A stretch of 64,000 bases of DNA, taken from the NCBI GenBank assembly GCA_046566045.1, contig JBKHXL010000014.1, positions 4,917 through 68,916 of the forward strand. Reading direction: 5' to 3'. The notes below the pieces were generated by a model. That model made no database searches. It saw only the letters and a program-made list of their open reading frames with translations, and had not been told where the DNA came from. The position numbers were made by a program, and so were the translations under genes. Positions 1-64,000 of the stretch are shown one piece after another (positions within the stretch are counted from its first letter, which is position 1; each line of letters starts with the position of its first letter). The DNA is from Candidatus Limnocylindria bacterium (GTDB lineage: Bacteria; Chloroflexota; Limnocylindria; Limnocylindrales; CSP1-4).

Positions 1-357
1 AGCGGGGCCACCTGGCTGCTGCCGCGGATCGTCGGGTCCGCCCGGGCGGCCGAGCTGGCGCTCCTCGGCACGACCCTCGACGGACCGGCGGCCCTGGCCG
101 CCGGCCTGGTCAGCCGAGTCGTGCCGGACGAGGATCTCCCCGAGGTCGCGCACGAGCTGGCATCCGCGATGGCCGCGATGGCGCCCCTCGCCGTCGCCGC
201 CACGAAGCGGCTGCTGGTGGACGCCTGGGCGACCGACCTCGACGGCGCGCTCGCCGCGGAGCGAGCGGCGCAGGGCGCGCTCGGGGCCAGCCGGGATCAC
301 GCCGAGGGGCTGGCTGCCTTCCGCGAGAAGCGGCCCCCGCGGTTCGTCGGGGAGTAG
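1..357 (+). CDS. Enoyl-CoA hydratase/isomerase (crotonase family), 5'-truncated by the window edge
   Basis: Frame 1 is open from nt 1. The C-terminal motif reads ...LDGPAALAAGLVSRVVPDEDLPEVAHELASAMAAMAPLAVAATKRLL...EGLAAFREKRPPRF, which is typical of the crotonase C-terminus. Stop at 355-357. Confidence 0.75.
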   Translation, partial: SGATWLLPRIVGSARAAELALLGTTLDGPAALAAGLVSRVVPDEDLPEVAHELASAMAAMAPLAVAATKRLLVDAWATDLDGALAAERAAQGALGASRDHAEGLAAFREKRPPRFVGE

Positions 358-358
358 C

Positions 359-2167
359 TCAGGGGACGACGACCGTGGCCACGTCCGTGTGCGCCACCAG
401 CCGCTTGCCGGCCCAGGTGCCGAGCAGGATCTCGAGGCGGGCGTAGTACGTGCCGCCGGCCAGGCCCTCGAGCGTGGCCGTGGCGGCCGACGGCGAGTCC
501 GACGCCCAGACGGCCGACGCTCCCTCGAGGTAGCTCGGGGTCGTGTCGTCCTGCGCCAGGACGAGCTTGGCGAAGCTGAAGCACGCGGCCGGGCCACCGT
601 ACGGCAGCCAGTCGAGGACGACCGTGCCCGCCTCCTCGGTCCACTCGAGGGCGCCGAGCGCCTGCACGTCCTCGACCTCGGCCGTCGTCACGGCACTCGC
701 CGCGTAGGCCTGGTCGCCGCTCGTGAACGCGACGGCTCGCCAGGCGTACGTCGTCCCCGGCGCGAGGTCGACGTCGATGGCGCGCAGGATCGCCCGGTCG
801 GTGGCGTACAGCCCGTCCGGCGCGACGGCCGGGGCGACGGGCGGGTAGACCGGCGCGATCGAGCTCGAGGTCGAGCGCAGGCCCTGGTAGTGGTCGAAGC
901 CCTCCGCCGGGGCCTTCGTCCAGTCCAGCACGGCCGTCCCGCCCGGGCAGGCCGTGACGGTCAGGCCGAGGCTCGCGAGGGCGGGCGTCGGCGACGCCGT
1001 CGGCGCCGGTGTCGGGGCGGGGGTCGGCTTGGCGGTCGGGCGGGGCGTGGCCGTCGGCGACGCCGTCGGCGTGGCCGTCGGCGTGGGACTCGCGACCGGA
1101 TCGGTCGGCGGGGCGGGCGACGGATGGTCGGGCGTCGGCGCGAGCGACGGGGTGGCCGCCGGGCGAGGCGTCGCGGCCGGCGTCGCGGCGGGTGTGGGAT
1201 CGGGCTCGTCGAGGGCCGCCGTCAGGATCCCGAGGCCGAACCCCAGCACCCGGTCCCGCCGGCCGTTCCAACGCAGCCACGGGTCGTCGAGATCGGTCAC
1301 GGTCGCGTCGGCCAGCTCGCCGACCAGCGGCGCGCCACGGGAGAGCGTGACGAGCGCGACCTGGCCCTCCCGCATGAGGACGGCCAGGGCCGGCCCGTCG
1401 ATCGAGACGTCGTGTTCGATGCCGATCGCCCGAACGGTCTCGCCGCCCGTCGGGCCGGCGCGGCGGTCCAGGTCGAACGCCGTGCCGGTCGCGGTCCACG
1501 TGACGTCGGCGGTCCGCACCACGTAGCGCTCGACCGGCTCGGCCACCCGGTGCCAGGCACGTCCGGCACGCTGGTCGAGCTGCACCAGCCCACGGTCCAC
1601 GCCGTCGAGGCGGACGTCCGTGCCGCCGGCCAGGCGCGTCTCGCCGCCGGCCAGGGCCAGGGTCGCGGACCCGCGCGGGCCGGTCACGATACGGTCACCG
1701 GCGTGGAGCGTCACCCCCGCCGCCAGCGCGGACGCCGCGCCGTCGCGGACCAGGGTGGCATCGGTCGCGCCGATCACGCCGGCCTCGACCGGCCCCCCGT
1801 GGAGCCAGCGGCCGTCCAGGCCGAGCATGGCGACCACCACCACGGCCGCGAGTGCGGCGACCGACCAGCGCGGCAGGCCGACCGACAGGGGCGCACGGCG
1901 GACGACCCGCGGCCGGACGCGATCGAGCACGGGTGCCGCGCCGCTGCCGGGCGTCGTCGCGGGCATGGCGGCGAGCGCGCCACCGCTCGCGGGCGCCGCC
2001 CCGACGAGGCGGCTGCGCAGGTCCGCGGCGAACGTCGGCGAGGGCTGCGTGTCGCTCGCCCGAGCCCGGGCCCGGGCGCCGGCAGCCGCGAGGGCCGCCG
2101 CGAGGTCGGCGACGCCCGGCTCCAGGTCGTCGGGGAAGGGCACGATGCGCTCGTCGTCAGGCCACAT
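359..2167 (-). CDS. Anti-sigma factor: single TM helix, Pro/Thr-rich linker and two FN3/Ig-like extracytoplasmic domains
   Basis: ATG at 2167-2165 overlaps the stop of the upstream ECF sigma gene (ATGTGGCCTGA). It has a cytoplasmic N-terminus and a TM segment (WSVAALAAVVVVAMLGL). A PT-rich low-complexity stretch lies at about nt 1009-1234. The C-terminal domains (TVTACPGG...LDW...FDHYQGLRS...APGTTYAWRAVAF) are paralogous to the product of 2860..3975. The 690-aa ORF-track N-terminal extension is rejected. Confidence 0.7.
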   Translation of the reverse strand: MWPDDERIVPFPDDLEPGVADLAAALAAAGARARARASDTQPSPTFAADLRSRLVGAAPASGGALAAMPATTPGSGAAPVLDRVRPRVVRRAPLSVGLPRWSVAALAAVVVVAMLGLDGRWLHGGPVEAGVIGATDATLVRDGAASALAAGVTLHAGDRIVTGPRGSATLALAGGETRLAGGTDVRLDGVDRGLVQLDQRAGRAWHRVAEPVERYVVRTADVTWTATGTAFDLDRRAGPTGGETVRAIGIEHDVSIDGPALAVLMREGQVALVTLSRGAPLVGELADATVTDLDDPWLRWNGRRDRVLGFGLGILTAALDEPDPTPAATPAATPRPAATPSLAPTPDHPSPAPPTDPVASPTPTATPTASPTATPRPTAKPTPAPTPAPTASPTPALASLGLTVTACPGGTAVLDWTKAPAEGFDHYQGLRSTSSSIAPVYPPVAPAVAPDGLYATDRAILRAIDVDLAPGTTYAWRAVAFTSGDQAYAASAVTTAEVEDVQALGALEWTEEAGTVVLDWLPYGGPAACFSFAKLVLAQDDTTPSYLEGASAVWASDSPSAATATLEGLAGGTYYARLEILLGTWAGKRLVAHTDVATVVVP

Positions 2168-2765
2168 CGGTCGCCTCCCGTTCGATGATGGCGCGGAGCG
2201 CTCGCAGGGCCCGGTGATGACGCACGGCAAGGGTCGCCGGGCTGCACCCCAGGACGGTGCACTGTTCGTCGGTGGTGAGGCCGTCGAGATAGCGCAGGAC
2301 GAGGACCCGCCGCTGCGGTTCGGGCAGGGCAGCGAGGGCCCGAGCCAGCTCGTCGCGGTCGAGGGCGGTCGCCAGCGCGCGCGCCGCGCGTTCGTCGCCG
2401 ATGGTCGTCTCCGGCCCGTCGTCCGGCCCACCGTCGGTGGCGCGCCGCCCGAGCGGGATGGTCCGTCGGCTGCGCCTGACGTGGTCGATCACGGCATGAC
2501 CGGCGACGCGGTACAGCCAGCCCCCGAACGATTCGTTGCGGAAGTCCTCCCGGCGGACGGCCGACAGGGCGCGCTCGAAGGTCACGGCCGTGAGGTCCTC
2601 GGCGGTCGCGCGGTCGCCGACGCGACGGGCGATGTAGCCGTGGATGCGGGGCAGGTAGAAGTCGTACAGCTCCCCGAACGCGGACGCATCGACCCGGGCG
2701 CGGGCCACGAGGGCTCGCTCCCGGGTCGCGTCCAGGCGATGATCGGAGCTCGCATCACGGGACAT
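2157..2765 (-). CDS. ECF (sigma-70 family, group IV) RNA polymerase sigma factor
   Basis: 202 aa with sigma-70 regions 2 and 4 (FGELYDFYLPRIHGYIARRV ... LPEPQRRVLVLRYLDGLTTDEQCTVLGCSPATLAVRHHRA). Its stop overlaps the anti-sigma start. Confidence 0.9.
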   Translation of the reverse strand: MSRDASSDHRLDATRERALVARARVDASAFGELYDFYLPRIHGYIARRVGDRATAEDLTAVTFERALSAVRREDFRNESFGGWLYRVAGHAVIDHVRRSRRTIPLGRRATDGGPDDGPETTIGDERAARALATALDRDELARALAALPEPQRRVLVLRYLDGLTTDEQCTVLGCSPATLAVRHHRALRALRAIIEREATDVA

Positions 2766-2859
2766 GGAGGGCCCGATCGTGCGGGTGGCGGCCCGGCCCG
2801 GCCATCGGCCAGCAGTACCGCCTCCCGCCCATCGCGCGTGGGACCCTACGTCGCGTCCG

Positions 2860-3975
2860 CTACTCGACCGTGACGCCGGTCCAGGACGTGGTCCCGAGCA
2901 GGACCCACGAGCCGGACACCTGGCCCTTGGCCTCGACGAGGTAGTGGTAGGTCACCCCGACCTCCACGTCGTCGTCCACGAAGGCCGTCGTCCCGGCGTC
3001 CTCGATCTCGGCGCGCAGGCTGGCCGAACCGTCCACCTTGCGCAGGATCCGGTAGTGGCTGAAGCCCTCGCTGCCGAACGGCTCCCAGGCGACGGTCACG
3101 ACGCCGGCCTCGGAGCCCGCCTCGATCCACATGGCGTACGGCGTGGGCGCCGGCGTCTTCGTCGGCGCGGGCTCGTCCGGCGCCTCGAGCGACTTCGTGG
3201 CGGTCGCCGCCAGGACCTTGTAGCCGTCGTCCGTGCCGCGCACGCAGAACACGCGATACCAGGCGGTCGTGCCGGCGGGGGCGTGCTCGTCCCAGGCCTT
3301 GGTCGCCCCGCCCACCTCGGTCACGGCCACGACCTCGTCGCCGCCGCCGGTCGGCCACGACACGGTCTTGTCCGTCGAGCGCACGACCTTGTAGTAGTCG
3401 CCGCCGTCCGCCGGGCAACCGCTCCAGTCGATGAACACGGCGCCTTCCTTGTTGGCGAGGGTCAGGCTCATGACCGGCTTCTCGGTCGGCTTGGCGGTGG
3501 GCTTGGGGGTGGCGTCCGGCTTCTCGGTCGGCTTGGCGGTCGGCTTGGGGGTGGCGTCCGGCTTCTCGGTCGGCGTGGCGGTCGGCTTGGGCGTCGCGTC
3601 CGGCTCCTCGTCCGTCTCTGCCGGCTTCGCGGTGGGCGCGGTGGTGGGCGTCTTGGTCGGATCGGCAACCGAGGTCGGCTCGGCCTTCGCCGTCTCGTCT
3701 GCCACGTCGCTGGCGTCCGGCGCTTCGAAAGCGACGAAGGTCGGTGTCGGCTCGGCGTCGCCCTGGCTGCCGGCGAGGCCAAGATTCGCCCCGAGGGCGA
3801 TCGCGCCCATGAGCAGCGCGCCACCGATGGCGCCCGGCACGGACAGCCCAAGGCGTGGCGCCGGTCGCGGCGCGCGCGGCCGCGGGCCCGTCCGCTCGGT
3901 CAGCGGCTGCGTCCAATCGAAGCCATCGGCGCCCGCGCCGTCGAGCTCGTCCATGTCGTCCGGTTCGTATCCCAT
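2860..3975 (-). CDS. Membrane-anchored protein with a Pro/Thr/Lys-rich tandem-repeat linker and two FN3-like domains; paralog of the anti-sigma sensor domain
   Basis: TM helix (LGLSVPGAIGGALLMGAIALGANLGLAG). A 14-aa repeat (ATPKPTAKPTEKPD) occurs three times. The two C-terminal domains show the same W/C/Y pattern as the anti-sigma C-terminus. It sits 94 bp upstream of the sigma gene on the same strand. Confidence 0.75.
   Translation of the reverse strand: MGYEPDDMDELDGAGADGFDWTQPLTERTGPRPRAPRPAPRLGLSVPGAIGGALLMGAIALGANLGLAGSQGDAEPTPTFVAFEAPDASDVADETAKAEPTSVADPTKTPTTAPTAKPAETDEEPDATPKPTATPTEKPDATPKPTAKPTEKPDATPKPTAKPTEKPVMSLTLANKEGAVFIDWSGCPADGGDYYKVVRSTDKTVSWPTGGGDEVVAVTEVGGATKAWDEHAPAGTTAWYRVFCVRGTDDGYKVLAATATKSLEAPDEPAPTKTPAPTPYAMWIEAGSEAGVVTVAWEPFGSEGFSHYRILRKVDGSASLRAEIEDAGTTAFVDDDVEVGVTYHYLVEAKGQVSGSWVLLGTTSWTGVTVE
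3480..3615 (-). repeat. Three tandem copies of a ~42-bp in-frame repeat encoding (A/E)TPKPT(A/T)(K/T)PTEKPD
   Basis: The DNA shows ctcggtcggcttggcggt(g/c)ggcttggg(g/c)gtggcgtccggctt three times. Its translation on the minus strand is the repeated linker. Confidence 0.8.
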
Positions 3976-4205
3976 GGTCAGTCCCTCCCGAGACCTGTGT
4001 GTCGGCCGCCGGATGGATGACGGTGGCGGCCGGATGATTCCGACCCCTCCACAACGTCCGAGGGCGCGGATCCCTTACCGCGGCGCGACCATCCGATGGT
4101 CCGGGCTACACGCTGGGACCCCCGGCCCATCCACGGGAGCAGACCGGGCGAAGGGGAGACATCAGCCCTTCCGAACGACGGCCACCTGCCAGGAGACGCA
4201 CGACC

Positions 4206-5063
4206 ATGACGTCCATCGCCGCCGACGCCGGTGAACGCGAGCCCGCCCCCGGGCCCGGCTCCATCCCAGCCGACAAGAGCCGCTCCCTCCGCCGATGGAA
4301 CCGCTTCCTGACCCTGGCCCATGGCCTGCAGTTCGTGGCCATGATCGCGATCTCCCGGACCACGGCCGTGTTCGAGCCGACCGTCCCGACCGTCCGTCCG
4401 ATCATCGAGGACGGGCAGTTCACCGGGGTCGAGCCGTCGAGCGTCATGCTCTTCTCCATCCCGCTCGCGTACGTCATCGCCTCGTTCTTCTTGATGAGCG
4501 CGATCGCCCACGCCTCCGCCGGGTGGTTCCTGCGCAGCAGGTACGAGGCCTGGCTGGCTCGCGGCATGAATCCCCTGCGCTGGGTCGAGTACGCGTTCTC
4601 TTCCACCGTGATGATCGTGGCCATCGCCTACATCAGCTACATCACGGACTTCCCCGCGCTCATCGCCATCGCGGGCGCCAACGTCGCGATGAACCTGTTC
4701 GGATGGAGCATGGAAGCGGCCAACGAGGGTCGTCTGGAGGCCGGCCAGCGCATCGATTGGAAGCACTTCATCTTCGGGTGCATCGCCGGGATCGCGCCGT
4801 GGATCGGGATCTTCTCCATCATCTGGGCGTACTCCGCCCAGGAGGGCCTGCCCGCCGACGCGGGGATCCCGGCGTTCGTGTACGTGATCATCGCCAGCCT
4901 GTTCGTCGCCTTCAACGTCTTCGCGATCACGATGGTGCTGCAGTACCGCCGGGTCGGCCGCTGGCGCGAGTACCTCTACGGTGAGAAGACCTACATGGTC
5001 CTGAGCCTGGTCGCGAAGTCGCTCCTCGCCTGGCAGGTCTGGTCGGGCACGCTGCGGCCGTAG
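4206..5063 (+). CDS. Heliorhodopsin (microbial rhodopsin with inverted topology)
   Basis: 285 aa with 7 TM helices. It is strongly similar to characterised heliorhodopsin 48C12 across TM3 (RWVEYAFSSTVMIVAIAY, conserved Glu counterion), TM6 (FGCIAGIAPWIGIF) and TM7, where the retinal Schiff-base Lys lies in YMVLSLVAKSLLAWQVWSGTLRP. ATG at 4206. Confidence 0.85.
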   Translation: MTSIAADAGEREPAPGPGSIPADKSRSLRRWNRFLTLAHGLQFVAMIAISRTTAVFEPTVPTVRPIIEDGQFTGVEPSSVMLFSIPLAYVIASFFLMSAIAHASAGWFLRSRYEAWLARGMNPLRWVEYAFSSTVMIVAIAYISYITDFPALIAIAGANVAMNLFGWSMEAANEGRLEAGQRIDWKHFIFGCIAGIAPWIGIFSIIWAYSAQEGLPADAGIPAFVYVIIASLFVAFNVFAITMVLQYRRVGRWREYLYGEKTYMVLSLVAKSLLAWQVWSGTLRP

Positions 5064-5224
5064 GCTCCTGCCGGACGCGACGCCTGTCCTGCCACGCCTC
5101 GCTGCGCCGCGGTCGCGAGCCGTTGACCCTTGCCCTCGGCGGCGCGACGGAGTAGCCTCCCGTCCCAACGAGCGAACGTTCGTTAGGGTGCTGGACAGCA
5201 CGGCCCGGGGAGGATCAATCGAGC

Positions 5225-5824
5225 GTGGTCGAGACCGCCCGCCGGCGCGAGATCGAGGACGCTGCGAGCGTCCTGTTCCGGGAGCGCGGCTATGCCGCGA
5301 CGAGCGTCCGTGACATCGCGCGCGCCCTCGACATCCAGGGCGCCAGCCTGTACGCCCACGTGACCTCCAAGCAGGAAGTGCTGTGGTCGATCGTGGACGG
5401 CACGGCGACGCGCTTCGAGGCGGCCGCGCAGCACGCCCTGGCCCAGCACGCCGAGCCCAGAGACCGACTGGCCGCGCTCGTGCGCGGGCACGTGGCGGTG
5501 CTGCTCGACGACATCGGCCGCGCCAGCGTCTTCATCCACGACTGGCGATCGCTCGACGCCGAGCGCCGCGCGACCATCCTGCGCCGCCGGGACGCCTACG
5601 AGCGGCACGTCCGCGAGGTCATCGAGGCGGGCGTGGCGGCGGGGCGATTCGAGGTCGCGGACCCTGGCGTCGCGGCCGCGTTCATCCTGACCGCGCTCAA
5701 CGGCATCGTGGTGTGGTACCGCCCCGACGGCCGGCTCGACGCCGCCGGGCTCCAGGACGTCTTCGCCGACCTGGCGCTGCGGGCCGTGGGGGCCGGGCGC
5801 GACGATCGACCGGGCGCGGCATGA
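5225..5824 (+). CDS. TetR/AcrR family transcriptional regulator, likely a PaaR-type regulator of the downstream paa operon
   Basis: N-terminal TetR HTH (ASVLFRERGYAATSVRDIARALDIQGASLYAHV). GTG start with GGGAGGA about 10 nt upstream. Its stop overlaps the paaA start (ATGA). Confidence 0.8.
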   Translation: MVETARRREIEDAASVLFRERGYAATSVRDIARALDIQGASLYAHVTSKQEVLWSIVDGTATRFEAAAQHALAQHAEPRDRLAALVRGHVAVLLDDIGRASVFIHDWRSLDAERRATILRRRDAYERHVREVIEAGVAAGRFEVADPGVAAAFILTALNGIVVWYRPDGRLDAAGLQDVFADLALRAVGAGRDDRPGAA

Positions 5825-6822
5825 CCGATCCGCTTGCCCTCGATCCCATCCTCGCCCCGGCCGAGCGGGTCGGCGCCGGGGCGCCCGCGCCGGCGCGCGC
5901 CGACGGCGAGGCCGAGGCGGCCTGGTCCGACCGCTTCGAGGCGCACGTCATGAGCGGCGGGAAGGTGGAAGCCACCGACGCCATGCCCGACGCCTATCGC
6001 TCGGCGGTCCTGCGCTTCGTCGAGATGCACGCCAACTCCGAGCTGATGGGCGTCCTGCCCGAGCGAGAGTGGCTCATGCGCGCGCCGACCCTGCGCCGCA
6101 AGCTGGCCCTCACGGCCAAGGTCCAGGACGAGGTCGGCCACGCCCAGCTGCTGTACCGGGTGGCCGAGGACCTCGGCAAGCCGCGCGAGGCGATGTTCGA
6201 CGACCTGCTCGCCGGCCGGACCAAGTTCCACAACGTGTTCCACTACCCGACCCGGACCTGGGCGGACGTCGGGATCATCGCCTGGCTGGTGGACGCGGCG
6301 GCGATCGTCGCCCAGCAGGCCCTGCGCGACAGCAGCTACGCGCCGTACGCCCGGACCATGCAGAAGATCTGCTGGGAGGAATCGGTCCACATCATGCACG
6401 GCCGCGACATCGTGGTGACCCTGGCGACGGGCACCGCGCGACAGCGCGCCGACGTGCAGGACGCGCTCGAGCGGTGGTGGGGCCCCCTGATGCAGATGCA
6501 CGGCCCGCGCTCGCCCCGCGAACGGGACACGGACCTGCGCTGGCGGATCAAGGCGAAGACGTCCGAGGAACTCCGCCAGGAGTTCCTGACCATCTACGTG
6601 CCGCGCATCCGCGAGCTGGGCCTGGTCATCCCCGACGGCGAGCTCGCGCTCGACGAGGCGACCGGGACGTGGCGCTACCGAGAGCCGGACTGGAACGAGC
6701 TGCGCGCCGTGGTCACGAACCGCGGCCCGATGTCCGAGTCTCGCCTCGCCTTCCGACGCCTGGCCCGGGAGGAGTCCGCGTGGGTCCGGGCGGCGCTGCT
6801 CGGCGCGTCGGTCGCGGCATGA
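5821..6822 (+). CDS. paaA: 1,2-phenylacetyl-CoA epoxidase subunit A
   Basis: Ferritin-like di-iron oxygenase fold. Motifs FVEMHANSELMG, QDEVGHAQLLY and WEESVHIMHGRD are present. ATG at 5821 overlaps the TetR stop. Confidence 0.9.
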   Translation: MTDPLALDPILAPAERVGAGAPAPARADGEAEAAWSDRFEAHVMSGGKVEATDAMPDAYRSAVLRFVEMHANSELMGVLPEREWLMRAPTLRRKLALTAKVQDEVGHAQLLYRVAEDLGKPREAMFDDLLAGRTKFHNVFHYPTRTWADVGIIAWLVDAAAIVAQQALRDSSYAPYARTMQKICWEESVHIMHGRDIVVTLATGTARQRADVQDALERWWGPLMQMHGPRSPRERDTDLRWRIKAKTSEELRQEFLTIYVPRIRELGLVIPDGELALDEATGTWRYREPDWNELRAVVTNRGPMSESRLAFRRLAREESAWVRAALLGASVAA

Positions 6823-7154
6823 CCGAGCCGATCGTCCCCGGACCGAGGCTGGAGCCGTGGGAGGTCTTCCGGCGCGAGAAGGAGGGCGACGCGATGCGCC
6901 ACGGGGGGAGCGTCATGGCGCCGGATGCCGAGCTCGCCCTGCACTACGCCCGCGAACTGTTCGGTCGACGTCAGGAGAGCGTCCGGCTGTGGGTCGTCCG
7001 CCGGGCGGACATCCTGGACCTCGACGACCCGGACCTGCTCCAGCCGCCGCTCGACCGGTCGTTCAAGAAGCCCGGCGGGTACGTCATGCGCGACAAGCTC
7101 GCCGCGGCGCGGTCGCAGGCCGGCCAGGCCAGGCCGCGCCCTCGCCCGCGATGA
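6819..7154 (+). CDS. paaB: 1,2-phenylacetyl-CoA epoxidase subunit B
   Basis: 111 aa with the typical PaaB size and sequence (EPWEVFRREKEGDAMRHGGSVMAPDAELALHYARELF). ATGA overlap with paaA. Confidence 0.85.
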   Translation: MTEPIVPGPRLEPWEVFRREKEGDAMRHGGSVMAPDAELALHYARELFGRRQESVRLWVVRRADILDLDDPDLLQPPLDRSFKKPGGYVMRDKLAAARSQAGQARPRPRPR

Positions 7155-7930
7155 CCGCCGCCGTCCCGACGGCGCTCGCACCCGCGCTTGTCGCGCCGGT
7201 CGCGGAGCTGCTCCTGGCCATGGCCGACGACGAGGCGATCCTCGGCTGGACCGACTCCGAGTGGACCGGCATCGCGCCGCTGCTCGAGGAGGACGTGGCC
7301 ATGAGCTCGCTGTCGCAGGACGAGCTGGGGCACGCCGCCGCGCTGTACGACCTGCTCGCCGGGCTCATCGGCGGTGACCGCGACGCGCTGGCCTACGACC
7401 GGGCTCCGGCCGACTACCGCCACGCTCGGCTGCTCGACCACGGCCGAGGTGACTGGGCCATGACCATCGCGCGGCGCTTCCTGTACGAGTCGGCGGACGC
7501 CGTCCGGCTCGAGGCGCTGGTCGCGGGGAGCTGGGCGCCACTGGCCGAGCTCGCGCGCGCGATCGCCCGCGAGGAGCGCTATCACCGGATGCACGTCGAC
7601 ACGTGGTTCGAGCGCCTCGCACGAGCGGAGGGCGAGCCGCGCGAACGGCTCCTGGCCGCGCTCGCGATCCTGGCCCCGGATGCGGCCACGGTGTTGGCGC
7701 CGCTCGATGGGGAGGCGGCCCTCGTCTCGGCGGGCATCCTGGCCGCCCCGCTGGGCGAGCTCGAGGCGCGCTGGCGCGCCCTCGTCGAGCCCGTGCTGCG
7801 CCGGCTGGACCTGCCCGTGCCGGCCGCCCGTGCCGCGGCGCGCGGTCGGACCGAGCACGGCCCCGCCTTCCTCGCGCTGCATGACGCGTTCACCAGCGTC
7901 CGGCATGCCGACCCTGGGGCGACGTGGTGA
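7151..7930 (+). CDS. paaC: 1,2-phenylacetyl-CoA epoxidase subunit C
   Basis: 259 aa, ferritin-like, PaaC-type (DDEAILGWTDSEWTGIAPLLEEDVAMSSLSQDELGHAAALYDLL). ATGA overlap with paaB. Confidence 0.85.
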   Translation: MTAAVPTALAPALVAPVAELLLAMADDEAILGWTDSEWTGIAPLLEEDVAMSSLSQDELGHAAALYDLLAGLIGGDRDALAYDRAPADYRHARLLDHGRGDWAMTIARRFLYESADAVRLEALVAGSWAPLAELARAIAREERYHRMHVDTWFERLARAEGEPRERLLAALAILAPDAATVLAPLDGEAALVSAGILAAPLGELEARWRALVEPVLRRLDLPVPAARAAARGRTEHGPAFLALHDAFTSVRHADPGATW

Positions 7931-8403
7931 CGGCCGCGAGCGGCGTCGCGCCGGCGACCGAGGCGGACGTCCGGGCGATCCTCGCCGGTGTCATGGATCC
8001 CGAGCTGCCGGTCGTGTCGATCGCTGACCTCGGCATGGTCGGGCTGGTCGTGGTCACGCCCGCGGCGATCCAGGTCGACGTGCTGCCGACCTTCCTCGGC
8101 TGCCCGGCCATCGAGGTCATCCTCGACGCGGTCCGGACGTCGCTGGCGCCGCTCGACGTGCCGGTCGTCGCCCGGGTCAGTCACGCGACCCCGTGGACCT
8201 CGGATCGGATCAGCGAGGCGGGGCGGCACGCCCTCGCCTCGGCCGGCATCGCTCCACCGACCGACGCGCCGGATCCGGCCTGCCCCTGGTGCGACTCGGA
8301 CCGGACGGTCCGGGACAGCGCCTTCGGTCCGACCCAGTGCCGCTCGCTCCATTACTGCCGCGCCTGCCGCCAGCCGTTCGAAGCGTTCCGAACGCTGCGA
8401 TGA
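7924..8403 (+). CDS. paaD: Phenylacetate-CoA oxygenase subunit PaaD
   Basis: 159 aa. N-terminal MIP18/SUF-like domain ([24 protein letters not shown]) and C-terminal Cys cluster (CPWC...CRAC). GTGGTGA overlap with the paaC stop. Confidence 0.8.
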
Positions 8404-9451
8404 CCCGGGTCGTCGGGATCGTCGGGGCCGGGCGCATGGGCACCGGGATCGCCCAGGTCGTGGTCGAGGCGGGCGACCGCGTCCGCATCCACGACGCGTC
8501 GCCAGCCGCCGTCGACGCGGCGCTCGAGCGGGTGCGCGACGGCCTCGCCCGGCGCGCCGACGGGCGCCACCCGACGACGGGGCCGGACTGGATCGCGGAG
8601 CGGATGGACCGCATCGCGACGGCCGCGACGCCGGCGGCGCTGGCGCGGGAAGCCGACCTGGTCATCGAGGCGGTGGTCGAGGATCTCGACGTGAAGCGCG
8701 AGCTCTTCCATGCGCTCGACGCGGCGGCGGCCCCCGACGCGATCCTGGCGACCAACACGAGCGCCCTGCGCGTGCACGACATCGCGGCCGCGACGGCCTC
8801 GCCGGAGCGGGTGATCGGCCTGCACTGGTTCAATCCGCCGACGCGCATGGCGCTGGTCGAGGTCATCGCCGCGGAGCGGACGAGCGCGGAGGTGGTGGGC
8901 CGCGCCATCGCCGCGGTCACGGCCTGGGGCCGGACCCCGGTGCGCAGCGCGGACACCCCGGGGTTCATCGTCAACCGGGTCAATCGCCCGTTCACGATCG
9001 AGGCGCTTCGCCTGCTCGAGGCGCGGATCGCCGACGTCCCGACCATCGACGCCGCGCTGCGCGGCGCCGGGTTCCCGATGGGCCCGTTCGAGCTGATGGA
9101 CCTGACCGGCATCGACATCAGCCTGGCCGCGGCCCGCGGCGTGTGGGAGGGGCTCGGTCGGCCCGAGCACCTGCGGCCATCGCCCATCCAGGAAGGGCTC
9201 GTGGCTGCCGGGCGGCTGGGGCGCTCGACCGGCGAGGGGTTCTACCGCTACGTCGAGGGACGACGCGGCGAGCCGGCCGAGGGCTTCGCGTTCACGCTGC
9301 CGACCGTGCCCGACCCGGCCTCGATCGCCGCCTGCATCGTGGGCGCCATCGACGCCGAGGCGGCCCGCGCCGCCGCAGCCGGTGTCGCCAGCCGCGACGA
9401 CATCGAGCTCGCGCTGCGCCTCGGGGCGGGCCACCCGGTACGATCGACGCC

Positions 9452-9455
<4 letters not shown>
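8400..9455 (+). CDS. paaH: 3-hydroxyacyl-CoA (3-hydroxyadipyl-CoA) dehydrogenase
   Basis: NAD-binding [15 protein letters not shown] and the HFFNP-like motif [15 protein letters not shown] overlaps on both sides. It sits where paaE is normally found. Confidence 0.85.
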
Positions 9456-10684
<1,229 letters not shown>

Positions 10685-10742
10685 TAGGACACGACCCTGA
10701 TCTCAGGCCTGCGTCGTTTGCGCGGCTCGAAGGTGCGAGATC

Positions 10743-11777
10743 CTAGGGGGTTTCGACGCGAATGCGAATCACCGTAAGGTCGTTCGCAACGACGAGAAAC
10801 GTGGCCTCGCCTGCGACGTACGTGTGGCCCTCGCTATCGATCCCGCCGATCAACCGGACCCTTGTCTCCCGCGCAGGTGCACCTGGGTATCGGCAGGAGC
10901 CGTCGGGGGCCGTGACGAGCCCGACGCCATCGCCGTCGCCAGGCGCGCACATCAGCCCTGGCACTGGCCTACCTTGCCCATCCACGGCGAGGATCACGAG
11001 ATCACCCACCGGCCCGTCCCACGGTGGCTCTCCAGCCCAGTCGATGCGCACCCACTCCGGAGCGGCAAAGTGCGCGCGAATCTCGACGTCCAGGTCGCGC
11101 CGCATCGAGATGTACGTAAGCTCGACGATTCCGCCATCCATCGAGTTGGTCCCGACGTGCAGTAGCCGAGCGTCGACGGTGTCGAACCAGCCTTCTTCAG
11201 ATCGGACCCTTTCGACGAACGCGATCTGCTCGAGGATACGTGGGGCCACCTCACGGACCTCCCAGAGGGCCGCGGGCGAGAGCAAACGACCGAGCGCTGC
11301 GCGATGCACGTCCACGTTTCGGTAGACCTCGACAACGACGGTCGAACCGGCCGATGGATCGATGTACGAGCCGTGCCAGTCCTCGGGCACTGTCATCCCG
11401 TACTCCGCAACGACTTGGCCGACTTCGACGGCGGCACTGTTGCGGGCTAGGAGATTGTCGAGCTCCCATGGCAGCAACGGAACGCCGAACATGTCGACAC
11501 CCTCCTGACTGGAGGGATCGGCGCTGACGATCGAGATCCACCGGTCGTCGGCGCGGATGCCATACGTCTCTCGGAACTCCCTCGACTCTGCCACCTGCGC
11601 CGGCGTAAGGGTGGACGTGGCCGTCGTCTCGGTCGCTGGGCTCGGGCCTGATGGCGTTCGACCTGATGAGTCGGCACAGCCTGCCACGACCAAGATGGTG
11701 ACGAGCGATGCCGACCGAATGACCACCGATATAGTCACGTGGCCGAAGAGCGGTCGCCGCCGGGCGAGGTTGAGCAT
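10743..11777 (-). CDS. Hypothetical lipoprotein in a lower-GC patch
   Basis: Predicted lipoprotein signal peptide MLNLARRRPLFGHVTISVVIRSASLVTILVVAGC with an LVVAG-C lipobox. No recognisable catalytic domain. Local GC is visibly lower than in the flanks. Confidence 0.55.
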   Translation of the reverse strand: MLNLARRRPLFGHVTISVVIRSASLVTILVVAGCADSSGRTPSGPSPATETTATSTLTPAQVAESREFRETYGIRADDRWISIVSADPSSQEGVDMFGVPLLPWELDNLLARNSAAVEVGQVVAEYGMTVPEDWHGSYIDPSAGSTVVVEVYRNVDVHRAALGRLLSPAALWEVREVAPRILEQIAFVERVRSEEGWFDTVDARLLHVGTNSMDGGIVELTYISMRRDLDVEIRAHFAAPEWVRIDWAGEPPWDGPVGDLVILAVDGQGRPVPGLMCAPGDGDGVGLVTAPDGSCRYPGAPARETRVRLIGGIDSEGHTYVAGEATFLVVANDLTVIRIRVETP

Positions 11778-12346
11778 CACGTGGTGCGCTGAAGTCAGCA
11801 ATTGGCACTCGTACAGAGGCTATACGGGGCCCAGAACTCGTCGTACTGGATGGATCCGATGTCTACGGGGCTATACCATCCGTAGTTTGGAAGTGGGTCG
11901 TCGTCGAGGTCCGAGTGCACCCATCGACGCGATCCTCTTGTAGTGTTCGTCAAGCGAGTCTGTGAAGAGGAAGACTGGAACGCCAGGTTGAGGCGGTAGA
12001 AGTGGTGTAACGCGGGACCGCGGTGCCGGAGTGCTGAGACGTCGGCCACCGCGGAGCCCCAGACTCGTCGAGACGACCAAGTCATCGACGAAGGAGCACC
12101 ACGATGGCCGAAGGACACAGCATGACGGCTGCCGAGCGAGCCGGCGGCCCGACTCCGGCAGTGTACCTGCCGGCCGTTTCGCTGAAGTCAGCGCACTTAC
12201 GGTCGGCGACGCGTCCGGCCCCGTGTCGTCCGCGATTTCGTCGCAACACTTGTCGAAACCCGTTGCCCTGCGTACGATGTCCCCATCGCGTCCCGTTGAC
12301 GCCCACCGTACGCGTAACCGCCCGTCCGAAGGAGGACGCACACCCG

Positions 12347-12757
12347 ATGATCGAGCAGCAGCCCACGTTCGTTGAGCCCCATATCGAGCCGACCACCGTG
12401 GTCTCGCTGACCGATGCCGCCACGGCCAAGCTCAAGGAGCTGACCGTCGCCGAGACGAATCCGGACATCGGCCTGCGCGTCTACGTCTACTCCGGGGGCT
12501 GCTCCGGCTACCGCTACGGGATGATGCTGGAGGACGCCCCGACGCCCGAGGACAAGCGCCTCGAGGTCAACGGCATCAAGGTCTATGTCGACGGCCAGAG
12601 CGTCAGCCTCCTGCAGGGCTCCCAGATCGACTACGTCGACACCCTGATGGGCGCGGGCTTCACCGTGAACAACCCGAACGCGGTCGCGGCCTGCGGCTGC
12701 GGCTCGAGTTTCCGGACCGCCGACGACGGTGGCGCGCCCAAGGGCTGCGCTCACTGA
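12347..12757 (+). CDS. HesB/IscA/ErpA-family iron-sulfur cluster insertion protein
   Basis: 136 aa with the C-terminal signature NPNAVAACGCGSSF. Strong RBS GGAGGA about 8 nt upstream of the ATG. The longer track ORF (12104..) is rejected. Confidence 0.85.
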   Translation: MIEQQPTFVEPHIEPTTVVSLTDAATAKLKELTVAETNPDIGLRVYVYSGGCSGYRYGMMLEDAPTPEDKRLEVNGIKVYVDGQSVSLLQGSQIDYVDTLMGAGFTVNNPNAVAACGCGSSFRTADDGGAPKGCAH

Positions 12758-12830
12758 CCTGACCGGCGCCCCAAGGGCGCGATCGCCACGATCCTGAAGC
12801 CGCCGGGAGACCGGCGGCTTCGCTGGTCCC

Positions 12831-14516
12831 ATGGGCGTCGGCACAGGTCCCCCGACCGCGGGGTACCGTCGGGTCATGGGCGCGACGGCCCGGCGTCGCC
12901 ATGGTTGGGCCCACACCGTCATGCCTCTCAACCTCCGCCCTGCCCGTCGTCTCGCGCCGTGGCTGGCCGCTCTCGCGGTCGGCCTCATCCTCATGGGCGT
13001 GCATCGCACCCTGGAGCCGGGCAGCCTGGGCCAGAGCTTCCTGTACGACGGGATCGGCGCCGGGGCCATCGTGGCCGCCCTCGTCGGCGTGGCGATGCAT
13101 CGGCCGGAGCGCGCCGCGCCGTGGCTGCTGATGGCCTTCGGCCAGGCGCTGTTCGTGGCCGGCGATCTTGCCTGGAACGTCTACGAGATCATGGGTGAGG
13201 ACCCCTTCCCGTCCTTCGCCGACGTGCTGTACCTCGGCGGTTACCCGTTCATCGCCGCCGGTCTGCTCATCTTCATCCGCCATCGCGTCGCCGACGGCGA
13301 CCGTGGCGGGCTCCTGGACGCGGGCATCCTGGCCACTGCCGCCGCGATCCTGTCCTGGACGTTCTTCATGCAGCCGGTCGTCGCCGACTCCGAGCTCGAC
13401 CCGCTGAGCCTGTGGATCAGCCTCTCGTACCCGCTCGCCGACCTGCTGCTCATCGGCGTCGCCGTGGGCCTGCTGACGACGCCCGGTGCGCGCACCGCGT
13501 CGTTCCGACTCCTATTGCTGAGTCTCGTGACCCTGCTCGTCGCCGACCAGATCTACGCCCTCCAGAACCTCGATGGGACGTACGTGTCGGGCGGCCCGAT
13601 CGACAGCCTGTACCTGTTCGCGTACATCACCTTCGGCGTGTCGGCGTTGCATCCGACGATGCGCGCCCTGACCGACCCGCACCCGGTCGCCGTCCAGTGG
13701 CTGGGCCACATCCGCATCGCCTGCCTGGCCCTCGCCATGGTCACGGGCCCCATCCTGGTCGCCCTCGGACCGAACGGTGACGGGACCCTCATCGTGCCGG
13801 CCATCGGGACCGCCGTCTTGTCGTTGCTCGTCCTCGTCCGGCTGGCTGGTGTGGTCACCCTGCTCGAGCGTGACGTATCGCAGCGCCGCGCCCTGGAGGC
13901 TCGCCTCCGCTACCAGGCCCATCACGACCCGCTCACCGGGCTGGCCAACCGTCGCCGCTTCGTGGAAGCCGTCGAGGCGGCACTCGCGGCGCGCCGCGAG
14001 CCCGGGACCGTCGCCGCCCTCTTCCTCGACCTCGACGACTTCAAGGCGGTGAACGACAGCCAGGGGCACGCCGCCGGCGATGGACTGCTGGCGGCCGTCG
14101 CCGGCCGCATCCGCGATGGCCTGCGCTCCGGCGATATCGCCGCGCGCCTCGGGGGCGACGAGTTCGGCGTGCTGCTCGTCGACATCCCTGACGCGGCCTA
14201 TGCCCGAAGCGTGGCCCAGCGGCTGCTGGATGCGCTCGATGTCCCGGTGCCCGTCGGCGGGACCGCCGTGGCCGTGGGCGCCTGCATCGGCATCGCCGTG
14301 GACACCCACGACATGCAGACCGTGGACGACCTGCTGGGCGCGGCCGACGTCGCGATGTACCAGGCCAAGGCCGGCGGCAAGGATCGTCTCCACGTCTACG
14401 CTCCCGGCTCCGAGACCGTGGGCCCCGATCTCGACCAGGGCGCTGCCGCGACCGCCATGCTGTCGCGGCGTCTGGTCCGCCACGCCCCGTCGCGCATGGA
14501 ACTCGAACCGGGCTAG
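12831..14516 (+). CDS. Membrane-associated diguanylate cyclase (multi-TM sensor region plus GGDEF domain)
   Basis: N-terminal half has about 8 predicted TM helices. The C-terminal GGDEF domain carries an intact RLGGDEF active site and an I-site-like RxxD. The start is uncertain; in-frame ATGs at about 12876 and 12921 are alternatives. Confidence 0.8.
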   Translation: MGVGTGPPTAGYRRVMGATARRRHGWAHTVMPLNLRPARRLAPWLAALAVGLILMGVHRTLEPGSLGQSFLYDGIGAGAIVAALVGVAMHRPERAAPWLLMAFGQALFVAGDLAWNVYEIMGEDPFPSFADVLYLGGYPFIAAGLLIFIRHRVADGDRGGLLDAGILATAAAILSWTFFMQPVVADSELDPLSLWISLSYPLADLLLIGVAVGLLTTPGARTASFRLLLLSLVTLLVADQIYALQNLDGTYVSGGPIDSLYLFAYITFGVSALHPTMRALTDPHPVAVQWLGHIRIACLALAMVTGPILVALGPNGDGTLIVPAIGTAVLSLLVLVRLAGVVTLLERDVSQRRALEARLRYQAHHDPLTGLANRRRFVEAVEAALAARREPGTVAALFLDLDDFKAVNDSQGHAAGDGLLAAVAGRIRDGLRSGDIAARLGGDEFGVLLVDIPDAAYARSVAQRLLDALDVPVPVGGTAVAVGACIGIAVDTHDMQTVDDLLGAADVAMYQAKAGGKDRLHVYAPGSETVGPDLDQGAAATAMLSRRLVRHAPSRMELEPG

Positions 14517-14533
14517 ACTCGGGGTCCACGACG

Positions 14534-15325
14534 ATGGACATCCCGCTCTTCCCGCTCCACACGGTCCTCTGCCCCGGCATCGTCCTGCCGCTGCACATCT
14601 TCGAGGAGCGCTACCGGGCGATGACCCGGCACTGCCTGGAGACCGGCGAGCCGTTCGGCGTGGTGCTCATCCGCGATGGTCGCGAGGTCGGTACCAGGGG
14701 CATCGCCACGCTGGCCGGCGTGGGCGCCTTTGCCGAGATCCGCGAGGCCGGCCGCTACGCCGACGGCCGCTTCGACCTGCTCGCGGCGGCCACGGGCCGC
14801 TTCGCCATCGAATCGGTGGACAGCCAGCGCGAGCCGTACCTCGTGGCCTCGGTGACGCCGCTCGACGACGAGGTCGGCGACGACGCCGACGCAGCGCGCC
14901 TCGCCGCCGCCGCCATCCGTCGCTTCGTGCGCTACCTGGAACTGATGCGCGCTCGCGACGGCGAGACGACCGACGAGCTCGATGTCCGGGTGGAGATCGA
15001 CGGGCCCGAGCCTGACGACGAGCGTGCCGCGGCGGCCCGGCCGACCGCCGCGGCCGCGGGTCCGTTGGAGTCGCTCCTGGAGGCCGACCCGCCGTCGCGC
15101 GGCGACCTGGGCATCCCCGACGACCCGACCGTGCTGTCGTACCTGTTGTCGGGCATCGTGCAGGTGGAGCTGCCGCGCCGCCAGGCCCTGCTCGAGGCGG
15201 AGACCACCGTCGAGCGCCTGGAGGGGCTCGTGGCGCTGCTGGAGCGGGAGCTGCTCCTGCTCGCCCGGCGGCTGCGGCACTTCACGCCGGATCCGCGCTC
15301 GCTCGGTGGCGTCAGGCGCAGCTGA
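14534..15325 (+). CDS. LON N-terminal (substrate-binding) domain protein
   Basis: The N-terminus MDIPLFPLHTVLCPGIVLPLHIFEERYRAM is the canonical Lon-N/PUA-like motif. There is no ATPase or protease domain. Confidence 0.75.
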   Translation: MDIPLFPLHTVLCPGIVLPLHIFEERYRAMTRHCLETGEPFGVVLIRDGREVGTRGIATLAGVGAFAEIREAGRYADGRFDLLAAATGRFAIESVDSQREPYLVASVTPLDDEVGDDADAARLAAAAIRRFVRYLELMRARDGETTDELDVRVEIDGPEPDDERAAAARPTAAAAGPLESLLEADPPSRGDLGIPDDPTVLSYLLSGIVQVELPRRQALLEAETTVERLEGLVALLERELLLLARRLRHFTPDPRSLGGVRRS

Positions 15326-15901
15326 GCGGCCGGGGCGCGGGACCGCGGCCGCCGCGGCCTCGGTAGCCGCCGCGACCTCCGCGGCCGCTGCGACCTCCGC
15401 GGCCGATGCGCCGAGCGGGTAGCCGCAGCGCCGAGCAGGTAGCCGCAGCTCGCCTCGCCCAGGCGGATCGCGGCGCCGCCGATCGGCCGGACCGGCGTCC
15501 AAGGCCTCGATCGGGCCAGGGTGCCGCGACAGGCCGACGCGCAGGAGATGCGGCACCACATGCCGCATCCCTCGGTGTCGTGCGCATCAGACGCACGCAC
15601 CGGCCTCGGGCTGGCCGTCAGGTGTCGGGAACGTGCAGCTGATGCGCCGATCCCGGCCGGAGGATGCCCTCGGCGGCGAATCCTCGGAGCGCCGGTCAGA
15701 GATGCGGCCTCCGATGCCGCACGACCCGCACGAGAATGGGCCGCCCCCCCGGCAGTGCCGACGATGCGTGCATCTGGCGCAACGGCCAGGTGGGGCGCCA
15801 GTCCGGCCGCAGGCGCCCCGCGCGTCCCGCGCACGATCCGTCGCCGGCGGGCGACCACCCGTGCGTCAGATGCGTGCGGGGGAGCGGTGGCGGGCCACTG
15901 C
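15326..15901. promoter_or_regulatory. 575-bp gene-free spacer between convergent genes; holds five AGATGCG(G/T)GC-like motifs and a perfect 9-bp palindrome (GATGCGGCA-N5-TGCCGCATC, about 15547-15569)
   Basis: No codon-biased ORF lies here; the track ORFs are Arg/Gly-rich shadows. GATGCG occurs on the plus strand at about 15547, 15641, 15701, 15764 and 15868, which is far above expectation for this composition. Short direct repeats (cgacctccgcggccg twice, ggtagccgcagc twice) lie at about 15371-15445. Confidence 0.4.
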
Positions 15902-16507
15902 TCAGTCGCCGCTGAAGCGCTCTTCCTTCCAGGGATCGGCGTCGTTGTGGTAGCCGTAGCGCTCCCAGAAGCCGAGCTGGTCGTGGTCCAGGAACTCCAG
16001 GCCGCGGATCCACTTGGAGCTCTTCCAGAAGTACCTCTTCGGGACGACGAGGCGGAGCGGGTAGCCGTGCTCGGGCTCGAGCGGCTGGCCGTCGAACGTG
16101 TCGGCCAGCAGGACGTCGTCGTCGTCGAGCACGTCGAGCGGGAGGTTCGCGGTGTACCCCTGCTCGGCGTGGCTCACGACGTGCGTGGCCGACGGCCGGA
16201 CCTGGGCCAGCTCGAGGATCGCCCGGATCGGCACGCCCTCCCACGTGGTGTCGAGCTTCGACCACCGGGTGACGCAGTGGATGTCCGTATGGACCTGCGT
16301 GCGCGGCAGGGTCCTGAACTGCTCCCAGGTCAGGGCGAACGGCGCGTCCACCTCGCCGTAGACGCGGAAGTCCCACGTCGCGAGGTCGATGCGCGGCACG
16401 GAGCCGTAATGCAGCACCGGGAACTTCTCGGTGCGGTACTGGCCGGGCGGGATCCGCTCGGCGATGGCCGGGTCGGCGGCCTGGGAGCCGAAAAGGCGTT
16501 CGAACAT
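15902..16507 (-). CDS. Sulfite-oxidase-family molybdopterin oxidoreductase (YedY/MsrP-like catalytic domain)
   Basis: 201 aa from ATG 16507. The conserved Mo-binding Cys context is HCVTRWSK, and [25 protein letters not shown] is also present. The 526-aa track ORF extension is rejected. Confidence 0.8.
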
Positions 16508-16618
16508 GGCGCGCGGGGTCCTCTGCGTGGCGTGGCGAGGGCCATGGTGGCACACCACTGTGACGGACCGGTGTCGAGCGCTGGTCGGGATGCGTCCACG
16601 GTCCGCTACCCTGTCGCG

Positions 16619-17383
16619 GTGACCGAGCCTGCCGCCACGCCCATGGTCGTCGTCGTGATGCCCGCCTACAACGCGGCCAGGACGCTCGAGCGGACGTACG
16701 CCGACATCCCCCACGACCGCGTCGCGCGGATCATCCTGGTCGACGACGTGTCCCGCGACGAGACGGTGGACATCGCCCGTCAGCTCGGCCTCGACGTGAT
16801 CATCCACCAGCAGAACCTGGGCTACGGCGGCAACCAGAAGACGTGCTACGACGCGGCCCTCGCCGCGGGGGCCGACGTGGTCGTCATGCTCCACCCCGAC
16901 TACCAGTACGACGCGACCCGCATCCCCGACCTGATCGCGCCGATCCTCGCCGGCGAGCGCGACCTGATGCTGGGCAGCCGCTTCCTCGGCGATCCGCTGG
17001 CCGGGGGCATGCCGCGCTGGAAGTACGTCAGCAACCGCTTCCTGACGACGATCGAGAACGTCGCCTTCGGTCTGCGCCTGTCCGAGTACCACACCGGCCT
17101 GCGGGCGTACAGCCGCCGGCTGCTCGAGACGATCCCGTTCCACGCCAACAGCGACGACTTCGTGTTCGACCAGGAGCTCATCGCCCAGACCGTGGCCGCG
17201 GGCATGCGGCGGCGCATCGGCGAGATCGCGGTCCCGACCCGCTACTTCGAGGAGGCCAGCTCGGTCGGCTTCCGGCGCAGCGTCGTGTACGGCCTGTCCA
17301 CCCTGCGCGTCGTGGCCCGCTACGTGCTGCACCGCGTCCGGCTCCGGCGCTCCGACAAGTTGACCGCGCGCGACGAGTCGTGA
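16619..17383 (+). CDS. Family 2 glycosyltransferase
   Basis: GT-A fold motifs: [27 protein letters not shown] (DxD-like) and a QxxRW-like region. The GTG start at 16619 and the ATG at 16643 are both in frame. Confidence 0.8.
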
Positions 17384-17390
17384 ACCGCCG

Positions 17391-18371
17391 GTGACCCTGA
17401 CCCGCCGCACCGTCGCGCGCGCCCTGCTCGGGGTGGCCGTCTCGGTGGCCGCGATCTGGATCCTGCTCGGCGCGGTGGACATCGGCGCGGCCCTCGAGGT
17501 CCTCGGCTCGGCCTCGCCGGCGTGGGTGCTGGTGATGGTCGGCAGCGTGATGATCGACGTCGCCGCGCGGGGGAGGCGATGGCAGGCGCTGCTGGGCCCG
17601 GTCGCGACCGTGGCCTACCGGCGGGTCCTGGGCTATACCTACCTCGGCTACCTCGCCAACAACGTGCTGCCGGCGCGGCTCGGCGAGCTGGTCCGCAGCC
17701 ACGCGCTGGGGGAGGGCGAGGGCGTCAGCCGCACCACCGTGCTGGGGACGGTCGTGGTCGAGCGCATCGTCGACACCGTGATCGTCGTGGCCCTGGCCGC
17801 CGGCACGGTCGTCCTGCTCAGCGTGGGCGGGGCGATGGCCACGGGGGTCCTGCTGGGAACCGCCTTCGTGGCCGTCCTCGTCAGCGGCCTCGCCGGGGCG
17901 ATCGCCCTGCATCGTCTTCCCGGCGCGGATCGCTTCCTCGGCCTGGCCGGGCGCTGGCCGCGGGTCGTGGATCTCGCCGCCCGGCTGCGCACCGGACTCG
18001 CGGTCGCGGCGCATCCCCGGGCGCTCGGGCTCGCGCTCGTCCTCAGCGCGGTCGCGTGGACCGCGTCGATCGTGACCATCCTCGCGGCCGGTCGGGCCGT
18101 CGGCATCGAGCTGTCGTTCGCCCAGGGCGCCCTCCTGTCGAGCGGCATCGCGCTGGCGACGATCGTCCCGTCGGGGCCGGGCTACCTGGGCACCTTCGAG
18201 CTGACGGCGGTCGGGATCGCGTCGGCGTTCGGGATCGGACCCGACCGGGCCTTCGCGATGGCACTGCTCGTGCACGCGTTGATCCTCGGGGTCACCTCGG
18301 TCGGCGGGGTCGCCGCCCTGATCGCCGGCCGGCGACGGCGCTCAGCCCCCGAGCGCCCGCGCGATCCCTGA
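17391..18371 (+). CDS. Flippase-like / lysylphosphatidylglycerol-synthase TM-region family membrane protein (UPF0104)
   Basis: 326 aa with about 8 TM helices. The pattern [22 protein letters not shown] is characteristic of pfam03706. It lies directly downstream of the GT2 gene. Confidence 0.7.
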
Positions 18372-19412
18372 GGCCTCGATCGCCAGCAGCGTCGCTCCAC
18401 CGACGACGACCGCGGCCCCGAACCCGACCAGCAACGGGCGCAGCCCGACGGCCCGGAGCTCGCCGAACCGCGTGGTGAGCCCGACCGCAGCCAGCCCGAC
18501 GAGGATGGCCCAGCCGGCGACGACGCCGAGGGTCGAGGCCAGCTCCGCCGAGATGAGCCCGACGCTGCGCAGCGCGGCGACGGCCACGAACGCGAGCACG
18601 AATCCCGGGACGGCCCGCCGGGCTCCGGCCCCCGCGCCCACCGGCAGCGGTCCGTCGGCGGGCGTCGTGCGCCGACTCCATGCCCAGGCGATGCCGAGCA
18701 GCAGCGGCGCCATCAGCGCGTTGCGGATGAGCTTGACCACCGTCGCGACCTCGAGGGCGGCCGGCGAGATGGCCGCCGACGCGGCGACGACCTGGCTCGT
18801 GTCGTTGACCGCGATCCCGGCCCACAGGCCGGCTGCGACGTCGTCCAGGGCGAGGGCGCGCGCCACGACCGGGTAGACGAACACGGCGGCGGTCCCGAAC
18901 AGCGTGACGACGGCGACGGCGAATGCGACGTGGCGCGGCGGCGCCCCGATCACCGGGGCCGTGGCGATGACCGCCGAGTTGCCGCACACCGCCGCACCCA
19001 CCGCGAGCAGGACGGCCAGCGAGCGCTCCAGGGCGGCCACGCGAGCGGCGAGCAGGACGAGGGTCAGCGTGCCGGCCATGGTGGCGACGATCAGCCACGC
19101 CGCCGGTGCCCCGATCGACACGATCTCGCCGAGGCTCAGCCGGGCACCCAGCAGCACGATCCCGCCGCGCAGGATCCAGGTCATGGCCGCGGCGAGACCC
19201 GGGCGCAGGCCCGGGGCACGGGTCAGGGCCGTCGGGCCGACGAGCAAGCCGAGCAGGACGGCGATCGAGACGGCGGCCACGCCGGCCGGCACGAAGCCGG
19301 TCAGGCGCTCGGCGAGGACCGCCAGCAGGACGGCCGCCGAGATGCCCGGCAGGACGGCCCGCAGGCGGGTCACCGGAGCGGGCGGGGCCGACCGCGCCTC
19401 AGCGGCCGGCAC
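18342..19412 (-). CDS. YeiH/UPF0324-family putative sulfate exporter
   Basis: 356 aa, polytopic, with family motifs (LAVLLAVGAAVCGNSAVIATAPVIGA; GIAVNDTSQVVAASA). Its 3' end overlaps the convergent flippase-like gene by 30 nt, so the true end or start may differ. Confidence 0.7.
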   Translation of the reverse strand: MPAAEARSAPPAPVTRLRAVLPGISAAVLLAVLAERLTGFVPAGVAAVSIAVLLGLLVGPTALTRAPGLRPGLAAAMTWILRGGIVLLGARLSLGEIVSIGAPAAWLIVATMAGTLTLVLLAARVAALERSLAVLLAVGAAVCGNSAVIATAPVIGAPPRHVAFAVAVVTLFGTAAVFVYPVVARALALDDVAAGLWAGIAVNDTSQVVAASAAISPAALEVATVVKLIRNALMAPLLLGIAWAWSRRTTPADGPLPVGAGAGARRAVPGFVLAFVAVAALRSVGLISAELASTLGVVAGWAILVGLAAVGLTTRFGELRAVGLRPLLVGFGAAVVVGGATLLAIEASGIARALGG

Positions 19413-19417
19413 GGCGC

Positions 19418-19906
19418 TCAGGGCGTGGCGAAGGAGGGATCGACGGCGACGAGCGCGGGCCCCGGCGCGGGGTGCCGGTCGTAGGGCTCGAAGCGGAGGG
19501 GCGCGTCCGGCGCCTCACGGGAGACGCGGCGGAACTCCAGCGTGTACGAGGCGTACATCTCGTCGAGGACGGTGATCGCGTCGCGGTGGGCCGGCAGCCC
19601 GGCGGCGTGTCGGGCCGCGGCCCGGCTGTCCCACAGGCAGAACGACAGGCAGCTGCCGTCGTCGGCCGTGGGGCCCTTGAAGTAGTGGACGAAGCCGGGC
19701 GCGGCGGCCGCCTCTGCGTGCGCCGTGTCGTCGAGGACGGTGAGGCGGGCCTCGTCGGCATCGTCGCGCCGGATGGAGCGGAAGACCACGAGGTACCACT
19801 CGCCGTGGTCCAGTTCCGCGCTCGCGCGGTCCCAGTCGAACGCGTGCTCGACGGGCAGGGTCGCGTACGACGGCGAGACGGGTGCCAGGTGCTTGAGGCT
19901 GTCCAC
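19418..19906 (-). CDS. Hypothetical protein, possibly a small alpha+beta-barrel (ABM/Dabb-like) fold
   Basis: 162 aa with coding-like composition. It lies 6 bp upstream of yeiH on the same strand. No confident family assignment. Confidence 0.45.
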   Translation of the reverse strand: MDSLKHLAPVSPSYATLPVEHAFDWDRASAELDHGEWYLVVFRSIRRDDADEARLTVLDDTAHAEAAAAPGFVHYFKGPTADDGSCLSFCLWDSRAAARHAAGLPAHRDAITVLDEMYASYTLEFRRVSREAPDAPLRFEPYDRHPAPGPALVAVDPSFATP

Positions 19907-20003
19907 TGCCCATCGATGATAGGAAGGCTGCCGACATTGTCAAATCGCGAGACGGACCATTCCCACCATGCGAAAGTCCTGCCGGGGTGGCGCGACGCCC
20001 CGC

Positions 20004-20795
20004 TCAGCCGATCGTCCCCGGCTCTCGCGGCGGGTCGAGCGCCTCGGCGACGGCTCGAGCCGCGCCGGGCAGCAGCCCGACCACGAGGGAACGCCAGCGG
20101 CGCCCGCAGCGGGCGGCCGGACCGATCACCCCGATGGCGGCCAGGATCCCGTCCGGGCCCATGACCGGCGCGGCGACGGCCACCGAGCCTCGGATCGACT
20201 CGCCCTCGCTGACCGCCAGGCCGGTCGCCGCGATCGCGTCGAGCTCCGCCGGTAGCCGCGCGGCGTCGGGCGTCGAGGCCGTCAGGCGGACGAGGTCCGA
20301 GCGGAGGACGGTTTCGCGGATGTCGATCGGCGCGAACGCCAGGAGGACCTTGGACAGGGCTCCGGCATGGAGCGGCGACGAGGTCCCGGGGTCCAGGCTG
20401 ACCCGCAGCGGCTGCGCCGACTCGACCTGGTGGAGGCGCATCGCCGCCAGACCGACCCGTCGGCTGATGACGGCGGTCTCGCCGGTGCGCCGTGCAAGGT
20501 CGTCGAGGACCGGGCCGGCGGCCTGGATGAGGGCAGCGGCCGTCACGGTCTCGCCGCTTTCGATGACGAGGCGGGCGCCCAGCCGGTAACCGGCCCCGTG
20601 CCGTTCGGTGAAGCCGAACTCGGTCAGGGTGCGCAGGTAGCGGTAGATGGTCGAGATCGGCGTGTCGAGCAGCGCCGACAGCTCGTCCGCCCGGATCTCG
20701 CCGCGGTCGGCCACGGTCAGGAGGACGCGCAGGCCGCGGGCGAACGACGAGTCCTCACCGGCTTCCTCGGGCGGTCGGTCCAGCGCGGTGCTCAT
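20004..20795 (-). CDS. IclR family transcriptional regulator
   Basis: 263 aa from ATG 20795. N-terminal wHTH (LRVLLTVADRGEIRADELSALLDTPISTIYRYLRTLTEFGF) followed by an IclR effector domain. It is divergent from the enolase-superfamily gene. Confidence 0.85.
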   Translation of the reverse strand: MSTALDRPPEEAGEDSSFARGLRVLLTVADRGEIRADELSALLDTPISTIYRYLRTLTEFGFTERHGAGYRLGARLVIESGETVTAAALIQAAGPVLDDLARRTGETAVISRRVGLAAMRLHQVESAQPLRVSLDPGTSSPLHAGALSKVLLAFAPIDIRETVLRSDLVRLTASTPDAARLPAELDAIAATGLAVSEGESIRGSVAVAAPVMGPDGILAAIGVIGPAARCGRRWRSLVVGLLPGAARAVAEALDPPREPGTIG

Positions 20796-20847
20796 GATGT
20801 CGGCCGACAGTACCCCAATCGACCGGGGTCGGCGATACTGCGCGACG

Positions 20848-21957
20848 ATGCGCATCACCGCGATCCGCCTGGAGCGCCTGGTCGTCCCGCTCGATCCGCC
20901 GTTCCCGGCGGCGTGGGATCCCGTGCCGCGCACCCGATCCCACGTGACCATCGTGCGGGTCGAGACCGACGAGGGCGTGGTCGGCATCGGCTCGGGCGAC
21001 ACGATGGACGGGTTCGAGGCGTTCGAGCACCTGTTCATCGGGGAGGACCCGCTGGCCATCGTCCGGCACGTCCGGGTCCTCGAGACGATCGACTTCCACG
21101 CCGGTCGCTACTGGCCGCTGGAGGTCGCCCTGTGGGACATCATCGGCACCGTCGCCGGCCTGCCCGTGGCCACCCTGTTCGGCGGGGCGAGCGACGGCAT
21201 CCCCGCCTACGCGTCGTGCGGGTCGCTGCTGGCGCCCGCGGCACGGGCGGAATCGGCGCTGCGGATGCGCGAGGAGGGCTTCCGTGCCCTGAAGATCCGG
21301 ATCGATCCGCGCCGGCTCGATGAAGGTCTGGCCGCCGTCGCCGCGACGCGCGTCGCGGTCGAGGACTCGATGGCCATCATGGTCGACCTCAACCAGGGCT
21401 GGCGGATGGCCGGTGACGTGTCGCCATCGCTCGGTCCGGCCGATGCCCGCCGGATCGTGGCCCGCCTGGCCGACTACGACGTCCTGTGGGTCGAGGAACC
21501 GCTGGCCGGGACGGACCTGCGCGGCCTGGCCGGCCTGCGCGCGACGTCGCCCGGCCCGCGCATCGCCGGCGGCGAGATGACCAGGACGTTCGCGGAGGCC
21601 CTGGCCGCCCTCGACGCGGACGCCTTCGACGTGGTGCAGAGCGACGTCGTTCTGGCCGCCGGGATGCTCCGGACGCGCACGGTGGGGGAGCTGGCCCTCG
21701 CTCGCAACCGCTGGTTCACGCCCCACACCTGGACGAACGGGATCGGGCTGCTGGCCAACCTGCACGTCGCCGCGGGGGTCGGCGGGGGACCGTTCATCGA
21801 GTTCCCGTACGATCCGCCGGGCTGGACCCCGGAGCGCCGCGACGCGATGCTGGCCGAGCCGGTCCGGCCCGACCGCGACGGCGTCCTGCGCGTGCCCGCC
21901 ATGCCAGGCCTCGGCATCACCCTGGACGAAGCGGCCATCGCGAGGTACCGGGCATGA
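20848..21957 (+). CDS. Enolase-superfamily enzyme (mandelate racemase / muconate lactonizing enzyme family)
   Basis: 369 aa. The metal-ligand and catalytic pattern is typical of MR/MLE (KIRIDP..., MVDLNQGW, DVLWVEEP, DVVQSD). Possibly an amino-acid-betaine epimerase or dehydratase, given the context. Confidence 0.8.
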   Translation: MRITAIRLERLVVPLDPPFPAAWDPVPRTRSHVTIVRVETDEGVVGIGSGDTMDGFEAFEHLFIGEDPLAIVRHVRVLETIDFHAGRYWPLEVALWDIIGTVAGLPVATLFGGASDGIPAYASCGSLLAPAARAESALRMREEGFRALKIRIDPRRLDEGLAAVAATRVAVEDSMAIMVDLNQGWRMAGDVSPSLGPADARRIVARLADYDVLWVEEPLAGTDLRGLAGLRATSPGPRIAGGEMTRTFAEALAALDADAFDVVQSDVVLAAGMLRTRTVGELALARNRWFTPHTWTNGIGLLANLHVAAGVGGGPFIEFPYDPPGWTPERRDAMLAEPVRPDRDGVLRVPAMPGLGITLDEAAIARYRA

Positions 21958-23465
21958 CTCCCGCCAGCACCCTGACCGCCGCCGACTGGCTCGAGCGGGC
22001 CGCCGCTCTCGCGCCGCGCAGCGAGCTGTTCATCGACGGGCGGTTCGTGCCGGCCGCGTCCGGTCGGACGTTCGACGACATCGCCGGTCGGGACGGGTCG
22101 GTCATCGCAGCCGTCGCCGATGGCGACACCGAGGACGTGGACCGCGCGGTCGCCGCGGCCCGTCGCTCGTTCGACGACCGGCGCTGGGCCGACCGCTCGC
22201 CGGCCGCGCGCAAGGCGATCCTGCTGCGCCTGGCCGAGCTGATCCGCGCGAACCTCGAGGAGCTGGCGCTGCTCGAGTCGCTCGATGTCGGCAAGCCGAT
22301 CCGCGACACGCTGTCGGTGGACGTGCCGTCGGCGGCCAGGACCATCCAGTGGTACGCCGAGACCATCGACAAGGTCTACGGCGAGATCGGTCCGACGGCC
22401 CCGGGATCGCTGTCGCTGGTCACCCGCGAGCCGATCGGCGTGGTCGGGGCGATCGTGCCCTGGAACTACCCGTTGATCATCACCGCCTGGAAGCTCGGCG
22501 CAGCCCTGGCGACCGGCAACAGCGTGGTGCTGAAGCCGGCGTCGCAGTCGCCGCTCAGCGCCCTGCGGCTGGCAGAGCTGGCGGCCGAAGCCGGCCTGCC
22601 CGCTGGCGTGCTCAACGTCGTGACCGGCCCGGGCGCGGTCATCGGCGACGCGCTGGCGCGCCATCCGGGCGTGGACAAGATCGCCTTCACCGGCTCGACG
22701 GAGGTCGGCAAGTCGCTCCTGCGCGCGATCGGCGACAGCGACGTCAAGGCCATCTCGCTCGAACTCGGCGGCAAGAGCCCGCAGGTCGTCCTGGCCGACG
22801 TGGGCGATCTCGAGGCCGCGGCCAGCGCGATCGGCTGGGGGATCTTCTACAACAGCGGGCAGACGTGCAACGCGGGCTCGCGCCTGGTCGTCCATCGCAG
22901 CGTCCGCGACGAGCTCGTCGAGCGGATCGCGGCGCTCGGGCGGGAGCTCAGCCCCGGCGAGCCGCTCGATCCGGCGACCCAGCTCGGCTCGATCGTGGAC
23001 GCTCGGCAGCTCGACCGGGTGCTGGGCTACATCCGCCTCGGCGAGGCGGAGGGGGCGACGGTCGTGGCGGGCGGCCGGCGGGTGCGCGAGGACAGCGGCG
23101 GGTACTTCGTGCCGCCGACCATCCTCGACGGCGTGTCCAACGACTGGCGGGTGGCCCGCGAGGAGATCTTCGGGCCGGTCCTGACCGTGACCGAGTTCGA
23201 GGACGAGGCCGACGCACTGCGCATCGCCAACGACACGCCGTTCGGGCTCGCGGCGGGCCTGTGGACCCGCGACGTCAACAAGGCGCACCGCCTGTCCCGC
23301 GCCATCCGGGCCGGCATCGTCTTCGTCAACACGTTCGACACGGCCGACGTGACCGTCCCGTTCGGCGGGTTCAAGCAGTCGGGCTTCGGGCGCGACAAGT
23401 CGCTCCATGCGCTCGACGGCTACACCCAGCTCAAGACGACCTGGTTCGACCTGAGCGGGGAGTGA
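21954..23465 (+). CDS. NAD(P)-dependent aldehyde dehydrogenase
   Basis: 503 aa with the ALDH signatures ELGGKSP, the catalytic Cys context FYNSGQTCNAGSR, and EEIFGPV. ATGA overlap with the upstream gene. Confidence 0.9.
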   Translation: MTPASTLTAADWLERAAALAPRSELFIDGRFVPAASGRTFDDIAGRDGSVIAAVADGDTEDVDRAVAAARRSFDDRRWADRSPAARKAILLRLAELIRANLEELALLESLDVGKPIRDTLSVDVPSAARTIQWYAETIDKVYGEIGPTAPGSLSLVTREPIGVVGAIVPWNYPLIITAWKLGAALATGNSVVLKPASQSPLSALRLAELAAEAGLPAGVLNVVTGPGAVIGDALARHPGVDKIAFTGSTEVGKSLLRAIGDSDVKAISLELGGKSPQVVLADVGDLEAAASAIGWGIFYNSGQTCNAGSRLVVHRSVRDELVERIAALGRELSPGEPLDPATQLGSIVDARQLDRVLGYIRLGEAEGATVVAGGRRVREDSGGYFVPPTILDGVSNDWRVAREEIFGPVLTVTEFEDEADALRIANDTPFGLAAGLWTRDVNKAHRLSRAIRAGIVFVNTFDTADVTVPFGGFKQSGFGRDKSLHALDGYTQLKTTWFDLSGE

Positions 23466-23588
23466 GGGCGGGCAGGCCCGCGTGGTGGCCCTGCGCCACA
23501 TCGTGGTACAGCGCGCCGGGACGCGGCGCGATATCGTGCGGGGCAGACCCCGCCGCCCCGGGCCGGTCCACCTGACGAGGTAGCACGC

Positions 23589-25154
23589 GTGACCGACAAC
23601 GAGCTCCCGGCCGGGGGCCCCGCGCCCCGACGCCGCGGCGGCGGTCGCCTGGGACACGATCGGCCGTCCGGCCCGCCGCAGCGGCCGTGGGCCCAGCCGC
23701 GCCTGGGCTTCCGCCCCACCGAGCTGCTGTCGGCGGACGAGCTCGAGTCGATCCACCTCGCGTCGCTGCGGATCCTGGCCGAGATCGGCATGGACTTCCT
23801 CGACGCGGACGCTCGCCAGGCGCTGCGCGCCGCGGGGGCCGAGACCTCGCCCGACAGCCAGCGCGTCCGCTTCGACCCGGACCTCGTGATCGAACGCATC
23901 CGGACCGCCCCGCCCGAGTTCACCCTGCACGCCCCCAACCCGGACCGCCACCTGCGCATCGGCGGCGACTGGCTGGCCTTCGGGACCGTCGGGAGCCCGC
24001 CCAACGTGGCCGACCTCGACCGCGGCCGGCGGATCGGCAACCGCGAGGACTACCAGAACCTGCTCCGCCTCGGCCAATCCCTGACGCCGGTCCACTTCCT
24101 GGCCGGCTACCCGGTCGAGCCCGTGGACCTCCACCACGGCGTGCGCCATCTGCACGCCACGTTCGACGCCCTGACCCTCATGGACAAGGCGATCCACTGC
24201 TACAGCCTCGGCCGGCAGCGCAACCTCGACGTCCTCGAGATGGTGCGCATCGTGCGCGGCATCGACGAGGCGACCGTGGACCGCGAGCCGTCCGTCTTCA
24301 CCGTGGTCAACTCGAGCTCGCCGCTGCGCCTCGACGCGCCGATGCTGCAGGGCATCATGGCCTTCGCCGCGCGCAACCAGGTCGTGTGCATCACCCCGTT
24401 CACGCTCAGCGGCGCGATGGCCCCCGTGACCCTCGCCGGCGCCCTGGCCCAGCAGAACGCCGAGGCGCTGGCGGGCATGGTCCTGACCCAGGTGGTGCGA
24501 CCGGGGGCGCCGGTCATCTACGGCGGCTTCACCTCGAACGTGGACATGCAGTCGGGGGCGCCGGCCTTCGGCACGCCCGAGTACATGCGCACGGCGATGA
24601 TCGGCGGGCAGCTCGCCCGGCGCTACGGCGTGCCGTACCGGAGCTCGAACGTGTGCGCCGCGAACGCGCTCGATGCGCAGGCCGCCTACGAGAGCGTGTT
24701 CAGCCTGTGGGGCGCGATCATGGGCGGGGTCAACCTGCTGATGCACGGGGCCGGCTGGATGGAGGGCGGCCTGCACGCGAGCTACGAGAAGATGATCCTC
24801 GACGCCGAGCTGCTGGGGATGGTCGAGGCGTTCCTCGACCCGGTCGTGGTGGACGACGACACGCTCGGTTTCGAGGCCATGCAGGAGGTCGGTCCGGGCG
24901 GCCACTTCTTCGGCGCGGCGCATACCCAGTCGCGCTTCAAGACGGCGTTCCACAAGCCGATGCTCAGCGACTGGCGCAACTACGAGACGTGGCAGGAGGC
25001 CGGCTCCCCGGAGGTGCCGGGCAAGGCCAACCGCATCTGGAAAGAGTTGCTGGCGAGCTACGAGCCACCGCCCATGGACGCGGCCGTGCGCGAGGAGCTC
25101 GAGGCGTTCGTCGCCCGGCGCGTGGCCGAGGGCGGCGTCCCGACGGATTACTAG
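23589..25154 (+). CDS. MttB-family (trimethylamine methyltransferase superfamily, non-pyrrolysine) quaternary-amine:corrinoid methyltransferase homolog
   Basis: 521 aa with a TIM-barrel MttB-type sequence throughout (LSADELESIHLASLRILAEIGMDF ... C-terminal KANRIWKELLASYEPPPMD). No in-frame amber codon. No corrinoid-protein or MtgA-like gene lies nearby. Confidence 0.75.
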   Translation: MTDNELPAGGPAPRRRGGGRLGHDRPSGPPQRPWAQPRLGFRPTELLSADELESIHLASLRILAEIGMDFLDADARQALRAAGAETSPDSQRVRFDPDLVIERIRTAPPEFTLHAPNPDRHLRIGGDWLAFGTVGSPPNVADLDRGRRIGNREDYQNLLRLGQSLTPVHFLAGYPVEPVDLHHGVRHLHATFDALTLMDKAIHCYSLGRQRNLDVLEMVRIVRGIDEATVDREPSVFTVVNSSSPLRLDAPMLQGIMAFAARNQVVCITPFTLSGAMAPVTLAGALAQQNAEALAGMVLTQVVRPGAPVIYGGFTSNVDMQSGAPAFGTPEYMRTAMIGGQLARRYGVPYRSSNVCAANALDAQAAYESVFSLWGAIMGGVNLLMHGAGWMEGGLHASYEKMILDAELLGMVEAFLDPVVVDDDTLGFEAMQEVGPGGHFFGAAHTQSRFKTAFHKPMLSDWRNYETWQEAGSPEVPGKANRIWKELLASYEPPPMDAAVREELEAFVARRVAEGGVPTDY

Positions 25155-25230
25155 CGATGCGCTACGGCACGTCGATCGACCAGGTCCGACCGGGATCGAC
25201 CTGCGACTGGTCGACGACTAGTCTACGTTC

Positions 25231-25470
25231 ATGAAGACCATCGGTTCGTACGCAGCCAAGACGCACCTGCCACGCCTGCTCGATGAGGTGGAGCGGGGAG
25301 AGCGGATCACCATCACGAAGCATGGGCGGCCCGTCGCGATGCTCGTGCCCCCCGGGACGACGGCGGCGGTCGACGCCGAGGCACTGATCGGCTGGATGCG
25401 CGAGTTCCGCAGAGACCACCCCCTCGATGGCGCGACCATCCGGGACTTGATCGACGACGGACGTCGCTGA
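25231..25470 (+). CDS. Type II antitoxin, Phd/YefM (VapB-like) family
   Basis: 79 aa. MKTIGSYAAKTHLPRLLDEVERGERITITKHGRPVAMLVP is the canonical Phd/YefM N-terminus. Its stop overlaps the toxin start (TGATG). Confidence 0.85.
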   Translation: MKTIGSYAAKTHLPRLLDEVERGERITITKHGRPVAMLVPPGTTAAVDAEALIGWMREFRRDHPLDGATIRDLIDDGRR

Positions 25471-25877
25471 TGTTCGTCGTCGATGCGTCAGTCATCCTCG
25501 CGTGGAGCCTTGAAGATAAGTCGAGCGAAGCAGCGGAATCGGCGGTCGAGCGCCTCCTCGCGGAGGGCGGCCTCGCTCCTGCGCATTGGCCGCTCGAGAT
25601 CGCGAACGGCCTCCGATCGGCCGAGCGTCGCGGGTGGATCGACGAGCCGTCCATCCGTCGACTGGCGGCCAGACTTGCCGGGCTCCCGGTCGACATCGCG
25701 CCGGTCGAACTGTCGACGGCCCTGGGCGTCATCGCGGCGGCTCGCCGTCATGACCTCTCCGTGTACGACGCTGCCTACCTCGATCTCGCCGATGTTCGTG
25801 GGCTCCCCCTCGCGACCGTCGACGATCGACTCGCCCGTGCATGCCGCGCGGCCGGCGTGCCGCTGATCAGCGACTGA
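25470..25877 (+). CDS. vapC: PIN-domain ribonuclease toxin VapC
   Basis: 135 aa. MFVVDASVILAW starts the PIN fold, with acidic residues at the expected positions (D5, E..., D...). Confidence 0.85.
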   Translation: MFVVDASVILAWSLEDKSSEAAESAVERLLAEGGLAPAHWPLEIANGLRSAERRGWIDEPSIRRLAARLAGLPVDIAPVELSTALGVIAAARRHDLSVYDAAYLDLADVRGLPLATVDDRLARACRAAGVPLISD

Positions 25878-25958
25878 TCACCGCGTGCATGAGTCTGACC
25901 CGCCGCCGCTCGCGATCGCTCGCGTAGGCTTCTGTCGTCATCAAGTCCGGAGGGCCCG

Positions 25959-28424
25959 TTGAAGCGAGAGACCCAGGTCGTCGTCATCGGTGGCGGTGTC
26001 GTCGGCGCGAGCGTCCTGTACCACCTGACCAGGCTTGGCTGGACCGACGTGATGCTCCTGGAGCGGCGCGAGCTGACCGCGGGTTCCACGTGGCACGCGG
26101 CCGGCGGGATGCACACCCTCAACGGCGACCCGAACGTGGCTCGCCTGCAGCAGTACACGATCCAGCTGTACGAGGAGATCCAGCGCAGCTCCGGCCAGGA
26201 CTGCTCGATCCACCTGCCGGGCGGCCTGATGCTGGCCGACACGGAGGTCCGCATGGACTTCCTGCGCATGGCGCAGGCGCGCGGTCGCTACCTGGGCATG
26301 GAGCTGGAACTCATCACGCCCAAGGAGGCGCAGGACCTCTTCCCCTTGCTCGATCCGCAGTACTTCGTCGGCGCCCTGTACGACCCGGTCGAGGGCCACG
26401 TCGACCCGTCCGGCGTGACCCGGGCGTACGCGAAGAGCGCCCAGCTGGCCGGCGCGGAGGTCCACCAGCACACGCCCGTCACGGGTCTGTCGCAGCGGAC
26501 CGATCGGACCTGGGACGTCGCGCTGGAGAACGGCGAGTCGATCCATGCCGAGCATGTCGTCAACTGCGGCGGCCTGTGGGCGCGCGAGGTGGGGCGGATG
26601 GTCGGCATCGAGCTGCCCGTCCTGGCCATGGAACACCACTACCTCATCACCGAGGACATGCCGGAGGTCGCCGCCCACGTCGCGCGGACCGGTCGCGAGA
26701 TGCCCATGGCCCTCGACTTCAAGGGCGAGATCTACATCCGCCAGGAGGGCGGGGCGATGCTGCTCGGTACGTACGAGCAGGCCTGCGTGCCGTGGTCGCC
26801 GAAGCAGACGCCGTGGGACTTCGGCTCACAGCTGCTGAAGCCCGACCTGGAGCGCCTGACGCCCGAGCTGTCGGTCGCGTTCAAGCACTACCCGGCCATG
26901 GGCACGACGGGGATCCGGCGCGTGGTCAACGGCCCGTTCACGTTCGCCCCGGACGGCAACCCGCTGGTCGGCCCGATCCGCGGGCTGCGGGGCTTCTGGG
27001 TCGCCTGCGGGGTCATGGCCGGGCTGTCCCAGGGCGGCGGTGTGGGCCTGGCCCTCGCCACCTGGATGACCGCCGGCGACCACGGCGACAGCGGCATGGA
27101 CATCTGGGGCATGGACGTCGCCCGCTTCGGCGACTACGCCACGCTGGCGTACACCAACGCCAAGGTCCAGGAGAACTACCGGCGCCGGTTCCGGATCACC
27201 TTCCCGAACGAGGAACTACCCGGCGCCCGGCCCCTGCTGACCACGCCGATCCACGACCGCCTGACCGCGGCCAACGCGGTCTGGGGCGCGACCTTCGGCC
27301 TGGAGCACGCCCTGTGGTTCCAGGAGCCCGGGCTCGAGCCGAAGGAGGAGGTCACCTTCCGGCGCTCGAACGCCTGGCCGCAGGTCGCCGCCGAGGTGCG
27401 GGCCGTCCGCGAGCGCGTCGGCATGACCGAGATCTCGAACTACGCCAAGTACCGCGTCACGGGCCCGGGCGCCGAGGCCTGGCTGTCGTCGCTGCTGACC
27501 GCGCGGATGCCGGCGCCCGGGCGCATCACCCTGACGGCGATGCTCAACGACGCGGGCCGCATCGTCGGGGAGTTCACGGTCGCCCGGGCGTCCGAGGCGG
27601 ACGAGTTCCACCTCTTCGGCTCGCTGCCGGCCGAGGTCCACCACTCGCGCTGGTTCATCCATCACCTGCCCGACGACGGGTCCGTGCGCTTCGAGGTCCT
27701 CGGGCTCGGCCTGGTGGGACTGTCCGTGGCCGGGCCGCGCTCGCGCGACGTGCTGCAGGCGGTCGCGCCCGACCTCGACCTGTCGACCGAGGGCTTCCCG
27801 TTCATGACCTTCCGGCGGGTGGACCTCGGGATGATCCCGGTCCATCTGGCTCGCATCAACTACGCCGGCGATCTGGGCTACGAGCTGTGGGTCGCGCCGC
27901 AGTACCAGCGCGCCCTGTTCGACGCGATCGTGGCCGCGGGCGAGCCCCACGGCCTGCGCCTGTTCGGGATGCGCGCCCTGATGTCGCTTCGCCTCGAGAA
28001 GAACTACGGCACGTGGTTCCGCGAGTACCGGCCGATCTACACGGTCCCGGAGGCCGGGCTGCAGCGCTACGTCCGCCTCGATCACGACTTCATCGGTCGC
28101 GAGGCGTACGAGCGCCAGCTGGCAAGCGCCGTCGAGCGCCGGCTCGTGGCCCTGGTCGTCGAGCCCGATCCGGACGACCCGGCCGACGTCATCGGCGACG
28201 AGCCGATCTGGCATCACGACGAGGTCGTGGGCTGGGTCACCTCCGGCGGGTACCTGCACAGTGCTGGCGCCTCGCTGGCGTTGGGCTACGTGCCGGCCGC
28301 GCTGGCCTCGCCGGATGGCCCGGGCGGCGACGGGTTCGAGATCGAGATCATCGGCCAGCGGCGGCCGGCGCGCCTCCAGCCGGAGCCGATGTTCGACCCG
28401 ACCGGCGCCCGGATGCGCCAGTGA
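25959..28424 (+). CDS. Dimethylglycine/sarcosine dehydrogenase family flavoenzyme (FAD-dependent oxidoreductase fused to a GcvT-like folate-binding domain)
   Basis: 821 aa. N-terminal VVVIGGGVVGASVLYHL dinucleotide fold with a covalent-FAD His context. The C-terminal aminomethyltransferase-like domain includes YAGDLGYELW. TTG start with GGAGGG about 7 nt upstream. Confidence 0.85.
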   Translation: MKRETQVVVIGGGVVGASVLYHLTRLGWTDVMLLERRELTAGSTWHAAGGMHTLNGDPNVARLQQYTIQLYEEIQRSSGQDCSIHLPGGLMLADTEVRMDFLRMAQARGRYLGMELELITPKEAQDLFPLLDPQYFVGALYDPVEGHVDPSGVTRAYAKSAQLAGAEVHQHTPVTGLSQRTDRTWDVALENGESIHAEHVVNCGGLWAREVGRMVGIELPVLAMEHHYLITEDMPEVAAHVARTGREMPMALDFKGEIYIRQEGGAMLLGTYEQACVPWSPKQTPWDFGSQLLKPDLERLTPELSVAFKHYPAMGTTGIRRVVNGPFTFAPDGNPLVGPIRGLRGFWVACGVMAGLSQGGGVGLALATWMTAGDHGDSGMDIWGMDVARFGDYATLAYTNAKVQENYRRRFRITFPNEELPGARPLLTTPIHDRLTAANAVWGATFGLEHALWFQEPGLEPKEEVTFRRSNAWPQVAAEVRAVRERVGMTEISNYAKYRVTGPGAEAWLSSLLTARMPAPGRITLTAMLNDAGRIVGEFTVARASEADEFHLFGSLPAEVHHSRWFIHHLPDDGSVRFEVLGLGLVGLSVAGPRSRDVLQAVAPDLDLSTEGFPFMTFRRVDLGMIPVHLARINYAGDLGYELWVAPQYQRALFDAIVAAGEPHGLRLFGMRALMSLRLEKNYGTWFREYRPIYTVPEAGLQRYVRLDHDFIGREAYERQLASAVERRLVALVVEPDPDDPADVIGDEPIWHHDEVVGWVTSGGYLHSAGASLALGYVPAALASPDGPGGDGFEIEIIGQRRPARLQPEPMFDPTGARMRQ

Positions 28425-30631
28425 CCGAGCCCGCCGCGGGACCCGTCGGGCGGATGGTCCTCGACGGGCGGCCGACCGGTTTCGAGCCGGGCGACTCGGT
28501 GGCCGTGGCGATCGTGCGCGCCGGGGAGTCGCCCGGCCGCGGCGGCACGCTGTGCCTCGCCGGCGACTGCGGCAACTGCCTCGGCGTCGTCGACGGCGTG
28601 GCCTACGTGCGGACCTGCCAGGTGCCGGCCCGCCCCGGCCTGCGGGTCGAACGGCATCCGGGGAGCGGCAACCCGCCGCTCCCCGTGGTGGACGCCGGGA
28701 ACCCGGTCGTGGCGCCGCTCGGCCGCGACATCCCGGTCCGCCGCGCCACCGTCGAGACGGTCATCGTCGGTGGCGGCGAGGCCGGCCGGCGGGCCGCGGC
28801 CGAGCATCCCGCCGCCCTCCGGCTCGATGCGGCGGAGGGCGACGAGGTCGTCGCCGTGTACCCGGGCCCGACCGTCGTGGCGCGCACGCCCGCCGGGATG
28901 CTGCACGTGGAGACGGACGACATCATCGTCGCCACCGGCGCCGCCGAGATCCAGCCGGCCTGCCCCGGCAACGACCTCGACGGCCTGCTCACCCCGCGCG
29001 CCGCGGCGACGCTCCGGGCCGCGGGGGTCGCCCTGCCCGAGCCGATCGTGACCGTGGGCCCGGAGCTGACCCGGCTCGAGGGCGACGCGGGCGGGCGGGT
29101 CCGGTCGGTCGTCACCCGGGGACCGGACGGCAACGAGACGACGACCCCGGCACGGACCGTGATCGTCGATCTCGGCCTGGCGCCACGCGACCTGCTGGCG
29201 CGCATGGCCGCCCCCGGCACCGCGGTGACCGCGGTCGGCGCGGCGGCCGAGGCCCAGCCGCTCCCAGCGGCCCCGTCCGATCCCGCGGCCGTCGTGTGTC
29301 GCTGCATGGACGTCACGGTCGCCGATCTCGACGAGGCGTGGGCGAAGGGCTTCACCGAGCTCGAGCTCCTCAAGCGTGCGACGCTCGCCGGGATCGGGAC
29401 GTGCCAGGGTGGTGCCTGCCTGCCCCACGTCCGGGCCTGGATCGCGGCGCGGACCGGCGAGGTGCCGGATCCGTTCACGGCGCGGCCGGCGTCCCGCCAG
29501 ATCACCCTCGCCGAGGCCGCCGCGGATACCACGGTGGACGCCTTCCGGCGGACCCCGCTGCACGACGAGCACCTGGCCCTCGGCGCCCGGATGGACCGCT
29601 TCGGCTCGTGGTGGCGGCCGTGGCACTACGGCGACGCCGTGGCGGAATACTGGGCGGTCCGGACCGGGGTCTCGATCGGCGACGTGAGCACCCTCGGCAA
29701 GCTCGTGGTCAGCGGACCGGACGCGGTCGAGGCGCTCGAGCGGCTGTATCCGTGCCACGTCGCGGACATCAGGGTCGGCCGCTCGCGCTACGCCCTCCTG
29801 CTCGACGAGCGGGGCCACGTCCTGGACGACGGCATGATCCTGCGCGACGGGGAGACGCGCTTCACGCTGTCGTTCACGTCGGGCGGTGCGTCCAACGCCG
29901 AGATGTGGGTGCGCGACTGGGTCGACGAGTGGGGCCTGCGCGTGCACGTGATGGACCGGACGATGTCGCTCGGCGCGATCAACGTCACGGGGCCGCTCGC
30001 CGGGGAGCTGCTCGGCCGCCTCGGCCTGCCGGAGCCGCCGCGCTTCCTCGGGCATGTCCGGGCCGAGATCGCGGGCGTGCCCTGTCACGTCATGCGCCTG
30101 TCATTCACCGGCGAGGCCGCGCTCGAGCTGCACCACCCGATCGACCGCTCGGTCGAGCTGTGGCGGGCGCTCCTGGACGCCGGGCGGGACCTGGGCATCC
30201 GACCACACGGCCTGCAGGCCCTGTTCGGGCTACGCCTCGAGAAGGGCCACGTCATCGTCGGCATGGACACCGAGCTCGATACCACGCCCCATCGGCTGGG
30301 CATGGACTGGGCGGTACGCATGGACAAGCCGCGGTTCATCGGTCGCGGCGCCCTCGCCCGCGTGGCGACGCTGCCCGACGAGCGCCGCTGGGTCGGGTTC
30401 ACGATGGACGGCCCGGCGCCGGTCGAGGGCACGCCGATCCTCGACGTCGATGGCCGCGAGGTCATCGGCAACGTGACGGGGAGCTGGCACTCCCCGCTGC
30501 TGGGCAGGGCCCTGATGCTCGGCTGGCAACGGCGCCCGCCGCACCCGGAGCGTGTCCGCATCGACGGGCGCGAGGCGGTCGTGACCGCCACGCCGTTCTA
30601 CGACCCGGAGGGCCACCGTGCCCGGGCGTGA
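28421..30631 (+). CDS. soxA: Sarcosine oxidase alpha subunit (heterotetrameric SoxA-type)
   Basis: 736 aa: N-terminal 2Fe-2S-like Cys cluster (CLAGDCGNC), NAD/FAD-binding fold, and C-terminal GcvT domain. GTGA overlap with the upstream gene. The 1513-aa track ORF is an in-frame read-through artefact. Confidence 0.85.
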   Translation: MTEPAAGPVGRMVLDGRPTGFEPGDSVAVAIVRAGESPGRGGTLCLAGDCGNCLGVVDGVAYVRTCQVPARPGLRVERHPGSGNPPLPVVDAGNPVVAPLGRDIPVRRATVETVIVGGGEAGRRAAAEHPAALRLDAAEGDEVVAVYPGPTVVARTPAGMLHVETDDIIVATGAAEIQPACPGNDLDGLLTPRAAATLRAAGVALPEPIVTVGPELTRLEGDAGGRVRSVVTRGPDGNETTTPARTVIVDLGLAPRDLLARMAAPGTAVTAVGAAAEAQPLPAAPSDPAAVVCRCMDVTVADLDEAWAKGFTELELLKRATLAGIGTCQGGACLPHVRAWIAARTGEVPDPFTARPASRQITLAEAAADTTVDAFRRTPLHDEHLALGARMDRFGSWWRPWHYGDAVAEYWAVRTGVSIGDVSTLGKLVVSGPDAVEALERLYPCHVADIRVGRSRYALLLDERGHVLDDGMILRDGETRFTLSFTSGGASNAEMWVRDWVDEWGLRVHVMDRTMSLGAINVTGPLAGELLGRLGLPEPPRFLGHVRAEIAGVPCHVMRLSFTGEAALELHHPIDRSVELWRALLDAGRDLGIRPHGLQALFGLRLEKGHVIVGMDTELDTTPHRLGMDWAVRMDKPRFIGRGALARVATLPDERRWVGFTMDGPAPVEGTPILDVDGREVIGNVTGSWHSPLLGRALMLGWQRRPPHPERVRIDGREAVVTATPFYDPEGHRARA

Positions 30632-30998
30632 GCGGATGCCCGGCGTGCGGGTGGTGGCCGAGCCGGCCGCCCTCGATGGCGCGCGCTGGGCCGGCGATGG
30701 GGTCATCGTCCTGCGGACCGCTCCGGACGAGGCGCTGGCCCTGGGCGCGACCGGTGTCGAGGTCGCCGATCCGCACGCCATCGTCGAGGCCGACGCCGGC
30801 TTCGTCGGCGGGCCCGTGGATCTCGAGCGGGTCATGGCCCATGTCGAGTGGGGGCTGCCCGCCGAGCGCCCGGCCCTCGCCCAGGGTTCGATCGCGGGCG
30901 TGCCGGCGAAGCTGTGGCTGACCGATGCGGGCGCGCTCCTGGTCGTCCAGGCGGCCTGGGCCGACGAGCTCGCCGAGCGGATCGGGTGGCGGGCATGA
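30618..30998 (+). CDS. soxG: Sarcosine oxidase gamma subunit
   Basis: About 120 aa, small subunit, in the position and size expected of SoxG. Start is GTG 30618 or ATG 30636. Confidence 0.6.
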   Translation: MPGRERMPGVRVVAEPAALDGARWAGDGVIVLRTAPDEALALGATGVEVADPHAIVEADAGFVGGPVDLERVMAHVEWGLPAERPALAQGSIAGVPAKLWLTDAGALLVVQAAWADELAERIGWRA

Positions 30999-32215
30999 GC
31001 GACTACACCCGGACCCTGCTTCCGATCCGCTGGCCCGACGGGCCGCCCAAGCGCAGATACGACGTGGTCATCATCGGCGGCGGCGGCCACGGGCTGTCCA
31101 CCGCCTACCACCTCGCGACTCGCCACGGGATCACCAACGTGGCGGTCATCGAGGCCGACTACATCGCCAGCGGCAACACGGGCCGGAACACGACCATCAT
31201 CCGGGCCAACTACGGCATCCCGGAGGCGGTCCGCTTCTACCAGCACTCCCTCGAGAAGTACCAGGAGCTGGAACAGGAGACCGGCGCCGCGATCCTGCAC
31301 CAGACCAAGGGCGTCATCTGGCTCGCCCATACCGAGATGGCGATGCGCACCGAGCGCGCCCGGTGCGTGCTGAACCAGGCCGTCGGCGCGGAGACCATGA
31401 TGCGGACGCCGGCCGAGCTCAAGGCCCTCATCCCGCAGCTGGACCTGACCGGTGGCGGCCGCTATCCGGTGCTCGGCGGCTCGCACCACGTCCAGGGGGC
31501 GACCGCCCGCCACGATCGGGTCGCCTGGGCCTACGCCAGCATCGCGTCGCAACGTGGGGTGGACATCTTCCAGCACACCGCGGTCACGGCGATCCGGCGC
31601 GACCGTGACGGCGGGCGGGTCATCGGGGTGGATACGACGGCCGGCCCGATCGACGCCGGCGCGGTCCTGTCGGCGGCCGGTGGGCGCGTGACCCAGGTCG
31701 CGGCGATGGCCGGCCTGCGCCTGCCGGTGCGGACCCATCCGCTGCACGCCTTCGTGACCAACGACTACGCCCTGGGATTCCCCGCCGTCCTGGCCAGCAC
31801 CGAGCTCGCCTGCTACGTGTCCCAGACCGATCGCGGCCAGATGCTCATCGGCGCCGAGTTCGACAGTCAGCCCTCGTACTCGCGCCAGTCGTCGTACAGC
31901 GCCCTGCGCTCGTACAGTTACAAGATCACGCGCCTGCTGCCGTTCCTGCGCGACATGCGCATCCTGCGCACGTGGGCGGGCATCTGCGACATCTCGGTCG
32001 ATTTCTCGCCGATCATGAGCGCCACCGGCATCGACGGCTTCTACGTCACGACCGGCTGGGGCACCTGGGGCTTCAAGGCCATCCCGGCCGGCGGGGAGGG
32101 CATGGCCGAGCTCATCGCCACGGGTCGGCCACCGGCCCTCATCGCGCCATTCACCCTCGAGCGCTTCCGGCGCGACCACGCGCTGGCCGACGCCGGGTCG
32201 ACGGGAACGCGCTGA
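30995..32215 (+). CDS. soxB: Sarcosine oxidase beta subunit
   Basis: 406 aa, DAO-family flavoprotein (YDVVIIGGGGHGLSTAYHLA; covalent-FAD His context HGxS). ATGA overlap with soxG. Confidence 0.9.
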   Translation: MSDYTRTLLPIRWPDGPPKRRYDVVIIGGGGHGLSTAYHLATRHGITNVAVIEADYIASGNTGRNTTIIRANYGIPEAVRFYQHSLEKYQELEQETGAAILHQTKGVIWLAHTEMAMRTERARCVLNQAVGAETMMRTPAELKALIPQLDLTGGGRYPVLGGSHHVQGATARHDRVAWAYASIASQRGVDIFQHTAVTAIRRDRDGGRVIGVDTTAGPIDAGAVLSAAGGRVTQVAAMAGLRLPVRTHPLHAFVTNDYALGFPAVLASTELACYVSQTDRGQMLIGAEFDSQPSYSRQSSYSALRSYSYKITRLLPFLRDMRILRTWAGICDISVDFSPIMSATGIDGFYVTTGWGTWGFKAIPAGGEGMAELIATGRPPALIAPFTLERFRRDHALADAGSTGTR

Positions 32216-32228
32216 TGGGCGGCCGCTG

Positions 32229-32471
32229 ATGCACCACCTCGACTGCCCGCGCTGCGGCCGCCGGCCGCTGGAGGAGTTCACCTTCGGCGGCGAGCGTCGC
32301 CCGGTGCCCGACACCATCACCGACCCGGACGAGCGTGACTTCGACGAGGTCTGGATCCTCGAGAACCCGGACGGTGAGACGACCGAGCGCTGGTTCCACG
32401 GTCACGGCTGCCGGCGCTGGCTGACCGTCCGGCGCGACACGTCGATCGACCGCGTGCTGGAGGTGCGCTGA
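32229..32471 (+). CDS. soxD: Sarcosine oxidase delta subunit
   Basis: 80 aa with a Zn-ribbon-like pattern (CPRCG ... HGHGCRRW), typical of SoxD. Confidence 0.8.
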   Translation: MHHLDCPRCGRRPLEEFTFGGERRPVPDTITDPDERDFDEVWILENPDGETTERWFHGHGCRRWLTVRRDTSIDRVLEVR

Positions 32472-32472
32472 G

Positions 32473-33669
32473 GTGCCCGCGCTCGCGGATCGGGCCTGGG
32501 AGCACGAGTTGCGCGGTCGCATCCGCTTCGGGGTCGGCGCGGTCGAGGCGCTGCCCGAGCTGATCTCGGCGGCGGACCCGGCCGGGGGCCGGCGGGCGTT
32601 CATCGTCACCGACCCCGGGGTCCTGGCCTCGGGCGTCATCGAGCGCGTGCGCGGCGTGCTCGCCGGCGGCGGCATCGAGACGGGTGTGTATGCCGCGGTG
32701 GAACCGAACCCGGGCACGAGCTCGATCCTGCGCGGGTCGGCGGCGCTGACCGCGTTCGGGGTGCCGCAGACGGTCATCCTGCCGGTCGGCGGGGGCTCGT
32801 CGATGGACAGCGCCAAGGTCATCTCGCTCCACGCCGCGAACGGCGGCGGCGTCCTGGAGCTCGGCTATCACCGCGACGACATCGTGCCGGGCGGTCCGGT
32901 CATCGCCGTCCCGACGACCGCCGGGACCGGGGCCGAGACCAACACCTACGGGGTCATCACCGACGAGGCGGCCGGGCGCAAGGGGTACGTCGGGCACCCG
33001 TCCGTGCTGCCGGTCTGGTCCGTGCTGGATCCGGCGCTCACCGTGGGACTCCCGCCGCGCGCGACCGCCGCGACCGGGGTGGACGCGATGACCCACTCGC
33101 TCGAGTCGCTGCTGTCCCGCAACCCGAACCCGTTCGCCGAGGGCATCGCCCTGCAGGTCATCCGCACCGTCCGTGCGTGGCTGCCGCGGGCCGTCGCCGA
33201 CGGCTCGGACCTGGAGGCGCGCAGCCAGCTGCTGATGGCCTCGCACCTGGCCGGGATCGGCCAGCAGAGCGGGACCGGGGTGGGCCTGGTCCACGCGCTC
33301 GGACACGCGATCGGGACGCGCGGGCGGCTCCCCCACGGGCTGGCGCTCGCGGTCGTCATGCCCGAGGTCATGGCCTTCTACGCCGACGATCATGGGTCGC
33401 GGGATCGGGAGCTGGCGCTCGTCGGGGTCGCACTCGGCGCGGCCTCACCGACCGAGGACCCGGCGACCGGCGCGGTGGCCGCCATCGGCGCGATGCGCAC
33501 GTTCCTGTCGTCGGTCGGCCTGCGGCCGTCCCTCCGCTCGCTCGGCTTCGACGACGCGCTGCTCGACGTGGTCGCCCAGGACGCCATCGACGACGCCGCG
33601 ATCGACAACTCCCCGCGGCTGCCGACGTTCGACCAGGCGCGCGCGATCCTGGGCTCTGTCCTGGGCTGA
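32473..33669 (+). CDS. Iron-containing (group III) alcohol dehydrogenase
   Basis: 398 aa. Fe-ADH motifs are present: GGGSSMDSAKV, and the His cluster HAL/GHAIG. Confidence 0.85.
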   Translation: MPALADRAWEHELRGRIRFGVGAVEALPELISAADPAGGRRAFIVTDPGVLASGVIERVRGVLAGGGIETGVYAAVEPNPGTSSILRGSAALTAFGVPQTVILPVGGGSSMDSAKVISLHAANGGGVLELGYHRDDIVPGGPVIAVPTTAGTGAETNTYGVITDEAAGRKGYVGHPSVLPVWSVLDPALTVGLPPRATAATGVDAMTHSLESLLSRNPNPFAEGIALQVIRTVRAWLPRAVADGSDLEARSQLLMASHLAGIGQQSGTGVGLVHALGHAIGTRGRLPHGLALAVVMPEVMAFYADDHGSRDRELALVGVALGAASPTEDPATGAVAAIGAMRTFLSSVGLRPSLRSLGFDDALLDVVAQDAIDDAAIDNSPRLPTFDQARAILGSVLG

Positions 33670-33689
33670 CGGCCACCCGCGGCGGTCCG

Positions 33690-34030
33690 CGCCCGGCCCG
33701 TCCGCCCCGGCCCGTCCGTCGGACCTGCCCGGCGTGGCCCGGCCCGGCGTGGCCCGGCCCGTGCGCCGCGGCCTCGCCCCGGCCCGGCCTCGCCCCATCC
33801 GGCCACGCCCCATCCGGCCCGGCCGTCCGCCCCGGCCCGTCCGCCCCGGCCCGTCCGGCCCCGGCCCGTCCGGCCACGCCCCGTCCGACCTGGCCCGTCC
33901 GCCCCGGCCCGCACGTCGCCTCGACCGCCGTGGCCCGCCCCGGCCCGGCCTCGCCCCATCCGGCCACGCCCCGTCCGGCCCGGCCGTCCGCCCCGGTCCG
34001 TCCCGTCCACCCCCGGTCCGCCACTCCGCC
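33690..34030. repeat. C-rich low-complexity degenerate tandem repeats (cggcccgtccg(c/g)cccgg units); G-rich, G4-capable on the minus strand
   Basis: About 340 bp of direct repeats built from the cccgtcc / ccggccc motif. They translate in a shadow frame to PGPSGHAPS runs. No coding signal. Confidence 0.7.
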
Positions 34031-34175
34031 GTGCTTCAGAGGCTGCAGATCGACCTCGAAGGCCGACCATGGCACACCCTCGGCCTGGATCCGTGCCTGT
34101 GAGGCCCGTTCGGGCGTCGAGGCGCACCGGCCCGGAGGCTACAGGGCCTGGCTGCAGTCTCTGAAGCACGCACGA

Positions 34176-34375
34176 TCGTCGCGCGGCCCTCGATGGGCCT
34201 GCGGCGGCCATCGGCGGGGTGGACGGCACCGGCCCGGGGACGGGACGCGGCCTCAGCCTGGGACGATCGTCGCGCGGCCCTCGATGGGCCTTGCGGCGAC
34301 CATCGGCGCGGTGGACGGCACCGGCCCGGGGACGGGACGCGGCCTCAGCCTGGGACGATCGTCGCGCGGGCCTCC
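34176..34375. repeat. About 88-bp direct tandem repeat, 2.2 copies, preceded by a 17-bp inverted-repeat pair (34031-34047 and 34151-34167)
   Basis: Copy 1 at 34176-34263 and copy 2 at 34264-34351 are about 92% identical, with a partial third copy. The inverted pair tgcttcagaggctgcag / ctgcagtctctgaagca brackets about 100 bp. Confidence 0.7.
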
Positions 34376-34658
34376 GGGCGCGACCCACGGATGGCGCGCG
34401 GGATCTCGGCCACGCGTTCGACCTCGGCCATGATCGCGCGGTGAGGCCTCCGGGGCCGGGCGATCGCGCGGCGAGGCTCGCGGGCCGCAGCCGGACGAGG
34501 CGGCCTCACGGCTGGCCCCGCCTGGATCCCAGACCGTCGCCGCCGGCCGCAGCCGGTCGATCGACGACGACGATGGCCGCCGCGCCGTGCCCGCGGGTGG
34601 TCGGCGCGGCGCCCGGCCTGACGCCCAAGGTCCGCCGCCGCCGGCCTGGCGACGTCGC

Positions 34659-35609
34659 CTACCCCGCGTCGACGAGCGACTTGACCTCGCCGATGAAGCG
34701 CTCCATGGTCTCGACGTCGTACGGCGCCGGCTGCTCGGACAGGACGGTCGTGAACCCGAGCTCGACGTAGGGTCGGAGCCGGTCCGCGATCTCCATCGGT
34801 GAACCCTCCCAGAAGGTGTCGTCGTCCTCGATGTCGGTGAGCGGGGTCCGGTTGCGGGCCATCGCCGCGTCGCGGACGCGACGCGCCTCAGCCCGGTCGT
34901 CGCGGATGGTCAGCTTCACCCCGAGGGTGAACTCGATCTCCGAGATGTCGCGGCCGACGATCGCGCAATGCTCCCTGAGCACCTCGACCTTGCGGGCCAT
35001 CACCTCCACCGGCCCCATCGCGTTCCACATGTCCGCGTACATGGCGACCGTACGCAGCGTCTTCTTCTCGCCGCTCCCCCCGATCATGATCGGCAGGCGC
35101 GGCTGGAGCGGCAGCGGGCTGTGGCGCAGGTCGTCGAACGCGTAGCGACCACCAGGCGGTGAGGTGACCGCCCGGCCATCGAGCAGGGCCCGCATCGCGG
35201 CGACCGACTCGTGCATCCAGTCCAGGCGCTGGCCGAAGCCGCTCCCGAACTCGATGCCGTGCGCCGTGTGCTCAGGCTCCATCCAGGCCCCTCCGATGCC
35301 GAGGATGGCCCGACCGCCGCTGATGTGATCGAGGGTGGCGGCCGACTTGGCCATCAGGCCCGGATTGCGGAACGTGTTGGCCCCGACGAGCAGGCCGAGG
35401 CGCGTCCGCTCGGTCGCCATGGCCCACGCGGCCAGGGTCGTCCAGCCCTCGACGATCGGCTGGTACGGGTCGCCGAAGATGGCGTACAGGTGGTCCCAGG
35501 TCCAGAGCGTGTCGTAGCCGAGGCGATCGACGCGCGTCGCAGCATCGAGCATCTCCGGCCAGGTCGCCGCCTGGCTCCAGAGCAGCAGGCCGGTCTTGAG
35601 GTCGGTCAT
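34659..35609 (-). CDS. LLM-class (luciferase-like monooxygenase) flavin/F420-dependent oxidoreductase
   Basis: 316 aa from ATG 35609, TIM-barrel LLM sequence (WTWDHLYAIFGDPYQPIVEGWTTLAAWAMATERTRLGLLV). The track ORF's N-terminal SRPVP extension is the translated microsatellite and is rejected. Confidence 0.8.
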   Translation of the reverse strand: MTDLKTGLLLWSQAATWPEMLDAATRVDRLGYDTLWTWDHLYAIFGDPYQPIVEGWTTLAAWAMATERTRLGLLVGANTFRNPGLMAKSAATLDHISGGRAILGIGGAWMEPEHTAHGIEFGSGFGQRLDWMHESVAAMRALLDGRAVTSPPGGRYAFDDLRHSPLPLQPRLPIMIGGSGEKKTLRTVAMYADMWNAMGPVEVMARKVEVLREHCAIVGRDISEIEFTLGVKLTIRDDRAEARRVRDAAMARNRTPLTDIEDDDTFWEGSPMEIADRLRPYVELGFTTVLSEQPAPYDVETMERFIGEVKSLVDAG

Positions 35610-35627
35610 GGGGTCGCGCAAGCCTCC

Positions 35628-35738
35628 AGGGACGGGACGGGGACGGGACGGGGACGAGGACGGGACGGGACGGGACGGGGACGGGACGGGGACGGGACGG
35701 GACGGGACGGGACGGGACGGGACGGGTCGGGACGGGTC
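35628..35738 (+). repeat. (GGGAC)/(GGGGAC)n microsatellite, about 21 units, 19-130 bp upstream of the LLM gene start; canonical G-quadruplex motif on the plus strand
   Basis: The sequence reads gggacgggacggggacgggacggggacgaggacgggacgggacgggacggggacgggacgggg..., ending in gggtcgggacgggtcggg. It mixes 5- and 6-nt units. Confidence 0.85.
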
Positions 35739-35931
35739 GGGCTCCCAGTCTAGGCTCGATCCGTGCATGGCCGCGGCCATCGCGCATGCTGGTGGTGCGA
35801 CGTTCGCCAAGGAACTCGGGCCAGTCGCCACCGGTCAGGGGCACGCGGGAGACCAGGCACGCGAGAGGCCAGGCACGCGCGACACGGCGAGACGTGCCGC
35901 GCCACGGGCCGCCATCCGGCTTACGGCCCGC

Positions 35932-36213
35932 CTACGCTCGATCGAGCTCGCGGTCGATGGCGCGCAGGATGAAGCGCGCCGCCTCGGCCGACTTGCCGCC
36001 GAGCTTCGCGCCCTCGTCCTGCTCGAGCGCGCGCATGAGGTCGGCCAGGAACAGGTCCATCGACGCGGTCCGCTCGAGCGATCCGTCGGCGAACGCGGCC
36101 TCGAGGCGCGCCACGGCGGCCCGGGCGTTGTCCACCGTGTGGCCCTTGGCGCCGATCAGCTCGCGCACCTCCGCGCGCGCCCGGTCCGCGCCCGCGCCCG
36201 ACGACGGGCTCAC
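35932..36213 (-). CDS. Small hypothetical protein (93 aa), translationally coupled downstream of the GNAT gene
   Basis: GTG at 36213-36211 overlaps the GNAT stop (GTGA). The helical, charged sequence ...DLFLADLMRALEQDEGAKLGGKSAEAARFILRAIDRELDRA is coding-like. No family recognised. The longer 214-aa track ORF is rejected. Confidence 0.4.
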   Translation of the reverse strand: MSPSSGAGADRARAEVRELIGAKGHTVDNARAAVARLEAAFADGSLERTASMDLFLADLMRALEQDEGAKLGGKSAEAARFILRAIDRELDRA

Positions 36214-36824
36214 GACGCCCGACCGGCCAGCGGCTCGACATCCGCCACCGGGGTGCCCCGGTCGGCGCGCGATGCCCGCCAGTCCGACTCCAGCACGCTC
36301 ATGGCGATCTCGTCCCACCAGCGGCCGTCCCGGAAGACCGACTCGCGCGAGCGCCCCTCGACCACGAACCCGCAGCGCCGATAGGCGCGCATGGCCCGCT
36401 CGTTGAACTCGAACACGAACAGGGCGATCCGGTGCAGGCCGAGCACCCCGAAGGCGTGATCGAGCATCAGCTGGGTGGCCTCGGTGCCCATGCCCTGTCC
36501 CCAGGCGTCCTTCTCGCCGATGGTGATGTGGTAGAGCGCCGAGCCGTTGTCGCCGTCGAGCTGGCTGAACGCGCACGTCCCCACCAGCCGATCCGTCGCC
36601 CGGTCATGGATGGCCATCGCCAGGGCCTCGGGTCCGAGGACCCGGACGGCGAAGAACCGGTCGATCTCCTCGGCCCGCATCGGGGCCTCCTGGTAGCGTG
36701 CCAGCCGGGCGATCTCCGGGTCCGAATACCAGCGCCGGAACCGCTCGAGGTTCGCCGGCACGTGGCGCCGCAGGATCACGCGCGATCCGACGATCGAGTC
36801 CGGGAACCAGGCGCGGGGCACCAT
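36210..36824 (-). CDS. GNAT family N-acetyltransferase (RimJ/RimL-like)
   Basis: 204 aa from ATG 36824. The acetyl-CoA-binding motif (AMRAYRRCGF; Q/RxxGxG/A = GQGMGTEA) is present. Confidence 0.8.
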   Translation of the reverse strand: MVPRAWFPDSIVGSRVILRRHVPANLERFRRWYSDPEIARLARYQEAPMRAEEIDRFFAVRVLGPEALAMAIHDRATDRLVGTCAFSQLDGDNGSALYHITIGEKDAWGQGMGTEATQLMLDHAFGVLGLHRIALFVFEFNERAMRAYRRCGFVVEGRSRESVFRDGRWWDEIAMSVLESDWRASRADRGTPVADVEPLAGRAS

Positions 36825-36850
36825 GCGCGGAACCGTATACCATCCCGCCA

Positions 36851-38587
36851 ATGCGCCGCTGGAGCGAGATCGCGGAGCGCGTCGCCGCCACGACGCGGAC
36901 CTCCGAGAAGACGGCCATCCTCGCCGACTACCTGCGCGGTCTCGGGTCCGACGAGTTGCCCATCGCGGCCACCTTCCTGACCGGTCGACCGTTCGCGGAG
37001 GCGGACCAGCGATCGGCCGGCATCGGCTGGTCGGCCATCGCGGCGGCCGTCGCCGAGGTCGCCGGCGTGGACCGCGCGGCGATGGGCGCGGCCTACGACC
37101 GCCATTCCGACCTGGGTCTGGCGGTCGAGGACGTCCTGGCCGGGGCCGGGCACGCACCGCCGCCCGAGACCGCCCCGACGCTCCCCGAGGTGGCCGCCGC
37201 GTTCCATGCCATCGAGCTCGCCCGGGGCCCGGCCGCCAAGGCGGCGATCTTCCGGGGCCTCATCGCCCGGAGCGATCCGCCCACGGCGAAGGCGATCGTC
37301 AAGGTCCTGTCCGGCGACCTGCGCATCGGCCTGCGCGAGGGCCTGGTCGAGGCTGCCATCGCCACCGCCTTCGATCGGCCGCTCGACGACGTGAAGTGGG
37401 CCGGCATGCTCACCGGCGACATCGGGCGGGTCGCGATCCTGGCCGCGACCGACGCGCTGGCCACGGCCGAGCTCGCCCTGTTCCATCCGCTCAAGTTCAT
37501 GCTCGCCTCCCCGGCGGAGGACGCCGACGAGATCATCCGCCGCCTCGGCGACGAGGTCTGGGTCGAGGACAAGTACGACGGCATTCGGGCGCAGCTGCAC
37601 AAGCGCGCCACCGACGTCCGCCTCTACTCGCGCGACCTGCACGACATCAGCGGCCAGTTCCCGGAGGTCGTGGAAGCCGCCCGCGAGTCGCCCTGGGACG
37701 CCGTCATCGACGGCGAGATCCTGGGCTACCGGGACGGCCTCATCCTGCCCTTCATCAGCCTCCAGGCGAGGCTCGGGCGCAAGGACCCGAGCGACGCCAT
37801 CCGGACCGAGGTCCCGGTCATCTACGTCGCCTTCGACCTCCTGGCCGTCGGCGGGGGCAGGGCCGGTGCCGACGCCGATCGCGACGGCGCGGTCGAGCCC
37901 CTGCTGCGCCTGCCCCTGCGCGAGCGGCGGCGCCGGCTGGACGCGCTCGAGCTCCCGAGCGTGGCGGACGGAGGCCGCTTCCTGCGCTCGCACCTCGGCG
38001 TCGCTGCCGATGCGGACGCGCTCGAGCGGGCGTTCAGCGCGGCGCGCGAGCGACGCAACGAGGGCCTGATGGTCAAGGACCCGGACAGCGGCTACTCACC
38101 CGGCCGGCGCGGCCTCGGCTGGCTGAAGATGAAGAAGGCGCTGGCCACCATCGACTGCGTCGTGGTCGGCGTCGAGGTGGGCCACGGCAGGCGCCACGGC
38201 GTCCTGAGCGACTACACCTTCGCGGTCCGCGACGAGGCGACCGGCAAGCTGGTCACCATCGGCAAGGCGTACAGCGGCCTGACCGACGCGGAGATCGCCG
38301 AGATGACCGCGTGGTTCGAGGCGCACACCATCGCCCGCTTCGGACGCTATCGCCAGGTCGAGCCCAGCGTCGTCGTGGAGATCGCCTTCGACGTCATCGT
38401 CCGCAGCAAGCGTCACGCCTCGGGGTTCAGCCTGCGCTTCCCGCGGATCCACGCCCTGCGCCAGGACAAGTCGCCCGACGAGATCGACACGGTGGCCACG
38501 GTGACCGCGCTGTACGAGGGTCTCCAGCAGGGCAGCGAGCTGCTCGTGACGGCGGGCGCGAGGACCGTGCCGCCCACCCCGGGCTGA
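36851..38587 (+). CDS. ATP-dependent DNA ligase (LigC/LigD-ligase-domain type)
   Basis: 578 aa. The adenylation motif I lysine lies in EDKYDGIRAQLH; the OB domain and C-terminal motif VI are also present. The N-terminus MRRWSEIAERVAATTRTSEKTAILADYLRG is typical. Confidence 0.85.
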   Translation: MRRWSEIAERVAATTRTSEKTAILADYLRGLGSDELPIAATFLTGRPFAEADQRSAGIGWSAIAAAVAEVAGVDRAAMGAAYDRHSDLGLAVEDVLAGAGHAPPPETAPTLPEVAAAFHAIELARGPAAKAAIFRGLIARSDPPTAKAIVKVLSGDLRIGLREGLVEAAIATAFDRPLDDVKWAGMLTGDIGRVAILAATDALATAELALFHPLKFMLASPAEDADEIIRRLGDEVWVEDKYDGIRAQLHKRATDVRLYSRDLHDISGQFPEVVEAARESPWDAVIDGEILGYRDGLILPFISLQARLGRKDPSDAIRTEVPVIYVAFDLLAVGGGRAGADADRDGAVEPLLRLPLRERRRRLDALELPSVADGGRFLRSHLGVAADADALERAFSAARERRNEGLMVKDPDSGYSPGRRGLGWLKMKKALATIDCVVVGVEVGHGRRHGVLSDYTFAVRDEATGKLVTIGKAYSGLTDAEIAEMTAWFEAHTIARFGRYRQVEPSVVVEIAFDVIVRSKRHASGFSLRFPRIHALRQDKSPDEIDTVATVTALYEGLQQGSELLVTAGARTVPPTPG

Positions 38588-38624
38588 CCTCCCGCGCATC
38601 GGCCGGGACGGCTATCCTCGGGGC

Positions 38625-39236
38625 ATGTACGAGTTCGGCAGCACGCAGCGCATCGTCCACCTGACGCTGTACACCGACGCGTTCGTCATCCGAGGGTCGG
38701 CCGAGACGCGCCAGCGGCGCGTCACCGACATCCTCAACCAGGCGGAGGACCCGTTCCTCGTGCTGTCGGACGTGACGGTCGATGAGTTCGGTCCCCACGG
38801 CAAGACCTCGACGGCCGAGTACGCCCAGATCAACCTCGCCTCGGTCCTGTTCGCCGTGGCGGACAGCTCGGTCGAGCCGGTACCCGAGCTGCGCACCCCG
38901 AAGATCCCCGAGGTCGCCATGATCGCGGTCCCGCCGTTCAGCGTGACCGGCCACATCCACCTGATGCCCGAACGCGACCTGCGCGCGGCGCTGCGCGAGC
39001 TCGTCGGCTCGTTCCTGCCGGTGACCGATGCCGCGTTCTGGTCGGACGCGCTCGGCGAGGCGCGGGTCACGAGCGCGATACTGGCGGTCAACCACGCCCG
39101 GGCGCAGATCCTGACGCCGTACCGCGAGGTGGATCCGTGGGCCGGCCTCGATCGCCCGGCGACCGAGCGTGCGGCGACCGAGCGTGCGGCGACCGAGCGT
39201 GACGCGACCGACGCCCCCGGGCCCGAGCCCGCCTGA
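38625..39236 (+). CDS. Hypothetical protein with C-terminal (A/D)ATER pentapeptide repeats
   Basis: 203 aa, coding-like. The C-terminus reads PATERAATERAATERDATD, encoded by three 15-bp tandem repeats at about 39157-39205. Confidence 0.5.
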   Translation: MYEFGSTQRIVHLTLYTDAFVIRGSAETRQRRVTDILNQAEDPFLVLSDVTVDEFGPHGKTSTAEYAQINLASVLFAVADSSVEPVPELRTPKIPEVAMIAVPPFSVTGHIHLMPERDLRAALRELVGSFLPVTDAAFWSDALGEARVTSAILAVNHARAQILTPYREVDPWAGLDRPATERAATERAATERDATDAPGPEPA

Positions 39237-39251
39237 TCCCGGCGGGGCCGG

Positions 39252-40097
39252 CTACCGGTCGACCGGCAGGTCCAGGCGGTTGCCCCACTCGGCCCAGCCC
39301 CCGTCGTAGACCGCGACGTCCTCGTGGCCCAGGACGGTCAGGATGAACGCGAGCTTGGCCGCGGCCACGCCCGATCCATCGTAGGTCACCATCCGACGCC
39401 CGCGGCTCACGTTGGCCGCGTGGAGTCGAGCCCGCAGCGCATCGCCGTCGCGCAGCCGCTGCGTGCCGGGCTCGTGCATCGCCCCGACCGGCACGTTCAT
39501 CGCGCCCGGGATGTGGCCGAGCCGCAGGGTGTTGCCCTCGAAGCCACGGTACTCCGCCGGGGCCCTGGCATCCAGCAGCATGACGTCGGGGCTTCCCAGC
39601 AGCCCACGCACCCCGTTGGTGGTCAGGTGCATCGCGTTGGGCCCGCGCGGCGTGAAGCCGCCGCCGTCCACCGCCTGGCCCAGCCCCCGTTCGATGGGCA
39701 GGCCGGCCCCCGTCCAGGCCGGGTAGCCGCCGTCGAGGATGCGGACCGACTCGAGCCCGTAGGCACGCAGCGTCCACCACAGCCGGGCGGCGTACAGGCT
39801 CTGCGTGTCGTCGTACAGGACCACGGTGCTGCCGTCGCCGATGCCGGCGCGCTCGGCCAGCGTGGCGATGCGAGCCGCCGAGGCCAGTCGCAGGGTGTCG
39901 CCGGCCTCGGTCACGTCGACCGCGTCCTCGCGCCAGTCGACCGGCACGGCGCTCGGGATGTGGCCCTCGGCGAAGGTCGTCGCGGCGGATCCGTCCGGGC
40001 GCCATCGTGCGTCGATGACGCGGACCTCCGCCCGCCCGAGTCGTTCGGTCAGCCAGTCGGTGGTGGCGAGGTGCTCGGGACGGGCCAGGCCGGACAT
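39252..40097 (-). CDS. Thiosulfate/3-mercaptopyruvate sulfurtransferase (tandem rhodanese domains)
   Basis: 281 aa from ATG 40097. Two rhodanese domains; the catalytic Cys loop is in the second (TYDGSGVAAA...). The 872-aa track ORF is rejected. Confidence 0.8.
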   Translation of the reverse strand: MSGLARPEHLATTDWLTERLGRAEVRVIDARWRPDGSAATTFAEGHIPSAVPVDWREDAVDVTEAGDTLRLASAARIATLAERAGIGDGSTVVLYDDTQSLYAARLWWTLRAYGLESVRILDGGYPAWTGAGLPIERGLGQAVDGGGFTPRGPNAMHLTTNGVRGLLGSPDVMLLDARAPAEYRGFEGNTLRLGHIPGAMNVPVGAMHEPGTQRLRDGDALRARLHAANVSRGRRMVTYDGSGVAAAKLAFILTVLGHEDVAVYDGGWAEWGNRLDLPVDR

Positions 40098-40115
40098 CGT
40101 GGCTATGATACGGCC

Positions 40116-41348
40116 GTGCTCCCCCCCGACCGAGACGATGCCGACAGGCTGGCGACCGTCCGCGCCGCGCTCCCGGCCCTGTCCGCCGGGATCTACCTCA
40201 ACACCGGTTCGGTCGGCCCGCTGCCGGCCGAGACCGCTGCGGCGATGGCCGAGATGGCCGAGTACGAGCTTCGCACCGGCCGCGCCCACATCGACTACTA
40301 CCACGAACTGCTGCAGCGCCTCGACGAGGCCCGGGCGGCCGTCGCCGCCGTCCTCACCGCCGATGTGGACGACATCGCCCTGACCCATGCCACGACCGAC
40401 GGCATGAACATCGGCGCGTGGGGCATCGACCTGGCGCCCGGCGACAACATCGTGACCACGAACCTCGAGCATCCGGGGGGCATGGGACCGCTGTACGTCC
40501 TGCGCGATCGGCGCGGTGCGGACCTGCGCATCGTCGACGTCGGGCTGGGCGACGACCGAGACCGGATCCTGGCCGCCTTCGACGCCGCCATCGACGCCCG
40601 GACGCGACTGGTCTCCCTGTCGCACGTCCTGTGGGCGACCGGCGCGCTGCTGCCGATCGCCGAGATCGCGGCCATGGCGCACGCCCGCGATGCCCTCGTG
40701 GTGGTCGACGGCGCCCAGAGCGCCGGGGCGATCCCGGTCGACCTCGCGGCGACCGGCGCCGACGTGTACGCCATCCCGGGCCAGAAGTGGCTGATGGGCC
40801 CCGAGGGCACCGGGGCCGTCGCGGTGACCCGCGCCGCCCGCGAGCGCCTCGCGCCGACGTACGCCGGGCACTACACGTTCGAGCGCTGGGACGCGTCGGG
40901 GACGGGTATCCCGTGGGCCAGCGCGCGCCGCTACGAGGGCACGAGCTGGCACCGGCCGTCCATCGTCGGGATGGCCCGTTCGATCGGCTGGCTGAGCATG
41001 TTCGTCGGCCTCGACTGGATCCACGCCCGCGGGGCGGCGATGGCCGTGGCCGCCCATGACCGGCTGTCGGCCATCCGGGGCGTCACGGTCGTCACGCCAC
41101 GGCACGCGATGGCCGGCCTGGTCAGCTTCCGGGTCGACGGCTGGTCGGCCCAGGCGGTCTTCGAGGAGCTGGGCGCGCGCGTCTTCGCCGTCACGCGGAC
41201 GATCCCGCTCGTCGAGGCGGTCCGCCTGAGCGTCGCCTGCTTCACGACCGAGGAGGAGATCGACCGCGTGGCGTCGTGCGTCGCCCTGCTGGCGGCCCAC
41301 ACGCCGGAGACGGTCCCGCCGCGTCGGTCGCTGACGCTGCTCGGCTGA
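40116..41348 (+). CDS. Class V aminotransferase (cysteine desulfurase / SufS-CsdA-like PLP enzyme)
   Basis: N-terminus VRAALPALSAGIYLNTGSVGP; PLP-lysine region SHVLWATG...; C-terminus typical of AAT_V. Probable GTG start at 40116 (no in-frame ATG). Confidence 0.75.
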   Translation: MLPPDRDDADRLATVRAALPALSAGIYLNTGSVGPLPAETAAAMAEMAEYELRTGRAHIDYYHELLQRLDEARAAVAAVLTADVDDIALTHATTDGMNIGAWGIDLAPGDNIVTTNLEHPGGMGPLYVLRDRRGADLRIVDVGLGDDRDRILAAFDAAIDARTRLVSLSHVLWATGALLPIAEIAAMAHARDALVVVDGAQSAGAIPVDLAATGADVYAIPGQKWLMGPEGTGAVAVTRAARERLAPTYAGHYTFERWDASGTGIPWASARRYEGTSWHRPSIVGMARSIGWLSMFVGLDWIHARGAAMAVAAHDRLSAIRGVTVVTPRHAMAGLVSFRVDGWSAQAVFEELGARVFAVTRTIPLVEAVRLSVACFTTEEEIDRVASCVALLAAHTPETVPPRRSLTLLG

Positions 41349-41360
41349 GCGGGCGCCGCG

Positions 41361-41756
41361 ATGACCCCACCCGTCCGACAGCGCTCGTGGGCCGAGGTGC
41401 GCTGGCGCCAGTTCCGGCGCGCGCCGCGACCGGTCGTCCGGGCAGTCCTGTCCAGCCTCGTCATCGCGGTCGTGCTGGCCGTCGCCTACCTGGCCTACGA
41501 CGTGGCCCTCAGCCGCGGCGCGACACTGCCCGGGGGCGACCTGCGCGTGCTGGCGATCGCCGGGTACCTGGCGGTCGTGCTGCTGGCGGGCAGCGTCGTG
41601 ACCTACCTGGTCGTGCCGCAACCGACCGGTTCGGGACCGACCGGGGTCCGGCGCCGGAGCGGCTGGAGCGCCGCACTGGGCTTCTTCGCCGCCGTCCCGA
41701 TCGCCTACCTCGTGATGGTCGTGGCCACCCAGATCGTGCGCCCGCTGCTCGGTTGA
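41361..41756 (+). CDS. Hypothetical small membrane protein (3 TM)
   Basis: 131 aa with three hydrophobic helices. It lies immediately downstream of the aminotransferase gene. Confidence 0.45.
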   Translation: MTPPVRQRSWAEVRWRQFRRAPRPVVRAVLSSLVIAVVLAVAYLAYDVALSRGATLPGGDLRVLAIAGYLAVVLLAGSVVTYLVVPQPTGSGPTGVRRRSGWSAALGFFAAVPIAYLVMVVATQIVRPLLG

Positions 41757-41929
41757 GCTGACTCGCGGGGTTCGTTCGCGTGGTGTCCGGACGCACCGGT
41801 TCCCGGTGCCAAGCGGCCTCGGGGACTGGCCCATCCGTACCATTCCGCGGTACCCTGCGGTGGCTATCATCCCGATGGGGTGCCGAGTATCCGGCCCGCA
41901 TCGACCTCCGCATCTCCGAGGTTCCGCGC

Positions 41930-42232
41930 GTGTCGACTGAAGAGCAGCATGTCGCGCTGCCGAAGCTCTACGGAGCGCCGGCCTACGCTCGACCGACCGC
42001 CCCCGCCCCCGCCCGCCCGCGGCCGTTCGATCCGGACGACCTGCCGATCGAGGCCTTCCGCAACGACGACGAACAGGAGTTCGTCGAGCGCCTGCCGGCG
42101 CGCGCCTGGGCGCCCGGCGGCGCGGTCATCGATGGCGGCTCGGGGTCCGATGGCGACGACGCGCGGCCGTCGCTCCGCCCGAGGCCCCTGAACCTGCGCG
42201 CGATCGCCGGTCGGCTCCTCGGGAGCGACTGA
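41930..42232 (+). CDS. Hypothetical acidic protein (about 100 aa)
   Basis: GTG 41930 begins VSTEEQHVALPKLYGAPAYARP...DDEQEFVERLPARAW.... The upstream part of the track ORF is rejected as non-coding-like. Confidence 0.4.
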   Translation: MSTEEQHVALPKLYGAPAYARPTAPAPARPRPFDPDDLPIEAFRNDDEQEFVERLPARAWAPGGAVIDGGSGSDGDDARPSLRPRPLNLRAIAGRLLGSD

Positions 42233-42320
42233 CCGAGGCCCCTGGGGGCACGGCGACCGACCCGCGCGGCGGGTGTAGCATCGACGCGTCCCGCGGGGCC
42301 GACGCGCCCCTCGGTCCGGC

Positions 42321-42396
42321 GGGGGAGTAGCTCAACGGTCAGAGCGGCGGGCTTATATCCCGCTGGTTCCAGGTTCGAGTCCTGGCTCCCCTACCA
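42321..42396 (+). tRNA. tRNA with anticodon TAT (UAU), which implies tRNA-Ile for AUA, with an encoded CCA end
   Basis: Manual cloverleaf: acceptor GGGGGAG/CTCCCCT (G1-U72), D-arm GCTC-AACGGTCA-GAGC, anticodon stem GCGGG/CCCGC with loop CTTATAT, variable loop TGGTT, T-arm CCAGG-TTCGAGT-CCTGG, discriminator A, CCA. Coordinates are +/-1. Confidence 0.75.
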
Positions 42397-42455
42397 CACC
42401 ACCGCGCGATCCCGCCGATCCCGGCGCTCGCGGCCGCTCACTGGACCGCGGCCGC

Positions 42456-43208
42456 TCACTGGACCGCGGAGCGCACCTGCTCGACCATCCGCTCGCGACG
42501 TCCCTCGGTCAGGCTGCGCTGAACGGGGAGCGCGGCGATCCACGGGCCGAGCCGGTCTGGGGTGAGGACGGCGCATGCCGCCGTGCGCTCGATGACCGGG
42601 TCCGGTCCGACCACGGCCGCGTAGACCTTGACCACGAAGTCGGTGTCGTCGTGACCGAACCAGCGGCGCACCCGCTCGGCGTCGCGCGCCGCCCGATCGA
42701 GCGGGCTCTCGAGAGGCATCCAGCCGCGCGTCGTGCGCAGCTCCCAGCGCCCGGCCCGGACGCGCGTCAGGTCGGCCGGCGGCAGCTCGCGGATGACGGC
42801 TGCCCCGAACGGACCGACGACGAGGTCGGACACCGTCCGGCCGTCCGGCAGGACCAGACCGGAGGCCGCCAGCGTGTCCTGCGGCAGGTCGCCCAGGGCG
42901 CGCACCAGGGGGGAGCGGTGGCGGCCCTGCGCGCGCACGGCCGCGAGGTCGCGGGCCAGCCGGTGGACCCCGACCAGGATCGATCCGGCCGGGGCCACCA
43001 GGGCCGCGGCCCAGAGCGCCATGCCCGCCACCAGCTGCATCCCGTCCGGCCGTCCCGCCGGCACGGCCTGCGACAGGAGTGGCGTGGCGAATGCCGCGTA
43101 GCCGGCGGCCAGGCCGACGGCCACGAGCAGCGTGGCCACGACCGCTCGCCCCATGATCGCGGCGAGGACGCGGGGCGAGGCGAGGCGAGGCACGCTGACG
43201 GGCTGCAT
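42456..43208 (-). CDS. NERD (nuclease-related domain)-like membrane protein
   Basis: Two N-terminal TM helices, then DLVVGPFGAAVIRELPPADL..., which resembles the NERD core. ATG at 43208; the longer 275-aa track start is rejected. Confidence 0.5.
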   Translation of the reverse strand: MQPVSVPRLASPRVLAAIMGRAVVATLLVAVGLAAGYAAFATPLLSQAVPAGRPDGMQLVAGMALWAAALVAPAGSILVGVHRLARDLAAVRAQGRHRSPLVRALGDLPQDTLAASGLVLPDGRTVSDLVVGPFGAAVIRELPPADLTRVRAGRWELRTTRGWMPLESPLDRAARDAERVRRWFGHDDTDFVVKVYAAVVGPDPVIERTAACAVLTPDRLGPWIAALPVQRSLTEGRRERMVEQVRSAVQ

Positions 43209-43481
43209 GGCCCTATCCTCGCGCGGATCGGCCGCGCAGCCAATGGCGCGACGGGGGTACCACGGACCCGCTGGAGGGCCCATCGGCTACTCCGCAGTAC
43301 ACCGCAGTCGTCCGGCCTGTCGCGGCTGCGATGCGGCCGCGCACCGAACCCGGGGGCGTCCGGACACCGGTCGGCGGCCCGCGTCGGGACCCCCGTACCA
43401 TTGCCGGGCACGGCCACCACGGGCATCCTCGCGGGCAGGATCCGGTCCCAGCATCCGGACAGCGCCAGGACCTGCCACATC

Positions 43482-45080
43482 GTGACTTCGCCCCCGGCCC
43501 AGCGTGCATGGAGCCGCCCCTCCTGGCGGCAGCCGGTCGTCCGCGCCGCCGCGTGGCGGGCCGTGACGGTCGCGACCGTCGTGGCCATCGTGCTCCTCGG
43601 GGCGATCGCACCGGTCCGGGCCGCCGCCGGCCCGACTCGGCTGAGCGACCCATCGGTCTCGCCGCGATCCGCCACGCCCACCCAGACCGTGACCTTCGCG
43701 GTCACGTACCGGAACAGGGAGGGCTCGCCGGCCGACTGGGTGCGGGTGACGGTCGCGGGCCGGACCCACGACATGCGGGTCAGCGGCGCCGAGGACTGGA
43801 AGCGCGAGGTCCGGCTCACCTGGAGCGGCACCCTGCCGGTCGGGACCCACGCGGTCGTCTTCGAGGGCATGAGCCGCGACCGCTTCGGCGACCGACTCGA
43901 GGGCGGGACGGTCACGGTCGTGCTGCCCGCCACGCCCACCCCCGGGCCCACGCCCCAGCCGACTCCCAAGCCCACGGCCGCGCCGACCCCGAAGCCCACG
44001 GCCGCGCCGACGGCGAAGCCCACGGCCGCGCCGACGGCGACCGCCGTCGCGACCGCGAAGCCGACCCCGTCGCCGACGACCGACGCGACGGTGGGTCCGG
44101 GGATCCCGGGCCCGGGCGCCACGCACCAGGCGACACCCGACCCCGACGGCGCCGGCTCGCCGGACGGGGGGCCGAACCCGACCGACGCCGCCGGGGCGCC
44201 GACCCCCACCGACGGGACGGTGGCCTGGCTGCCGGGCGGCAGCGCCGACCCGGGTGCCGCCCCGGCTGCCGCCCCGGGTGCCGCCCCGGGCGCAGGCGGC
44301 GCACCGGGTGGCGCGGGAGGAGGCGGCACCGCACCGCGTGGGCCGGCCAGCGGAGGCGACAGCTCCCTTCACGCGGTCGTCGGCACGATCGGGACCGTGG
44401 CGCTCGGGCGTCCCGCGATCGCGCCGCTGAGCCTGGTCATGACCGCGGCCGCGACCACGACGATCGTCGGCGCCGCGATGGCGTTCAGCCTGTTCGGCCG
44501 TCGCCGTCGAGCCGGCGAGCAGCCCGAGTCGGACGAGGTGATGGCGGGGAACGCGGCGTCGGGCTACCTCGCCTCGCCGACCGTGCTGCCCGACGGGTCC
44601 GTGGCCGTGGTCGCCGCCCCGACCCCGACTGACGCCGAGCTCGACATGCCGCGCTGGCGCCGCCCGTCCCTGCTCGAGGCGCGTCGGGCCGACCCCGTCC
44701 GCGATGGCGCCGTGGCGCCGCGCCTCACCTTCGACCACGGCCTGGTGGGACCGCTGCATGGCCGGGAGCGGCGCTACATCGGCTACAGCCTGGTCCGGCT
44801 GCTGGACACGCCCGACGAGCTCCGCGGGAGCGAGATCGGGTTCCTCGACCAGGGCGATGAGGTGCAGGTCCTTGCGTCGCGCGGGGCCTACCGCCTCGTG
44901 CTGTGCCCCGACGGGAGCCAGGGCTGGATCCACAAGATGACGCTGGGCGACTTCGTCGAGGAGGCGCCGAACGGGTCGGCCAGCGCGACCATGCCGGCTG
45001 CCGCCGATACCTGGACGATGGGCGAGGACGTCGACAGCGACGTCCTGTCCGCCTACCTCGAGCGTCGCCGCCGCACCTAG
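43482..45080 (+). CDS. Secreted/membrane protein with signal peptide, Pro/Thr-rich linker, TM segment and C-terminal SH3-like domain
   Basis: GTG 43482. Signal sequence AVTVATVVAIVLLGAIAPVRAAAG. Linker PTPKPTAAPTPKPTAAPTAKPTAAPT. TM at about LSLVMTAAATTTIVGAAMAFSLF. The C-terminus YRLVLCPDGSQGWIHKMTLGDF is bacterial SH3-like. The 809-aa track ORF N-terminus is rejected. Confidence 0.6.
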   Translation: MTSPPAQRAWSRPSWRQPVVRAAAWRAVTVATVVAIVLLGAIAPVRAAAGPTRLSDPSVSPRSATPTQTVTFAVTYRNREGSPADWVRVTVAGRTHDMRVSGAEDWKREVRLTWSGTLPVGTHAVVFEGMSRDRFGDRLEGGTVTVVLPATPTPGPTPQPTPKPTAAPTPKPTAAPTAKPTAAPTATAVATAKPTPSPTTDATVGPGIPGPGATHQATPDPDGAGSPDGGPNPTDAAGAPTPTDGTVAWLPGGSADPGAAPAAAPGAAPGAGGAPGGAGGGGTAPRGPASGGDSSLHAVVGTIGTVALGRPAIAPLSLVMTAAATTTIVGAAMAFSLFGRRRRAGEQPESDEVMAGNAASGYLASPTVLPDGSVAVVAAPTPTDAELDMPRWRRPSLLEARRADPVRDGAVAPRLTFDHGLVGPLHGRERRYIGYSLVRLLDTPDELRGSEIGFLDQGDEVQVLASRGAYRLVLCPDGSQGWIHKMTLGDFVEEAPNGSASATMPAAADTWTMGEDVDSDVLSAYLERRRRT

Positions 45081-45099
45081 ACTCGAGCGCGGACGACGC

Positions 45100-46047
45100 T
45101 CACGCGTCGCCCGCCCTGGGCGCCCGGCGCGGGCGGGGCGACTCGCGCCGGAACACGAGTACGTGCTGGTGGGTGATGTTGGGGACGAACGCCCGCGGAT
45201 AGCCGTACGGGCGGAGCCGGGTCCCGGCCTGGTGCCAGATGATGTCCCCCTTGGGCACGAGCCCGACCGCGTCGGCGCGCGCTGCGAGGTCTGATCCGAC
45301 GAACTGGTAACGGCCGCCCTGGTACGCGTCGCGCACGATCACGACCGCATAGCGCCCCTCGCGCAGGACCCGTCGCAGCTCGCCCAGCACGGCCTCCATC
45401 CGGTCGAGGAAGGTCGCGTAGTCCGGGGCGTTGGCGAGATCCGCCGGGTCGGCGCTGACCATCGCGTAGTCGGTCCGCCGGTTGGCGTGCGTGGCCGCGA
45501 GGGGCCCGCCGGCCATCGTCAGCGGCAGCTGGATGTTGTACGGCGGGTCGGTCAGGACGGCGTCGACCGACTCGTCGGCGAGCGTGGCGAGGACCGACAG
45601 GGCATCGCCGTGCTGCATCCGCAGGCCGGACGGATCGAAGCCGCGCGGCGGCCCGGGATCGGCCGTGCCGAGGTCGGCGAGCCGTGGGCCCAGGCCCTCG
45701 CGCTCCGCCGTCGCGGCCGCGACGACCTGTTCGTAGATACGGACCCAGCGCTCGTCGAGTTCGATGCCGATGGCGCGTCGGGGGCCGCGCGCGATGGCCG
45801 CACCGAGGAGCGTGCCGCCCACCCCGGCGAACGGGTCGAGCACGAGCTCGCCGGTCCGCGAGAAGAACTCGATCAGGCGGGCCATCAGGCGCGGCGGCTT
45901 GTTGGCCCCGTGTGCCCGGCGCGCCGCATGCCCGAGCTCGGACGGGTAGGCGGTCAACAGGACCGACTTGGTGAAGTACAGCCACTCCTCACCGGACAGG
46001 TCGTTCAGGTCGTTGCGCGGGTGGGGCGGGCGGGGTCCGTCGGTCAC
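45100..46047 (-). CDS. Orphan DNA methyltransferase (N6-adenine/N4-cytosine family; AdoMet motif DPFAGVGGT and catalytic TDPPYN)
   Basis: Motif I (LVLDPFAGVGGT) precedes motif IV (VLTDPPYN) by about 70 aa. No restriction endonuclease gene is adjacent. Probable GTG start at 46047. An alternative ATG at 46170 would overlap the divergent regulator start in a CATG palindrome. Confidence 0.7.
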   Translation of the reverse strand: MTDGPRPPHPRNDLNDLSGEEWLYFTKSVLLTAYPSELGHAARRAHGANKPPRLMARLIEFFSRTGELVLDPFAGVGGTLLGAAIARGPRRAIGIELDERWVRIYEQVVAAATAEREGLGPRLADLGTADPGPPRGFDPSGLRMQHGDALSVLATLADESVDAVLTDPPYNIQLPLTMAGGPLAATHANRRTDYAMVSADPADLANAPDYATFLDRMEAVLGELRRVLREGRYAVVIVRDAYQGGRYQFVGSDLAARADAVGLVPKGDIIWHQAGTRLRPYGYPRAFVPNITHQHVLVFRRESPRPRRAPRAGDA

Positions 46048-46168
46048 ACCGCGGAGCGTAGCCGCTGGCGATCGCCGGCGAGGCGTCCGGTGCGTGCACG
46101 CCCTCGGATACGCAGCGTGGCGCCGTCCGGATGCATCCGGCGCGACCGGGCGCAGCCTAGAATGGGCC

Positions 46169-49100
46169 ATGCCTGCCAGGCTCACGAGCGCGCGGTTCGT
46201 CGGGCGAGAGGATGCATTCGGGACGCTTGCGTCCGTGCTCCGCTCGGCCGCCGCCGGCGATGCCGGCGCGCTGCTCATCGACGGCACGGCTGGCGCGGGG
46301 GCCACGCGCTTCATCGACGAGGCGGTGCGGCGGGTCGGCGCGCTCGAGACCCCGATGCTCGTCCTGCGCGGGAAGGTGCACGGCCGGGGCACGGACCGGC
46401 CCTACGGCCCCGTGGTCCGGGCCCTTCGCCCGGTCCTGGCGGACCTGCCGGACGACGACCTCGCGTTCGTGCTCGGGACCGCCTGGGACGAGTTCGCGCT
46501 GCTGCTCCCCGAGGTCGCCGCCAGGCTCGGAGCGGGCTCCACCTCCGGCCTGCGGACCGTCCCCGAGCGGCGGCAGGCGCGGCTGCTCGAGGGGATCCTG
46601 GGCGTCGTCGGTCGGCTGGCCGAGCATCGGCCGGTCCTGCTCGCCATCGAGGATCTCCATCGTGCGGACGGCGGTACCCGATCGCTCGTCGCCTTCCTCG
46701 CCAGGATCGCGCGACATCAGCGCCTGGCCGTGGTCGGCACCTATCAGGGGGACGCGGTCCGCCGCGACGACCCGTGGGCCGTCGACGTTCGTGCGCTCGA
46801 CGCCTCGGTCCGCCCGCCCGCGCACCTCACGCTCGGCCCGCTGGGCCGCGACGAGCTGGCCCGGCTGGTCGAGGCCATCGAGGGCGAGCGGCCGTCGGCC
46901 AGCGTCCTCGTCGTCGTGGTCGAGCGCTCGGGCGGCCGACCGCTCATGGCCGAGGAGCTGCTGGCCGCGCGCCGCGAACTGCCGACGGTGTCGCTCGCGG
47001 CTGCATTCCGCGACCTCGTGCTGGCCCGCCTCGCGGTCCGCTCGCCGGAATGCCGGCGGGTCGCCCGCCTGCTGGCGGCCGTCGGCAGGCCCATCGATCG
47101 CCGCACGCTGGCCGCGATCGCCGCCGCCTTCGAGGCGGATCGGCCGAGCGCCCCGCCGCGCTCCTCCTCGGGGCCCCGACGAGGCGACGGCGTGCTCGAC
47201 GCCGATCTCACGGCGGGTCTCGAGGAGGCCATCGAGCATGGCTTCGTGGTCGTCGACGGGCGGACCCTGGAGCTCCGCCACGAGCTCGTCGGCGAGGCGG
47301 TCGAGGCCGACCTGCTGCCGGCCGTGCGCGTGCGCCACCACCGGGCCGTGGCCCAGGCCCTCGCCGACGACCCGTTCATCGGGATCCACCACCATCGCCT
47401 GGCCCTCGACCCGGTCGCGGCCGGGCGCGCCGCGCTCGCGGCGGCCGGCGAGGCTGCCGGCGTGCACGCCCCCGACGACGAGCTGCGCGCGCTCGAGATC
47501 GCGATCGGGGTGACGGGCACGATCCCCGCGTCGGGCGGGCGGCGGCGCTCGGACGTCCTGCCCGGTGGGACCGGCGCGGCGGTCGAGCTCGGCACGCGGG
47601 CCGCCGAGGCGGCGTTCGCCGGCGGCCGGGTCCAGCGGGCCGTCGCGCACCTGGAGGCGGCCATCGCCACGACCGATCCGGCCGATCGTGTCCGGCTCGG
47701 GCTGATCCATGACCGGTTGGGCCAGTTCCGGCGCGTGGCCGGCGACGCCGACGGCGCCCTCCTGGCGCGCCGCCGGGCGGTGGACCTGGTGCCGCCCGGC
47801 CCGTCGGAGGCTCGGGCGCGAGTGGTCGCCGGTCTTGCCCAGGTGCGCATGCTCGACGGGAGGTTCGCCGACGCGGAACGCCTGGCCCGGGAGGCGATCA
47901 AGGTCGCCCGTGCGTGCGATCCGCCGGCGACGCTGTGGGAGCTCCACGCGACGACGACCCACGGCGTCATCCTCGGCTGGCGCGACGACCCCGACGCCGC
48001 CATCGCGACCCTGCGCCGGGCGATGGCCATGGCCGAGGCGCTGGGCGACATCGACGAGCGCTTCCGGGTCTACGCGAACCTGACGACCGTGCTCGACCTC
48101 GCCGGGCGCCACGAGGAGGCGGTCGCCGTGGCGGTCGAGGGCATCGAGGCGGCTCGCGTCGCGGGCGTGGAGGCGGTCTACGGCAACATCCTGCGCGGCA
48201 ACGCCGCCGATTCCCTGTACCTGCTCGGTCGCTGGCGCGAGGCCCAGGCGCTCAGCCTGACCGCCCTCGAGTGGCTGCCAGCCGGGGTCAACTTCCTGAA
48301 CACGATGGTCTCGCTGGCGACGGTCGAGATCGAGCTGTCGGCCGGCGAGTCCGCCGGACGCCTGCTCGGCCAGACCCTGCTCGAGCTCGAGGCGGTGCGT
48401 GACGCCCAGCAGGCCGTCCCGCTGCACCTCGCGGCGGCCTCGTTCGCCCTGTGGCGCGGCGACGTGGCCGATGCCCGACGTGCGACGGACCGGGCGTGGG
48501 CCCTGATGGGCGACACGGAGGACTGGATCCTGGCCGCGCGGGCCGCGGCCGCCGTCGTGGAGGTCGACGCGGTGGCGGCGGCGGCCTCCCAGCGTCGTCG
48601 AGACCTGGCCGGTCTGGCCGCCGCACGCGAGCGGGCCCAGCGGGTCCTCGAGGCGGCCGAGGCCATCGTGCGACGTCACGGCGTCGCCCCGAGCATCGGG
48701 TCACGACGCCTGGCGGATGCCTACCTCGCGACGGCGCGAGCGCACCGCCGACGCCTGGAAGGGCGCGACGATCCGGACGCCTGGGCGGACGTCGCCCGCT
48801 GCTGGGAGGGTCTCGGCATCCCGTACGAAGTCGCCCGCGCCCGCACGCGCGAGGCGGCCGCCCGGCTGGGGTCCGGCGCGGGTCGAGCGGGCCGCCCGCC
48901 CGCCAGGCCGCCGCTCCTGGAGGCGGTCGAGATCGCCCTCACCCTGGACGCCAGGCCACTGCTGCGGGCGCTGCGCGACCTCGCCGGCCGGGCGCTCATC
49001 GCGCTCCCGCCGGAGGTGGACGAACGGCTGCGGGCGCCGGATGACCGTGAGCGCCCGCTGGTCGGCGTCTTCGCGCCGGACGTCCGCCACGGGGCGAGCG

Positions 49101-49438
49101 GGTCGCGCTCGGTGCCGACGGGTGGATCGAGCGGCCACGGCACCACGGTCGCCTCGGCGGTCGCCGCCGCGGACTCGCCGGGGGCTGCCATCGTGCGGAC
49201 GGTCGTGGCGGCCGAGGAGGACCGGCCGCGGCGCGACACGTTCGGCCTGAGCGCGCGCGAGCGCGAGGTGCTGGCCGAGATCGCCCGCGGCCGGACGAAC
49301 CGCGAGATCGGCGAGCGGCTGTTCATCAGCCAGAAGACGGTCGGCGTCCACGTCGGCAACATCCTGAGCAAGCTCGGGGTGAGCGGTCGCGTGGAGGCGG
49401 CCACCGTGGCCATCCGCCTCGGCCTGACCGAGGACTGA
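46169..49438 (+). CDS. Large ATP-dependent LuxR-family transcriptional regulator (LAL/MalT-like: N-terminal AAA/NB-ARC, TPR-like middle, C-terminal LuxR HTH)
   Basis: 1089 aa. N-terminal P-loop-like LLIDGTAGAGATRF. C-terminal HTH LSAREREVLAEIARGRTNREIGERLFISQKTVGVHVGNILSKLGV. The upstream in-frame extension (45968..) is rejected. Confidence 0.8.
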   Translation: MPARLTSARFVGREDAFGTLASVLRSAAAGDAGALLIDGTAGAGATRFIDEAVRRVGALETPMLVLRGKVHGRGTDRPYGPVVRALRPVLADLPDDDLAFVLGTAWDEFALLLPEVAARLGAGSTSGLRTVPERRQARLLEGILGVVGRLAEHRPVLLAIEDLHRADGGTRSLVAFLARIARHQRLAVVGTYQGDAVRRDDPWAVDVRALDASVRPPAHLTLGPLGRDELARLVEAIEGERPSASVLVVVVERSGGRPLMAEELLAARRELPTVSLAAAFRDLVLARLAVRSPECRRVARLLAAVGRPIDRRTLAAIAAAFEADRPSAPPRSSSGPRRGDGVLDADLTAGLEEAIEHGFVVVDGRTLELRHELVGEAVEADLLPAVRVRHHRAVAQALADDPFIGIHHHRLALDPVAAGRAALAAAGEAAGVHAPDDELRALEIAIGVTGTIPASGGRRRSDVLPGGTGAAVELGTRAAEAAFAGGRVQRAVAHLEAAIATTDPADRVRLGLIHDRLGQFRRVAGDADGALLARRRAVDLVPPGPSEARARVVAGLAQVRMLDGRFADAERLAREAIKVARACDPPATLWELHATTTHGVILGWRDDPDAAIATLRRAMAMAEALGDIDERFRVYANLTTVLDLAGRHEEAVAVAVEGIEAARVAGVEAVYGNILRGNAADSLYLLGRWREAQALSLTALEWLPAGVNFLNTMVSLATVEIELSAGESAGRLLGQTLLELEAVRDAQQAVPLHLAAASFALWRGDVADARRATDRAWALMGDTEDWILAARAAAAVVEVDAVAAAASQRRRDLAGLAAARERAQRVLEAAEAIVRRHGVAPSIGSRRLADAYLATARAHRRRLEGRDDPDAWADVARCWEGLGIPYEVARARTREAAARLGSGAGRAGRPPARPPLLEAVEIALTLDARPLLRALRDLAGRALIALPPEVDERLRAPDDRERPLVGVFAPDVRHGASGSRSVPTGGSSGHGTTVASAVAAADSPGAAIVRTVVAAEEDRPRRDTFGLSAREREVLAEIARGRTNREIGERLFISQKTVGVHVGNILSKLGVSGRVEAATVAIRLGLTED

Positions 49439-49465
49439 GCGGCCCGTCGTTCGCTCCTGCCGCGG

Positions 49466-50422
49466 TCAGCCCTCGCCGCCACCCCAGCCCTGGACCGGGC
49501 CGGCCGGGGCTGTGGGACGGGCGCGCTGGAAGCGCGGCGCGATGCGGCGGTACGTCCAGCGGACGAGGAGCGCAAGCGCCACCAGGACGAGGATCACCGG
49601 GAGCCAGACGATCCCGAACCAGATCGCGCCGGACACGATGACCTGGCCCGCCTCGATCAGGGCGGCCGTCGCGCCGTCGACGTCCTTGGCCGGGTCCCAG
49701 TCCTTGGCGGTCTGCTGGACCTGCGCGATCTCGGTCCCGAACGTCGTCACGAGCGTGCCATAGGCGACCTGGTCCTCGAGCTGGGCTCGTTGCGCGTCGA
49801 TCCGCTCGATCTCGCCGCGGACCTCGGTGATCCGCGCCTGGACCTCGAGCAGGTCACTGACCTTGCCGGTGCCGCTCGCGATCTCGACGAGCACGGCCTC
49901 GCTGGCGCGCAGGTTCCGGAGTCGCGCCTCGAGATCCACGATCTGGCTGCCGACCTCGGTGGCCTGCGTCTCGCCGCCGACGACCCTGCTCGCGATGCCG
50001 CGCAAGGTGTCGACCGTCTCGTCCCAGCGCTCGGCCGGGATGCGATAGGTGATGGTCGCCACGGAGTATTGGTCGTCGTTGCGTTCGGACGAGGCCCCGA
50101 CGTAGCCGCCGACCGCGAGCACGGCGCTCCTGGCCCGGGCGAGGGCCCCCGCCAGGTCGTCCACGACGAGTTCGAGCGAGCCCGTGTACACGACCTTGAG
50201 GTCCTCGCGCAGCGGCGCCGAGAGCGGCGGTTGGTCGTCGCTTCGCCCCACGCCCTCGTCGACGGGCGGCGCCGGGGCGGCGCTCGGGGCGCCCTGGCCG
50301 CCGCCCTCGCCCACCGAGGGCGCGAGGGCCGCGCTGCCGGCACACCCGGCGACGAGCGCCGAGGCGACCGTGATCGAGATGAGGATGCGGAGCCAGCCGC
50401 TCCGCTGGACGAGCGTCGTCAT
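49466..50422 (-). CDS. DUF4349-domain lipoprotein
   Basis: Lipoprotein signal MTTLVQRSGWLRILISITVASALVAGC, a coiled-coil middle, and a C-terminal TM (GIVWLPVILVLVALALLV). ATG at 50422. Confidence 0.65.
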   Translation of the reverse strand: MTTLVQRSGWLRILISITVASALVAGCAGSAALAPSVGEGGGQGAPSAAPAPPVDEGVGRSDDQPPLSAPLREDLKVVYTGSLELVVDDLAGALARARSAVLAVGGYVGASSERNDDQYSVATITYRIPAERWDETVDTLRGIASRVVGGETQATEVGSQIVDLEARLRNLRASEAVLVEIASGTGKVSDLLEVQARITEVRGEIERIDAQRAQLEDQVAYGTLVTTFGTEIAQVQQTAKDWDPAKDVDGATAALIEAGQVIVSGAIWFGIVWLPVILVLVALALLVRWTYRRIAPRFQRARPTAPAGPVQGWGGGEG

Positions 50423-50561
50423 GGTGGTCCCCACCTTCGCGCTTCGATCCGCACGCGATGTCGCGCGTGCTCGGGGCCGCTCGCGGGCGGCGCTGACGGG
50501 ACGCAAGCCAGGTGATGCCGGTTCCGCGGCGGCGGCATCATACCGCCCGCGGGCGCGAAGC

Positions 50562-51317
50562 CTACGAGGTGCTCGGGTCCTCCAGCGCGATGCGGATGCG
50601 CTTGTTGATGCGGCCCTTGGACTCGTAGCCGGTGACGCGGATCCGGCCGACCTCGGACGTGTTCGAGACGTGCGTGCCGCCGTCAGCCTGGAGGTCGAGC
50701 CCGACGATCTCGATCGTGCGGATGACGTCGATCCCGGCCGGCAGCAGGTTCACCTTCGTCCGGATGAGGTCGGGGATGGCGAATGCCTCGTCGCGCGGCT
50801 TGAAGTCCACGCGGACCTCGCGGCCGGCGGCGAGCTCGGTGTTGACGGCGGCTTCGATGGCGTCGACGAGGTCGCCGCCCATGCGCTCGAACTCGAAGTC
50901 CATGCGCCCGCTGCCGGGTTCCATGTTGCCGCCGGTCACGAGGGCCCCGTAGTCCCTCCAGACCACACCGCACAGGGCGTGGAGCGCGGTGTGCGTGCGC
51001 ATCAGCGCCAGACGGCGTGCGGCGTCGAGATCGATCCGCACGGCGTCACCGACGGCCGGAGGGTCCCCGTCGGTCGGCTCGAGCTCGTGGACGATGTCGC
51101 CGTCCACCTTGCGCGCGCCGCGGATCGTCCAGGTCCGCCCGTCACCGGCCCGCAGGATGACGCCGCGGTCCGACGGCTGTCCACCACCACCGGGGTAGGC
51201 GACCGTCCGGTCGAGGACGACGAGCGTCGCGTCCCCGACCTCGACGTGGCGGACCGACGCCTCCGTCGAGAACGCGTACGCGTCCGTGTAGCAGAGCTGG
51301 TCGCCGGGCTGGGTCAT
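50562..51317 (-). CDS. AlaX-like alanyl-tRNA editing protein (AlaRS second additional domain / editing domain homolog)
   Basis: 251 aa with the Zn-binding motifs HTALHAL and the CGGTH-equivalent (DGGTHVSNTSEVG) characteristic of AlaX/ThrRS editing domains. Confidence 0.75.
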   Translation of the reverse strand: MTQPGDQLCYTDAYAFSTEASVRHVEVGDATLVVLDRTVAYPGGGGQPSDRGVILRAGDGRTWTIRGARKVDGDIVHELEPTDGDPPAVGDAVRIDLDAARRLALMRTHTALHALCGVVWRDYGALVTGGNMEPGSGRMDFEFERMGGDLVDAIEAAVNTELAAGREVRVDFKPRDEAFAIPDLIRTKVNLLPAGIDVIRTIEIVGLDLQADGGTHVSNTSEVGRIRVTGYESKGRINKRIRIALEDPSTS

Positions 51318-51348
51318 CTCGCTCCGCGGGTCCGCCGGCTGCCGGGCA

Positions 51349-51858
51349 TCAGCCGCCGACGGTCAGCGTGCCGACCATGTTCGGATGGACCGTGCACAGG
51401 AACTGGTAGGTGCCGGCGGCGAGCGCGGGGACGTCGTAGGTCCGGGTCTCGACGCCGTTGAAGATGTCGCCCAGGAAGACACTCGCGCCGGCGCCGTCCC
51501 GGATCTCGACGTTGTGCGGGATCCCTGCGTCGTTGTTGGCGAAGCGGATCTGGAACGGCTGGTCGGCCGGAGCGCTGAGCGCGTCGGTGTCGAACGCGAT
51601 GTTCAGCGCCGCGATGTCGAGGACGGCGACGTCGCCGGACGGGGCGGCGGACGGCTCACCCGTGGGCGCGTCGGAGGCGGGTGCGCTCGGCTCGGCGCTC
51701 GGCTCGGCGCTCGGCTCCGCCGACGGCTCGACGCTCGGTGGTGGGGTGATCGACGGCGCCGGCGCGTAGGTCCAGCCGGGGGTGGAGCCGGCGCAGGCGG
51801 CGACCGCGACGGCGGCCGCGAGGAGCAGGGCGAAGGGAAGCAGGCGGGCGGGTCGCAT
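51349..51858 (-). CDS. Cupredoxin (type-1 blue copper, plastocyanin/azurin-like) lipoprotein
   Basis: Lipoprotein signal MRPARLLPFALLLAAAVAVAAC. An (EPSA)n linker is encoded by 12-15-bp tandem repeats at about 51690-51735. The copper ligand motif is HNVEI ... CTVHPNM. Confidence 0.8.
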   Translation of the reverse strand: MRPARLLPFALLLAAAVAVAACAGSTPGWTYAPAPSITPPPSVEPSAEPSAEPSAEPSAPASDAPTGEPSAAPSGDVAVLDIAALNIAFDTDALSAPADQPFQIRFANNDAGIPHNVEIRDGAGASVFLGDIFNGVETRTYDVPALAAGTYQFLCTVHPNMVGTLTVGG

Positions 51859-52071
51859 GGACGGTGGAACCTCGTGTGGTGGCGTGGATGGCCGCGCTCG
51901 TGGTGTCCACCGGAATCTACCGCGAACGACGTGGATGAGCCGGCACCAGTACCAGGGACCCAGGACCCCCCGGTACCATCGTCCGGATTGTCGGATGGAC
52001 GGATGGCCCACTAGGCTCACGGTCCGCTTCTGGAGCGCCGCCCATGGCCTCCTGTCACCGGAGCCGATGAC

Positions 52072-52170
52072 ATGCATTCGACCCTCGCCTTCCGCCTCTG
52101 GCGCCTCGCCGTCACGATCGGCCCCCTCGTGGCCATCGCCCTGACCCTCGCCGCGGGCCGTCGCTGGTAA
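52072..52170 (+). CDS. Candidate small ORF encoding a 32-aa single-TM peptide (MHSTLAFRLWRLAVTIGPLVAIALTLAAGRRW), absent from the ORF track
   Basis: ATG preceded by GGAG about 9 nt upstream. A hydrophobic helix is flanked by basic residues, and the ORF ends with TAA. It lies in a 427-bp gap between the cupredoxin and ybaK-like genes. Confidence 0.3.
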   Translation: MHSTLAFRLWRLAVTIGPLVAIALTLAAGRRW

Positions 52171-52285
52171 CGACCACACCATGACCGATCCCTGGCCGGA
52201 GCCCATCCGGTCGGGGACCGTCCTCATTCGAGACCCGGAGACCTCCCTCCGGGTCTCGTCATGTCCGGGGCGGTAGCATCCGCCG

Positions 52286-52774
52286 ATGAGCGACGCACCG
52301 AGCACCCCGGCCATCGACGCGCTGTCCGCCGCCGCGATCCCGTTCCGCGTCGTGCGCACCGAGCGCGCGTCGAGCGCCGAGCACAGCGCCGAGCTCCAGG
52401 GCATCCCCGTCGGTGCGCTGCTGCGCACGCTCGTGGTCCGCCGCGGCGACGACGACTACGTGTTCGTGCTCGTGCCGGCCGGCCGCCGGTTCGACTGGCC
52501 CCGGCTGCGGGCGCACCTCGGCGTGCGCCGCCTGACCCTGCCCGACGCCGAGGAAGCCCGCCTCGCGACGGGCTACGAGCGCTACACCATCACCCCATAC
52601 GGCGCCGCGCGGGCGTGGCCGGTCATCGTCGACGCGGCGACGCTCGAACACGAGGTCGTGGCCGTCGGCGGCGGCGACTTCGGGGTCAACGTGCACCTCG
52701 CGCCGGCCGACCTGGTGGCGAGTCTCGCCGCCGAGATCGTGGACGTGTCCGGGCCGGAACCCGGATCGGCCTGA
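52286..52774 (+). CDS. YbaK/EbsC-family aminoacyl-tRNA deacylase (trans-editing factor)
   Basis: 162 aa. The YbaK-domain sequence is recognisable (SAAAIPFRVVRTERASSAEHSAELQGIPVGALLRTLVV ... ITPYGAARAWPVIVD). Confidence 0.75.
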   Translation: MSDAPSTPAIDALSAAAIPFRVVRTERASSAEHSAELQGIPVGALLRTLVVRRGDDDYVFVLVPAGRRFDWPRLRAHLGVRRLTLPDAEEARLATGYERYTITPYGAARAWPVIVDAATLEHEVVAVGGGDFGVNVHLAPADLVASLAAEIVDVSGPEPGSA

Positions 52775-52826
52775 GGGCGCGATCCCGGCTGGCGTTCGCC
52801 GACGCCGATGTGGCACGATCGAGGCC

Positions 52827-53957
52827 ATGGCCCGAGTCCCCACGCCGACGATCGCCTTGCCGGTGCTCGCCTCGCCCCTGATCCGTCGTGTCGCGTGGCA
52901 CATCCGGCGCGTCGGCGGCCAGCTCGATCGGCGGTTCTTCCTGTCGCTGGCCCAGGGCATCATCGCCTTCGTCGCCGTCGCGGCGCTCGTGATCACCCTG
53001 CTCGAGAAGCCGTGGACGTTCGAATCGGTGTTCGACTCGTTCAACTGGGGCATCGCCACGGTGCTCGGCCAGGGAGACTCGACGTTCGTCACCTCCCCGG
53101 CCGGGCGGATCGTCGGCTGGCTGCTCATCCTGTTCGGCGTCGCCATGCTCGGCATGATCACCGGCGCCCTCGTCGCGATGGTCATCGACTTCCTGCTCAA
53201 GGAGGGCCAGGGTTTGGGTGCATCCGGGTATAGGGACCACATCGTCGTGTGCGGCTGGAACAGCACTGCGCGCGACCTGATCGCCGAGCTGCGCGGCGAC
53301 GACTATCGGCACAAGGTCGTCCTCATCGCCGACCTCGACAAGAACCCGGCCGGTGACGGCGTGTACTTCGTGCGCGGCGACGCCACGAGCGAGGAGGACC
53401 TGCTGCGCGCCGGCCTCCGGGAGGCCTCGGTCGCCCTCATCTTCCCGCGCGACCGCTCCGACGACGCCGACATGCGCTCGATCCTGACGGTCATGGCCAT
53501 CGAGCACACCGCGCCGGGGGTGCGCACCGTGGCCGAGGTCAACAACCCCAAGCACGAGGCTCACTTCCGGCGGGCCGACGTCAACGAGCTGCTGGTCACA
53601 TCGAAGGTCTCCGCCCACCTCCTGGCGCGGACGGCCCTGTACCCGGGCCTCAGTTCGATCGTGACCGACATCGTGTCCGGCGGCGAGGGGTCGGAGCTGT
53701 ATCGCATCGGGCTGCCGGACGACTTCATCGGCCTGTCGATCGACGCCGTCGCGGCGCGCCTGCGGACCGAGCACCGGGCCACGCTCCTGTCGGTCAACCG
53801 CGGCGGGCACGCCTTCGTCAACCCGCCCGCCGACTTCGTGCTGCAGGCCGGTGACGACGCGATCGTCGTCGCCGAATCGCTCGGCACGCTCGCCCCGCTG
53901 GTGATCGGCGACGTCCTGGCCGCGCCGCGCACCGCCGCGGTGGTGCCGAGCGCCTGA
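52827..53957 (+). CDS. Potassium/ion channel family protein with TrkA-N (RCK) regulatory domains
   Basis: N-terminal 2-TM pore module with the filter-like sequence IATVLGQGDSTF, then HIVVCGWNSTARDLIAEL (Rossmann RCK) and a second RCK_C domain. Confidence 0.75.
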   Translation: MARVPTPTIALPVLASPLIRRVAWHIRRVGGQLDRRFFLSLAQGIIAFVAVAALVITLLEKPWTFESVFDSFNWGIATVLGQGDSTFVTSPAGRIVGWLLILFGVAMLGMITGALVAMVIDFLLKEGQGLGASGYRDHIVVCGWNSTARDLIAELRGDDYRHKVVLIADLDKNPAGDGVYFVRGDATSEEDLLRAGLREASVALIFPRDRSDDADMRSILTVMAIEHTAPGVRTVAEVNNPKHEAHFRRADVNELLVTSKVSAHLLARTALYPGLSSIVTDIVSGGEGSELYRIGLPDDFIGLSIDAVAARLRTEHRATLLSVNRGGHAFVNPPADFVLQAGDDAIVVAESLGTLAPLVIGDVLAAPRTAAVVPSA

Positions 53958-54091
53958 CGGACCGCGCGCCGGGCGGGTCTCCCCGCGCGCCGCCCCGGCG
54001 CCAGCGCGTGCATCCCGGACGAACGAGGCAGTCGCCGACCCGAGGGTCGATGGCGCTGGCCGGTCGCGCTGCGCGTCGGAGAGTCGAGCGG

Positions 54092-55534
54092 CTAGAGGCC
54101 CTTGACCGCCGCGATGAGCGCGGCCAGGCCCTCCTTGGCGTCGGCGAAGAACATGCCCGTCTTGTCGTTCGTGTACAGCTCGTTGTCGATGCCGGCGTAG
54201 CCGCGGCCCATCGACCGCTTCATGACGACGATCGACTTCGCCTGGTCCACGTCCAGGATGGGCATGCCCGACACCGGGGAGCCGGGTCGACGCGCGGCCG
54301 GGTTCGTGACGTCGTTGGCGCCGATGACCAGGGCGACGTCGCAGCGCGGGAACTCCGGGTTGATGTCCTCCATCTCCTTGAGCTGGGGGTAGGGGACGTT
54401 GGCCTCGGCCAACAGCACGTTCATGTGCCCCGGCATCCGGCCGGCGACCGGGTGGATGGCGTACTTGACCTCGACGCCCTTCTCCTCGAGGAGTTCGGCC
54501 AGCTCGCGCACGGCGTGCTGGGCCTGGGCGACGGCCAGGCCGTAGCCCGGCACGACGATGACGTTCTGCGCGTAGGCAAGCTGGATGGCGACGTCGTCGA
54601 CGCCGACGGACCGGACGGACCCGCCACCCTCGACCGCGCCACCCGCCTCGCCGTCGCCACCGCCGAATCCGCCGATCATGATGTTCATGACCGACCGGTT
54701 CATGGCGTCGGCCATGAGCTTGGTCAGGATCGCGCCCGACGCCCCGACGAGGGCACCGGCGATGATCAGCACCTCGTTGGCGATCACGAAGCCGGCCATC
54801 GCGACGGCCGTGCCGGTGAACGAGTTGAGGAGCGAGATCACGACCGGCATGTCGGCCCCGCCGATGGGCAGGGTCATGGTCACGCCGAACACGAGCGCCG
54901 CCGCCAGGATCAGCAGCATGAGCGCGAGGCTGGGCGTGCCGGTGACGAACAGGGCGAGCGCGGCGACGACGGTGACCGCCGCCAGGGCGATGGTCACGAG
55001 CTGGCCGCCGGGCACGTAGATCGGCTTGCCCGGGATCAGGCCCTGGAGCTTGCCCGAGGCGACGATCGAGCCGGTGAAGGTGACCGACCCGATGTTGATG
55101 TCGAGCACGATGAAGATGTGGATATCGATCCGGACGGCGGTCCCCGTCTCGAGCAGATGCAGGTACTCGGCGATGCCGATCAGCGCGGCGGCGCCACCGC
55201 CGACGGCGTTGAACACCGACACGAGCTGCGGCATCGCGGTCATCTTCACGACCCGGGCCGTGTACAGGCCGAGTCCGCCACCGATGGCGGTGCCGACGAT
55301 GATGATCAACCACGTGACCGGGCGAACGCCCTCGGCCGACGGCGCCAGTAGCTCCTCGGCGAGGACCAGGACGGCCGTGGCCGCGACGGCCAGGGCCATG
55401 CCGGCGGCCGACAGCAGGTTGCCGCTGCGCGCGGTGGCGGGCGAGTTCATCTGGATCAGGCCCAGCACGAACGTGACCGCACCGCCCAGCCAGGCGAGGC
55501 GGACGAGGATCTCGATGATCTCCAGGGTGGTCAT
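54092..55534 (-). CDS. pntB: NAD(P) transhydrogenase subunit beta
   Basis: 480 aa with a polytopic N-terminal half. The C-terminal NADP(H)-binding domain III carries the motifs GYGLAVAQAQH and VIGANDVTNP. Confidence 0.9.
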   Translation of the reverse strand: MTTLEIIEILVRLAWLGGAVTFVLGLIQMNSPATARSGNLLSAAGMALAVAATAVLVLAEELLAPSAEGVRPVTWLIIIVGTAIGGGLGLYTARVVKMTAMPQLVSVFNAVGGGAAALIGIAEYLHLLETGTAVRIDIHIFIVLDINIGSVTFTGSIVASGKLQGLIPGKPIYVPGGQLVTIALAAVTVVAALALFVTGTPSLALMLLILAAALVFGVTMTLPIGGADMPVVISLLNSFTGTAVAMAGFVIANEVLIIAGALVGASGAILTKLMADAMNRSVMNIMIGGFGGGDGEAGGAVEGGGSVRSVGVDDVAIQLAYAQNVIVVPGYGLAVAQAQHAVRELAELLEEKGVEVKYAIHPVAGRMPGHMNVLLAEANVPYPQLKEMEDINPEFPRCDVALVIGANDVTNPAARRPGSPVSGMPILDVDQAKSIVVMKRSMGRGYAGIDNELYTNDKTGMFFADAKEGLAALIAAVKGL

Positions 55535-55537
55535 CGC

Positions 55538-55870
55538 CTACGCCTCCGCCTGGTCGGCCGCCGGCTTGGGGGCGACGGGCTTCTTGCGGAACATCTGGAG
55601 CATCCGGTCGGTGACGACGTAGCCGCCCACGACGTTCATCGCCGAGAACGCCACGGCGACGAGCGCGATGAGCTGGCTGATCGGGTCCTCGGCCTCCGCG
55701 GCGATGAGCATCGCGCCCACGAGCACGATGCCGTGGATCGAGTTGGCCCCCGACATCAGCGGGGTATGGAGGGTCGCCGGCACCTTGCTGATGACCGCGA
55801 ACCCGACGAGGATGGCGAGGGTGAAGACGGTCAGCGATTCGAGCAGACCCTTGATCTCTTCGGGGCTCAT
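55538..55870 (-). CDS. pntAB: NAD(P) transhydrogenase subunit alpha part 2 (membrane part)
   Basis: 110 aa with 3 TM helices (MSPEEIKGLLESLTVFTLAILVGFAVISKVP...). ATGA overlap with the pntAA stop. The 521-aa track ORF is rejected. Confidence 0.85.
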   Translation of the reverse strand: MSPEEIKGLLESLTVFTLAILVGFAVISKVPATLHTPLMSGANSIHGIVLVGAMLIAAEAEDPISQLIALVAVAFSAMNVVGGYVVTDRMLQMFRKKPVAPKPAADQAEA

Positions 55871-57039
55871 GCCTGGCCTCCGGCCGCCTCGGGGGCGGGT
55901 TCGATGAGCTTCCTGACCGCCTCGCTCACGACCTTGCCGTCGTGGGTGATGACGGTGGCGGCGGTCACCTCGTCCTCGAAGTCGAGGTGCAGGGCGCCGT
56001 CCTTGATCATCCCGAGCAGCAGCGTCGAGATGTTGCGCGCATAGAAGGCGGACGCGCCGGCCGGCATCGATGCGGGCAGATTGTCCGGGGCGATGATGGT
56101 CACGCCGTTGGGCGTCTCGACCGTCTCGCCCGCCTTGCTCAGCTCGCAGTTGCCGCCGAGCGCGGACGCCGCCATGTCGACGATGACCGAGCCCGACTTC
56201 ATGCGGCCGACCGCGTCGGCGGTCACCAGGACCGGCGGCTTGCGACCCGGAACCTGGGCGGTGGTGATGACCACGTCCATCGTGCCGATGGCCTCGTTGA
56301 GATCGGCCTGCTGGGCCGCTCGCTCCTCGGCGGTCAGCTCGCGGGCGTAGCCGCCGGCGCCGGTCGCGTCGATCTGGGTCTTGAGCTTGACGAACTTGGC
56401 ACCGAGGCTCTCCGCCTGCTCGCGGGTCTCGGGCCGGACGTCGTAGGCGTGGACGATGGCGCCGAGGCGCTTCGCCGTGCCGATGGCCTGCAGGCCGGCG
56501 ACGCCGATGCCGAGGATGAGCACGTTGGCCGGCTTGGCCGTGCCCGCCGCGGTCGTCAGCAGCGGGAAGTAGCGCGGGTACGCGTTCGCCGCGATGAGCA
56601 CCGCCTTGTAGCCGCCGACGTTCGCCTGCGAGCTGAGGGCGTCCATCGTCTGGGCGCGCGACAGCGTGCGCGGGATGGCGTCGAGGCTGATCGCTGTGAC
56701 ACCACGGGCCGCGAGGGCCTTGGCCAGCGCCGGGTCGATGAGCGGCTGGAGGAAGCCGATCACGGCCTGGCCGGAGCGCAGCTTGGCCACCTCGGCCGCG
56801 GACGGCTTGGCGACCTTCAGGATCACGTCCGACTCGGCGTACAGCCGGTCGGTCGGGACGATGGTCGCGCCCGCGTCGGCGTAGGCGCTGTCGAGGTAGG
56901 CCGAGCCGGCGCCTGCGCCGGACTCGACGAGGATCTCGCACCCGGCGGCCTGCAGCTTGCCGAGCGCTTCGGGTACCAGGGCGACGCGCCGCTCTCCGGG
57001 CGCGGTCTCCGTGGCGACACCGACCTTCATGGGCACCAC
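55867..57039 (-). CDS. pntAA: NAD(P) transhydrogenase subunit alpha part 1 (NAD(H)-binding domain I)
   Basis: Alanine-dehydrogenase/PNT N- and C-domains, with the motif ILGIGVAGLQAIGTAKRLGA. The track start at 57039 is non-ATG; an in-frame ATG (MKVGVATE) lies 9 nt downstream. Confidence 0.85.
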   Translation of the reverse strand: MVPMKVGVATETAPGERRVALVPEALGKLQAAGCEILVESGAGAGSAYLDSAYADAGATIVPTDRLYAESDVILKVAKPSAAEVAKLRSGQAVIGFLQPLIDPALAKALAARGVTAISLDAIPRTLSRAQTMDALSSQANVGGYKAVLIAANAYPRYFPLLTTAAGTAKPANVLILGIGVAGLQAIGTAKRLGAIVHAYDVRPETREQAESLGAKFVKLKTQIDATGAGGYARELTAEERAAQQADLNEAIGTMDVVITTAQVPGRKPPVLVTADAVGRMKSGSVIVDMAASALGGNCELSKAGETVETPNGVTIIAPDNLPASMPAGASAFYARNISTLLLGMIKDGALHLDFEDEVTAATVITHDGKVVSEAVRKLIEPAPEAAGGQA

Positions 57040-57186
57040 CTGTCGTGAGGTTCGGGGTTGACGGGCCAGGCCGGTCGCCGGGCACGGACGGCCTGGGGGA
57101 CACGTGCGGTCGGGCGACAGTCTACCGTGGCGGCCGCCGGGGTTGCGACCGCGTGGAGGTTGCGGTTCGGGTGCGGGTCTCCGGGC

Positions 57187-57765
57187 TCAGCGCGCGCCCG
57201 CGCGATGGTGGTGCTCGATCGGCCGGATGCGGAAGATGAGCATGCGCAGGGCCGTCTTCCCGATGACGACGCCATCGTGTGGCACCGCCCCATCCCAGCG
57301 GAGATAGTCGCCCGGCCCGAGCTCCACGACATGCCCGGCCTGGGTGCCTCGAAAGCGACCCTCGAGCACGAGGTGGTGCTCATCGCCCGGATGGCTGTGC
57401 GCGCCGATGGCGGCCCCGGGCGGCACCGTGACCTCGATGATCGAGATCCCGCGTGTCGCATGGCCGTCGATGAACGCCGTGAGCTCGCCCGACGGCCCGC
57501 GGCGGACGGGTCGGTCGGCGGCGCGCACGACGAGCGGCGGCTCCGTGTCGGCCATGAGGAACCACGCCGGCGGCACCTGGAGCGCGTCGCCGACGGCGGC
57601 CAGCGTCGCCAGCGAGGGGGAGGCCTTGTCGTTCTCGATCTGCGACAGGTACCCCGTGTTGACGCCGCTCGATGCGGCCAGCGCGGCCAGGGTGAGTCCG
57701 CGGTCGAGTCGCCAGCGGCGCACCTGCGCGCCGACCGCCAGTCGAGGGGCCTCGTCGGTTGTCAT
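57187..57765 (-). CDS. XRE-family transcriptional regulator with C-terminal cupin domain
   Basis: HTH_3 (LGAQVRRWRLDRGLTLAALAASSGVNTGYLSQIENDKASPSLATL) plus cupin_2 (PPGAAIGAHSHPGDEHHLVLEG). Confidence 0.8.
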   Translation of the reverse strand: MTTDEAPRLAVGAQVRRWRLDRGLTLAALAASSGVNTGYLSQIENDKASPSLATLAAVGDALQVPPAWFLMADTEPPLVVRAADRPVRRGPSGELTAFIDGHATRGISIIEVTVPPGAAIGAHSHPGDEHHLVLEGRFRGTQAGHVVELGPGDYLRWDGAVPHDGVVIGKTALRMLIFRIRPIEHHHRAGAR

Positions 57766-57894
57766 TTGCTCTCCCTAAACAAGTATTGACAGAAGTGTAC
57801 ACGACCGGGTATCGTTGCGGCATCAACGACACAGGGTCACGTGCAGCACCGGCCACTCGCGTCGGTCACGTCGCCCGGACGGAGGATCGCCACC

Positions 57895-58542
57895 ATGCGT
57901 ATCGCCATCATCGGAGCCGGCAACGTCGGCACTGCCCTTGCCACCGCGTTCGTGCGCGCCGGCCACGACGTCGTCATCGCGTCGCGCGACGCCCAGGACG
58001 CCGCCGCGGCCGCCGCGGCCAGCGGCGCCCGCGTCGCCGCGAGCAACGTTGCCGCGGCCGAGGGCGCGGACGTGATCATCCCGGCCGTGTACTTCCCGAG
58101 CCTGGCCGATGTCGCCGCGGAGATCGCCACGGTCGCCGCCGGGGTCCCCGTCGTCGATGTCAGCAACCGGATCGCGTTCGGGGCCAGCGGTCCCGAGATC
58201 GACACCACCTCGTCCAACGCCGAGGCCCTGGCCGAGCTCCTGCCCGGTTCGCCCGTCGTGAAGGCGTTCAACACGGTGTTCGCCGCGCGCCAGCTCGATC
58301 CGGTCATCGACGGCGTCCGGCTCGATGGCTTCGTGGCCGGCGACGACGCCGCAGCCAAGGCGCTCGTCCTCGGATTGGCCGCGTCCATCGGCCTGAACCC
58401 GGTCGACGTCGGACCGCTCGCCCGCGCCCGTCAGCTGGAGGGCCTGGCCTTCCTGAACATGGCCCTCAACATCGCCCACGAGGGCACGTGGCAATCGGGC
58501 TGGTCGCTGGTGGGGGCGCCGACGGCAGGGGTGGCCGCATGA
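57895..58542 (+). CDS. NADP-dependent F420 reductase-like / NAD(P)-binding Rossmann-fold oxidoreductase (Npd/FNO family)
   Basis: MRIAIIGAGNVGTALATAF dinucleotide fold. ATG 57895 with GGAGGA 8 nt upstream. The track ORF N-terminus is rejected. Confidence 0.7.
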   Translation: MRIAIIGAGNVGTALATAFVRAGHDVVIASRDAQDAAAAAAASGARVAASNVAAAEGADVIIPAVYFPSLADVAAEIATVAAGVPVVDVSNRIAFGASGPEIDTTSSNAEALAELLPGSPVVKAFNTVFAARQLDPVIDGVRLDGFVAGDDAAAKALVLGLAASIGLNPVDVGPLARARQLEGLAFLNMALNIAHEGTWQSGWSLVGAPTAGVAA

Positions 58543-59079
58543 CCGCGGCCGACGCCCTCGACAGCCCGCGCGGCGCGTCGCAGACTTCGGTCATGAGCAT
58601 CCCGGTCGCCCGCCTCAATCACGCCGTCCTGTATGTCCGCGACGCGCGCCGCGGAGTTCTACAGCCGCGTCTTCGGCTTCGAGGTCGTCGAGTCGGCGTT
58701 CGGCGGGCGCGCCGTGTTCATGCGCTCCCCGTCGGGCGACAACCACCATGACCTCGGCCTGTTCTCGGTCGGGCCGGAGGCGCCCCGCGCGCCGCGCGGG
58801 TCGACCGGCCTGTACCACCTCGCCTGGGAGGTGCCGACCATCGACGACCTGGCCGCCGCGGCCAGGGTGCTGTCCGAGGCCGGCGCGCTGAGCGGGGCGT
58901 CCGATCACGGCGTCAGCAAGTCGCTGTACGGCGCCGACCCGGACGGCAACGAGTTCGAGATCATGTGGCGCGTCCCGCGCGAGGCGTGGGGCGAGTACGC
59001 GGACAAGGGCGTGGTCATGCCCCTCGACCTCGACGCGGAGGTCCGCCGCTGGGGCTCGGCCGGAGCCGCTCGGGCCTGA
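58539..59079 (+). pseudogene. VOC-family (glyoxalase/bleomycin-resistance/dioxygenase) gene interrupted by a +1 frameshift near 58644-58653
   Basis: ATG 58539 overlaps the upstream stop (ATGA). The N-terminus MSIPVARLNHAVLYVRDA runs in one frame. The rest (AEFYSRVFGFEVVE...HHDLGLF...EFEIMW) continues in the +1 frame (track ORF 58633..59079). The junction lies in the run gcgcgccgcgg. Confidence 0.6.
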
Positions 59080-59160
59080 CGCTTGTGGATGGGCCGGCCG
59101 GGCCGAGCGCCATGACATCGAGGTCTCGGACGACAGCGATGTGGTCTTCGCCGCCAGGCG

Positions 59161-59889
59161 CTAGCGGGCGGCGGCGACCGTGACCAGGGTCAGGATGTAC
59201 GTGTGGCCCACCGCTCCCCACACGATCGAACGGGTGCGCCACGCCAGCCAGCCGTAGACCAGGCCGCCGGCGAGCGTGGACAGCAGCTCCAGCTCGGGCT
59301 TGCCCAGGTGGCCGAACACGAACGGCAGGGCGGCCACCACCACGCCGACCGGTCCCATGATCCGGAGCAGGGTCATCAGCAGGAAGCCGCGGAAGGCGAA
59401 CTCGGCAGCCGCCAGGTCCAGGACGTTGGTCAGGACCAGCTCCGGGAGCGGCGCGGCGCTCGGGCCGTAGTAGGCGCGCACGTCCGGCAGGGTCGCGAAC
59501 CACAGCACGATCGGCGTCATCACGGCGCAGCCGGCCAGCATCAGGCCGAGGCCCCAGCGCCAGTCACCGAGGGTCAGTCCGTAGCGGACCGGTCGGTCGC
59601 GGAACGCGACGAGGACCGTGAGCAGCGGGACGATCCCGAACAGGATGGCGCGCTCGACCGACGTCGCGAGCATCGCGGCCGGGGCGCGGCCGAGGTCCAC
59701 GACGTCGGCGGGGAGGAACGTCCTCGAGTAGTCGAGCAGGAGCACCATCGTGACCACGGCGATGGCGACGGTGGCTCGGACGGGCAGGCGCAGGCCCAGC
59801 ACGTCCACGGTCGCGCGGTCCCCGCTGTCGGCCGGCCACGACGGCCCCGCCGACATCGCCGCCAGGGCGCCCCGGAGTCGTCCGGTCAT
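59161..59889 (-). CDS. CPBP-family intramembrane glutamic endopeptidase (CAAX protease / Abi family)
   Basis: 242 aa from ATG 59889. Conserved motifs: EExxxR-like (AAAEFAFRGFLL), FxxxH (FVFGHLGK) and a C-terminal His (WGAVGH). Confidence 0.75.
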   Translation of the reverse strand: MTGRLRGALAAMSAGPSWPADSGDRATVDVLGLRLPVRATVAIAVVTMVLLLDYSRTFLPADVVDLGRAPAAMLATSVERAILFGIVPLLTVLVAFRDRPVRYGLTLGDWRWGLGLMLAGCAVMTPIVLWFATLPDVRAYYGPSAAPLPELVLTNVLDLAAAEFAFRGFLLMTLLRIMGPVGVVVAALPFVFGHLGKPELELLSTLAGGLVYGWLAWRTRSIVWGAVGHTYILTLVTVAAAR

Positions 59890-60962
59890 CGCCGGCCGAT
59901 CCCGCTCGCGATGGCGATCCCGACGAGGATCACGGCCGCGCCCGCCAGTTGCAGTGGCGCGAGCGTGTCGCCGAGCAGCAGCACGGCGAGCACGGCCGAG
60001 GCGACCGGCGTCAGCAGCAGGGCCGCGGACGTCCGCCCGGCGGGGACCCGCCGGACGCTCGCCACGAGCAGCAGATTCGCGCTCGAGCTCGACCCGAGGG
60101 CGATCGACAGGAGGGCGACGACCGCAGCGAGGTCCGGGGCGGCGGGGAGCAGGGTCTCCGGGGAGCGCACCAGCTCGATCACCAGCAGCACCGGACCGCG
60201 ACCGACGAGGTTGCCGATCGTGATGAGCGTGCCGTCGAGGGCATAGCGGCGGCTCCAGCGCCGGGCCAGGACGATGTACAGCCCGAACCCGACGGCCCCG
60301 CTGAGCGCCAGGCCGACGCCCGCCAGCAAGTCGAGGTCCGGCGCCTGACCCGCGAGCAGCCCCGTCCCGATGACGGCGACAGCGAACGCGACCACGGTCG
60401 AGGCGCGCACCCGCTCGCCCAGGATCGGGACCGCCAGCAGCGCGGCGGCCACCGCGTACAGCGGGGTCACGAACCCCGTGATGGTCGGGCCGCTGAGCGC
60501 GACCGCCACGTTGATCGCGGCGATGAACAGCAGCCCGCCCAGGACGGACAGCACGGCCAGGCGGAGGAGGCGCGGGCCGTCGAGCCCGCGCAGCGTGGGC
60601 CGCGGCAGCCACCCGACGAGGCCCAGGGCGACGACCACCGGCAGCGCCAGGGTGCACGCCAGCGCCGCGATGCCGAGCGGCGTGAACGACCGGAGGGCCA
60701 CGGCCGTGGCCGGGTAGGCGGCCCCGTAGATGATGGCCGCTGCGGCCGCGAAGGCCAGGCCGGCCCGCTCATCGCGGGCGGCGACACCCCCGCGGTCCGG
60801 GCCGTTCAGGCCCCGAACCAGGCGGTCAGGCGCTCCCGCTCGAAGGCCTGCTTGGCCGCGAAGTTCGCCTCGCTGTCGTCGGCCAGCGAGACGGCCGGCG
60901 GGTCGGCGTAGAAGTCGCCGGCGACCATCGTCGCGCGGCCGCCGCCCGTCTCGAGGAAGCAC
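59886..60962 (-). CDS. DMT-superfamily (EamA-like) transporter; start uncertain
   Basis: Ten TM helices and two EamA-like halves. Its stop overlaps the CPBP start (ATGA). The first 60 aa of the track ORF are Arg-rich and overlap the 3' end of the SQR-like gene by 157 nt. No ATG or GTG lies closer to TM1. Confidence 0.55.
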   Translation of the reverse strand: MLPRDGRRPRDDGRRRLLRRPAGRLAGRRQRGELRGQAGLRAGAPDRLVRGLNGPDRGGVAARDERAGLAFAAAAAIIYGAAYPATAVALRSFTPLGIAALACTLALPVVVALGLVGWLPRPTLRGLDGPRLLRLAVLSVLGGLLFIAAINVAVALSGPTITGFVTPLYAVAAALLAVPILGERVRASTVVAFAVAVIGTGLLAGQAPDLDLLAGVGLALSGAVGFGLYIVLARRWSRRYALDGTLITIGNLVGRGPVLLVIELVRSPETLLPAAPDLAAVVALLSIALGSSSSANLLLVASVRRVPAGRTSAALLLTPVASAVLAVLLLGDTLAPLQLAGAAVILVGIAIASGIGRR

Positions 60963-61945
60963 ATGCCGTTGCCGGTGAACGTCGCGCTCGACGGCCGCCC
61001 GGCGAGCTCGTCGGCGATGCGGGTCGCGACGACCTCGCCCTCGGCGTGGGCGAACACCCCGGCCTTGGGCAGGGGATTGCCGTTCGCCAGCGGGATGGCC
61101 GTCACGTCCCCGATCGCGTAGACGCCCGGGAACGCGGTCTGGAGCGTGGCGCGGTCCACCGGGACCCAGCCGCTCGGTCCGGTCAGGCCGGCCTCGGCCA
61201 CGACCGGTGGCACGCGATGGGGTGGCACGCCGATGAGCAGGTCGAACGGCAGGCGCACGCCGTCGGCGGTGATGACCGCCCCCGGCTCGACCGCCGTGGC
61301 GATGGTCCTGGGGCGGAGCGTGATCCCGGCGTCGGCAAGGCGCCCGTCGAACGCCGCACAGCCGTCCGTGCCGAGGATGGGCAGCGAGCCGGCCTGCGGC
61401 GTGAACACCAGCATCCCGCCGGGGACGCCGCGGGCCTCGAGCCGCTCCATGAGGAGCAGCGCGAGTTCATACGGACCGGGCGGGCACGGATACGGCGCGC
61501 CGAAGATCCCCACGATCACCCGCCCCCCCGCGAAGGCATCGATGCGCGCCGCGTTGGCGCCGCTGGCGGCGGTGTCGTACGCGTCGAGGGCGTGGTCGCG
61601 GAATCCGGGGATCGCGTCCGGATGGCGTTGCGCACCGAGCGCGATGACCACGGCGTCGGCCTCGAGGCGCCGGCCGCCCACGACGGCCGCCCGGGCGGCC
61701 GGGTCGATCGACTCGACCGTGGCGGCGACCACGCGGATGCCACGCCCCTCGAGACTCGCCAGCGACCGCTCGCCCTCGGCGATCGTGGACGTGCCGGCGA
61801 GCGCCCAGTTCTTGCGCAGGCCCATCACGAACGTCGGTCGCCGCTCGACGAGGATCACCTCGTCGTCGGGCTCGAGCTCCCGCCGCAGGGCGACCGCGGT
61901 GGCGATCCCGCCGAATCCTCCTCCGAGGACGAGTACCCGATGCAT
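60806..61945 (-). CDS. FAD-dependent pyridine-nucleotide-disulfide oxidoreductase, sulfide:quinone oxidoreductase-like
   Basis: 379 aa. N-terminal VLVLGGGFGGIATA, a second Rossmann region, and the Cys-containing motif GNGMCFLETG. Confidence 0.7.
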   Translation of the reverse strand: MHRVLVLGGGFGGIATAVALRRELEPDDEVILVERRPTFVMGLRKNWALAGTSTIAEGERSLASLEGRGIRVVAATVESIDPAARAAVVGGRRLEADAVVIALGAQRHPDAIPGFRDHALDAYDTAASGANAARIDAFAGGRVIVGIFGAPYPCPPGPYELALLLMERLEARGVPGGMLVFTPQAGSLPILGTDGCAAFDGRLADAGITLRPRTIATAVEPGAVITADGVRLPFDLLIGVPPHRVPPVVAEAGLTGPSGWVPVDRATLQTAFPGVYAIGDVTAIPLANGNPLPKAGVFAHAEGEVVATRIADELAGRPSSATFTGNGMCFLETGGGRATMVAGDFYADPPAVSLADDSEANFAAKQAFERERLTAWFGA

Positions 61946-62089
61946 GCGATCCCTCCGCGGCGTCGTGTGGCGTCCAGTCTACGGCGGGCGGGCAGGGACC
62001 CGACGGGTCGACCGGGCCGGGTGTAATCGCCGGCGCCGCTCGTCGTTGTCAGGGGCGAACGACCTCCTCCTGCCTGAGGGATACCTGCC

Positions 62090-63082
62090 ATGCGACGATC
62101 GATCCGACCCTTGGCCGCGACGGCCGCCCTGCTGCTCGCCCTGTCGGTGCCCGCGACGGCTCTCGGCCAGGCCGGCGCCGCGGCACGACCCTCCGACGAG
62201 CCGGGCACCACCGTCGCCATCGGGCGGACGGCCCATGCCGGCGCCAAGCTGGCGCGCCTCGCCATCGCCCACGCGAGGCTGGCGGCGCACCGCCCGGCGG
62301 CGCTCGGCGCCGCGCTCCCGGCCGGCCTGACCGACCCGGCGCCCGCCGTCCCGATCGTCGCTCCGGCGGCATCGACGACGCCGGCCGCCGACGCGCGCCC
62401 CGCGGTCTCGATCACCCTGGGCTGCACCGTCGTGCGCCGCGACGGCGCGGCCTCCGACAGCCTGCTCGGGCCCGAGTACCGCGTCGCGGTCGCCTGTCGC
62501 TGGTCCAGGCCCGAGGACGCTCGCGTGCGCGCCTACAAGCTGTGGCGGATCAAGGACGGCGGGACACGCACGCTGATCGCGGTCGTGCCGGCCAGCCAGC
62601 CGCTGCGCTACCTCGACACGCGCGTCTCCTTCGGCCATCGCTACACCTACGCGGTCGTCGGCGTGAAGGCGAACGGCGTGGCCGTCGCGGTCAGCAAGCC
62701 GGTCACGGTCAGGCTCCCGCCCGGCGCGGAGACGATCCGCCTCGGCTGCGCGCTCGGCGCCGTCGACGACAAGCGCGGCGTCATCTGCGCGTGGTCCGAG
62801 GCGCGGCACCCGGCCGCTGCCGGATACGTCCTGTGGCGGTCCGTCGACGGCGGCGCGCGACAGGCCGTCCATCGAACCGGCCTGGACGGGCGGCGCGCCT
62901 TCCTCGACACCGATGTGCGTCGCGGCCAGGTCATCCGCTACGCCGTCGTCGTGGTGGACGAGGCCGGCCACCCGGTCGGTCTCGGCGGTCCGGTCGTCGT
63001 CCGGATCCCCTCGCCCGAGCCGCTGCCGGCCGCGACCGGTGACCCGGCCCCGACCGGCGCTCCCGCCGAGCCCACCCCGTAG
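62090..63082 (+). CDS. Secreted protein with two FN3/Ig-like domains (same domain family as 2860..3975 and the anti-sigma C-terminus)
   Basis: Signal peptide MRRSIRPLAATAALLLALSVPATALG. Two repeats each carry C...C/W/Y-x-Y patterns (ITLGCTVV...YKLWRI...YTYAVVGV and IRLGCALG...YVLWRS...IRYAVVVV). RBS GAGGGA upstream. It lies 6 bp upstream of the ECF sigma gene. Confidence 0.7.
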   Translation: MRRSIRPLAATAALLLALSVPATALGQAGAAARPSDEPGTTVAIGRTAHAGAKLARLAIAHARLAAHRPAALGAALPAGLTDPAPAVPIVAPAASTTPAADARPAVSITLGCTVVRRDGAASDSLLGPEYRVAVACRWSRPEDARVRAYKLWRIKDGGTRTLIAVVPASQPLRYLDTRVSFGHRYTYAVVGVKANGVAVAVSKPVTVRLPPGAETIRLGCALGAVDDKRGVICAWSEARHPAAAGYVLWRSVDGGARQAVHRTGLDGRRAFLDTDVRRGQVIRYAVVVVDEAGHPVGLGGPVVVRIPSPEPLPAATGDPAPTGAPAEPTP

Positions 63083-63088
63083 GCGGGC

Positions 63089-63703
63089 GTGCCGGGCGAC
63101 GGTCGCAGCGAGGCCGTCACACTGGAGCCAGTGGATCGTGAGCACGAGGCTGAGCGCGACGAGCGGACGCTGGTCGAACGCGCCCGGACCGACGCGGAGG
63201 CGTTCGCCGAGCTGTACCGGCGGTACCTCCCGCGCGTCCACGCCTTCGCCTATCGACGGACCGGGTCGGTCGAGGTCGCCGAGGACGTCACGGCGGCCTC
63301 GTTCGAGCGAGCGTGGCGCAGCCTCGGCTCGTTCTCGTGGCGGGCCGGCGGCTTCGGCCCGTGGCTCTTCCGGATCGTCTCGAACGAGCTGGTGGACCAC
63401 TACCGCCGCACGGCCCGGGCCGGATCGGACCGCGCCCGCGGCGCCGCAGCCGCGCTCCACCCCGGCGGTCCGGGCGACCCGGGCGAGGCGCTCGACGAGC
63501 GCGAGTCCACGGCGGAGGTCCTGGCCGCGATGAGCACGCTCAGCCCGCGCTACCAGCGCGCCCTGTCGCTGCGCTACCTGTCCGGCCTGACGCTCGACGA
63601 AGCGGCGGCCGCGATGGGGACGTCCCGGGCGACGATGGCGGTCATCGTCCACCGGGCGACGCGCGCCCTGCGGCGCGCCCTCAGCATGGAGGCGCCGCGA
63701 TGA
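63089..63703 (+). CDS. ECF (group IV) RNA polymerase sigma factor
   Basis: Region 2 (DAEAFAELYRRYLPRVHAFAYRRTG) and region 4 (LSPRYQRALSLRYLSGLTLDEAAAAMGTSRATMAVIVHRA). The start codon is non-ATG. Confidence 0.85.
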   Translation: MPGDGRSEAVTLEPVDREHEAERDERTLVERARTDAEAFAELYRRYLPRVHAFAYRRTGSVEVAEDVTAASFERAWRSLGSFSWRAGGFGPWLFRIVSNELVDHYRRTARAGSDRARGAAAALHPGGPGDPGEALDERESTAEVLAAMSTLSPRYQRALSLRYLSGLTLDEAAAAMGTSRATMAVIVHRATRALRRALSMEAPR

Positions 63704-64000
63704 GCGACGAGGTCCGCCGGCGGCTGGAGGCGGCCGGCGAGCGGCCGGCCCCGGCGCCCCGACCGGCGTTCGCCGCGGCGCTCGAGGAGCGCCTCGCGGC
63801 GCTCGCGGCCGATCCTCGGCCGGCCGCACCGTCCGCACCGTCCACGCCCCTCCGGCGATGGCCCGTGCTGCGGCCGGCGCTCGCGATCGCGGCGGCCGTG
63901 GTCGTGCTCGTGGTGGCGTCGCTCGGCGTCGGCCTCCGGCAGCCGGCCTACGCGTTCGAGCTCAGCGCGGCGTCCGGCGTCGAGGTCGAACTGGTCGACG
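63700..64000 (+). CDS. Anti-sigma factor, 3'-truncated by the window edge
   Basis: ATGA overlap with the sigma stop. Short cytoplasmic N-terminus, then the TM segment VLRPALAIAAAVVVLVVASLGVGL. The remainder is missing. Confidence 0.65.
   Translation, partial: MSDEVRRRLEAAGERPAPAPRPAFAAALEERLAALAADPRPAAPSAPSTPLRRWPVLRPALAIAAAVVVLVVASLGVGLRQPAYAFELSAASGVEVELVD

Follow-up and report, generated by a model that had tools for sequence, protein, structure and literature searches.

Three adjacent genes of the 64 kb window (the whole stretch of DNA analysed) make up a conserved three-gene switch of freshwater and soil Chloroflexota (Table 1). They encode, in this order, a protein with two FN3 domains (A), an ECF sigma factor (sigma) and a presumed anti-sigma factor (B), which is a single-pass protein with a short cytoplasmic N-terminus, a FecR/PupR-type domain, a disordered stalk and two FN3 domains. 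Both A and B end in an FN3 tandem, and the two tandems are true paralogues, the result of an ancient duplication. Taken jointly, the operon, the FecR-type assignment of B and the ECF promoter are well supported. As an explanation of the whole, an autoregulated operon P1-A-(P2)-sigma-B confined to Limnocylindria-type Chloroflexota seems to us the best one and somewhat probable.

Table 1. Features of the three-gene module and of the second, reduced module, with their positions in the window
Feature	Position (nt)	Strand	Residues	Description
Conserved box GGACCATCGGATGG	4089..4102	-		possible regulator site, about 10 nt upstream of the P1 -35
P1	4050..4078	-		ECF-type promoter of gene A, GTAAG-N17-CGTTGTG
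Shine-Dalgarno sequence of A	3983..3989	-		GGGAGGG, read from the sequence
Gene A	2860..3975	-	371 aa	N-tail, hydrophobic segment, linker, two FN3
A, hydrophobic segment	3772..3849	-	~43-68	conserved
A, linker	3475..3771	-		Pro/Thr/Lys-rich
A, tandem FN3	2863..3474	-	168-371	alignment, AlphaFold, Foldseek
A-sigma intergenic region	2766..2859	-		GTAC palindrome, P2 and inverted repeat
GTAC palindrome	2809..2822	-		GGCGGTACTGCTGG
P2, promoter-like element	2799..2804 (-35), 2776..2781 (-10)	-		TGGCCG, 17 nt, CACGAT, 10 nt, ATG
ECF sigma	2157..2765	-	202 aa	without Shine-Dalgarno sequence
Anti-sigma B	359..2167	-	602 aa	
B, cytoplasmic N-terminal region	1871..2167	-	1-99	presumed anti-sigma domain; alignment conservation
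B, transmembrane helix	1817..1870	-	100-117	RWSVAALAAVVVVAMLGL, basic residues on the N-side
B, juxtamembrane (CJM) domain	1208..1795	-	125-320	FecR/PupR-type, followed by helices
B, Gly228-Thr229	1481..1486	-	228-229	candidate autoproteolysis site; family conservation, FecR alignment
B, stalk	983..1207	-	321-395	Pro/Thr-rich, disordered; pLDDT <50 in the model
B, tandem FN3	362..982	-	396-602	paralogous to that of A
P1-like motif	62023..62047	+		GTAAT-N16-CGTT, precedes the second module
A'	62090..63082	+	330 aa	A-family HMM, E 7e-10
sigma'	63089..63703	+	204 aa	ECF paralogue of the module sigma; Pfam
B' (start)	63700..64000	+		runs past the end of the window

Gene products and paralogy of the FN3 tandems

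The initial annotation had set the three genes on one strand, and its coordinates are correct (minus strand). A begins with a variable N-terminal tail, upstream of the hydrophobic segment, in which positions S45, P47, A49, G52, L55, A60, F61, G62 and A63 are conserved at 90% or more. This segment may be either a signal-anchor or a cleaved signal peptide (cleavage after A58-I59-A60), and the membrane tethering of A given in the initial annotation is thus one of two possibilities. The GGGAG of the Shine-Dalgarno sequence of A is kept in related loci. For B, the best start is the ATG at 2167: it is preceded by GGGAGG, and it overlaps the stop codon of sigma (ATGTGGCCTGA).

When the Pro/Thr linkers are removed, the C-terminal regions of A and B align by BLASTP at E 1e-7 (27% identity over 146 aa), and the two family profiles align over both domains with an hhalign probability of 99.9% (E 3.7e-35, 225 columns). 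AlphaFold gives each protein two confident beta-sandwiches (pLDDT >90), and the best PDB matches of both models found with Foldseek are tandem FN3 pairs (E 1e-7 to 1e-8); the domains are seven-strand beta-sandwiches of FN3 topology, arranged in tandem. The domain-by-domain similarity first read from the sequence is thus borne out, and the three motif pairs then quoted all fall inside the A-B alignments. Identity between A and B is only about 25% and cognate pairs show no meaningful excess (25.5% vs 24.3%), which points to an old split into two types.

Sigma is an ECF (group 4) factor that comprises the sigma-2 and sigma-4 regions only (Pfam Sigma70_r2 9.9e-16, Sigma70_r4_2 1.2e-14, Sigma70_ECF 1.6e-10) and matches curated ECF models (NCBIfam sigma70-ECF, TIGR02937, 90 bits for a cutoff of 42.9). 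It lies below the cutoff of all specific NCBIfam subfamilies, the best being the BldN family (TIGR02952, 100 bits vs 206.45). Assignment as a FecI-like sigma factor was rejected (23% identity to E. coli FecI, E 0.001).

Distribution of the module

Among about 75 loci retrieved via B, the order A-sigma-B is kept in about 56, and in the loci retrieved via A, sigma lies 3' of the A-type gene in all 51 with more than 365 bp downstream, B being present as well wherever the sequence is long enough. The neighbouring partner gene anticipated by the initial annotation therefore accompanies the orthologous sigma/anti-sigma pair in roughly three out of four of the former loci and in all evaluable ones of the latter. 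In the other 19 loci there is no A beside sigma, several of these A-less loci still having the same TetR-paa flanks, and the FN3 domains of B are equally conserved there, so that a neighbouring A is not obligatory for B function. One locus (L154) has an A-type gene upstream and a downstream lipoprotein carrying a B-type tandem, and in two others (L062 and L076) there are two A-type genes, the second with a P1 motif of its own. In the window and in L001, the module has as neighbours a heliorhodopsin or histidine kinase gene, a TetR gene and paa genes.

The second module of the window (62.0-64.0 kb) is reduced. A' has an apparent N-terminal signal peptide (by eye) followed by two FN3-like domains and is 6 nt apart from sigma', which is related to the module sigma (phmmer 117 bits, E 9e-38). 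The full B' (338 aa, L151:3197-4213) consists of a B-like N-terminus, a TM helix, a short beta region, a Pro/Ser linker and one FN3 domain. By hhalign (97.4%, E 1.2e-11), this domain at the C-terminus corresponds to the first of the two FN3 domains in the B family.

Promoters and the A-sigma intergenic region

The family consensus of P1 is GGTAATCC-N14/15-CGTTCTG, with GTAAK-N16/17-CGTTSTG as general form. This motif was found in all 49 loci having sufficient upstream sequence and has a single match within the window (0 expected); the P1-like motif has 2 (0.06 expected). In 2.33 Mb of related loci the motif of P1 occurs 53 times, always at modules, where it precedes an A-type gene or, in two loci without A, sigma (directly upstream of it in L037). 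The box upstream of P1 recurs as GGACCATCGG(A/C)TG in most A-upstream regions. ECF sigma factors usually control their own expression and are encoded together with their regulators and targets (PMC7826278). Standing behind an ECF-type promoter, A is an output of the system and at most a feedback partner; of the two roles suggested in the initial annotation, co-sensor or decoy, the first would therefore not be that of an independent component acting upstream.

The element between A and sigma can be read in two ways. The fixed spacing of P2 (17 nt between the boxes, 10 nt to the ATG) and the invariant T59, A83 and T87 of the intergenic alignment fit the -35 and -10 of a promoter with an almost leaderless mRNA. 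An inverted repeat of variable sequence surrounds the P2 -35, and a reading that we hold to be tenable, though less probable than not, is that the element acts as a cis-regulatory RNA (leader or processing site), and not as a promoter, and sets the A to sigma-B ratio. Folding predicts a long hairpin for most loci (median z-score -2.3, 31 of 55 loci below -2), its arms co-vary (cognate -40.1 vs non-cognate -33.2 kcal/mol, permutation p<1e-4) and a small 3' hairpin of the clade-1 loci takes in the sigma start codon. Against this, the P2 boxes persist in A-less loci and in a distant clade without a predicted stable fold (z about 0), RNAalifold on the MAFFT intergenic alignment retains only 4 pairs, and the region has no match in Rfam. 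Together, the hairpin and P2 may uncouple A from sigma-B expression.

The presumed anti-sigma factor B and its FecR-type domain

The initial annotation rightly gave the B ectodomain a linker and two FN3 domains; it omitted the FecR/PupR-type domain at residues ~125-320. B has an extracytoplasmic FecR (PF04773)/CJM fold adjoining the membrane, and the motif W[TV]AxGTAFD within it is the best-conserved stretch of the B family (T229 invariant, G228 in at least 90%). In E. coli FecR, the G181-T182 cleavage site was mapped experimentally and the cleavage cascade is published (PMC12036975). G228-T229 of B is in register with ALG181-T182EF of that protein in an alignment that is not significant by sequence alone (hhalign probability 0.6%, E 0.099), and the proposed equivalence of the two sites comes from this weak alignment together with the similarity of fold.

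The N-terminal region has two conserved segments, L..L.AEL.AAG.RAR and FAA.LR.RLL, and no match to a Pfam anti-sigma domain at E up to 1, nor to FecR_N; its anti-sigma role is presumed from its position and from translational coupling. Between loci, the stalk ranges in length from 43 to 84 aa. B contains no STN domain, its C-terminus being the Pro/Thr linker and the two FN3 domains, and no TonB-dependent transducer gene occurs near the module (window neighbourhood, L001). Short B variants and B' are entirely devoid of the FecR domain, which, with the A-less loci, indicates that neither A nor autocleavage is essential across the family.

Comparison with known systems

The module is a FecR-type variant, not an unrelated system, and looks like a single-membrane counterpart of cell-surface signalling. 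Chloroflexota is a phylum without an outer membrane (presumably single-membrane), unlike the Gram-negative hosts of the Fec and Pup systems (FecI-FecR-FecA and PupI-PupR-PupB). Like these, the module combines an ECF sigma factor, a single-pass anti-sigma factor/regulator and a partner; the C-terminal domain of the anti-sigma factor and the partner share a fold (STN/STN there, FN3/FN3 here), and fecA is FecI-dependent as the partner gene A stands behind an ECF-type promoter. By contrast, a Pro/Thr stalk and two FN3 domains replace the STN domain, the partner is not a TonB-dependent transducer but a small FN3 protein on a stalk whose gene stands at the head of the same operon, the sigma factor is not FecI-like and the B N-terminus is not FecR_N.

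The RsgI/sigma-I systems of Firmicutes (Clostridium thermocellum, Bacillus subtilis) share a monoderm host, and RsgI, like B, has a juxtamembrane autoproteolytic domain (a candidate one in B), a disordered linker and a C-terminal sensor. The RsgI sensor module is homologous to modules of regulon proteins (PMC10328401, PMC9732909). However, sigma-I is not an ECF sigma factor, the periplasmic domain of RsgI belongs to another family, sensing is by carbohydrate-binding modules or a disordered region instead of FN3 tandems, and the operon has no partner gene. We rejected B as an RsgI-type protein, as it has no RsgI Pfam match at E up to 1 and its partner is an ECF sigma.

Sigma-BldN/RsbN of Streptomyces pairs an ECF sigma factor with a membrane anti-sigma factor and controls cell-surface (sheath) proteins. 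Although BldN is the best, far sub-cutoff, subfamily match of the module sigma, RsbN has neither FecR nor FN3 domain, and the module sigma shows no evident N-terminal pro-sequence. CnrYXH and RseA/RseB likewise have a co-encoded third extracytoplasmic protein that modulates the anti-sigma factor, but the folds of CnrX and RseB are unrelated to those of their anti-sigma factors, and these systems have neither paralogous domains nor a FecR domain. Neither Chloroflexi nor fibronectin appears in the main text of the ECF reclassification paper, and our literature search found no paper uniting FecR, FN3 and anti-sigma factor, in agreement with the first impression that this layout is not a described ECF architecture.

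Possible mechanism and the role of A

In the mechanism that we propose, the N-terminus of B would sequester sigma, and B would, like FecR, cleave itself, here at G228/T229; its C-terminal fragment (stalk and FN3 domains) would remain bound and cover the membrane stub. At the cell surface, an event acting on the FN3 tandem of B would strip off this fragment, the stub would then be lost by regulated intramembrane proteolysis, and the freed sigma would read P1, yielding more A and, by read-through, more sigma and B. A would engage the B tandem, or a common surface ligand, as a feedback partner, on the model of the sigma-dependent FecA and PupB, which engage the C-terminal domains of FecR and PupR. 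The C-terminal STN subdomain of PupR shares its fold with the signalling domain of PupB, which is bound by the whole periplasmic domain of PupR (PMC7186176). Direct coupling of A and B is the least certain step and is held tentatively, and that the two tandems bind mutually or co-assemble on one ligand at the cell surface is possible but a little less likely still. Divergence of the A FN3 domains follows that of the B FN3 domains when sigma or the B FecR domain is controlled for (partial r 0.53 and 0.47, permutation p<2e-4, in partial Mantel tests, which are known to be liberal for sequences related by descent), and nothing is left of its relation to sigma or to the FecR domain once B-FN3 is controlled for; this rate covariation lends some support to a functional coupling of the tandems.

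A could also be an output and nothing else, a surface FN3 protein (adhesin, wall or sheath component) made by an ECF system in which the B FN3 domains sense an unrelated cue, the paralogy being a relic of local duplication or shuffling and A and B having no contact and no common ligand. This would agree with the ECF-type promoter of A, with the similar constraint on B FN3 in A-less loci, with the low A-B identity and its negligible cognate excess, with stalk lengths that do not co-vary between A and B across loci, and, by analogy to sigma-BldN, with the best subfamily match of sigma. We nevertheless consider it rather unlikely, given the invariable position of sigma after A in the 51 loci, the divergence of A-FN3 with B-FN3 and not with sigma or the FecR domain, and the extra free-standing tandems of both types in several variants, which exceed a single duplication accident. 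Much less probable is a constitutive co-anti-sigma factor or protector, in which A would act upstream of sigma, binding the B ectodomain and blocking site-1 cleavage until displaced by the signal. The tight genomic linkage and the rate covariation would suit such a role, as would the strongly conserved hydrophobic segment, by helix-helix packing if A stays in the membrane, and there is a precedent in cell-surface signalling, where transducers are reported to shield the anti-sigma factor from proteolysis (PMC11637429). However, A-less loci exist, and with an ECF-type promoter there should be little A before induction, except if P1 leaks or another sigma factor reads it.

If the two tandems do bind each other or one ligand, the module would be a surface signalling relay of a single-membrane bacterium, in which a sigma-induced protein controls an autocleaved FecR-type anti-sigma factor and an FN3:FN3 contact takes the place of the Gram-negative STN:STN contact, with feedback built in. 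The free-standing FN3 tandems of A and B type, whether TM-anchored, lipid-anchored or secreted, would then constitute a combinatorial family of partners across the Limnocylindria.

Organisation of the A-sigma-B locus

The initial annotation had described a three-gene module at 359-3975 of the window, and this was borne out: gene A, encoding a protein with tandem FN3 domains, an ECF sigma factor gene and gene B, encoding a presumed membrane anti-sigma factor, are arranged in tandem on the minus strand in a region of about 75% G+C. The third gene was originally listed as an ORF at 359..2431. As GGGAGG stands seven bases before an ATG at 2167 that overlaps the stop codon of sigma (ATGTGGCCTGA), we take B to run from this ATG and to be translationally coupled to sigma.

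Features of the A-sigma-B locus, of its surroundings and of the second module (A', sigma', B')
Feature	Position	Strand	Remarks
B	359..2167	-	602 aa; start reassigned to ATG at 2167
ECF sigma factor	2157..2765	-	202 aa
A-sigma spacer	2766..2859	-	GTAC palindrome and P2; equivalent spacers in L002-L081
A	2860..3975	-	371 aa
A leader	3990..4045	-	downstream of P1
P1	4050..4078	-	75-103 nt upstream of the start codon of A; sole match in 64 kb against 0 expected
Heliorhodopsin gene	4206..5063	+	Pfam PF18761, E 5.6e-79; divergent from A
TetR-paa region	5225..10700	+	adjoins the module
P1-like motif	62023..62047	+	relaxed P1 pattern; precedes A'
A'	62090..63082	+	330 aa; two FN3-like domains; A-family HMM E 7e-10
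sigma'	63089..63703	+	204 aa; 117 bits to sigma
B' start	63700	+	gene runs past the window end

In A, a hydrophobic N-terminal segment (residues 43-66) is unusually conserved in the A-family alignment, with S45, P47, A49, G52, L55, A60, F61, G62 and A63 each at 90% or more, and the cytoplasmic tail that precedes it shows no conservation. Because it includes an AxA motif (A58-I59-A60), this segment could be either a signal-anchor or a cleaved signal peptide.

The FN3 tandems of A and B are ancient paralogues

The C-terminal regions of A and B had been proposed to align domain by domain, and this holds. With the Pro/Thr linkers removed, the last 204 residues of A and 206 of B match by BLASTP with an E-value of 1e-7 (27% identity over 146 residues), and profiles built from family alignments of 43 homologues each match one another over 225 columns spanning both domains, with 99.9% probability and an E-value of 3.7e-35. 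AlphaFold models using these alignments give two beta-sandwiches in each protein with pLDDT above 90, and for both the top PDB matches, with Foldseek E-values of 1e-7 to 1e-8, are tandem FN3 pairs, for example those of NCAM, Robo, contactin and neogenin. A sequence search of the PDB with the B profile returned only matches to the low-complexity linker, and a 'faint' precomputed match to PF25833 (Fn3_SaeA_3rd) was not reproduced by hmmscan. Mean identity between A and B is about 25%, and cognate pairs from one genome are just 1.2 points more similar than non-cognate pairs, from which we conclude that the duplication is old and that the two types have remained separate ever since.

B contains a FecR-type juxtamembrane domain

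The initial annotation had overlooked a FecR-type domain in B. The AlphaFold model has a confident beta-rich domain, followed by helices, in the stretch that separates the TM helix (residues 100-117) from the Pro/Thr stalk (321-395). Pfam FecR matches the B of the window weakly (E 0.0024) and 27 of the 43 members of the B family, at best with 4.8e-7. The most conserved stretch across the family, W[TV]AxGTAFD, is aligned by the B-family HMM with the ...TALG181-T182EFTV... segment of E. coli FecR; hhalign finds the same register, yet its alignment of E. coli FecR with the B family is not significant. As this alignment is not significant by itself, autocleavage of B at the Gly-Thr motif is something that we infer. 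The cytoplasmic N-terminus of B has two conserved helix-like segments and matched no anti-sigma-domain family in Pfam.

Conservation of the gene order and variants of the module

Searching genomes with the B alignment, and annotating the genes by HMM, we recovered 80 loci, nearly all from Chloroflexota / Limnocylindrales MAGs. Sigma lies immediately 5' of B wherever the sequence permits, and an A-type gene lies immediately 5' of sigma in about 56 of the 75 evaluable loci, A being missing from 19. Starting from A, a scan of metagenomes found 68 loci; in those with more than about 400 bp downstream the next gene is an ECF sigma factor, with zero exceptions, followed by B given enough sequence. 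The gene order around the sigma/anti-sigma pair is thus conserved, and taken together the two scans indicate that in this sample A is never found apart from sigma-B and that sigma-B can lack an adjacent A. Several of the loci without A (L041, L043, L045, L047, L053, L058 and L066) are orthologous to that of the window, since they retain its TetR-paa neighbours, and the B proteins of loci without A still have both FN3 domains, at about the same level of conservation as where A is present.

Variants include A proteins with three FN3 domains (about 460 aa) and B proteins without the FecR domain (about 380 aa). In L062 (9475-10860) and L076 (9593-10900) an extra A-type gene lies 3' of B, giving an A-sigma-B-A layout, and carries its own P1 motif (at 9547 and 9589, respectively; see below). 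In L154, an A-type gene with a P1 motif lies 5' of sigma, which is followed by a short B without FecR domain (P0198) and directly by a lipoprotein (5189-5995) with the lipobox LVAGC, a Pro/Thr linker and a B-type FN3 tandem scoring 225 bits with the B-family HMM.

The module adjoins a TetR regulator gene followed by paaABCD-like, 3-hydroxyacyl-CoA dehydrogenase and thiolase genes, an arrangement that is syntenic in L001 and, beside sigma, in loci without A. The heliorhodopsin gene of the window shares with A a 230-bp intergenic region that contains P1. We rejected it as a part of the module, as phmmer found it within 8 kb in 0 of the 80 related loci and it is adjacent only in the window; its slot in L001 is occupied by a PAS-HisKA-REC hybrid histidine kinase.

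A second, reduced module, paralogous to the first, lies near the end of the window. A' has an apparent signal peptide, as judged by eye, and is probably secreted; only 6 nt separate it from sigma', with which it is therefore plainly co-transcribed. The full B' (338 aa; L151:3197-4213) resembles B at its N-terminus; a TM helix, a short beta region and a Pro/Ser linker lead from there to a single FN3, and there is no FecR domain. This FN3 aligns by hhalign with the first FN3 of the B family (97.4% probability), and the BLASTP comparison of A' with B' was not significant (E 0.034).

Putative regulatory elements

The motif GTAA(T/G)-N16/17-CGTT(C/G)TG, which we call P1 and whose layout is typical of ECF promoters, is present upstream of A in 49 of 49 loci with enough sequence. 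It occurs 53 times in the 2.33 Mb of the 80 loci, always within modules: 49 times before A, twice before the extra A-type genes and twice upstream of sigma in loci without A (L037 and L071). ECF sigma factors usually autoregulate, which is the normal basis for predicting their promoters (PMC7826278). Given this and the distribution of the motif, we read P1 as the putative target promoter of the sigma factor of the module, and A as the likely first gene of an autoregulated operon. In most loci the leader of A conserves a box, TCGGA(A/C)TCATC(C)GGCCG, behind which lie a short GC hairpin (GGCCGCC...GGCGGCC) and a strong ribosome-binding site, GGGAG.

The spacer between A and sigma has a constant order: a GTAC palindrome (GCrGTACyGC), T(G/T)G.., 17 nt, yAnnnT and, after exactly 10 nt, the ATG of sigma, which is preceded by no Shine-Dalgarno sequence. 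The T, A and T positions of the promoter-like element, P2, are invariant across the spacer alignment, and P2 is retained in loci without A, where TetR is divergent from sigma and the GTAC boxes consequently sit in the TetR-sigma spacer. We considered whether the sigma-proximal boxes, whose spacings were worked out by hand from the sequences, are an ECF promoter, and rejected this because the conserved box stops about 23 nt short of CGTC, a distance too large for an ECF -35; TGGnCn and yAnnnT with a 17-nt spacer fit them better. P2 fits a -35/-10 promoter that would produce an almost leaderless sigma-B mRNA.

The -35 of P2 is flanked by an inverted repeat of variable sequence, the two arms of which co-vary. 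On a MAFFT alignment of the spacers, in which the arms are not in register, RNAalifold gave only 4 pairs and a column-pair scan only 4-bp runs; we used instead per-sequence folds, z-scores and a test of cognate against non-cognate arms. A long hairpin is predicted in most loci (median z -2.3), and cognate arms pair better than non-cognate ones (-40.1 against -33.2 kcal/mol, p<1e-4). An Rfam search of window positions 1..6000 found nothing relevant and no family for the spacer. The element may be an RNA element or else a promoter that contains an operator; in RNA read through from P1, the hairpin could be a terminator or a processing site and so govern the balance between A and sigma-B.

Possible coupling of the two FN3 tandems

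In a mirror-tree test of pairwise divergences over 48 non-redundant loci, the divergence of A-FN3 correlates best with that of B-FN3 (r 0.64) and less with those of the FecR domain of B (0.49) and of sigma (0.44). The partial correlation between the two tandems is 0.53 when sigma is controlled and 0.47 when the FecR domain is (permutation p<2e-4), and controlling for B-FN3 leaves nothing between A and the FecR domain (-0.03) or sigma (-0.09). This is suggestive of functional coupling of the two tandems, the tests being liberal for related sequences. Direct contact between A and B would produce such a signal, and so would a shared ligand. Gene conversion between A and B was rejected as the source of the rate covariation, since cognate identity hardly exceeds non-cognate identity. 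The stalk lengths of A and B are not correlated (Spearman 0.13), a comparison confounded by the three-FN3 variants of A. The proposal that A acts as a co-sensor or decoy through homotypic contact with B stands in part: linkage and co-evolution favour a coupling of the two, but A appears to be an output of the system, and a quarter of lineages dispense with it at the locus.

Relation to known systems

Fec/Pup cell-surface signalling is the closest known system. The periplasmic domain of PupR consists of a juxtamembrane CJM subdomain and a C-terminal STN subdomain; the latter is structurally homologous to the signalling domain of PupB, the binding of which needs both subdomains (PMC7186176). FecR autocleaves and its C-terminal fragment shields the stub, until signal-driven removal of this fragment leads to proteolysis, to active FecI and to transcription of the fec transport genes (PMC12036975). 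As in Fec/Pup, the B of Limnocylindria has a CJM-type domain, here with a GT motif that would be its cleavage site, and a C-terminal module homologous to a domain of the partner protein, the gene of which sits behind an ECF-type promoter; unlike Fec/Pup, the module has no STN domains, TonB-dependent transducer, FecI-like sigma or FecR_N domain. From these shared and missing features, the module would work like a cell-surface signalling system, outside the canonical FecIRA family. Its architecture also resembles that of the RsgI/sigma-I systems of Firmicutes, in which an autoproteolytic domain next to the membrane is combined with a disordered linker and with a sensor module that has relatives among the proteins of the regulon (PMC10328401, PMC9732909).

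The initial annotation did not recognise the layout as a known ECF architecture; consistent with this, our search of the literature on ECF/anti-sigma combined with Chloroflexi, FecR and fibronectin/Fn3 yielded nothing that describes the A-sigma-B layout, and the terms Chloroflexi and fibronectin are both absent from the main text of the ECF reclassification paper. Rather than opening a new category, the module is a clean variant, hitherto undescribed, of the FecR type of signalling, and it belongs to an uncultured phylum.

Current understanding of FecR-type signalling is almost exclusively that of a TonB-powered process at the outer membrane. The present module retains the juxtamembrane domain of FecR, with the Gly-Thr motif, in Chloroflexota, a phylum presumed to lack an outer membrane, with stalked FN3 tandems in place of the STN contact module and a paralogous partner under what is apparently the own promoter of the sigma factor. 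If the logic that we infer is true, FecR autocleavage and release would be portable to other sensor modules and envelope types, and homology of the sensor domain to a domain of the partner would emerge as a design principle that recurs among anti-sigma factors. This compact three-gene system, with its sharply defined promoter (GTAAT-N16/17-CGTTCTG), would then be testable in heterologous hosts, and it gives predicted regulatory sites for an abundant, uncultured freshwater/soil lineage.

Follow-up and report, generated by a model that had tools for sequence, protein, structure and literature searches.

The gene studied here encodes, with near certainty, a canonical and intact heliorhodopsin (HeR), and the simplest history of its locus is that it lies where it does because a single gene was recently inserted between two older, unrelated units, the g04-sigma-anti-sigma module and PaaR-paaABCD. 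If the gene did arrive in this way, its neighbours and the lack of retinal genes nearby tell little about what the protein does. By analogy with HeRs described elsewhere, we consider it probable (roughly 0.6) that the product is a slow-cycling light sensor, inserted as a single gene, that acts on a partner encoded elsewhere in the genome. Throughout, "the window" refers to the whole 64,000-nucleotide stretch that was analysed; the features discussed are collected in Table 1.

Analyses of the open reading frame and of its 285-residue product, the length given in the original prediction, indicated that the family assignment made there was sound. The frame starts with an ATG, has the sequence AGGAGA (4191–4196) 9 nt 5' of this start, and showed strong coding statistics, with a GC3 of 0.95. 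The match to PF18761 (E = 5.6e-79, 265.3 bits, against a curated threshold of 26.7 bits) spanned the model completely (1–242 of 242), and the NCBIfam equivalog NF038020, "heliorhodopsin HeR", matched with 258.6 bits, likewise far above its cutoff of 100 bits. A sequence search of the PDB gave 48C12 (E ~1e-50) and TaHeR (5e-47) as the best matches, with residues 25–285 aligned. The alignment to 48C12 (PDB 6su3, 6uh3, 9ljj) was full-length, at 44% identity, and so included TM3–TM7, the region over which the prediction had expected likeness to HeRs.

The correct name of this protein is already public, as the exact sequence is in GenBank as "heliorhodopsin HeR" (MFP5341685.1, from a 70,886-bp contig of a Candidatus Limnocylindria bacterium), where it is flanked by MFP5341684.1 (g04, hypothetical) and MFP5341686.1 (TetR/AcrR). 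Homologs at 75–94% identity were abundant, and their sources were Chloroflexota/Candidatus Limnocylindrales MAGs. An exact-protein look-up identified the identical coding sequence on three short Logan metagenome contigs from three independent metagenomes, and comparison with the closer clade members gave dN/dS values of 0.10–0.22. Together, the metagenome matches and the dN/dS values indicated that the gene is intact and under purifying selection.

To compare the protein with characterised HeRs, we mapped 36 residues from the list of structurally or functionally important residues in 48C12 (Kovalev et al., PMC7049168). Thirty-four were identical and all 36 were kept or conservatively replaced, the only changes being S113 to Thr and Q213 to Met, the latter a frequent natural variant at this position (PMC7049168). 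The two motifs highlighted by the original prediction were located at residues 125–129 (RWVEY, in TM3) and 267–272 (SLVAKS), with E128 aligned to the 48C12 counterion E107 and the TM7 lysine, K271, aligned to its Schiff-base lysine K241. K271 was invariant in 80 of 80 clade sequences, and E128, S98, S132 and S267 (the serines corresponding to S76, S111 and S237, which stabilise the counterion of 48C12) were likewise clade-invariant. In the Schiff-base cavity, whose residue list was also taken from PMC7049168, H39, H102, N32, N122, Y113, Y129, R125, E260 and E170 matched H23, H80, N16, N101, Y92, Y108, R104, E230 and the E149 region of 48C12. The TM5 proline was kept, and the mapped key residues were almost all invariant across the 80 related sequences.

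The number of Lys and Arg residues was 14 on the side of the N-terminus and the BC, DE and FG loops and three on the opposite side, a distribution that fits the N-in topology (inverted, and family-defining) predicted by the positive-inside rule. An AF2 model made with 30 homologs, of moderate confidence (pLDDT 70, pTM 0.65), had seven helices and two elements specific to HeRs, a beta-hairpin in the A-B loop (strands 59–68 and 71–81) and a helix (110–118) in the B-C loop, which is nearly invariant within the clade. When this model was compared with the PDB by Foldseek, the top 10 chains were all HeRs (E 1e-13 to 1e-9, TM 0.69–0.79), whereas type-1 rhodopsins scored only E>6e-3.

The window HeR therefore resembles 48C12 and TaHeR (6is6) in its counterion Glu, Schiff-base Lys, His pair, Schiff-base cavity and hydrophobic barrier residues, and also in the A-B loop beta-hairpin, B-C loop helix, TM5 proline and predicted N-in topology. 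It differs from both in having about 24 additional N-terminal residues and slightly longer A-B, D-E and E-F loops, and from 48C12 in having Met for Gln213. A further difference is the host, which is a high-GC member of the Chloroflexota rather than an actinobacterium or archaeon. This host, Candidatus Limnocylindria, is consistent with the monoderm character of HeR hosts, as Chloroflexi have been described as monoderm (PMC6169038).

Table 1. Features at and around the heliorhodopsin gene (positions counted from the first letter of the window).
Feature	Position	Strand	Basis or comment
g02, putative membrane anti-sigma (~600 aa)	359–2167	-	One TM, weak FecR-like domain, PT linker
g03, ECF sigma factor	2157–2708	-	Pfam Sigma70_r2/r4_2/ECF and NCBIfam
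g04, single TM, PT-rich linker, two beta-type C-terminal domains	2860–3975	-	First gene of sigma module; MFP5341684.1
Putative ancestral promoter/leader of g04-sigma-anti-sigma operon	4004–4102	-	Conserved with relatives' g04-proximal spacer
Upstream spacer, probably brought by the insertion	4103–4205	+	Unalignable to spacers of HeR-less relatives
HeR coding sequence	4206–5063	+	285 aa; Pfam/NCBIfam, PDB sequence matches, residue map, AF2 and Foldseek, dN/dS
Downstream spacer	5064–5172	+	Distal part lineage-specific; TetR-proximal part (~5127–5186) conserved with L094
Candidate PaaR-type operator CGAACGTTCGTTAG	5173–5186	+	39 bp upstream of TetR start
TetR-family regulator (TetR_N and TetR_C_24)	5225–5824	+	Overlaps paaA start (5821)
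paaA, paaB, paaC, paaD	5821–8403	+	Pfam
3-hydroxyacyl-CoA dehydrogenase	8400–9455	+	Pfam; after paaD
Thiolase	9452–10684	+	Pfam; after 3-hydroxyacyl-CoA dehydrogenase

The arrangement noted originally, with the HeR gene upstream of a TetR regulator and between a sigma module and the paa operon, was confirmed, the HeR gene ending 161 bp upstream of the TetR gene that leads paaABCD. Sixty-two genes were predicted in the window by a self-trained caller based on codon usage, and all of them were run through Pfam. On the left, the divergent module begins with g04 and ends with g02, which follows the sigma gene with an 11-bp overlap. The two C-terminal domains and the PT-rich linker are common to g02 and g04, and the domains are paralogous. 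In g04 the linker is encoded by a 42-bp tandem repeat (3.3 copies, 94% matches, 3474–3610), so that the length of the linker is likely to vary. The gene had been described as encoding an FN3 membrane protein divergent from HeR; the single TM and the orientation stood, and the FN3 label proved weak. By hmmscan, neither the whole protein nor its C-terminal half had a Pfam match even at E<=10, and only precomputed matches to PF25833 (Fn3_SaeA_3rd), 'faint' where marked, were available for g04 (P0121) and many of its orthologs. We therefore prefer to call it a beta-domain protein, FN3-like at best. An exact-protein look-up of g04 returned no match.

The intergenic sequence next to g04 (4004–4102) aligned to the g04-proximal spacer of five relatives in which HeR is absent (L086, L087, L090, L092 and L093; z = 9–16), and this conservation in HeR-less loci marks it as the probable ancestral promoter region of the g04/sigma operon. 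It contains a palindrome, GACCATC-C-GATGGTC (4087–4101), and a minus-strand pair of motifs, GGTAA-N18-CGTT, which may be an autoregulated ECF promoter. A second ECF sigma gene (63089–63703), whose product is 42% identical to g03, is followed by a single-TM ORF running past the end of the window, and the two are probably a paralogous sigma/anti-sigma module.

On the right, the TetR gene is preceded by CGAACGTTCGTTAG, an exact match to CNAACGNNCGTTNG, the operator consensus of Thermus thermophilus PaaR (PMC9493321, citing Sakamoto 2011). This match was the only one in the 64 kb, where 0.05 would be expected by chance. In L086, L087/88 and L090/91 the same operator precedes the TetR start by 17–45 bp, and in L094 it lies within the HeR-TetR spacer; the TetR gene travels with paaABCD in relatives that have no HeR. 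Based on this phylogenetic footprint, the TetR protein is, as judged from sequence, a PaaR-type autoregulated repressor of the paa operon and not a HeR partner, and it loses the value as HeR context that had been attached to it. The window TetR resembles the phenylacetyl-CoA-responsive, TetR-family PaaR of T. thermophilus in heading paaABCD behind an exact copy of the operator consensus; the likeness rests on the operon and operator of a neighbour of HeR, with binding and effector presumed. The conserved operator suggests that members of this class of the Chloroflexota regulate the breakdown of phenylacetate in the PaaR manner.

The original prediction held that the genomic context of the HeR gene was informative, and comparison with related loci did not uphold this. 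We surveyed 80 HeR loci of the clade (±10 kb) in reference genomes by tblastn with all 62 window proteins, and orthologs of the sigma, anti-sigma, g04, TetR and paa genes were beside HeR in none of the 80. HeRs with 89–90% and 83% identity to that of the window were in unrelated contexts, one beside an ABC/FtsX transporter and a beta-lactamase and two beside a cNMP-binding protein. With regard to the latter, a small cNMP_binding-domain protein is encoded directly after HeR on the same strand in L097 (8957–9373) and L098 (4162–4578), and downstream of HeR with one unannotated gene between in L085 (2822–3256); it could be another recurrent HeR neighbour in the nearer subclade, whose HeRs are 83–90% identical.

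For the reverse view, we followed the g04 orthologs (49–56% identity) in relatives. In L087/88, L090/91, L092 and L093 the order was GGDEF, Fe-S, thiolase, 3HCDH, paaDCBA and (TetR), divergent from g04, sigma and anti-sigma, and then ECH genes; HeR was absent from the spacer of 200–590 bp between g04 and TetR or paaA. In L086 the position that HeR occupies in the window, between paaR and g04, held a gene for a 755-aa PAS-HisKA-HATPase-Response_reg hybrid kinase (3649–5916). Both HeR flanks were thus syntenic without HeR in five relatives (L086, L087/88, L090/91, L092 and L093), and sensory genes appear to be gained and lost especially readily in the slot between paaR and g04. Relatives also differ at or beside another position: between the thiolase and Fe-S genes the window has a segment of lower GC (10743–12346; 0.67 against ~0.74) with one weakly coding no-match ORF, L093 a 315-aa protein of unknown family, and L092 an SBF-family transporter.

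The nearest HeR-bearing relatives, L094–96, have the order ECH, HeR, TetR, paaABCD without the sigma module; their HeR is 90.5% identical to that of the window and begins 81 bp after the ECH gene on the same strand. Collinearity between the window and L094 extends over 4190–9000 and 1–358, from which it follows that the additional sequence of the window, 359–4189, is the sigma module. Based on these comparisons, the simplest history is a recent insertion of a single gene (~1.07 kb, ~4103–5172) into a divergent promoter region that predates it. The ancestral order would have been ECH, sigma module and paaR-paa; the entry of HeR beside paaR would have produced the arrangement in the window, and the sigma module would subsequently have been lost in the L094 lineage.

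Examination of the spacers on either side of the gene gave few further features. Scans of 2700–5900 for sigma-70 promoters and intrinsic terminators were empty, and a promoter-like pair, TTGCCC-N17-TAGCCT (5130–5158), was read by eye and is below the consensus threshold of the scan. The upstream spacer shares only short motifs, such as CCCATCCACGG, with L094 and other HeR loci. We considered a portable HeR promoter, for which the flanks were compared with those of 82 other HeR loci, and set it aside because the best z, about 5 in 160 comparisons, was unconvincing. A search for a mobile-element signature around HeR identified only short, low-identity repeats, with no flanking repeats or mobile-element genes.

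Genes were also called de novo in the 80 loci and clustered, and the cluster representatives were searched against Pfam. Among the more distant members (70–78% identity; the L042–L081 group, e.g., L047, L049, L064 and L069) a recurrent arrangement emerged, in which leftward SDR and MerR-B12 genes precede rightward genes for a DUF4397/fasciclin protein, an SRPBCC-NAD(P)-binding protein, HeR and in some cases c15, followed by leftward genes for glutamine synthetase (GS) and an amino-acid permease. HeR and the SRPBCC-NAD(P)-binding gene, which share a strand, are often directly contiguous, with a median gap of -32 bp. MerR-B12 was a neighbour in 27 of 80 loci, GS in 23 and the SRPBCC-NAD(P)-binding protein in 20, with at least one of them in 36. 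Kim et al. (2024) described ten frequent classes of HeR neighbour, which include GS, MerR regulators and SDR-type NAD(P) oxidoreductases, and our survey of 80 Limnocylindria genomes extends the published classes to this class of the Chloroflexota.

In one actinobacterial pair, HeR has been shown to bind GS, with activation by light, and both effects require basic residues in cytoplasmic loop 3 (PMC9529153); regulation of GS has been demonstrated for this one actinobacterial HeR only. In the window HeR, R248, R249 and R252 form a basic cluster in ICL3 with the i, i+1, i+4 spacing of K216/K217/K220 in AbHeR, to which they appear to be positionally equivalent. The system thus resembles the AbHeR-GS pair of Actinobacteria bacterium IMCC26103 (PMC9529153) in protein family, in the basic loop-3 cluster and, across the Limnocylindria clade loci, in the 23 of 80 in which GS adjoins HeR. 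It differs in that the window has no GS gene and in that GS and HeR in the clade form a convergent pair and are not members of one operon. No gene of the partner classes grouped by Kim et al. (2024) adjoins HeR at this locus, and GS, MerR-B12, the SRPBCC-NAD(P)-binding protein, photolyase and ABC transporter were all absent as partner genes from the 64 kb, so the partner of this particular HeR is a guess.

Based on published HeR biology, we infer that the protein would bind all-trans-retinal at K271 with E128 as counterion, would not pump ions, and would form a long-lived photointermediate. This intermediate would alter the cytoplasmic loops, which would bind and modulate a partner protein. 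GS would be the leading, best-supported partner candidate in the clade and the NAD(P)-binding/SRPBCC protein the second, with expression of HeR often placed beside a LitR/CarH-like MerR-B12 regulator; for the window HeR, the genes of any such partners would be elsewhere in the genome.

An alternative that we regard as unlikely, although it fares best of those considered, is that HeR acts alone, either as a conductor of protons or ions that is gated by light, of the kind represented by the viral V2HeR3, or as a light-dependent enzyme or lipid-remodelling protein. Proton transport has been published for V2HeR3 and lipid remodelling has been proposed from an association with DegV/DUF2177, and HeR does stand alone here and in many of the clade loci. 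However, the window HeR keeps the full set of polar and hydrophobic residues of the non-transporting 48C12 and is of the bacterial subfamily type rather than viral, and the ten annotated recurrent neighbour clusters included no DegV or DUF2177.

A good deal less probable is a coupling of HeR to its local neighbours, in which a light signal would pass to the anti-sigma or g04 and so to the ECF sigma, or in which phenylacetate catabolism would be under light or photo-oxidative control. In other bacteria, responses to light and to singlet oxygen do run through pairs of ECF sigma and anti-sigma factors (CarQ/CarR, RpoE/ChrR, LitS), the hybrid sensor kinase of L086 occupies the same slot, and the HeR-TetR-paa junction is kept in L094–96. 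In addition, position -2 is occupied by an ECF sigma gene in the window, L005, L014/L019/L020 and L045, the gene being divergent from HeR in all but L045, where the two share a strand; sigma-like genes were at rank -2 in 6 of 72 loci, compared with 15 of 1261 genes overall. Were this association real, it would represent convergent recruitment of non-orthologous ECF sigma operons in three or four lineages. However, the sigmas at rank -2 are only 26–33% identical between lineages, the genes at -1 and -3 are unrelated, and three of the six cases are close relatives, which leaves the enrichment marginal given shared ancestry and the 16 ranks tested. With cases that are non-orthologous and phylogenetically clustered, we read the enrichment as coincidence or, at most, a weak lead. 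The coupling is further opposed by the synteny of the sigma module and paa genes without HeR in five relatives, by the presence of HeR without the sigma module in L094–96, and by the conserved operator that the TetR gene has of its own. Sigma factors, TetR and paa are also outside the ten published neighbour classes (Kim et al. 2024).

A version of this coupling that we consider more doubtful still is that the slot between ECH and paaR gathers sensory inputs (the ECF module, the PAS kinase of L086, and HeR) and that HeR feeds light to the ECF/g04 module or the paa regulon; if true, it would be the first link of a heliorhodopsin to sigma-factor signalling or aromatic catabolism. In our preferred reading, of a sensor with a partner elsewhere, the neighbours are due to the recent insertion and not to conserved linkage, so that the locus does not make HeR function more testable. 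The locus then matters little beyond good annotation, and HeR function stays debated. It does provide a worked example of guilt-by-association failing, which could prevent a wrong inference of a HeR-sigma or HeR-phenylacetate connection.

The original prediction also drew attention to the lack of blh, crtY, crtB and crtI in the 64 kb. This was correct as an observation: none of the 62 gene calls matched Blh/BCD, phytoene synthase, lycopene cyclase, a CrtI-type protein or a type-1 rhodopsin, and no multi-TM Blh-like candidate was identified in the gaps and no-match ORFs of the window. The genes that matched DAO and Pyr_redox are part of a sarcosine-oxidase/dimethylglycine cluster or encode an SQR-like protein. 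The absence is not remarkable, however, as it applies to the 64-kb window and repeats the published norm for the vicinity of HeR, blh being rare among HeR neighbours and its genome-wide co-occurrence being mostly where another rhodopsin exists (Chazan et al.). An unknown retinal pathway has been suggested for HeR hosts (Chazan et al.), and a lateral fenestration in HeR has been proposed as a capture route for exogenous retinal. Retinal would in this case come from genes outside the window, from such a pathway, or by uptake.

The recent insertion and the absence of retinal-pathway genes from the window might also be taken to mean that HeR is a functionless passenger, a recently transferred opsin that lacks a source of chromophore, which we consider highly improbable given the dN/dS of 0.10–0.22, the intact state of every key residue, the identical coding sequence in three metagenomes, the 90.5%-identical ortholog at the same junction in L094–96, and the fact that HeR hosts commonly lack blh and may capture exogenous retinal through the proposed fenestration.

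Elsewhere in the window, gene-free GC-rich repeats were located at 33685–34374 and 35629–35741, comprising (GCCCG)n with 15-mer repeats and (GGGAC)x21; this repeat DNA, which had no Rfam match, includes a 92-bp tandem repeat of 2.2 copies (96% matches). The region 41397–49438 encodes a tRNA-Ile(TAT) (42321–42396) among several no-match ORFs, a DNA methylase (45100–46047) and a 1067-aa AAA16-TPR-LuxR regulator (46235–49438), and may be an integrated or variable region. A catabolic cluster of methylamine/glycine-betaine type (23589–33669) encodes an MttB-family methyltransferase, a DAO-GCV_T dimethylglycine-dehydrogenase-like protein, sarcosine oxidase subunits (alpha-like, beta-like and SoxD) and an Fe-alcohol dehydrogenase, and includes a gene for a Phd/YefM antitoxin (25231–25470).

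Follow-up and report, generated by a model that had tools for sequence, protein, structure and literature searches.

The analyzed window, i.e., the whole stretch of 64 kb, comes from a soil Chloroflexota bacterium (Candidatus Limnocylindria) and not from an actinobacterium. Pfam profile searches, with gene starts refined afterwards, confirmed a genuine betaine-type demethylation island at positions 20004–33669, in which an MttB-family methyltransferase is paired with DMGDH and Sox-type genes as had been described in the earlier note (Table 1).

Table 1. Genes and features of the demethylation island (positions in the window)
Feature	Position	Strand	Evidence or remark
IclR-family regulator	20004-20795	-	PF09339 and PF01614; divergent from the operon
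Enolase superfamily (MR_MLE_N/C), mandelate-racemase subgroup, dehydratase-like	20848-21957	+	MR_MLE_C, E = 6e-48
NAD(P)-dependent ALDH, possible betaine-aldehyde dehydrogenase	21954-23465	+	PF00171, E = 9e-171
Non-pyrrolysine MttB-superfamily methyltransferase (MT1)	23589-25154	+	PF06253, E = 4e-195
VapBC-type toxin–antitoxin insertion, outside the pathway	25231-25877	+	PF02604, PF01850
Phd/YefM antitoxin	25231-25470	+	Part of the VapBC-type pair
PIN toxin	25470-25877	+	Part of the VapBC-type pair
DMGDH-type flavoenzyme with folate-binding domain	25959-28424	+	DAO, FAO_M, GCV_T, GCV_T_C
Truncated sarcosine-oxidase alpha-like (SoxA-like)	28421/28454-30631	+	Fer2_4, A3/BFD-like, GCV_T
Conserved 126-aa protein in the gamma-subunit position	30618-30998	+	No family match
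Sarcosine-oxidase beta-like (SoxB-like) FAD subunit	30995-32215	+	PF01266
Sarcosine-oxidase delta (SoxD)	32229-32471	+	PF04267, 76 bits (cut-off 27)
Fe-ADH, possible GbsB-type choline dehydrogenase	32473-33669	+	PF00465 and PF25137

The ATG of the ALDH gene overlaps the stop codon of the enolase-superfamily gene (ATGA), so that these two genes are translationally coupled. The 800-bp space 3' of the MttB gene is occupied by the Phd/YefM–PIN pair; the same insertion was found in two related loci (L011 and L033) and was missing from most others, where the DMGDH gene abuts the MttB gene. The IclR protein, which would act as the regulator of the operon, was 33% identical to the IclR protein preceding the corrinoid core module in relatives (see below).

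The MttB product matched PF06253 over the full length of the profile (E = 4.2 × 10−195, 649 bits, profile positions 3–500 of 500), which bears out the superfamily membership on which the earlier reading depended. Its ORF comprised 521 uninterrupted codons with no in-frame UAG (pyrrolysine) codon, and its score with the equivalog model of pyrrolysine MttB (TIGR02369) was 304 bits, under the cut-off of 525. The matches in the PDB were 4yyc (E = 1.7 × 10−109), MtgB 2qne/9yce (E = 8.5 × 10−98, full length) and MttB 7xcl (E = 2 × 10−49).

The DMGDH product contained all four Pfam domains and matched human DMGDH (5l46) over residues 4–819 (E = 2.3 × 10−163); dimethylglycine, rather than sarcosine, is its predicted substrate, as assigned by family. 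As for the SoxABDG set named in the earlier note, candidates for the beta and delta subunits were present, whereas the alpha subunit was truncated and the gamma candidate had no detectable SoxG similarity. The SoxB-like protein scored 405 bits with TIGR01373 (cut-off 529), and SoxD exceeded the PF04267 cut-off but scored 68.7 bits with TIGR01374, under the cut-off of 116.5. The SoxA-like protein (~725 aa) matched the TSOX alpha chains 1vrq/2gag over residues 487–961 only and TIGR01372 (full alpha about 965 aa) over positions 513–995, scoring 263 bits where the cut-off is 1164. According to its sequence, the predicted alpha chain is truncated and has no N-terminal half; it comprises a Fer2_4 domain that bears a Cys motif, a short GxGxxG region, an A3/BFD-like domain and GCV_T. 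The island resembles heterotetrameric SoxABDG (1X31/1VRQ, 2GAG) in its putative beta-like FAD and delta subunits and in the C-terminal A3 and folate-binding GCV_T parts of alpha; it differs in that the region of residues 1–486 (large dinucleotide-binding domain) is missing and a Cys-rich Fer2_4 domain stands instead, and in its gene order, which is alpha, small ORF, beta, delta and not soxBDAG. The small 126-aa ORF had no Pfam (including SoxG, PF04268) or NCBIfam match, a PDB search with a profile of 25 of its sequences brought up no TSOX gamma chain, and a fold search with its low-confidence AF2 model (pLDDT 60) gave no significant match, while its homologues were present in 42 loci.

None of the genes for corrinoid protein, pterin methyltransferase, RamA, DUF1638 or MTHFR was found anywhere in the 64-kb window. 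This absence, claimed earlier for the island, was extended to the whole window by Pfam scans of GC3-supported ORFs at 1–64 kb (a few short or ambiguous ORFs left out), by a DxHxxG...SxL...GG motif scan for corrinoid proteins and by tblastn with the relatives' MtgC, DUF1638, pterin methyltransferase, RamA and MetF; an Rfam scan of the window revealed no cobalamin riboswitch.

The association of MttB with DMGDH and the Sox-like genes is not due to chance, since DMGDH lay directly 3' of the MttB orthologue in all 63 related loci with enough sequence (Limnocylindria and Acidimicrobiia) and the SoxA'/SoxB' pair then followed in 38 of 47, across two phyla. It is therefore extremely improbable that MttB is an accidental or relic neighbor of an ordinary oxidative dimethylglycine/sarcosine operon and has no part in it. 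The toxin–antitoxin pair between MttB and DMGDH, and the ABC1 kinase gene that some relatives carry as an insertion upstream of MttB, would fit such a bystander; however, the adjacency holds in Chloroflexota and Actinomycetota alike, the MttB gene is intact and retains 68–91% identity across the related loci, and Pfam and NCBIfam profile searches found neither GbcAB nor BHMT, the alternative first-step enzymes, in the island.

Corrinoid modules were found in relatives. Acidimicrobiia MttB orthologues (73% identical) adjoin MtgC, DUF1638, pterin-binding methyltransferase and MetF genes; in one Acidimicrobiales locus (L075, MttB 73% identical), MtgC (PF02607 and PF02310), DUF1638, Pterin_bind and MTHFR genes are divergently adjacent to MttB. 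Module genes lay within 10 kb of MttB in 9 of 28 Actinomycetota loci and in 2 of 52 Chloroflexota-labelled loci. In a close Limnocylindria relative, the island (L004, MttB 88% identical to that of the window) occupies 141.5–143.0 kb of contig_4219 (436,172 bp), which also bears MtgC (P0365) at 240.4–241.1 kb, in a core module ~98 kb from the island comprising MtgC, DUF1638, pterin methyltransferase, RamA, a second MttB and MTHFR. The gene order of this module on Limnocylindria-type contigs was IclR, followed by MtgC–DUF1638–PF13769–Pterin_bind–RamA–MttB2–MTHFR, and cluster members are named 'Candidatus Limnocylindrales' at NCBI. Two further Limnocylindria loci (L051 and L038) had MetF, formate–THF ligase and OpuA-type betaine ABC transporter genes directly upstream of MttB; L051 additionally had RamA, and the edge of L038 captured only the tail of MetF.

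Since modules adjoin the Acidimicrobiia orthologues and one shares a contig with a relative's island, a distant corrinoid partner is the best explanation; in this genome, it most likely lies elsewhere, about 100 kb away judging by the relative's layout. The earlier suggestions of a hybrid aerobic pathway and of a distant partner are thus supported together, the oxidative DMGDH and Sox genes following MttB. That the enzyme works without a dedicated corrinoid protein, by using free cobalamin or the methionine synthase cobalamin domain, or by transferring methyl directly to tetrahydrofolate, is very unlikely. The scarcity of module genes near Chloroflexota loci and in the window would agree with this, as would the split MetH adjoining the core module in two loci (L083 and L088) and the in vitro methylation of free cob(I)alamin by MtgB (PMC13080624). 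Against it stand the MtgC genes adjoining orthologues in Acidimicrobiia and the Limnocylindria genomes with MtgC, RamA and pterin methyltransferase, once on the contig of the relative's island. We know of no MttB-superfamily member that bypasses cobalamin; a partner-independent MttB, if real, would represent a new mechanism.

An arrangement with a distant B12-carrier is already described in marine bacteria. The earlier note treated the case as odd, holding that the partners are normally adjacent; this premise is not supported, scattered MtgB, MtgC and MtgD genes being on record for aerobic bacteria (PMC12478193; bioRxiv 10.64898/2025.12.19.695462). In aerobic marine bacteria, a hub-and-spoke demethylation, B12-dependent first and then oxidative, was described in 2025 (PMC12478193; bioRxiv 10.64898/2025.12.19.695462): the MtgBCD genes are dispersed and have genes for the demethylation of dimethylglycine and sarcosine in their vicinity (PMC12478193, Mausz et al. 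2025), and support for aerobic MtgBCD also comes from knocking out mtgB1 in P. inhibens (bioRxiv 10.64898/2025.12.19.695462). The same co-location of MT1 with dimethylglycine/sarcosine genes was found in the window by Pfam. As in the MtgBCD(E)/split methionine synthase system of Ruegeria pomeroyi and Phaeobacter inhibens, a PF06253 MT1 would work together with a corrinoid protein encoded separately, in the relatives' modules, and with a pterin-binding methyltransferase, RamA, DUF1638 and a paralogue of MetF; several MttB paralogues would be served by a single hub, and the MT1 gene lies apart from mtgC and close to dimethylglycine/sarcosine genes in an aerobic organism. The differences are that the present lineage, known from sequence alone, is of Chloroflexota with Actinomycetota relatives and not of Pseudomonadota, that the island MttB is ~50% identical or less to the roseobacter plasmid homologues and belongs to a clade in which Tyr97 is replaced by a small residue, and that the island Sox alpha is truncated. 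The MtgB/MtgC/MtgA system of Desulfitobacterium hafniense (2QNE, 9YCE; PMC13080624) likewise employs a non-pyrrolysine MttB-superfamily enzyme, and the equivalents of Arg312 and His348 are kept; however, identity to this MtgB is 37%, Tyr97 and Phe356 are both replaced by Gly, no partner gene adjoins the island MttB, and the island host is an aerobe, in which the methyls that remain would be taken off by oxidation and would not stay on dimethylglycine.

The carboxylate-binding residues of MtgB are Arg312 and His348 (PMC13080624); their equivalents in the window MttB, R351 and H386, were invariant in 79 orthologues. At the aligned positions of the cation–pi aromatic pair Y97/F356 of MtgB, the window MttB has G135 and G394. 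In the island clade, position 97 was occupied by G, A or S (38, 36 and 5 sequences) and position 356 by G in 79 of 79, with a conserved Trp at the 352-equivalent and Asn at the MtgB Phe101 position. The best solved relative, the putative trimethylamine methyltransferase 4YYC of Sinorhizobium meliloti, is similar in that W-[LM]-E-G-G-L replaces the Phe356 region; however, 4YYC and MttB2, the paralogue adjoining MtgC, keep the Tyr97 and Phe101 equivalents, which the island clade lacks. According to the MtgB paper, its four-residue motif is probably the least that glycine betaine use requires (PMC13080624). As the clade has no Tyr97/Phe356 aromatic pair, glycine betaine is no more than a likely substrate of the island MttB; MttB2, the only one of the two that keeps the Tyr/Phe residues, could instead be the one that acts on glycine betaine, with the island MttB acting on another substrate.

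It is accordingly possible, although unlikely, that the same architecture with a distant hub serves another acidic quaternary amine (carnitine, a proline-type or an amino-acid betaine), in which case DMGDH and the Sox-like complex would demethylate the resulting tertiary and secondary amines, and the enolase-superfamily enzyme, ALDH and Fe-ADH would process the hydroxy or amino acid, for example by the route carnitine → 4-amino-3-hydroxybutyrate → succinate semialdehyde → succinate. Besides the loss of the Tyr97/Phe101 equivalents kept by MttB2, 4yyc and MtgB (motif: PMC13080624), proteobacterial homologues 56–60% identical with the same small-residue signature, found in non-DMGDH contexts, speak against glycine betaine; one from Mesorhizobium (57%) has Rieske, 2OG-oxygenase and Ldh-family genes as neighbors. 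The coupled enolase and ALDH genes, conserved in 34 of 37 Chloroflexota loci, also favor another substrate, as do the 46% identical enolase homologues that, in two Actinomycetota loci, have MttB and an OYE-type demethylase-like flavoprotein as neighbors, and the good scores of ALDH on succinate-semialdehyde and aminobutyraldehyde dehydrogenase models and of Fe-ADH on the 4-hydroxybutyrate dehydrogenase model. Against this, the invariant core over two phyla is MttB with three-step demethylation, including a DMGDH so close to the human enzyme, and dimethylglycine comes only from glycine betaine; moreover, Acidimicrobiia islands have no enolase, ALDH or Fe-ADH genes, and the GMC (BetA-family) oxidoreductases of some of them, together with the OpuA betaine transporters of some Limnocylindria, are in keeping with choline and glycine betaine.

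The enolase-superfamily enzyme has no place in a glycine betaine pathway. Its motifs K149-x-R151, D180, E216, E243, D266 and H293 were invariant in five homologues, and K149-x-R151, D266 and H293 stand at what we take to be the positions of mandelate racemase K164/K166, D270 and H297, giving the His/Asp dyad of the mandelate-racemase subgroup with Arg in place of the second Lys of KxK. The best PDB match was 4ggb (E = 3.5 × 10−29), and the best NCBIfam matches were acid-sugar dehydratases, all far under cut-off. The HpbD hydroxyproline/proline betaine 2-epimerase pathway also has an enolase-superfamily gene in a betaine-related neighborhood, but HpbD belongs to the muconate-lactonizing subgroup, and neither a Rieske demethylase nor a Pyr4H2C deaminase was found in the island. 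An HpbD-type epimerase is not supported, given the His/Asp dyad and K-x-R in place of two lysine bases; no HpbD structure appeared in the 60 top-ranking PDB matches, and the closest relatives, solved or curated, were acid-sugar dehydratases and cycloisomerases. The enzyme, taken earlier for an epimerase or racemase as in proline-betaine pathways, looks like a dehydratase from its residues and relatives.

ALDH and Fe-ADH scored under the curated betaine-aldehyde and choline dehydrogenase cut-offs: ALDH gave 618 bits with PuuC and 508 bits with BADH TIGR01804 (cut-off 668.6), Fe-ADH gave 230 bits with lactaldehyde reductase and 215 bits with GbsB (cut-off 550), all under cut-off, and other ALDH/ADH models scored equally well or better than BADH and GbsB. 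In Limnocylindria loci, the Fe-ADH gene lies downstream of SoxD, and an OpuA-type transporter is encoded upstream of the enolase gene in ten sister loci.

Thus, the island is probably an operon by which an aerobic Limnocylindria bacterium catabolizes a trimethylammonium carboxylate, glycine betaine being the likeliest candidate, and strips it of all three N-methyls with the help of a separate corrinoid hub. This reading is preferred because MttB is intact, its carboxylate-binding Arg/His are invariant, synteny extends across two phyla, corrinoid modules adjoin orthologues or share their contig, and there is published precedent. Betaine might conceivably be produced from choline by Fe-ADH and ALDH. 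MttB would move one methyl to a corrinoid protein, encoded outside the island, in its Co(I) state; DMGDH, by its family, would take the second oxidatively to yield methylene-tetrahydrofolate; and the sarcosine-oxidase-like complex would take the third, leaving glycine. The corrinoid protein would come from the core module (MtgC-like protein, DUF1638, pterin-binding methyltransferase, reductive activase RamA, MttB paralogue and MTHFR-like protein), which would hand the methyl to tetrahydrofolate and hold cobalamin reduced, so that one hub may be common to several substrate-specific MttB enzymes.

In the window, the DNA of which has a G+C content of about 73%, reading frames were picked by third-position GC and then scanned with Pfam and NCBIfam profiles. 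An earlier note, made from the sequence alone, had placed a betaine demethylation island at 20004–33669, and a compact gene set matching that description was found there (see the table). The genes on either side were unrelated to it, namely, an ABM-like protein, a PF03601 membrane protein and a lysyl-PG synthase transmembrane protein upstream, and a luciferase-like monooxygenase, a GNAT protein and a DNA ligase downstream; the borders of the island were therefore retained as first drawn. The MttB-superfamily identity proposed for the methyltransferase was likewise confirmed by its profile match. Scanning the window for promoters and terminators yielded no useful information, its DNA being 73% GC. 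Outside the island, a heliorhodopsin gene (4206–5063, plus strand; PF18761, E = 1e-78) was located beside a TetR regulator and a paaABCD-like cluster.

Genes of the betaine demethylation island (positions in the window)
Feature	Position	Strand	Remarks
IclR	20004–20795	minus	
Enolase-superfamily protein	20848–21957	plus	
Aldehyde dehydrogenase (ALDH)	21954–23465	plus	start overlaps enolase stop
MttB	23589–25154	plus	PF06253, E = 4e-195, entire profile covered; no internal stop
Phd/YefM antitoxin and PIN-domain toxin (VapBC type)	25231–25877		between MttB and DMGDH
Dimethylglycine-dehydrogenase-type protein (DMGDH)	25959–28424	plus	4/4 expected domains; E = 2e-163 vs. human DMGDH
Sarcosine-oxidase alpha-like protein	28421/28454–30631	plus	
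126-aa ORF	30618–30998	plus	
Sarcosine-oxidase beta-like subunit	30995–32215	plus	
SoxD	32229–32471	plus	
Iron alcohol dehydrogenase (Fe-ADH)	32473–33669	plus	

The absence of a corrinoid partner near MttB, also pointed out in the earlier note, was borne out for the whole 64 kb. B12-binding, Pterin_bind, RACo, DUF1638 and MTHFR domains were not detected by Pfam in the submitted GC3-supported ORFs of the window (1–64 kb), a set that left out a few short or ambiguous ORFs. The cobalamin motif DxHxxG...SxL...GG was not found in a six-frame scan of the window, and tblastn of the corrinoid-module proteins of relatives against it gave no match. The sole Rfam match in the window at the gathering threshold was one tRNA, with no cobalamin, THF or glycine riboswitch. 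A 215-aa corrinoid protein hidden in the 800-bp gap 3′ of MttB was ruled out, as this gap is occupied by the antitoxin and toxin genes. The same toxin–antitoxin insertion between MttB and DMGDH was found in two related loci, L011 and L033; in most relatives, MttB abuts DMGDH.

Relatives of the island MttB were sought in one genome per species, and 578 were found. The best 80 of these belonged to Candidatus Limnocylindrales/Limnocylindria MAGs (75–91% identity) and to Acidimicrobiia and other Actinomycetota (68–78%). When the island proteins were compared with these 80 loci by tblastn, DMGDH was located directly 3′ of MttB in 63/63 loci with at least 3 kb of downstream sequence; the alpha-like and beta-like pair followed in 38 of the 47 loci in which the downstream sequence reached 9 kb or more. 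Because of these synteny counts, MttB, DMGDH and the Sox-like genes are regarded as a conserved unit in two phyla. The enolase–ALDH pair and Fe-ADH were found in Chloroflexota loci only (enolase in 34/37). An assembly artefact was ruled out, since locus L001 and dozens of others have the same gene order. Islands 78–82% identical to that of the window and syntenic with Limnocylindria were also detected under the labels Patescibacteria, Verrucomicrobiia and Methylomirabilota (L028, L034 and L044); these are probably mis-binned contigs. An ABC1/UbiB-type atypical kinase of about 575 aa, absent from the window, was present upstream of MttB in L004, L005, L011, L013, L014, L016, L017, L018, L022, L035 and L050 (position approximately 8.1–9.9 kb per locus, mostly 3′ of ALDH).

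The cobalamin motif, negative in the window, was positive in two Acidimicrobiia loci. In one Acidimicrobiia locus, L075 (MttB 73% identical), genes encoding a corrinoid protein (B12-binding_2 and B12-binding), DUF1638, a pterin-binding methyltransferase and an MTHFR-like protein adjoin MttB divergently. Corrinoid-module genes were found within 10 kb of MttB in 9/28 Actinomycetota loci vs. 2/52 Chloroflexota-labelled loci. The latter two were L051, where RamA, MetF, formate–THF ligase and an OpuA-type betaine ABC transporter lie directly 5′ of MttB, and L038, which has the same run from MetF on, its captured sequence starting within MetF. The best 120 matches of the Acidimicrobiales MtgC were all more than 82% identical, and their named sources were Acidimicrobiia or unclassified bacteria, with no Limnocylindria among them. 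Homologues of the L051 RamA fragment were assigned by NCBI to Candidatus Limnocylindrales, and the core module on these contigs comprised IclR (opposite strand), an MtgC-like protein, DUF1638, PF13769, a Pterin_bind methyltransferase, RamA, a second MttB paralogue (MttB2, approximately 40–42% identical to the island MttB) and an MTHFR-like protein. Two RamA proteins labelled Limnocylindrales in NCBI came from MAGs outside the island list and gave no same-genome link. The 90%-identity cluster of the core-module MtgC had 2,662 members, including P0365, an MtgC-like protein encoded at 240,439–241,140 of contig_4219 (436,172 bp). The same contig (MFD02242.bin.2.210 contig_4219) carries the L004 island, with MttB at approximately 141.5–143.0 kb and 88% identical to that of the window. 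Consequently, a single contig of a close relative carries both the island and the corrinoid hub, on the same strand and about 98 kb apart, and a hub at such a distance would lie outside a 64-kb window that extends just 20 kb upstream of the island. Of the two readings offered in the earlier note, a distant corrinoid partner is thus supported by the module adjoining Acidimicrobiia orthologues and by its distance from the island in L004, and a hybrid aerobic pathway is supported jointly with it, as DMGDH and the Sox-like genes trail MttB across two phyla. In core-module contigs L081–L085 and L088–L091 (e.g., L084, 7881–8195), the gene for a small PF13769 (‘Virulence_fact’) protein consistently separates that for DUF1638 from that for the pterin-binding methyltransferase; the PF13769 protein also occurs in Acidimicrobiia loci.

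Judging by protein families and gene context, MttB would demethylate a trimethylammonium carboxylate for the first time and load the methyl group onto Co(I)-MtgC, from which the pterin-binding methyltransferase would pass it to tetrahydrofolate, and the MTHFR-like enzyme would oxidize the folate-borne methyl. Inactive Co(II) would be re-reduced by RamA, possibly also by DUF1638, while the second and third methyl groups would be removed oxidatively by DMGDH and the Sox-like complex via folate-binding domains. The same scheme was proposed by Mausz et al. for Ruegeria pomeroyi, in which mtgB, mtgC and mtgD are dispersed and one MtgC serves up to seven PF06253 paralogues; in other marine bacteria, mtgBCD has the dimethylglycine and sarcosine genes close by (PMC12478193). 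An mtgB1 knockout of Phaeobacter inhibens supports the scheme (bioRxiv 10.64898/2025.12.19.695462). The split methionine synthase genes beside the core module in contigs L083 (14112–19911) and L088 (17281–19155), namely, a separate S-methyl_trans (homocysteine) protein, sometimes MTHFR-fused, and MetH without the homocysteine domain, recall the roseobacter MtgE link. The arrangement is an instance, in a new lineage, of a system that was published in 2025 and not a new kind of system; the novelty that remains is an MttB clade whose aromatic cage is altered, a truncated Sox alpha with a putative small subunit, and an unexplained dehydratase-like enzyme.

Of the SoxABDG set named in the earlier note, a beta-like subunit and a probable delta subunit (SoxD) were detected, but neither a full-length alpha subunit nor similarity to SoxG. 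The alpha-like protein matches sarcosine oxidase alpha over its C-terminal half only and lacks the large N-terminal dinucleotide-binding region; its N terminus is a Fer2_4 domain with the motif C-x4-C-x2-C-x12-C, the four cysteines of which suggest a putative Fe-S cluster. This truncated form is common to the Limnocylindria and Acidimicrobiia loci. The 126-aa ORF belongs to a family that 42 related loci share, encoded at the same place between the alpha-like gene and the beta-like one; no similarity of this family to SoxG was detectable, nor any match in Pfam, NCBIfam or PDB profile searches; a Foldseek search with a low-confidence single-sequence AF2 model (pLDDT 60) gave nothing significant.

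The enolase-superfamily enzyme did not prove to be of the epimerase/racemase type suggested initially. Its conserved residues K149-x-R151, D180, E216, E243, D266 and H293 fall on mandelate-racemase positions; the His/Asp dyad is present, with Arg in place of the second Lys base, a pattern that suits single-base dehydratases and not two-base racemases. The closest solved and curated relatives, at low scores, were acid-sugar dehydratases and cycloisomerases, and an HpbD-like epimerase was rejected on both grounds. Two Actinomycetota loci have a homologue 46% identical to this enzyme in the vicinity of MttB, with an OYE-type flavoprotein next to it, and a tie to amine catabolism is possible. The flavoprotein (OYE-type FMN and Pyr_redox) recurs by Actinomycetota MttB islands (L057, 2901–5057; L061, L075, L076 and L078), adjoining the enolase homologue in L057 and L061, and its family comprises DgcA/StcD-type N-demethylases and trimethylamine dehydrogenase.

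Several observations point toward glycine betaine as the substrate: the invariant link of DMGDH to MttB, the match between three successive demethylases and three methyl groups, the presence of OpuA-type transporters by the island in L038, L051 and L054 as well as in ten sister loci, and GMC (BetA-family) oxidoreductases in Actinomycetota loci and beside the core module. Fe-ADH and ALDH point the same way, as they could play the roles of GbsB and GbsA, respectively. MtgB of D. hafniense binds glycine betaine by Tyr97, Arg312, His348 and Phe356 (PMC13080624). In the alignment of 79 island orthologues, the equivalents of Arg312 and His348 were invariant, position 97 was Gly, Ala or Ser, position 101 was Asn and position 356 was Gly, with a conserved Trp four residues before the latter. 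The island clade differs in this from MttB2 and from 4YYC, a structure from S. meliloti, in both of which Tyr97 and Phe101 are retained. The placement of the clade within the superfamily was judged against MtgB, MttB and 4YYC. Proteobacterial homologues with the small-residue signature (56–60% identical) occur in other gene contexts. In view of the altered residues and these contexts, the island MttB was assigned to the MttB superfamily and not to MtgB sensu stricto, and another acidic betaine was retained as a rival substrate. In its widest form, this alternative treats three features of the island clade (a small residue in place of Tyr97, Asn in place of Phe101, and the loss of one residue after the catalytic Arg) as marks of a distinct specificity class, hard-wired to DMGDH and the truncated Sox-like complex in soil and freshwater Chloroflexota and Acidimicrobiia. 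Glycine betaine would be left to the Tyr-containing MttB2, and the dehydratase-like enolase, ALDH and Fe-ADH would complete a new aerobic route in which a larger betaine, e.g., carnitine, is fully demethylated and then degraded; we consider this unlikely. One homologue with a small residue at the Tyr97 position (57% identical) is encoded on plasmid pWSM1497 of the cultured Mesorhizobium sp. WSM1497 (L092, 12004–18399), among genes for LysR, an Ldh-family oxidoreductase, a 2OG-Fe(II) oxygenase, a Rieske oxygenase and an ABC binding protein, with no corrinoid gene within 12 kb; the specificity of the clade is testable in this strain.

Since a hub can be 100 kb away, an ‘orphan’ MttB should not be taken as partner-less. 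The altered aromatic cage of the island clade presents a concrete, testable question of substrate specificity. If the preferred explanation holds, namely, a glycine betaine operon whose MttB is served by a corrinoid hub encoded elsewhere in the genome, the MttB–DMGDH pair and the MtgC core module would serve as gene markers of betaine turnover in soil. Cobalamin-dependent betaine demethylation would then reach beyond anaerobes and marine proteobacteria and be standard in Limnocylindria and Acidimicrobiia, groups that abound in soils and fresh water, and the known environmental demand for vitamin B12 would be wider.

Follow-up and report, generated by a model that had tools for sequence, protein, structure and literature searches.

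The MIRU-VNTR and ETR loci are intergenic VNTR or minisatellite loci of high-GC bacteria. In their mycobacterial form, they consist of head-to-tail repeats of tens of bases whose overall length differs between strains, and the MIRU units form a family scattered across numerous loci within a single genome. Phase-variable SSRs are known in Neisseria, Haemophilus, and Campylobacter, where contingency loci of this kind are made of short units (5 to 15 nt) in long runs that slip fast. A further group of small, intergenic, noncoding units carries terminal inverted repeats and includes MITEs and the REP/BIME, ERIC, Correia, and BOX elements. Literature searches returned nothing specific to repeats of Limnocylindria or to G-quadruplex microsatellites of bacteria. 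In this study, we describe a repeat-filled gap between two convergent genes whose closest known kind is the hypervariable intergenic VNTR/SSR locus, and of which it is a further example, from an uncultured lineage.

The gap lies within the 64-kb stretch of DNA that was analyzed as a whole (referred to below as the window). Its host is an uncultured, soil-type member of the Chloroflexota (Limnocylindria), a poorly studied lineage, and has a genomic GC content of 73%, which the codon signature of the flanking genes fits. The gap corresponds exactly to positions 33670 to 34658, that is, from the stop codon of the left gene (33669) to the stop codon of the right gene (34659). The left gene (32473 to 33669, plus strand) encodes an iron-containing alcohol dehydrogenase (Fe-ADH; Pfam PF00465 and PF25137, with E values of 1e-37 to 1e-39) and is the final gene of a sarcosine-oxidase-like cluster (SoxD/DAO/GCV_T). 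The right gene (34659 to 35609, minus strand) encodes an LLM-class flavin-dependent oxidoreductase (luciferase-like monooxygenase; PF00296) of 316 amino acids. We placed the true start of the LLM gene at the ATG at 35609 because its product was 100% identical to an NCBI protein of 316 amino acids encoded by a Candidatus Limnocylindria MAG and because most of its 120 best homologs also had 316 amino acids (the others had 313 to 320).

A previous inspection of the letters alone (the sequence-only reading) had described about 1 kb of noncoding, repeat-rich DNA between convergent genes, without apparent coding potential. Both parts of this description held: the boundaries proved exact, and the codon periodicity of the neighboring genes was absent from the gap. 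In the Fe-ADH and LLM genes, the GC content was approximately 0.95 at third codon positions and approximately 0.5 at second positions. This signature vanished from 33670 to about 34600, and the position-specific GC content across the gap was flat, at 0.7 to 0.9. With approximately 1,020 nt, the gap was the longest stretch of the 64 kb to lack codon periodicity, followed by one of 585 nt. Open reading frames, including long ones, covered it on both strands; their translations were rich in Arg, Pro, and Gly, as is typical of out-of-frame translation, and the main ones crossing the gap overlapped the 3' end of the Fe-ADH gene. None of the five longest had a match in Pfam. The repeats were spaced at 14, 15, 71, 90, 92, and 125 nt and kept no reading frame. 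We conclude that the gap is noncoding. A low-complexity gene for a Pro/Gly/Arg-rich protein, which was considered as a candidate, was rejected on the basis of the flat codon-position GC content and the frame-breaking repeat spacings.

Five segments were delineated between the two stop codons. A proximal segment of 32 nt (33670 to 33701, plus strand), directly 3' of the Fe-ADH stop codon, had an ordinary predicted fold (z = -0.4) and was identical in two independent contigs of the same species (L153 and L154; see below). It runs into a C-rich, degenerate micro- or minisatellite array (33685 to 34013, plus strand) with units of approximately 5, 14 to 15, and approximately 90 nt. TRF reported this array at 33685 to 34003 with a period of 15, 21.3 copies, 73% matches, and 12% indels; it can also be read with a period of 5 or of about 90. 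The degenerate C-rich units noted earlier at 33690 to 34030 were thus confirmed, with limits of 33685 and 34013. Within the array, two 68-nt copies at 33775 and 33936 (97% identical) represent a higher-order duplication. The array consists of 57% C and 31% G (88% GC), and its minus strand contains four G-quadruplex motifs. The fold of its RNA was ordinary compared with shuffled sequences (z = +0.8).

The third segment is a hairpin of 141 nt (34030 to 34170; no strand assigned), with 19-nt arms at 34030 to 34048 and 34152 to 34170 that match at 18 of 19 positions and enclose an interior of 103 nt. The inverted repeat had been recognized previously as a 16/17 match at 34031 to 34047 and 34151 to 34167; the repeat itself stands, with the corrected 17-mers lying at 34032 to 34048 and 34152 to 34168 and extending to 19 nt. 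Two arms matching in this way were obtained from none of 100 shuffled sequences. Among the 25 longest inverted-repeat pairs listed for the window, this was the sole pair with at least 90% identity within 300 nt. The arms are less GC rich than their surroundings. The structure prediction that the sequence-only reading had suggested for this pair revealed exceptional stability: the plus-strand RNA folded at -85.8 kcal/mol (z = -4.6), and the DNA reached a z score of -4.95, compared with -2.9 for the minus-strand RNA. Of the gap pieces that were folded, only the hairpin folded better than its shuffled counterparts. Read as RNA, the single arm mismatch becomes a G.U pair on the plus strand and a C/A mismatch on the minus strand.

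The hairpin is followed by a tandem repeat (34172 to 34383, plus strand) for which TRF gave a period of 92 (91 to 92), 2.2 copies, and 96% matches at 34172 to 34374. The previous description of this segment as an 88-bp unit in 2.2 copies (34176 to 34375) was correct as to the tandem repeat and incorrect as to the period, 88 being the length of the ungapped matching block. Between the two full copies (34172 to 34262 and 34263 to 34354), there are two substitutions and a single indel of 1 nt. They are followed by a partial copy that matches clearly only over approximately its first 19 nt and is diverged beyond that point (76% identity in a 29-nt window). Folds of the 92-bp unit were ordinary (z = -0.8 and +0.7). 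Part of the hairpin interior (34080 to 34135) was marginally similar to the 92-bp unit, with a score that was reached by 7 of 300 shuffles, and the tandem array may formerly have extended into the hairpin interior. A larger design, in which the C-rich array would mirror the 92-bp array about the hairpin as one degenerate palindrome, was rejected (Smith-Waterman score of 36 versus 31.6 +/- 5.5 for shuffles). So was a CRISPR array, as the repeats of the gap are contiguous head-to-tail units without spacers.

The remaining 275 nt, next to the LLM stop codon (34384 to 34658; no strand assigned), form a unique GC-rich tail. It contains short direct repeats (23 nt at a spacing of 30 and 20 nt at a spacing of 62) and a stem-loop with 13-nt arms at 34575 to 34614, and its folds were ordinary compared with shuffles. 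No similarity to the tail was detected in the window, at the loci of relatives, among the proteins of neighboring genes, or in plasmids and phages.

The sequence-only reading had taken the region for a decayed mobile or repetitive element and had likened the inverted repeat to a MITE. A size of 141 nt and near-perfect terminal inverted repeats of 19 nt do fit a MITE, as does the short, noncoding nature of the unit, and the slot between the two genes is a rearrangement hot spot in relatives (see below). MITEs and the other small elements of this kind differ from the hairpin in that the latter was single copy in all the data searched and lacked a target-site duplication. Neither the C-rich array, nor the hairpin arms, nor the 92-bp unit had a second copy within the 64-kb window. 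An 18-nt arm query against 185,579 representative genomes matched 33 loci, all of them chance single arms in unrelated taxa with an extension of at most approximately 20 nt; one contig had two such arms, on the same strand and about 2 kb apart. In JGI metagenomes, the two-arm pattern retrieved only two unrelated low-GC palindromes. IMG/VR yielded only chance matches to single arms and none to the 92-bp and C-rich units, BLAST searches of plasmids and phages found no match to the repeats of the gap, and no copy of the 92-bp or C-rich units was present at the loci of relatives. The sequences flanking the hairpin (...CACTCCGC / arm ... arm / CACGATCG) contain no direct repeat, and no transposase or other mobility gene occurs in the neighborhood that is colinear with relatives. 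The copy-number check that had been proposed for the 17-bp termini and the repeat unit was carried out on the 64 kb of the source genome that form the window and on public data; it returned no second copy. Within this scope the interpretation as a mobile element found no support, and we regard it as quite improbable that the hairpin, perhaps together with the 92-bp units, represents a MITE or what is left of an inserted element. An origin by duplication of other window DNA was also rejected, as only short compositional matches were found.

The same searches separate the gap from MIRU loci: no second locus with its units was found in the window, at the loci of relatives, or in IMG/VR. In other respects, the gap resembles VNTR loci, which are noncoding and built from head-to-tail units of at least 10 nt. 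This description applies to the 15-nt units (21 copies, 73% matches) and to the 92-bp units (2.2 copies, 96% matches).

Comparison with relatives revealed that the slot between the Fe-ADH and LLM genes is variable. The window was colinear over 10 kb with three contigs (L034, L035, and L037) at 75 to 82% nucleotide identity, and the LLM gene was 82 to 87% identical in the relatives compared. Colinearity extended along the Fe-ADH gene as far as its own stop codon; similarity ended at the LLM stop codon (34660) and returned at that of the Fe-ADH gene (33675). Five contigs (L034 to L037 and L041) have in this slot a gene of the SIMPL family (PF04402), which includes proteins like Brucella BP26/Omp28 and Escherichia coli YggE. 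The gene encodes 241 to 243 amino acids and is on the strand of the LLM gene. In another contig (L156), the same two flanking genes are separated by only 40 bp, and in two others (L040 and L042), different genes lie downstream of the LLM gene. Given these three states of the slot among relatives, the junction is a rearrangement hot spot. Furthermore, most of the kilobase in the gap must be dispensable, because the relative with the shortest spacer manages with 40 bp.

The slot occupied by the SIMPL gene has the same position and a similar length (827 bp in L034 versus 984 to 989 bp here), with no nucleotide or protein similarity to the gap. Searches of the gap with SIMPL and the other neighbor proteins (tblastn and blastn) gave nothing above noise. 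A SIMPL pseudogene, or a remnant of the other genes that adjoin the LLM gene in relatives, was accordingly rejected, since there was no signal by tblastn, blastn, or Pfam; with zero similarity at both levels, the gap cannot be named a SIMPL pseudogene. Nor did the gap have any detectable sequence in common with the 40-bp spacer of L156. Neighbor-joining trees of the LLM and Fe-ADH genes were star-like and favored neither replacement of a SIMPL gene nor growth from a short spacer.

Short-read assemblies should break at repeats of this kind, and therefore the search for independent versions of the gap was started from the Fe-ADH side. Three independent Logan contigs were obtained: L153 (SRR28401803) and L154 (SRR33270658), with Fe-ADH genes 99.8% identical to that of the window at the nucleotide level, and L155 (ERR14788558), with 91.6% identity. 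All three pass from the Fe-ADH stop codon into repeats that are rich in C, after which they break off. L154 matches the window throughout the 50 nt that it extends past the stop codon. L153 shares the first 32 nt and then has an array of 190 bp, 170 bp shorter than the 360 bp of the window. The interior of this array (approximately 100 nt) has no 12-mer in common with the window. L153 then rejoins the window 46 nt before the hairpin and follows it through the entire left arm and for a further 9 nt, with one mismatch; the arm and these 9 nt are identical. L155 is C rich at the same place with a different sequence, and thus the repeat state is older than that split. Taken together, these comparisons indicate that the C-rich array is hypervariable within the species in both sequence and length, with stable edges and a stable left hairpin arm. 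Length polymorphism is a property of VNTR loci, and the C-rich array has it (360 bp versus 190 bp in L153). Unlike MIRU-VNTR and ETR loci, the array differs between strains in its sequence besides its copy number.

Artifacts had been named beforehand as an outcome that would undo the description of the locus. The contigs enter the array from the Fe-ADH gene, and an assembly artifact is therefore excluded for the left part of the gap, from 33670 to 34057, which is the part that independent contigs cover. From the LLM side, a query with the C-terminal 80 amino acids of the LLM protein found no same-species contig, with nothing above 85% identity. The window does derive from a MAG, in which repeats of extreme GC content are error prone, and the long open reading frames on both strands might be read as a gene. 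Nevertheless, the array was entered by three independent assemblies from other samples, one of which reaches the hairpin arm, the flanks are perfectly colinear with those of relatives, and the copies of the tandem repeat differ by substitutions; against the protein stand the features of the open reading frames and repeat spacings given above. An error of MAG assembly or sequencing, or a low-complexity Pro/Gly/Arg-rich protein, is therefore a highly improbable explanation of the gap.

The composition of the array raised the question of transcription termination. Rho acts preferentially on RNA that is rich in C and poor in G, and its classic activator is poly(C). Predictors such as RhoTermPredict describe a Rho-dependent terminator as a rut region with more C than G, upstream of a pause hairpin. 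The Fe-ADH strand of the gap resembles this arrangement, in that more than 300 nt of C-rich 3' sequence lead directly into a strong hairpin. Such a terminator needs roughly 80 nt; the array here is far longer and contains 31% G. The gap might accordingly be a module for Rho-dependent termination and insulation, in which the array would act like a rut site, the hairpin would serve as a pause site or roadblock for both transcripts, and selection would act on composition only. Several observations are consistent with this proposal. The ratio of C to G on the strand of the Fe-ADH transcript was 1.86 in the array of the window, 1.46 in L153, and 2.33 in L155 (with 25 to 35% G), so that C richness was kept in three versions of the array while the sequence was not. 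The array RNA was no more structured than shuffled sequences and is directly followed by the very stable hairpin. No intrinsic terminator (a GC-rich stem-loop with a T/U run) was detected in positions 33400 to 36100, leaving the gap without that consensus. However, the array is not G poor, and the expansion of C-rich units preserves composition without selection. The median C/G ratio over 22 noncoding 3' regions was 1.05; an excess of C thus does not characterize the 3' ends of this genome in general, and the ratio on the LLM side was just 0.92 to 1.2. Moreover, 40 bp suffices between the same genes in L156. We consider a Rho-dependent module unlikely, though it is the most interesting of the alternatives.

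A second array, (GGGAC)x21.6, lies upstream of the LLM gene (35629 to 35741, plus strand), on whose strand it reads (CCCGT)n. The plus strand of this array carries five G-quadruplex motifs, and the array stops beside a GGAGG motif, 19 nt short of the ATG of the LLM gene. Its orientation is opposite to that of the C-rich array, and the region upstream of the LLM gene had no similarity to the same region in relatives. Together, the two arrays contain 9 of the 24 canonical G-quadruplex motifs of the window, on opposite strands. The arrays that bracket the LLM gene (33685 to 34013 and 35629 to 35741) could be joint G-quadruplex/i-motif elements that would modulate the expression of the gene or replication, or would serve as recombination repeats, possibly in a phase-variable manner. 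This is suggested by the share of motifs in the two arrays, by the position of the (GGGAC)n array against the ribosome-binding site of the LLM gene, and by the length difference of the left array between strains. The likeness to SSR contingency loci also extends to the (GGGAC)n array, which abuts the ribosome-binding site, and to the short units and long runs of the C-rich array. The classic loci of this type are nevertheless unlike the pentamer arrays described here, which are 88% GC. The C-rich array lies between two 3' ends and therefore has no reading frame or promoter to switch, which leaves a change in its repeat number without an obvious target. The orientation of the LLM gene is the same as in relatives, there was no comparative signal, and motifs of this type are in any case abundant where the GC content of a genome is high. 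Joint action of the two arrays through non-B DNA is, in our assessment, improbable. The second array may be a coincidence in a slippage-prone genome, or it may reflect non-B-DNA or contingency behavior.

The stability of the hairpin also bears on the view, part of the sequence-only reading, that the region might be the locus of a structured regulatory RNA. A noncoding RNA gene, consisting of the hairpin with or without the repeats and transcribed from the gap, would be in line with the z score of -4.6 on the plus strand, the weaker fold on the minus strand, and the arm mismatch that is a G.U pair only in the plus-strand RNA. That pair is a single observation, however, and the DNA fold is equally exceptional. 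No match was found in Rfam 15 at an E value of 1 or less (positions 33000 to 35500, both strands), and no tRNA, tmRNA, or promoter-like site was found in the gap. A regulatory RNA is awkward here because the gap lies between two 3' ends. We therefore judge a transcribed noncoding RNA very unlikely.

A broader functional interpretation would combine several of these elements. In it, the hairpin and the inverted pair of C/G-rich arrays on either side of the LLM gene would form one module selected for its composition, in which self-renewing C-rich repeats would insulate or tune a single gene through Rho loading, G-quadruplex/i-motif formation, or both. The sequence could then change completely from strain to strain, with only the C richness and the hairpin being retained. 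Given the points raised above, such a composite module seems to us rather unlikely.

The reading that we favor, with a probability of roughly 0.6, is that the gap is a lineage-specific, noncoding, fast-evolving repeat spacer that was generated locally in a variable slot between convergent 3' ends. A local origin is indicated because no other copy was present in any of the data searched. According to this scenario, short C-rich units would have given rise to the micro- or minisatellite in place, through slipped-strand mispairing and unequal recombination, and a 92-bp segment would then have been duplicated in tandem in one or two rounds. The gap would have no sequence-specific function. At most, it would play a passive role as a long 3' untranslated or termination zone that separates the convergent transcripts, and the hairpin would then be the most probable barrier.

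Three observations weigh against a spacer that is filled with repeats and nothing else. L155 is also C rich, and the persistence of the repeat state across a roughly species-level divergence (91.6% nucleotide identity of Fe-ADH) could mean selection; deletion bias is usual in bacteria. The presence of two related C/G-rich arrays on either side of the LLM gene, with their large share of the G-quadruplex motifs of the window, exceeds what one would expect of a random scar. Finally, the left hairpin arm is conserved beside a scrambled array.

The best explanation for this eye-catching block of 1 kb is thus that slippage and duplication of an ordinary kind took place at a variable junction, rather than that it represents a mobile element, a gene, or any known RNA. 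For Limnocylindria, the gap represents a hypervariable locus whose interior is unrecognizable between strains with 99.8% identical Fe-ADH genes, and it could serve for strain typing. Such loci also break short-read assemblies, as is evident from the same-species contigs, all of which end in the array region. If selection for Rho loading or non-B DNA does underlie the conserved composition, this would be an unusual instance of a function maintained by repeat turnover.

Among Limnocylindria relatives that carry the luciferase-like monooxygenase gene (LLM; contigs L034, L037, L040, L041, L042, and L156), LLM is flanked on both sides by rearrangement hot spots. Upstream of LLM, the relatives have a gene of the FMN_bind_2 or MerR type, unknown ORFs (154 to 172 aa), or a non-coding stretch of 440 bp. 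On the downstream side, LLM is followed by the PF04402-family gene SIMPL, a 40-bp spacer, a cluster of ABC/OpuA transporter genes, or an LPG_synthase/GT2 pair.

In the window, the DNA upstream of LLM contains a pentanucleotide microsatellite, (GGGAC)x21.6, at positions 35629 to 35741; on the LLM strand, its sequence is (CCCGT)n. The LLM start codon lies 19 nt downstream of the array end, and a GGAGG motif adjoins the array. Five tandem G-quadruplex motifs are present on the plus strand of the microsatellite, the orientation of which is inverted relative to that of the C-rich array of the gap between LLM and the iron-containing alcohol dehydrogenase gene (Fe-ADH). If the longest ORF is taken, the microsatellite is erroneously translated as a PSRPV repeat. 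Farther upstream, the non-coding stretch that separates LLM from a conserved small ORF contains 2.5 copies of a 16-bp unit, GGCACGCGAGAGACCA (positions 35840 to 35879); the equivalent place in L037 (positions 1587 to 1680) holds unrelated tandem repeats of 21 to 22 bp. The small ORF itself (positions 35935 to 36159, minus strand) encodes a product that shares 81% identity, across 75 aa, with that of the 87-aa ORF kept upstream of LLM in all of the relatives examined, which has no Pfam family.

The two ends of the gap (positions 33670 to 33682 and 34591 to 34603) are complementary over 13 nt (12/13) at a spacing of 908 nt, probably by chance because the DNA is so GC-rich. Positions 30000 to 33669 hold a gene cluster that is closed by Fe-ADH and is colinear with the relatives' SoxD, DAO, and GCV_T (sarcosine-oxidase-like) genes. 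Elsewhere, a 42-bp unit (3.3 copies, 94%; positions 3474 to 3610) lies within a minus-strand ORF (positions 2860 to 4074) with strong codon periodicity and probably encodes a linker rich in Pro, Lys, and Thr.

Short-read contigs from the same species (L153 and L154) and from a sister lineage (L155) all end in the C-rich array (window positions 33685 to 34013) or just past the left hairpin arm (34030 to 34048); the stretches concerned are contig positions 1504 to 1722, 1433 to 1482, and 1303 to 1373, respectively. LLM, which has repeats on both flanks, was not recovered from the samples behind these three contigs. Together, the contig ends and the unrecovered LLM represent a case of metagenome assemblies fragmented by repeats.
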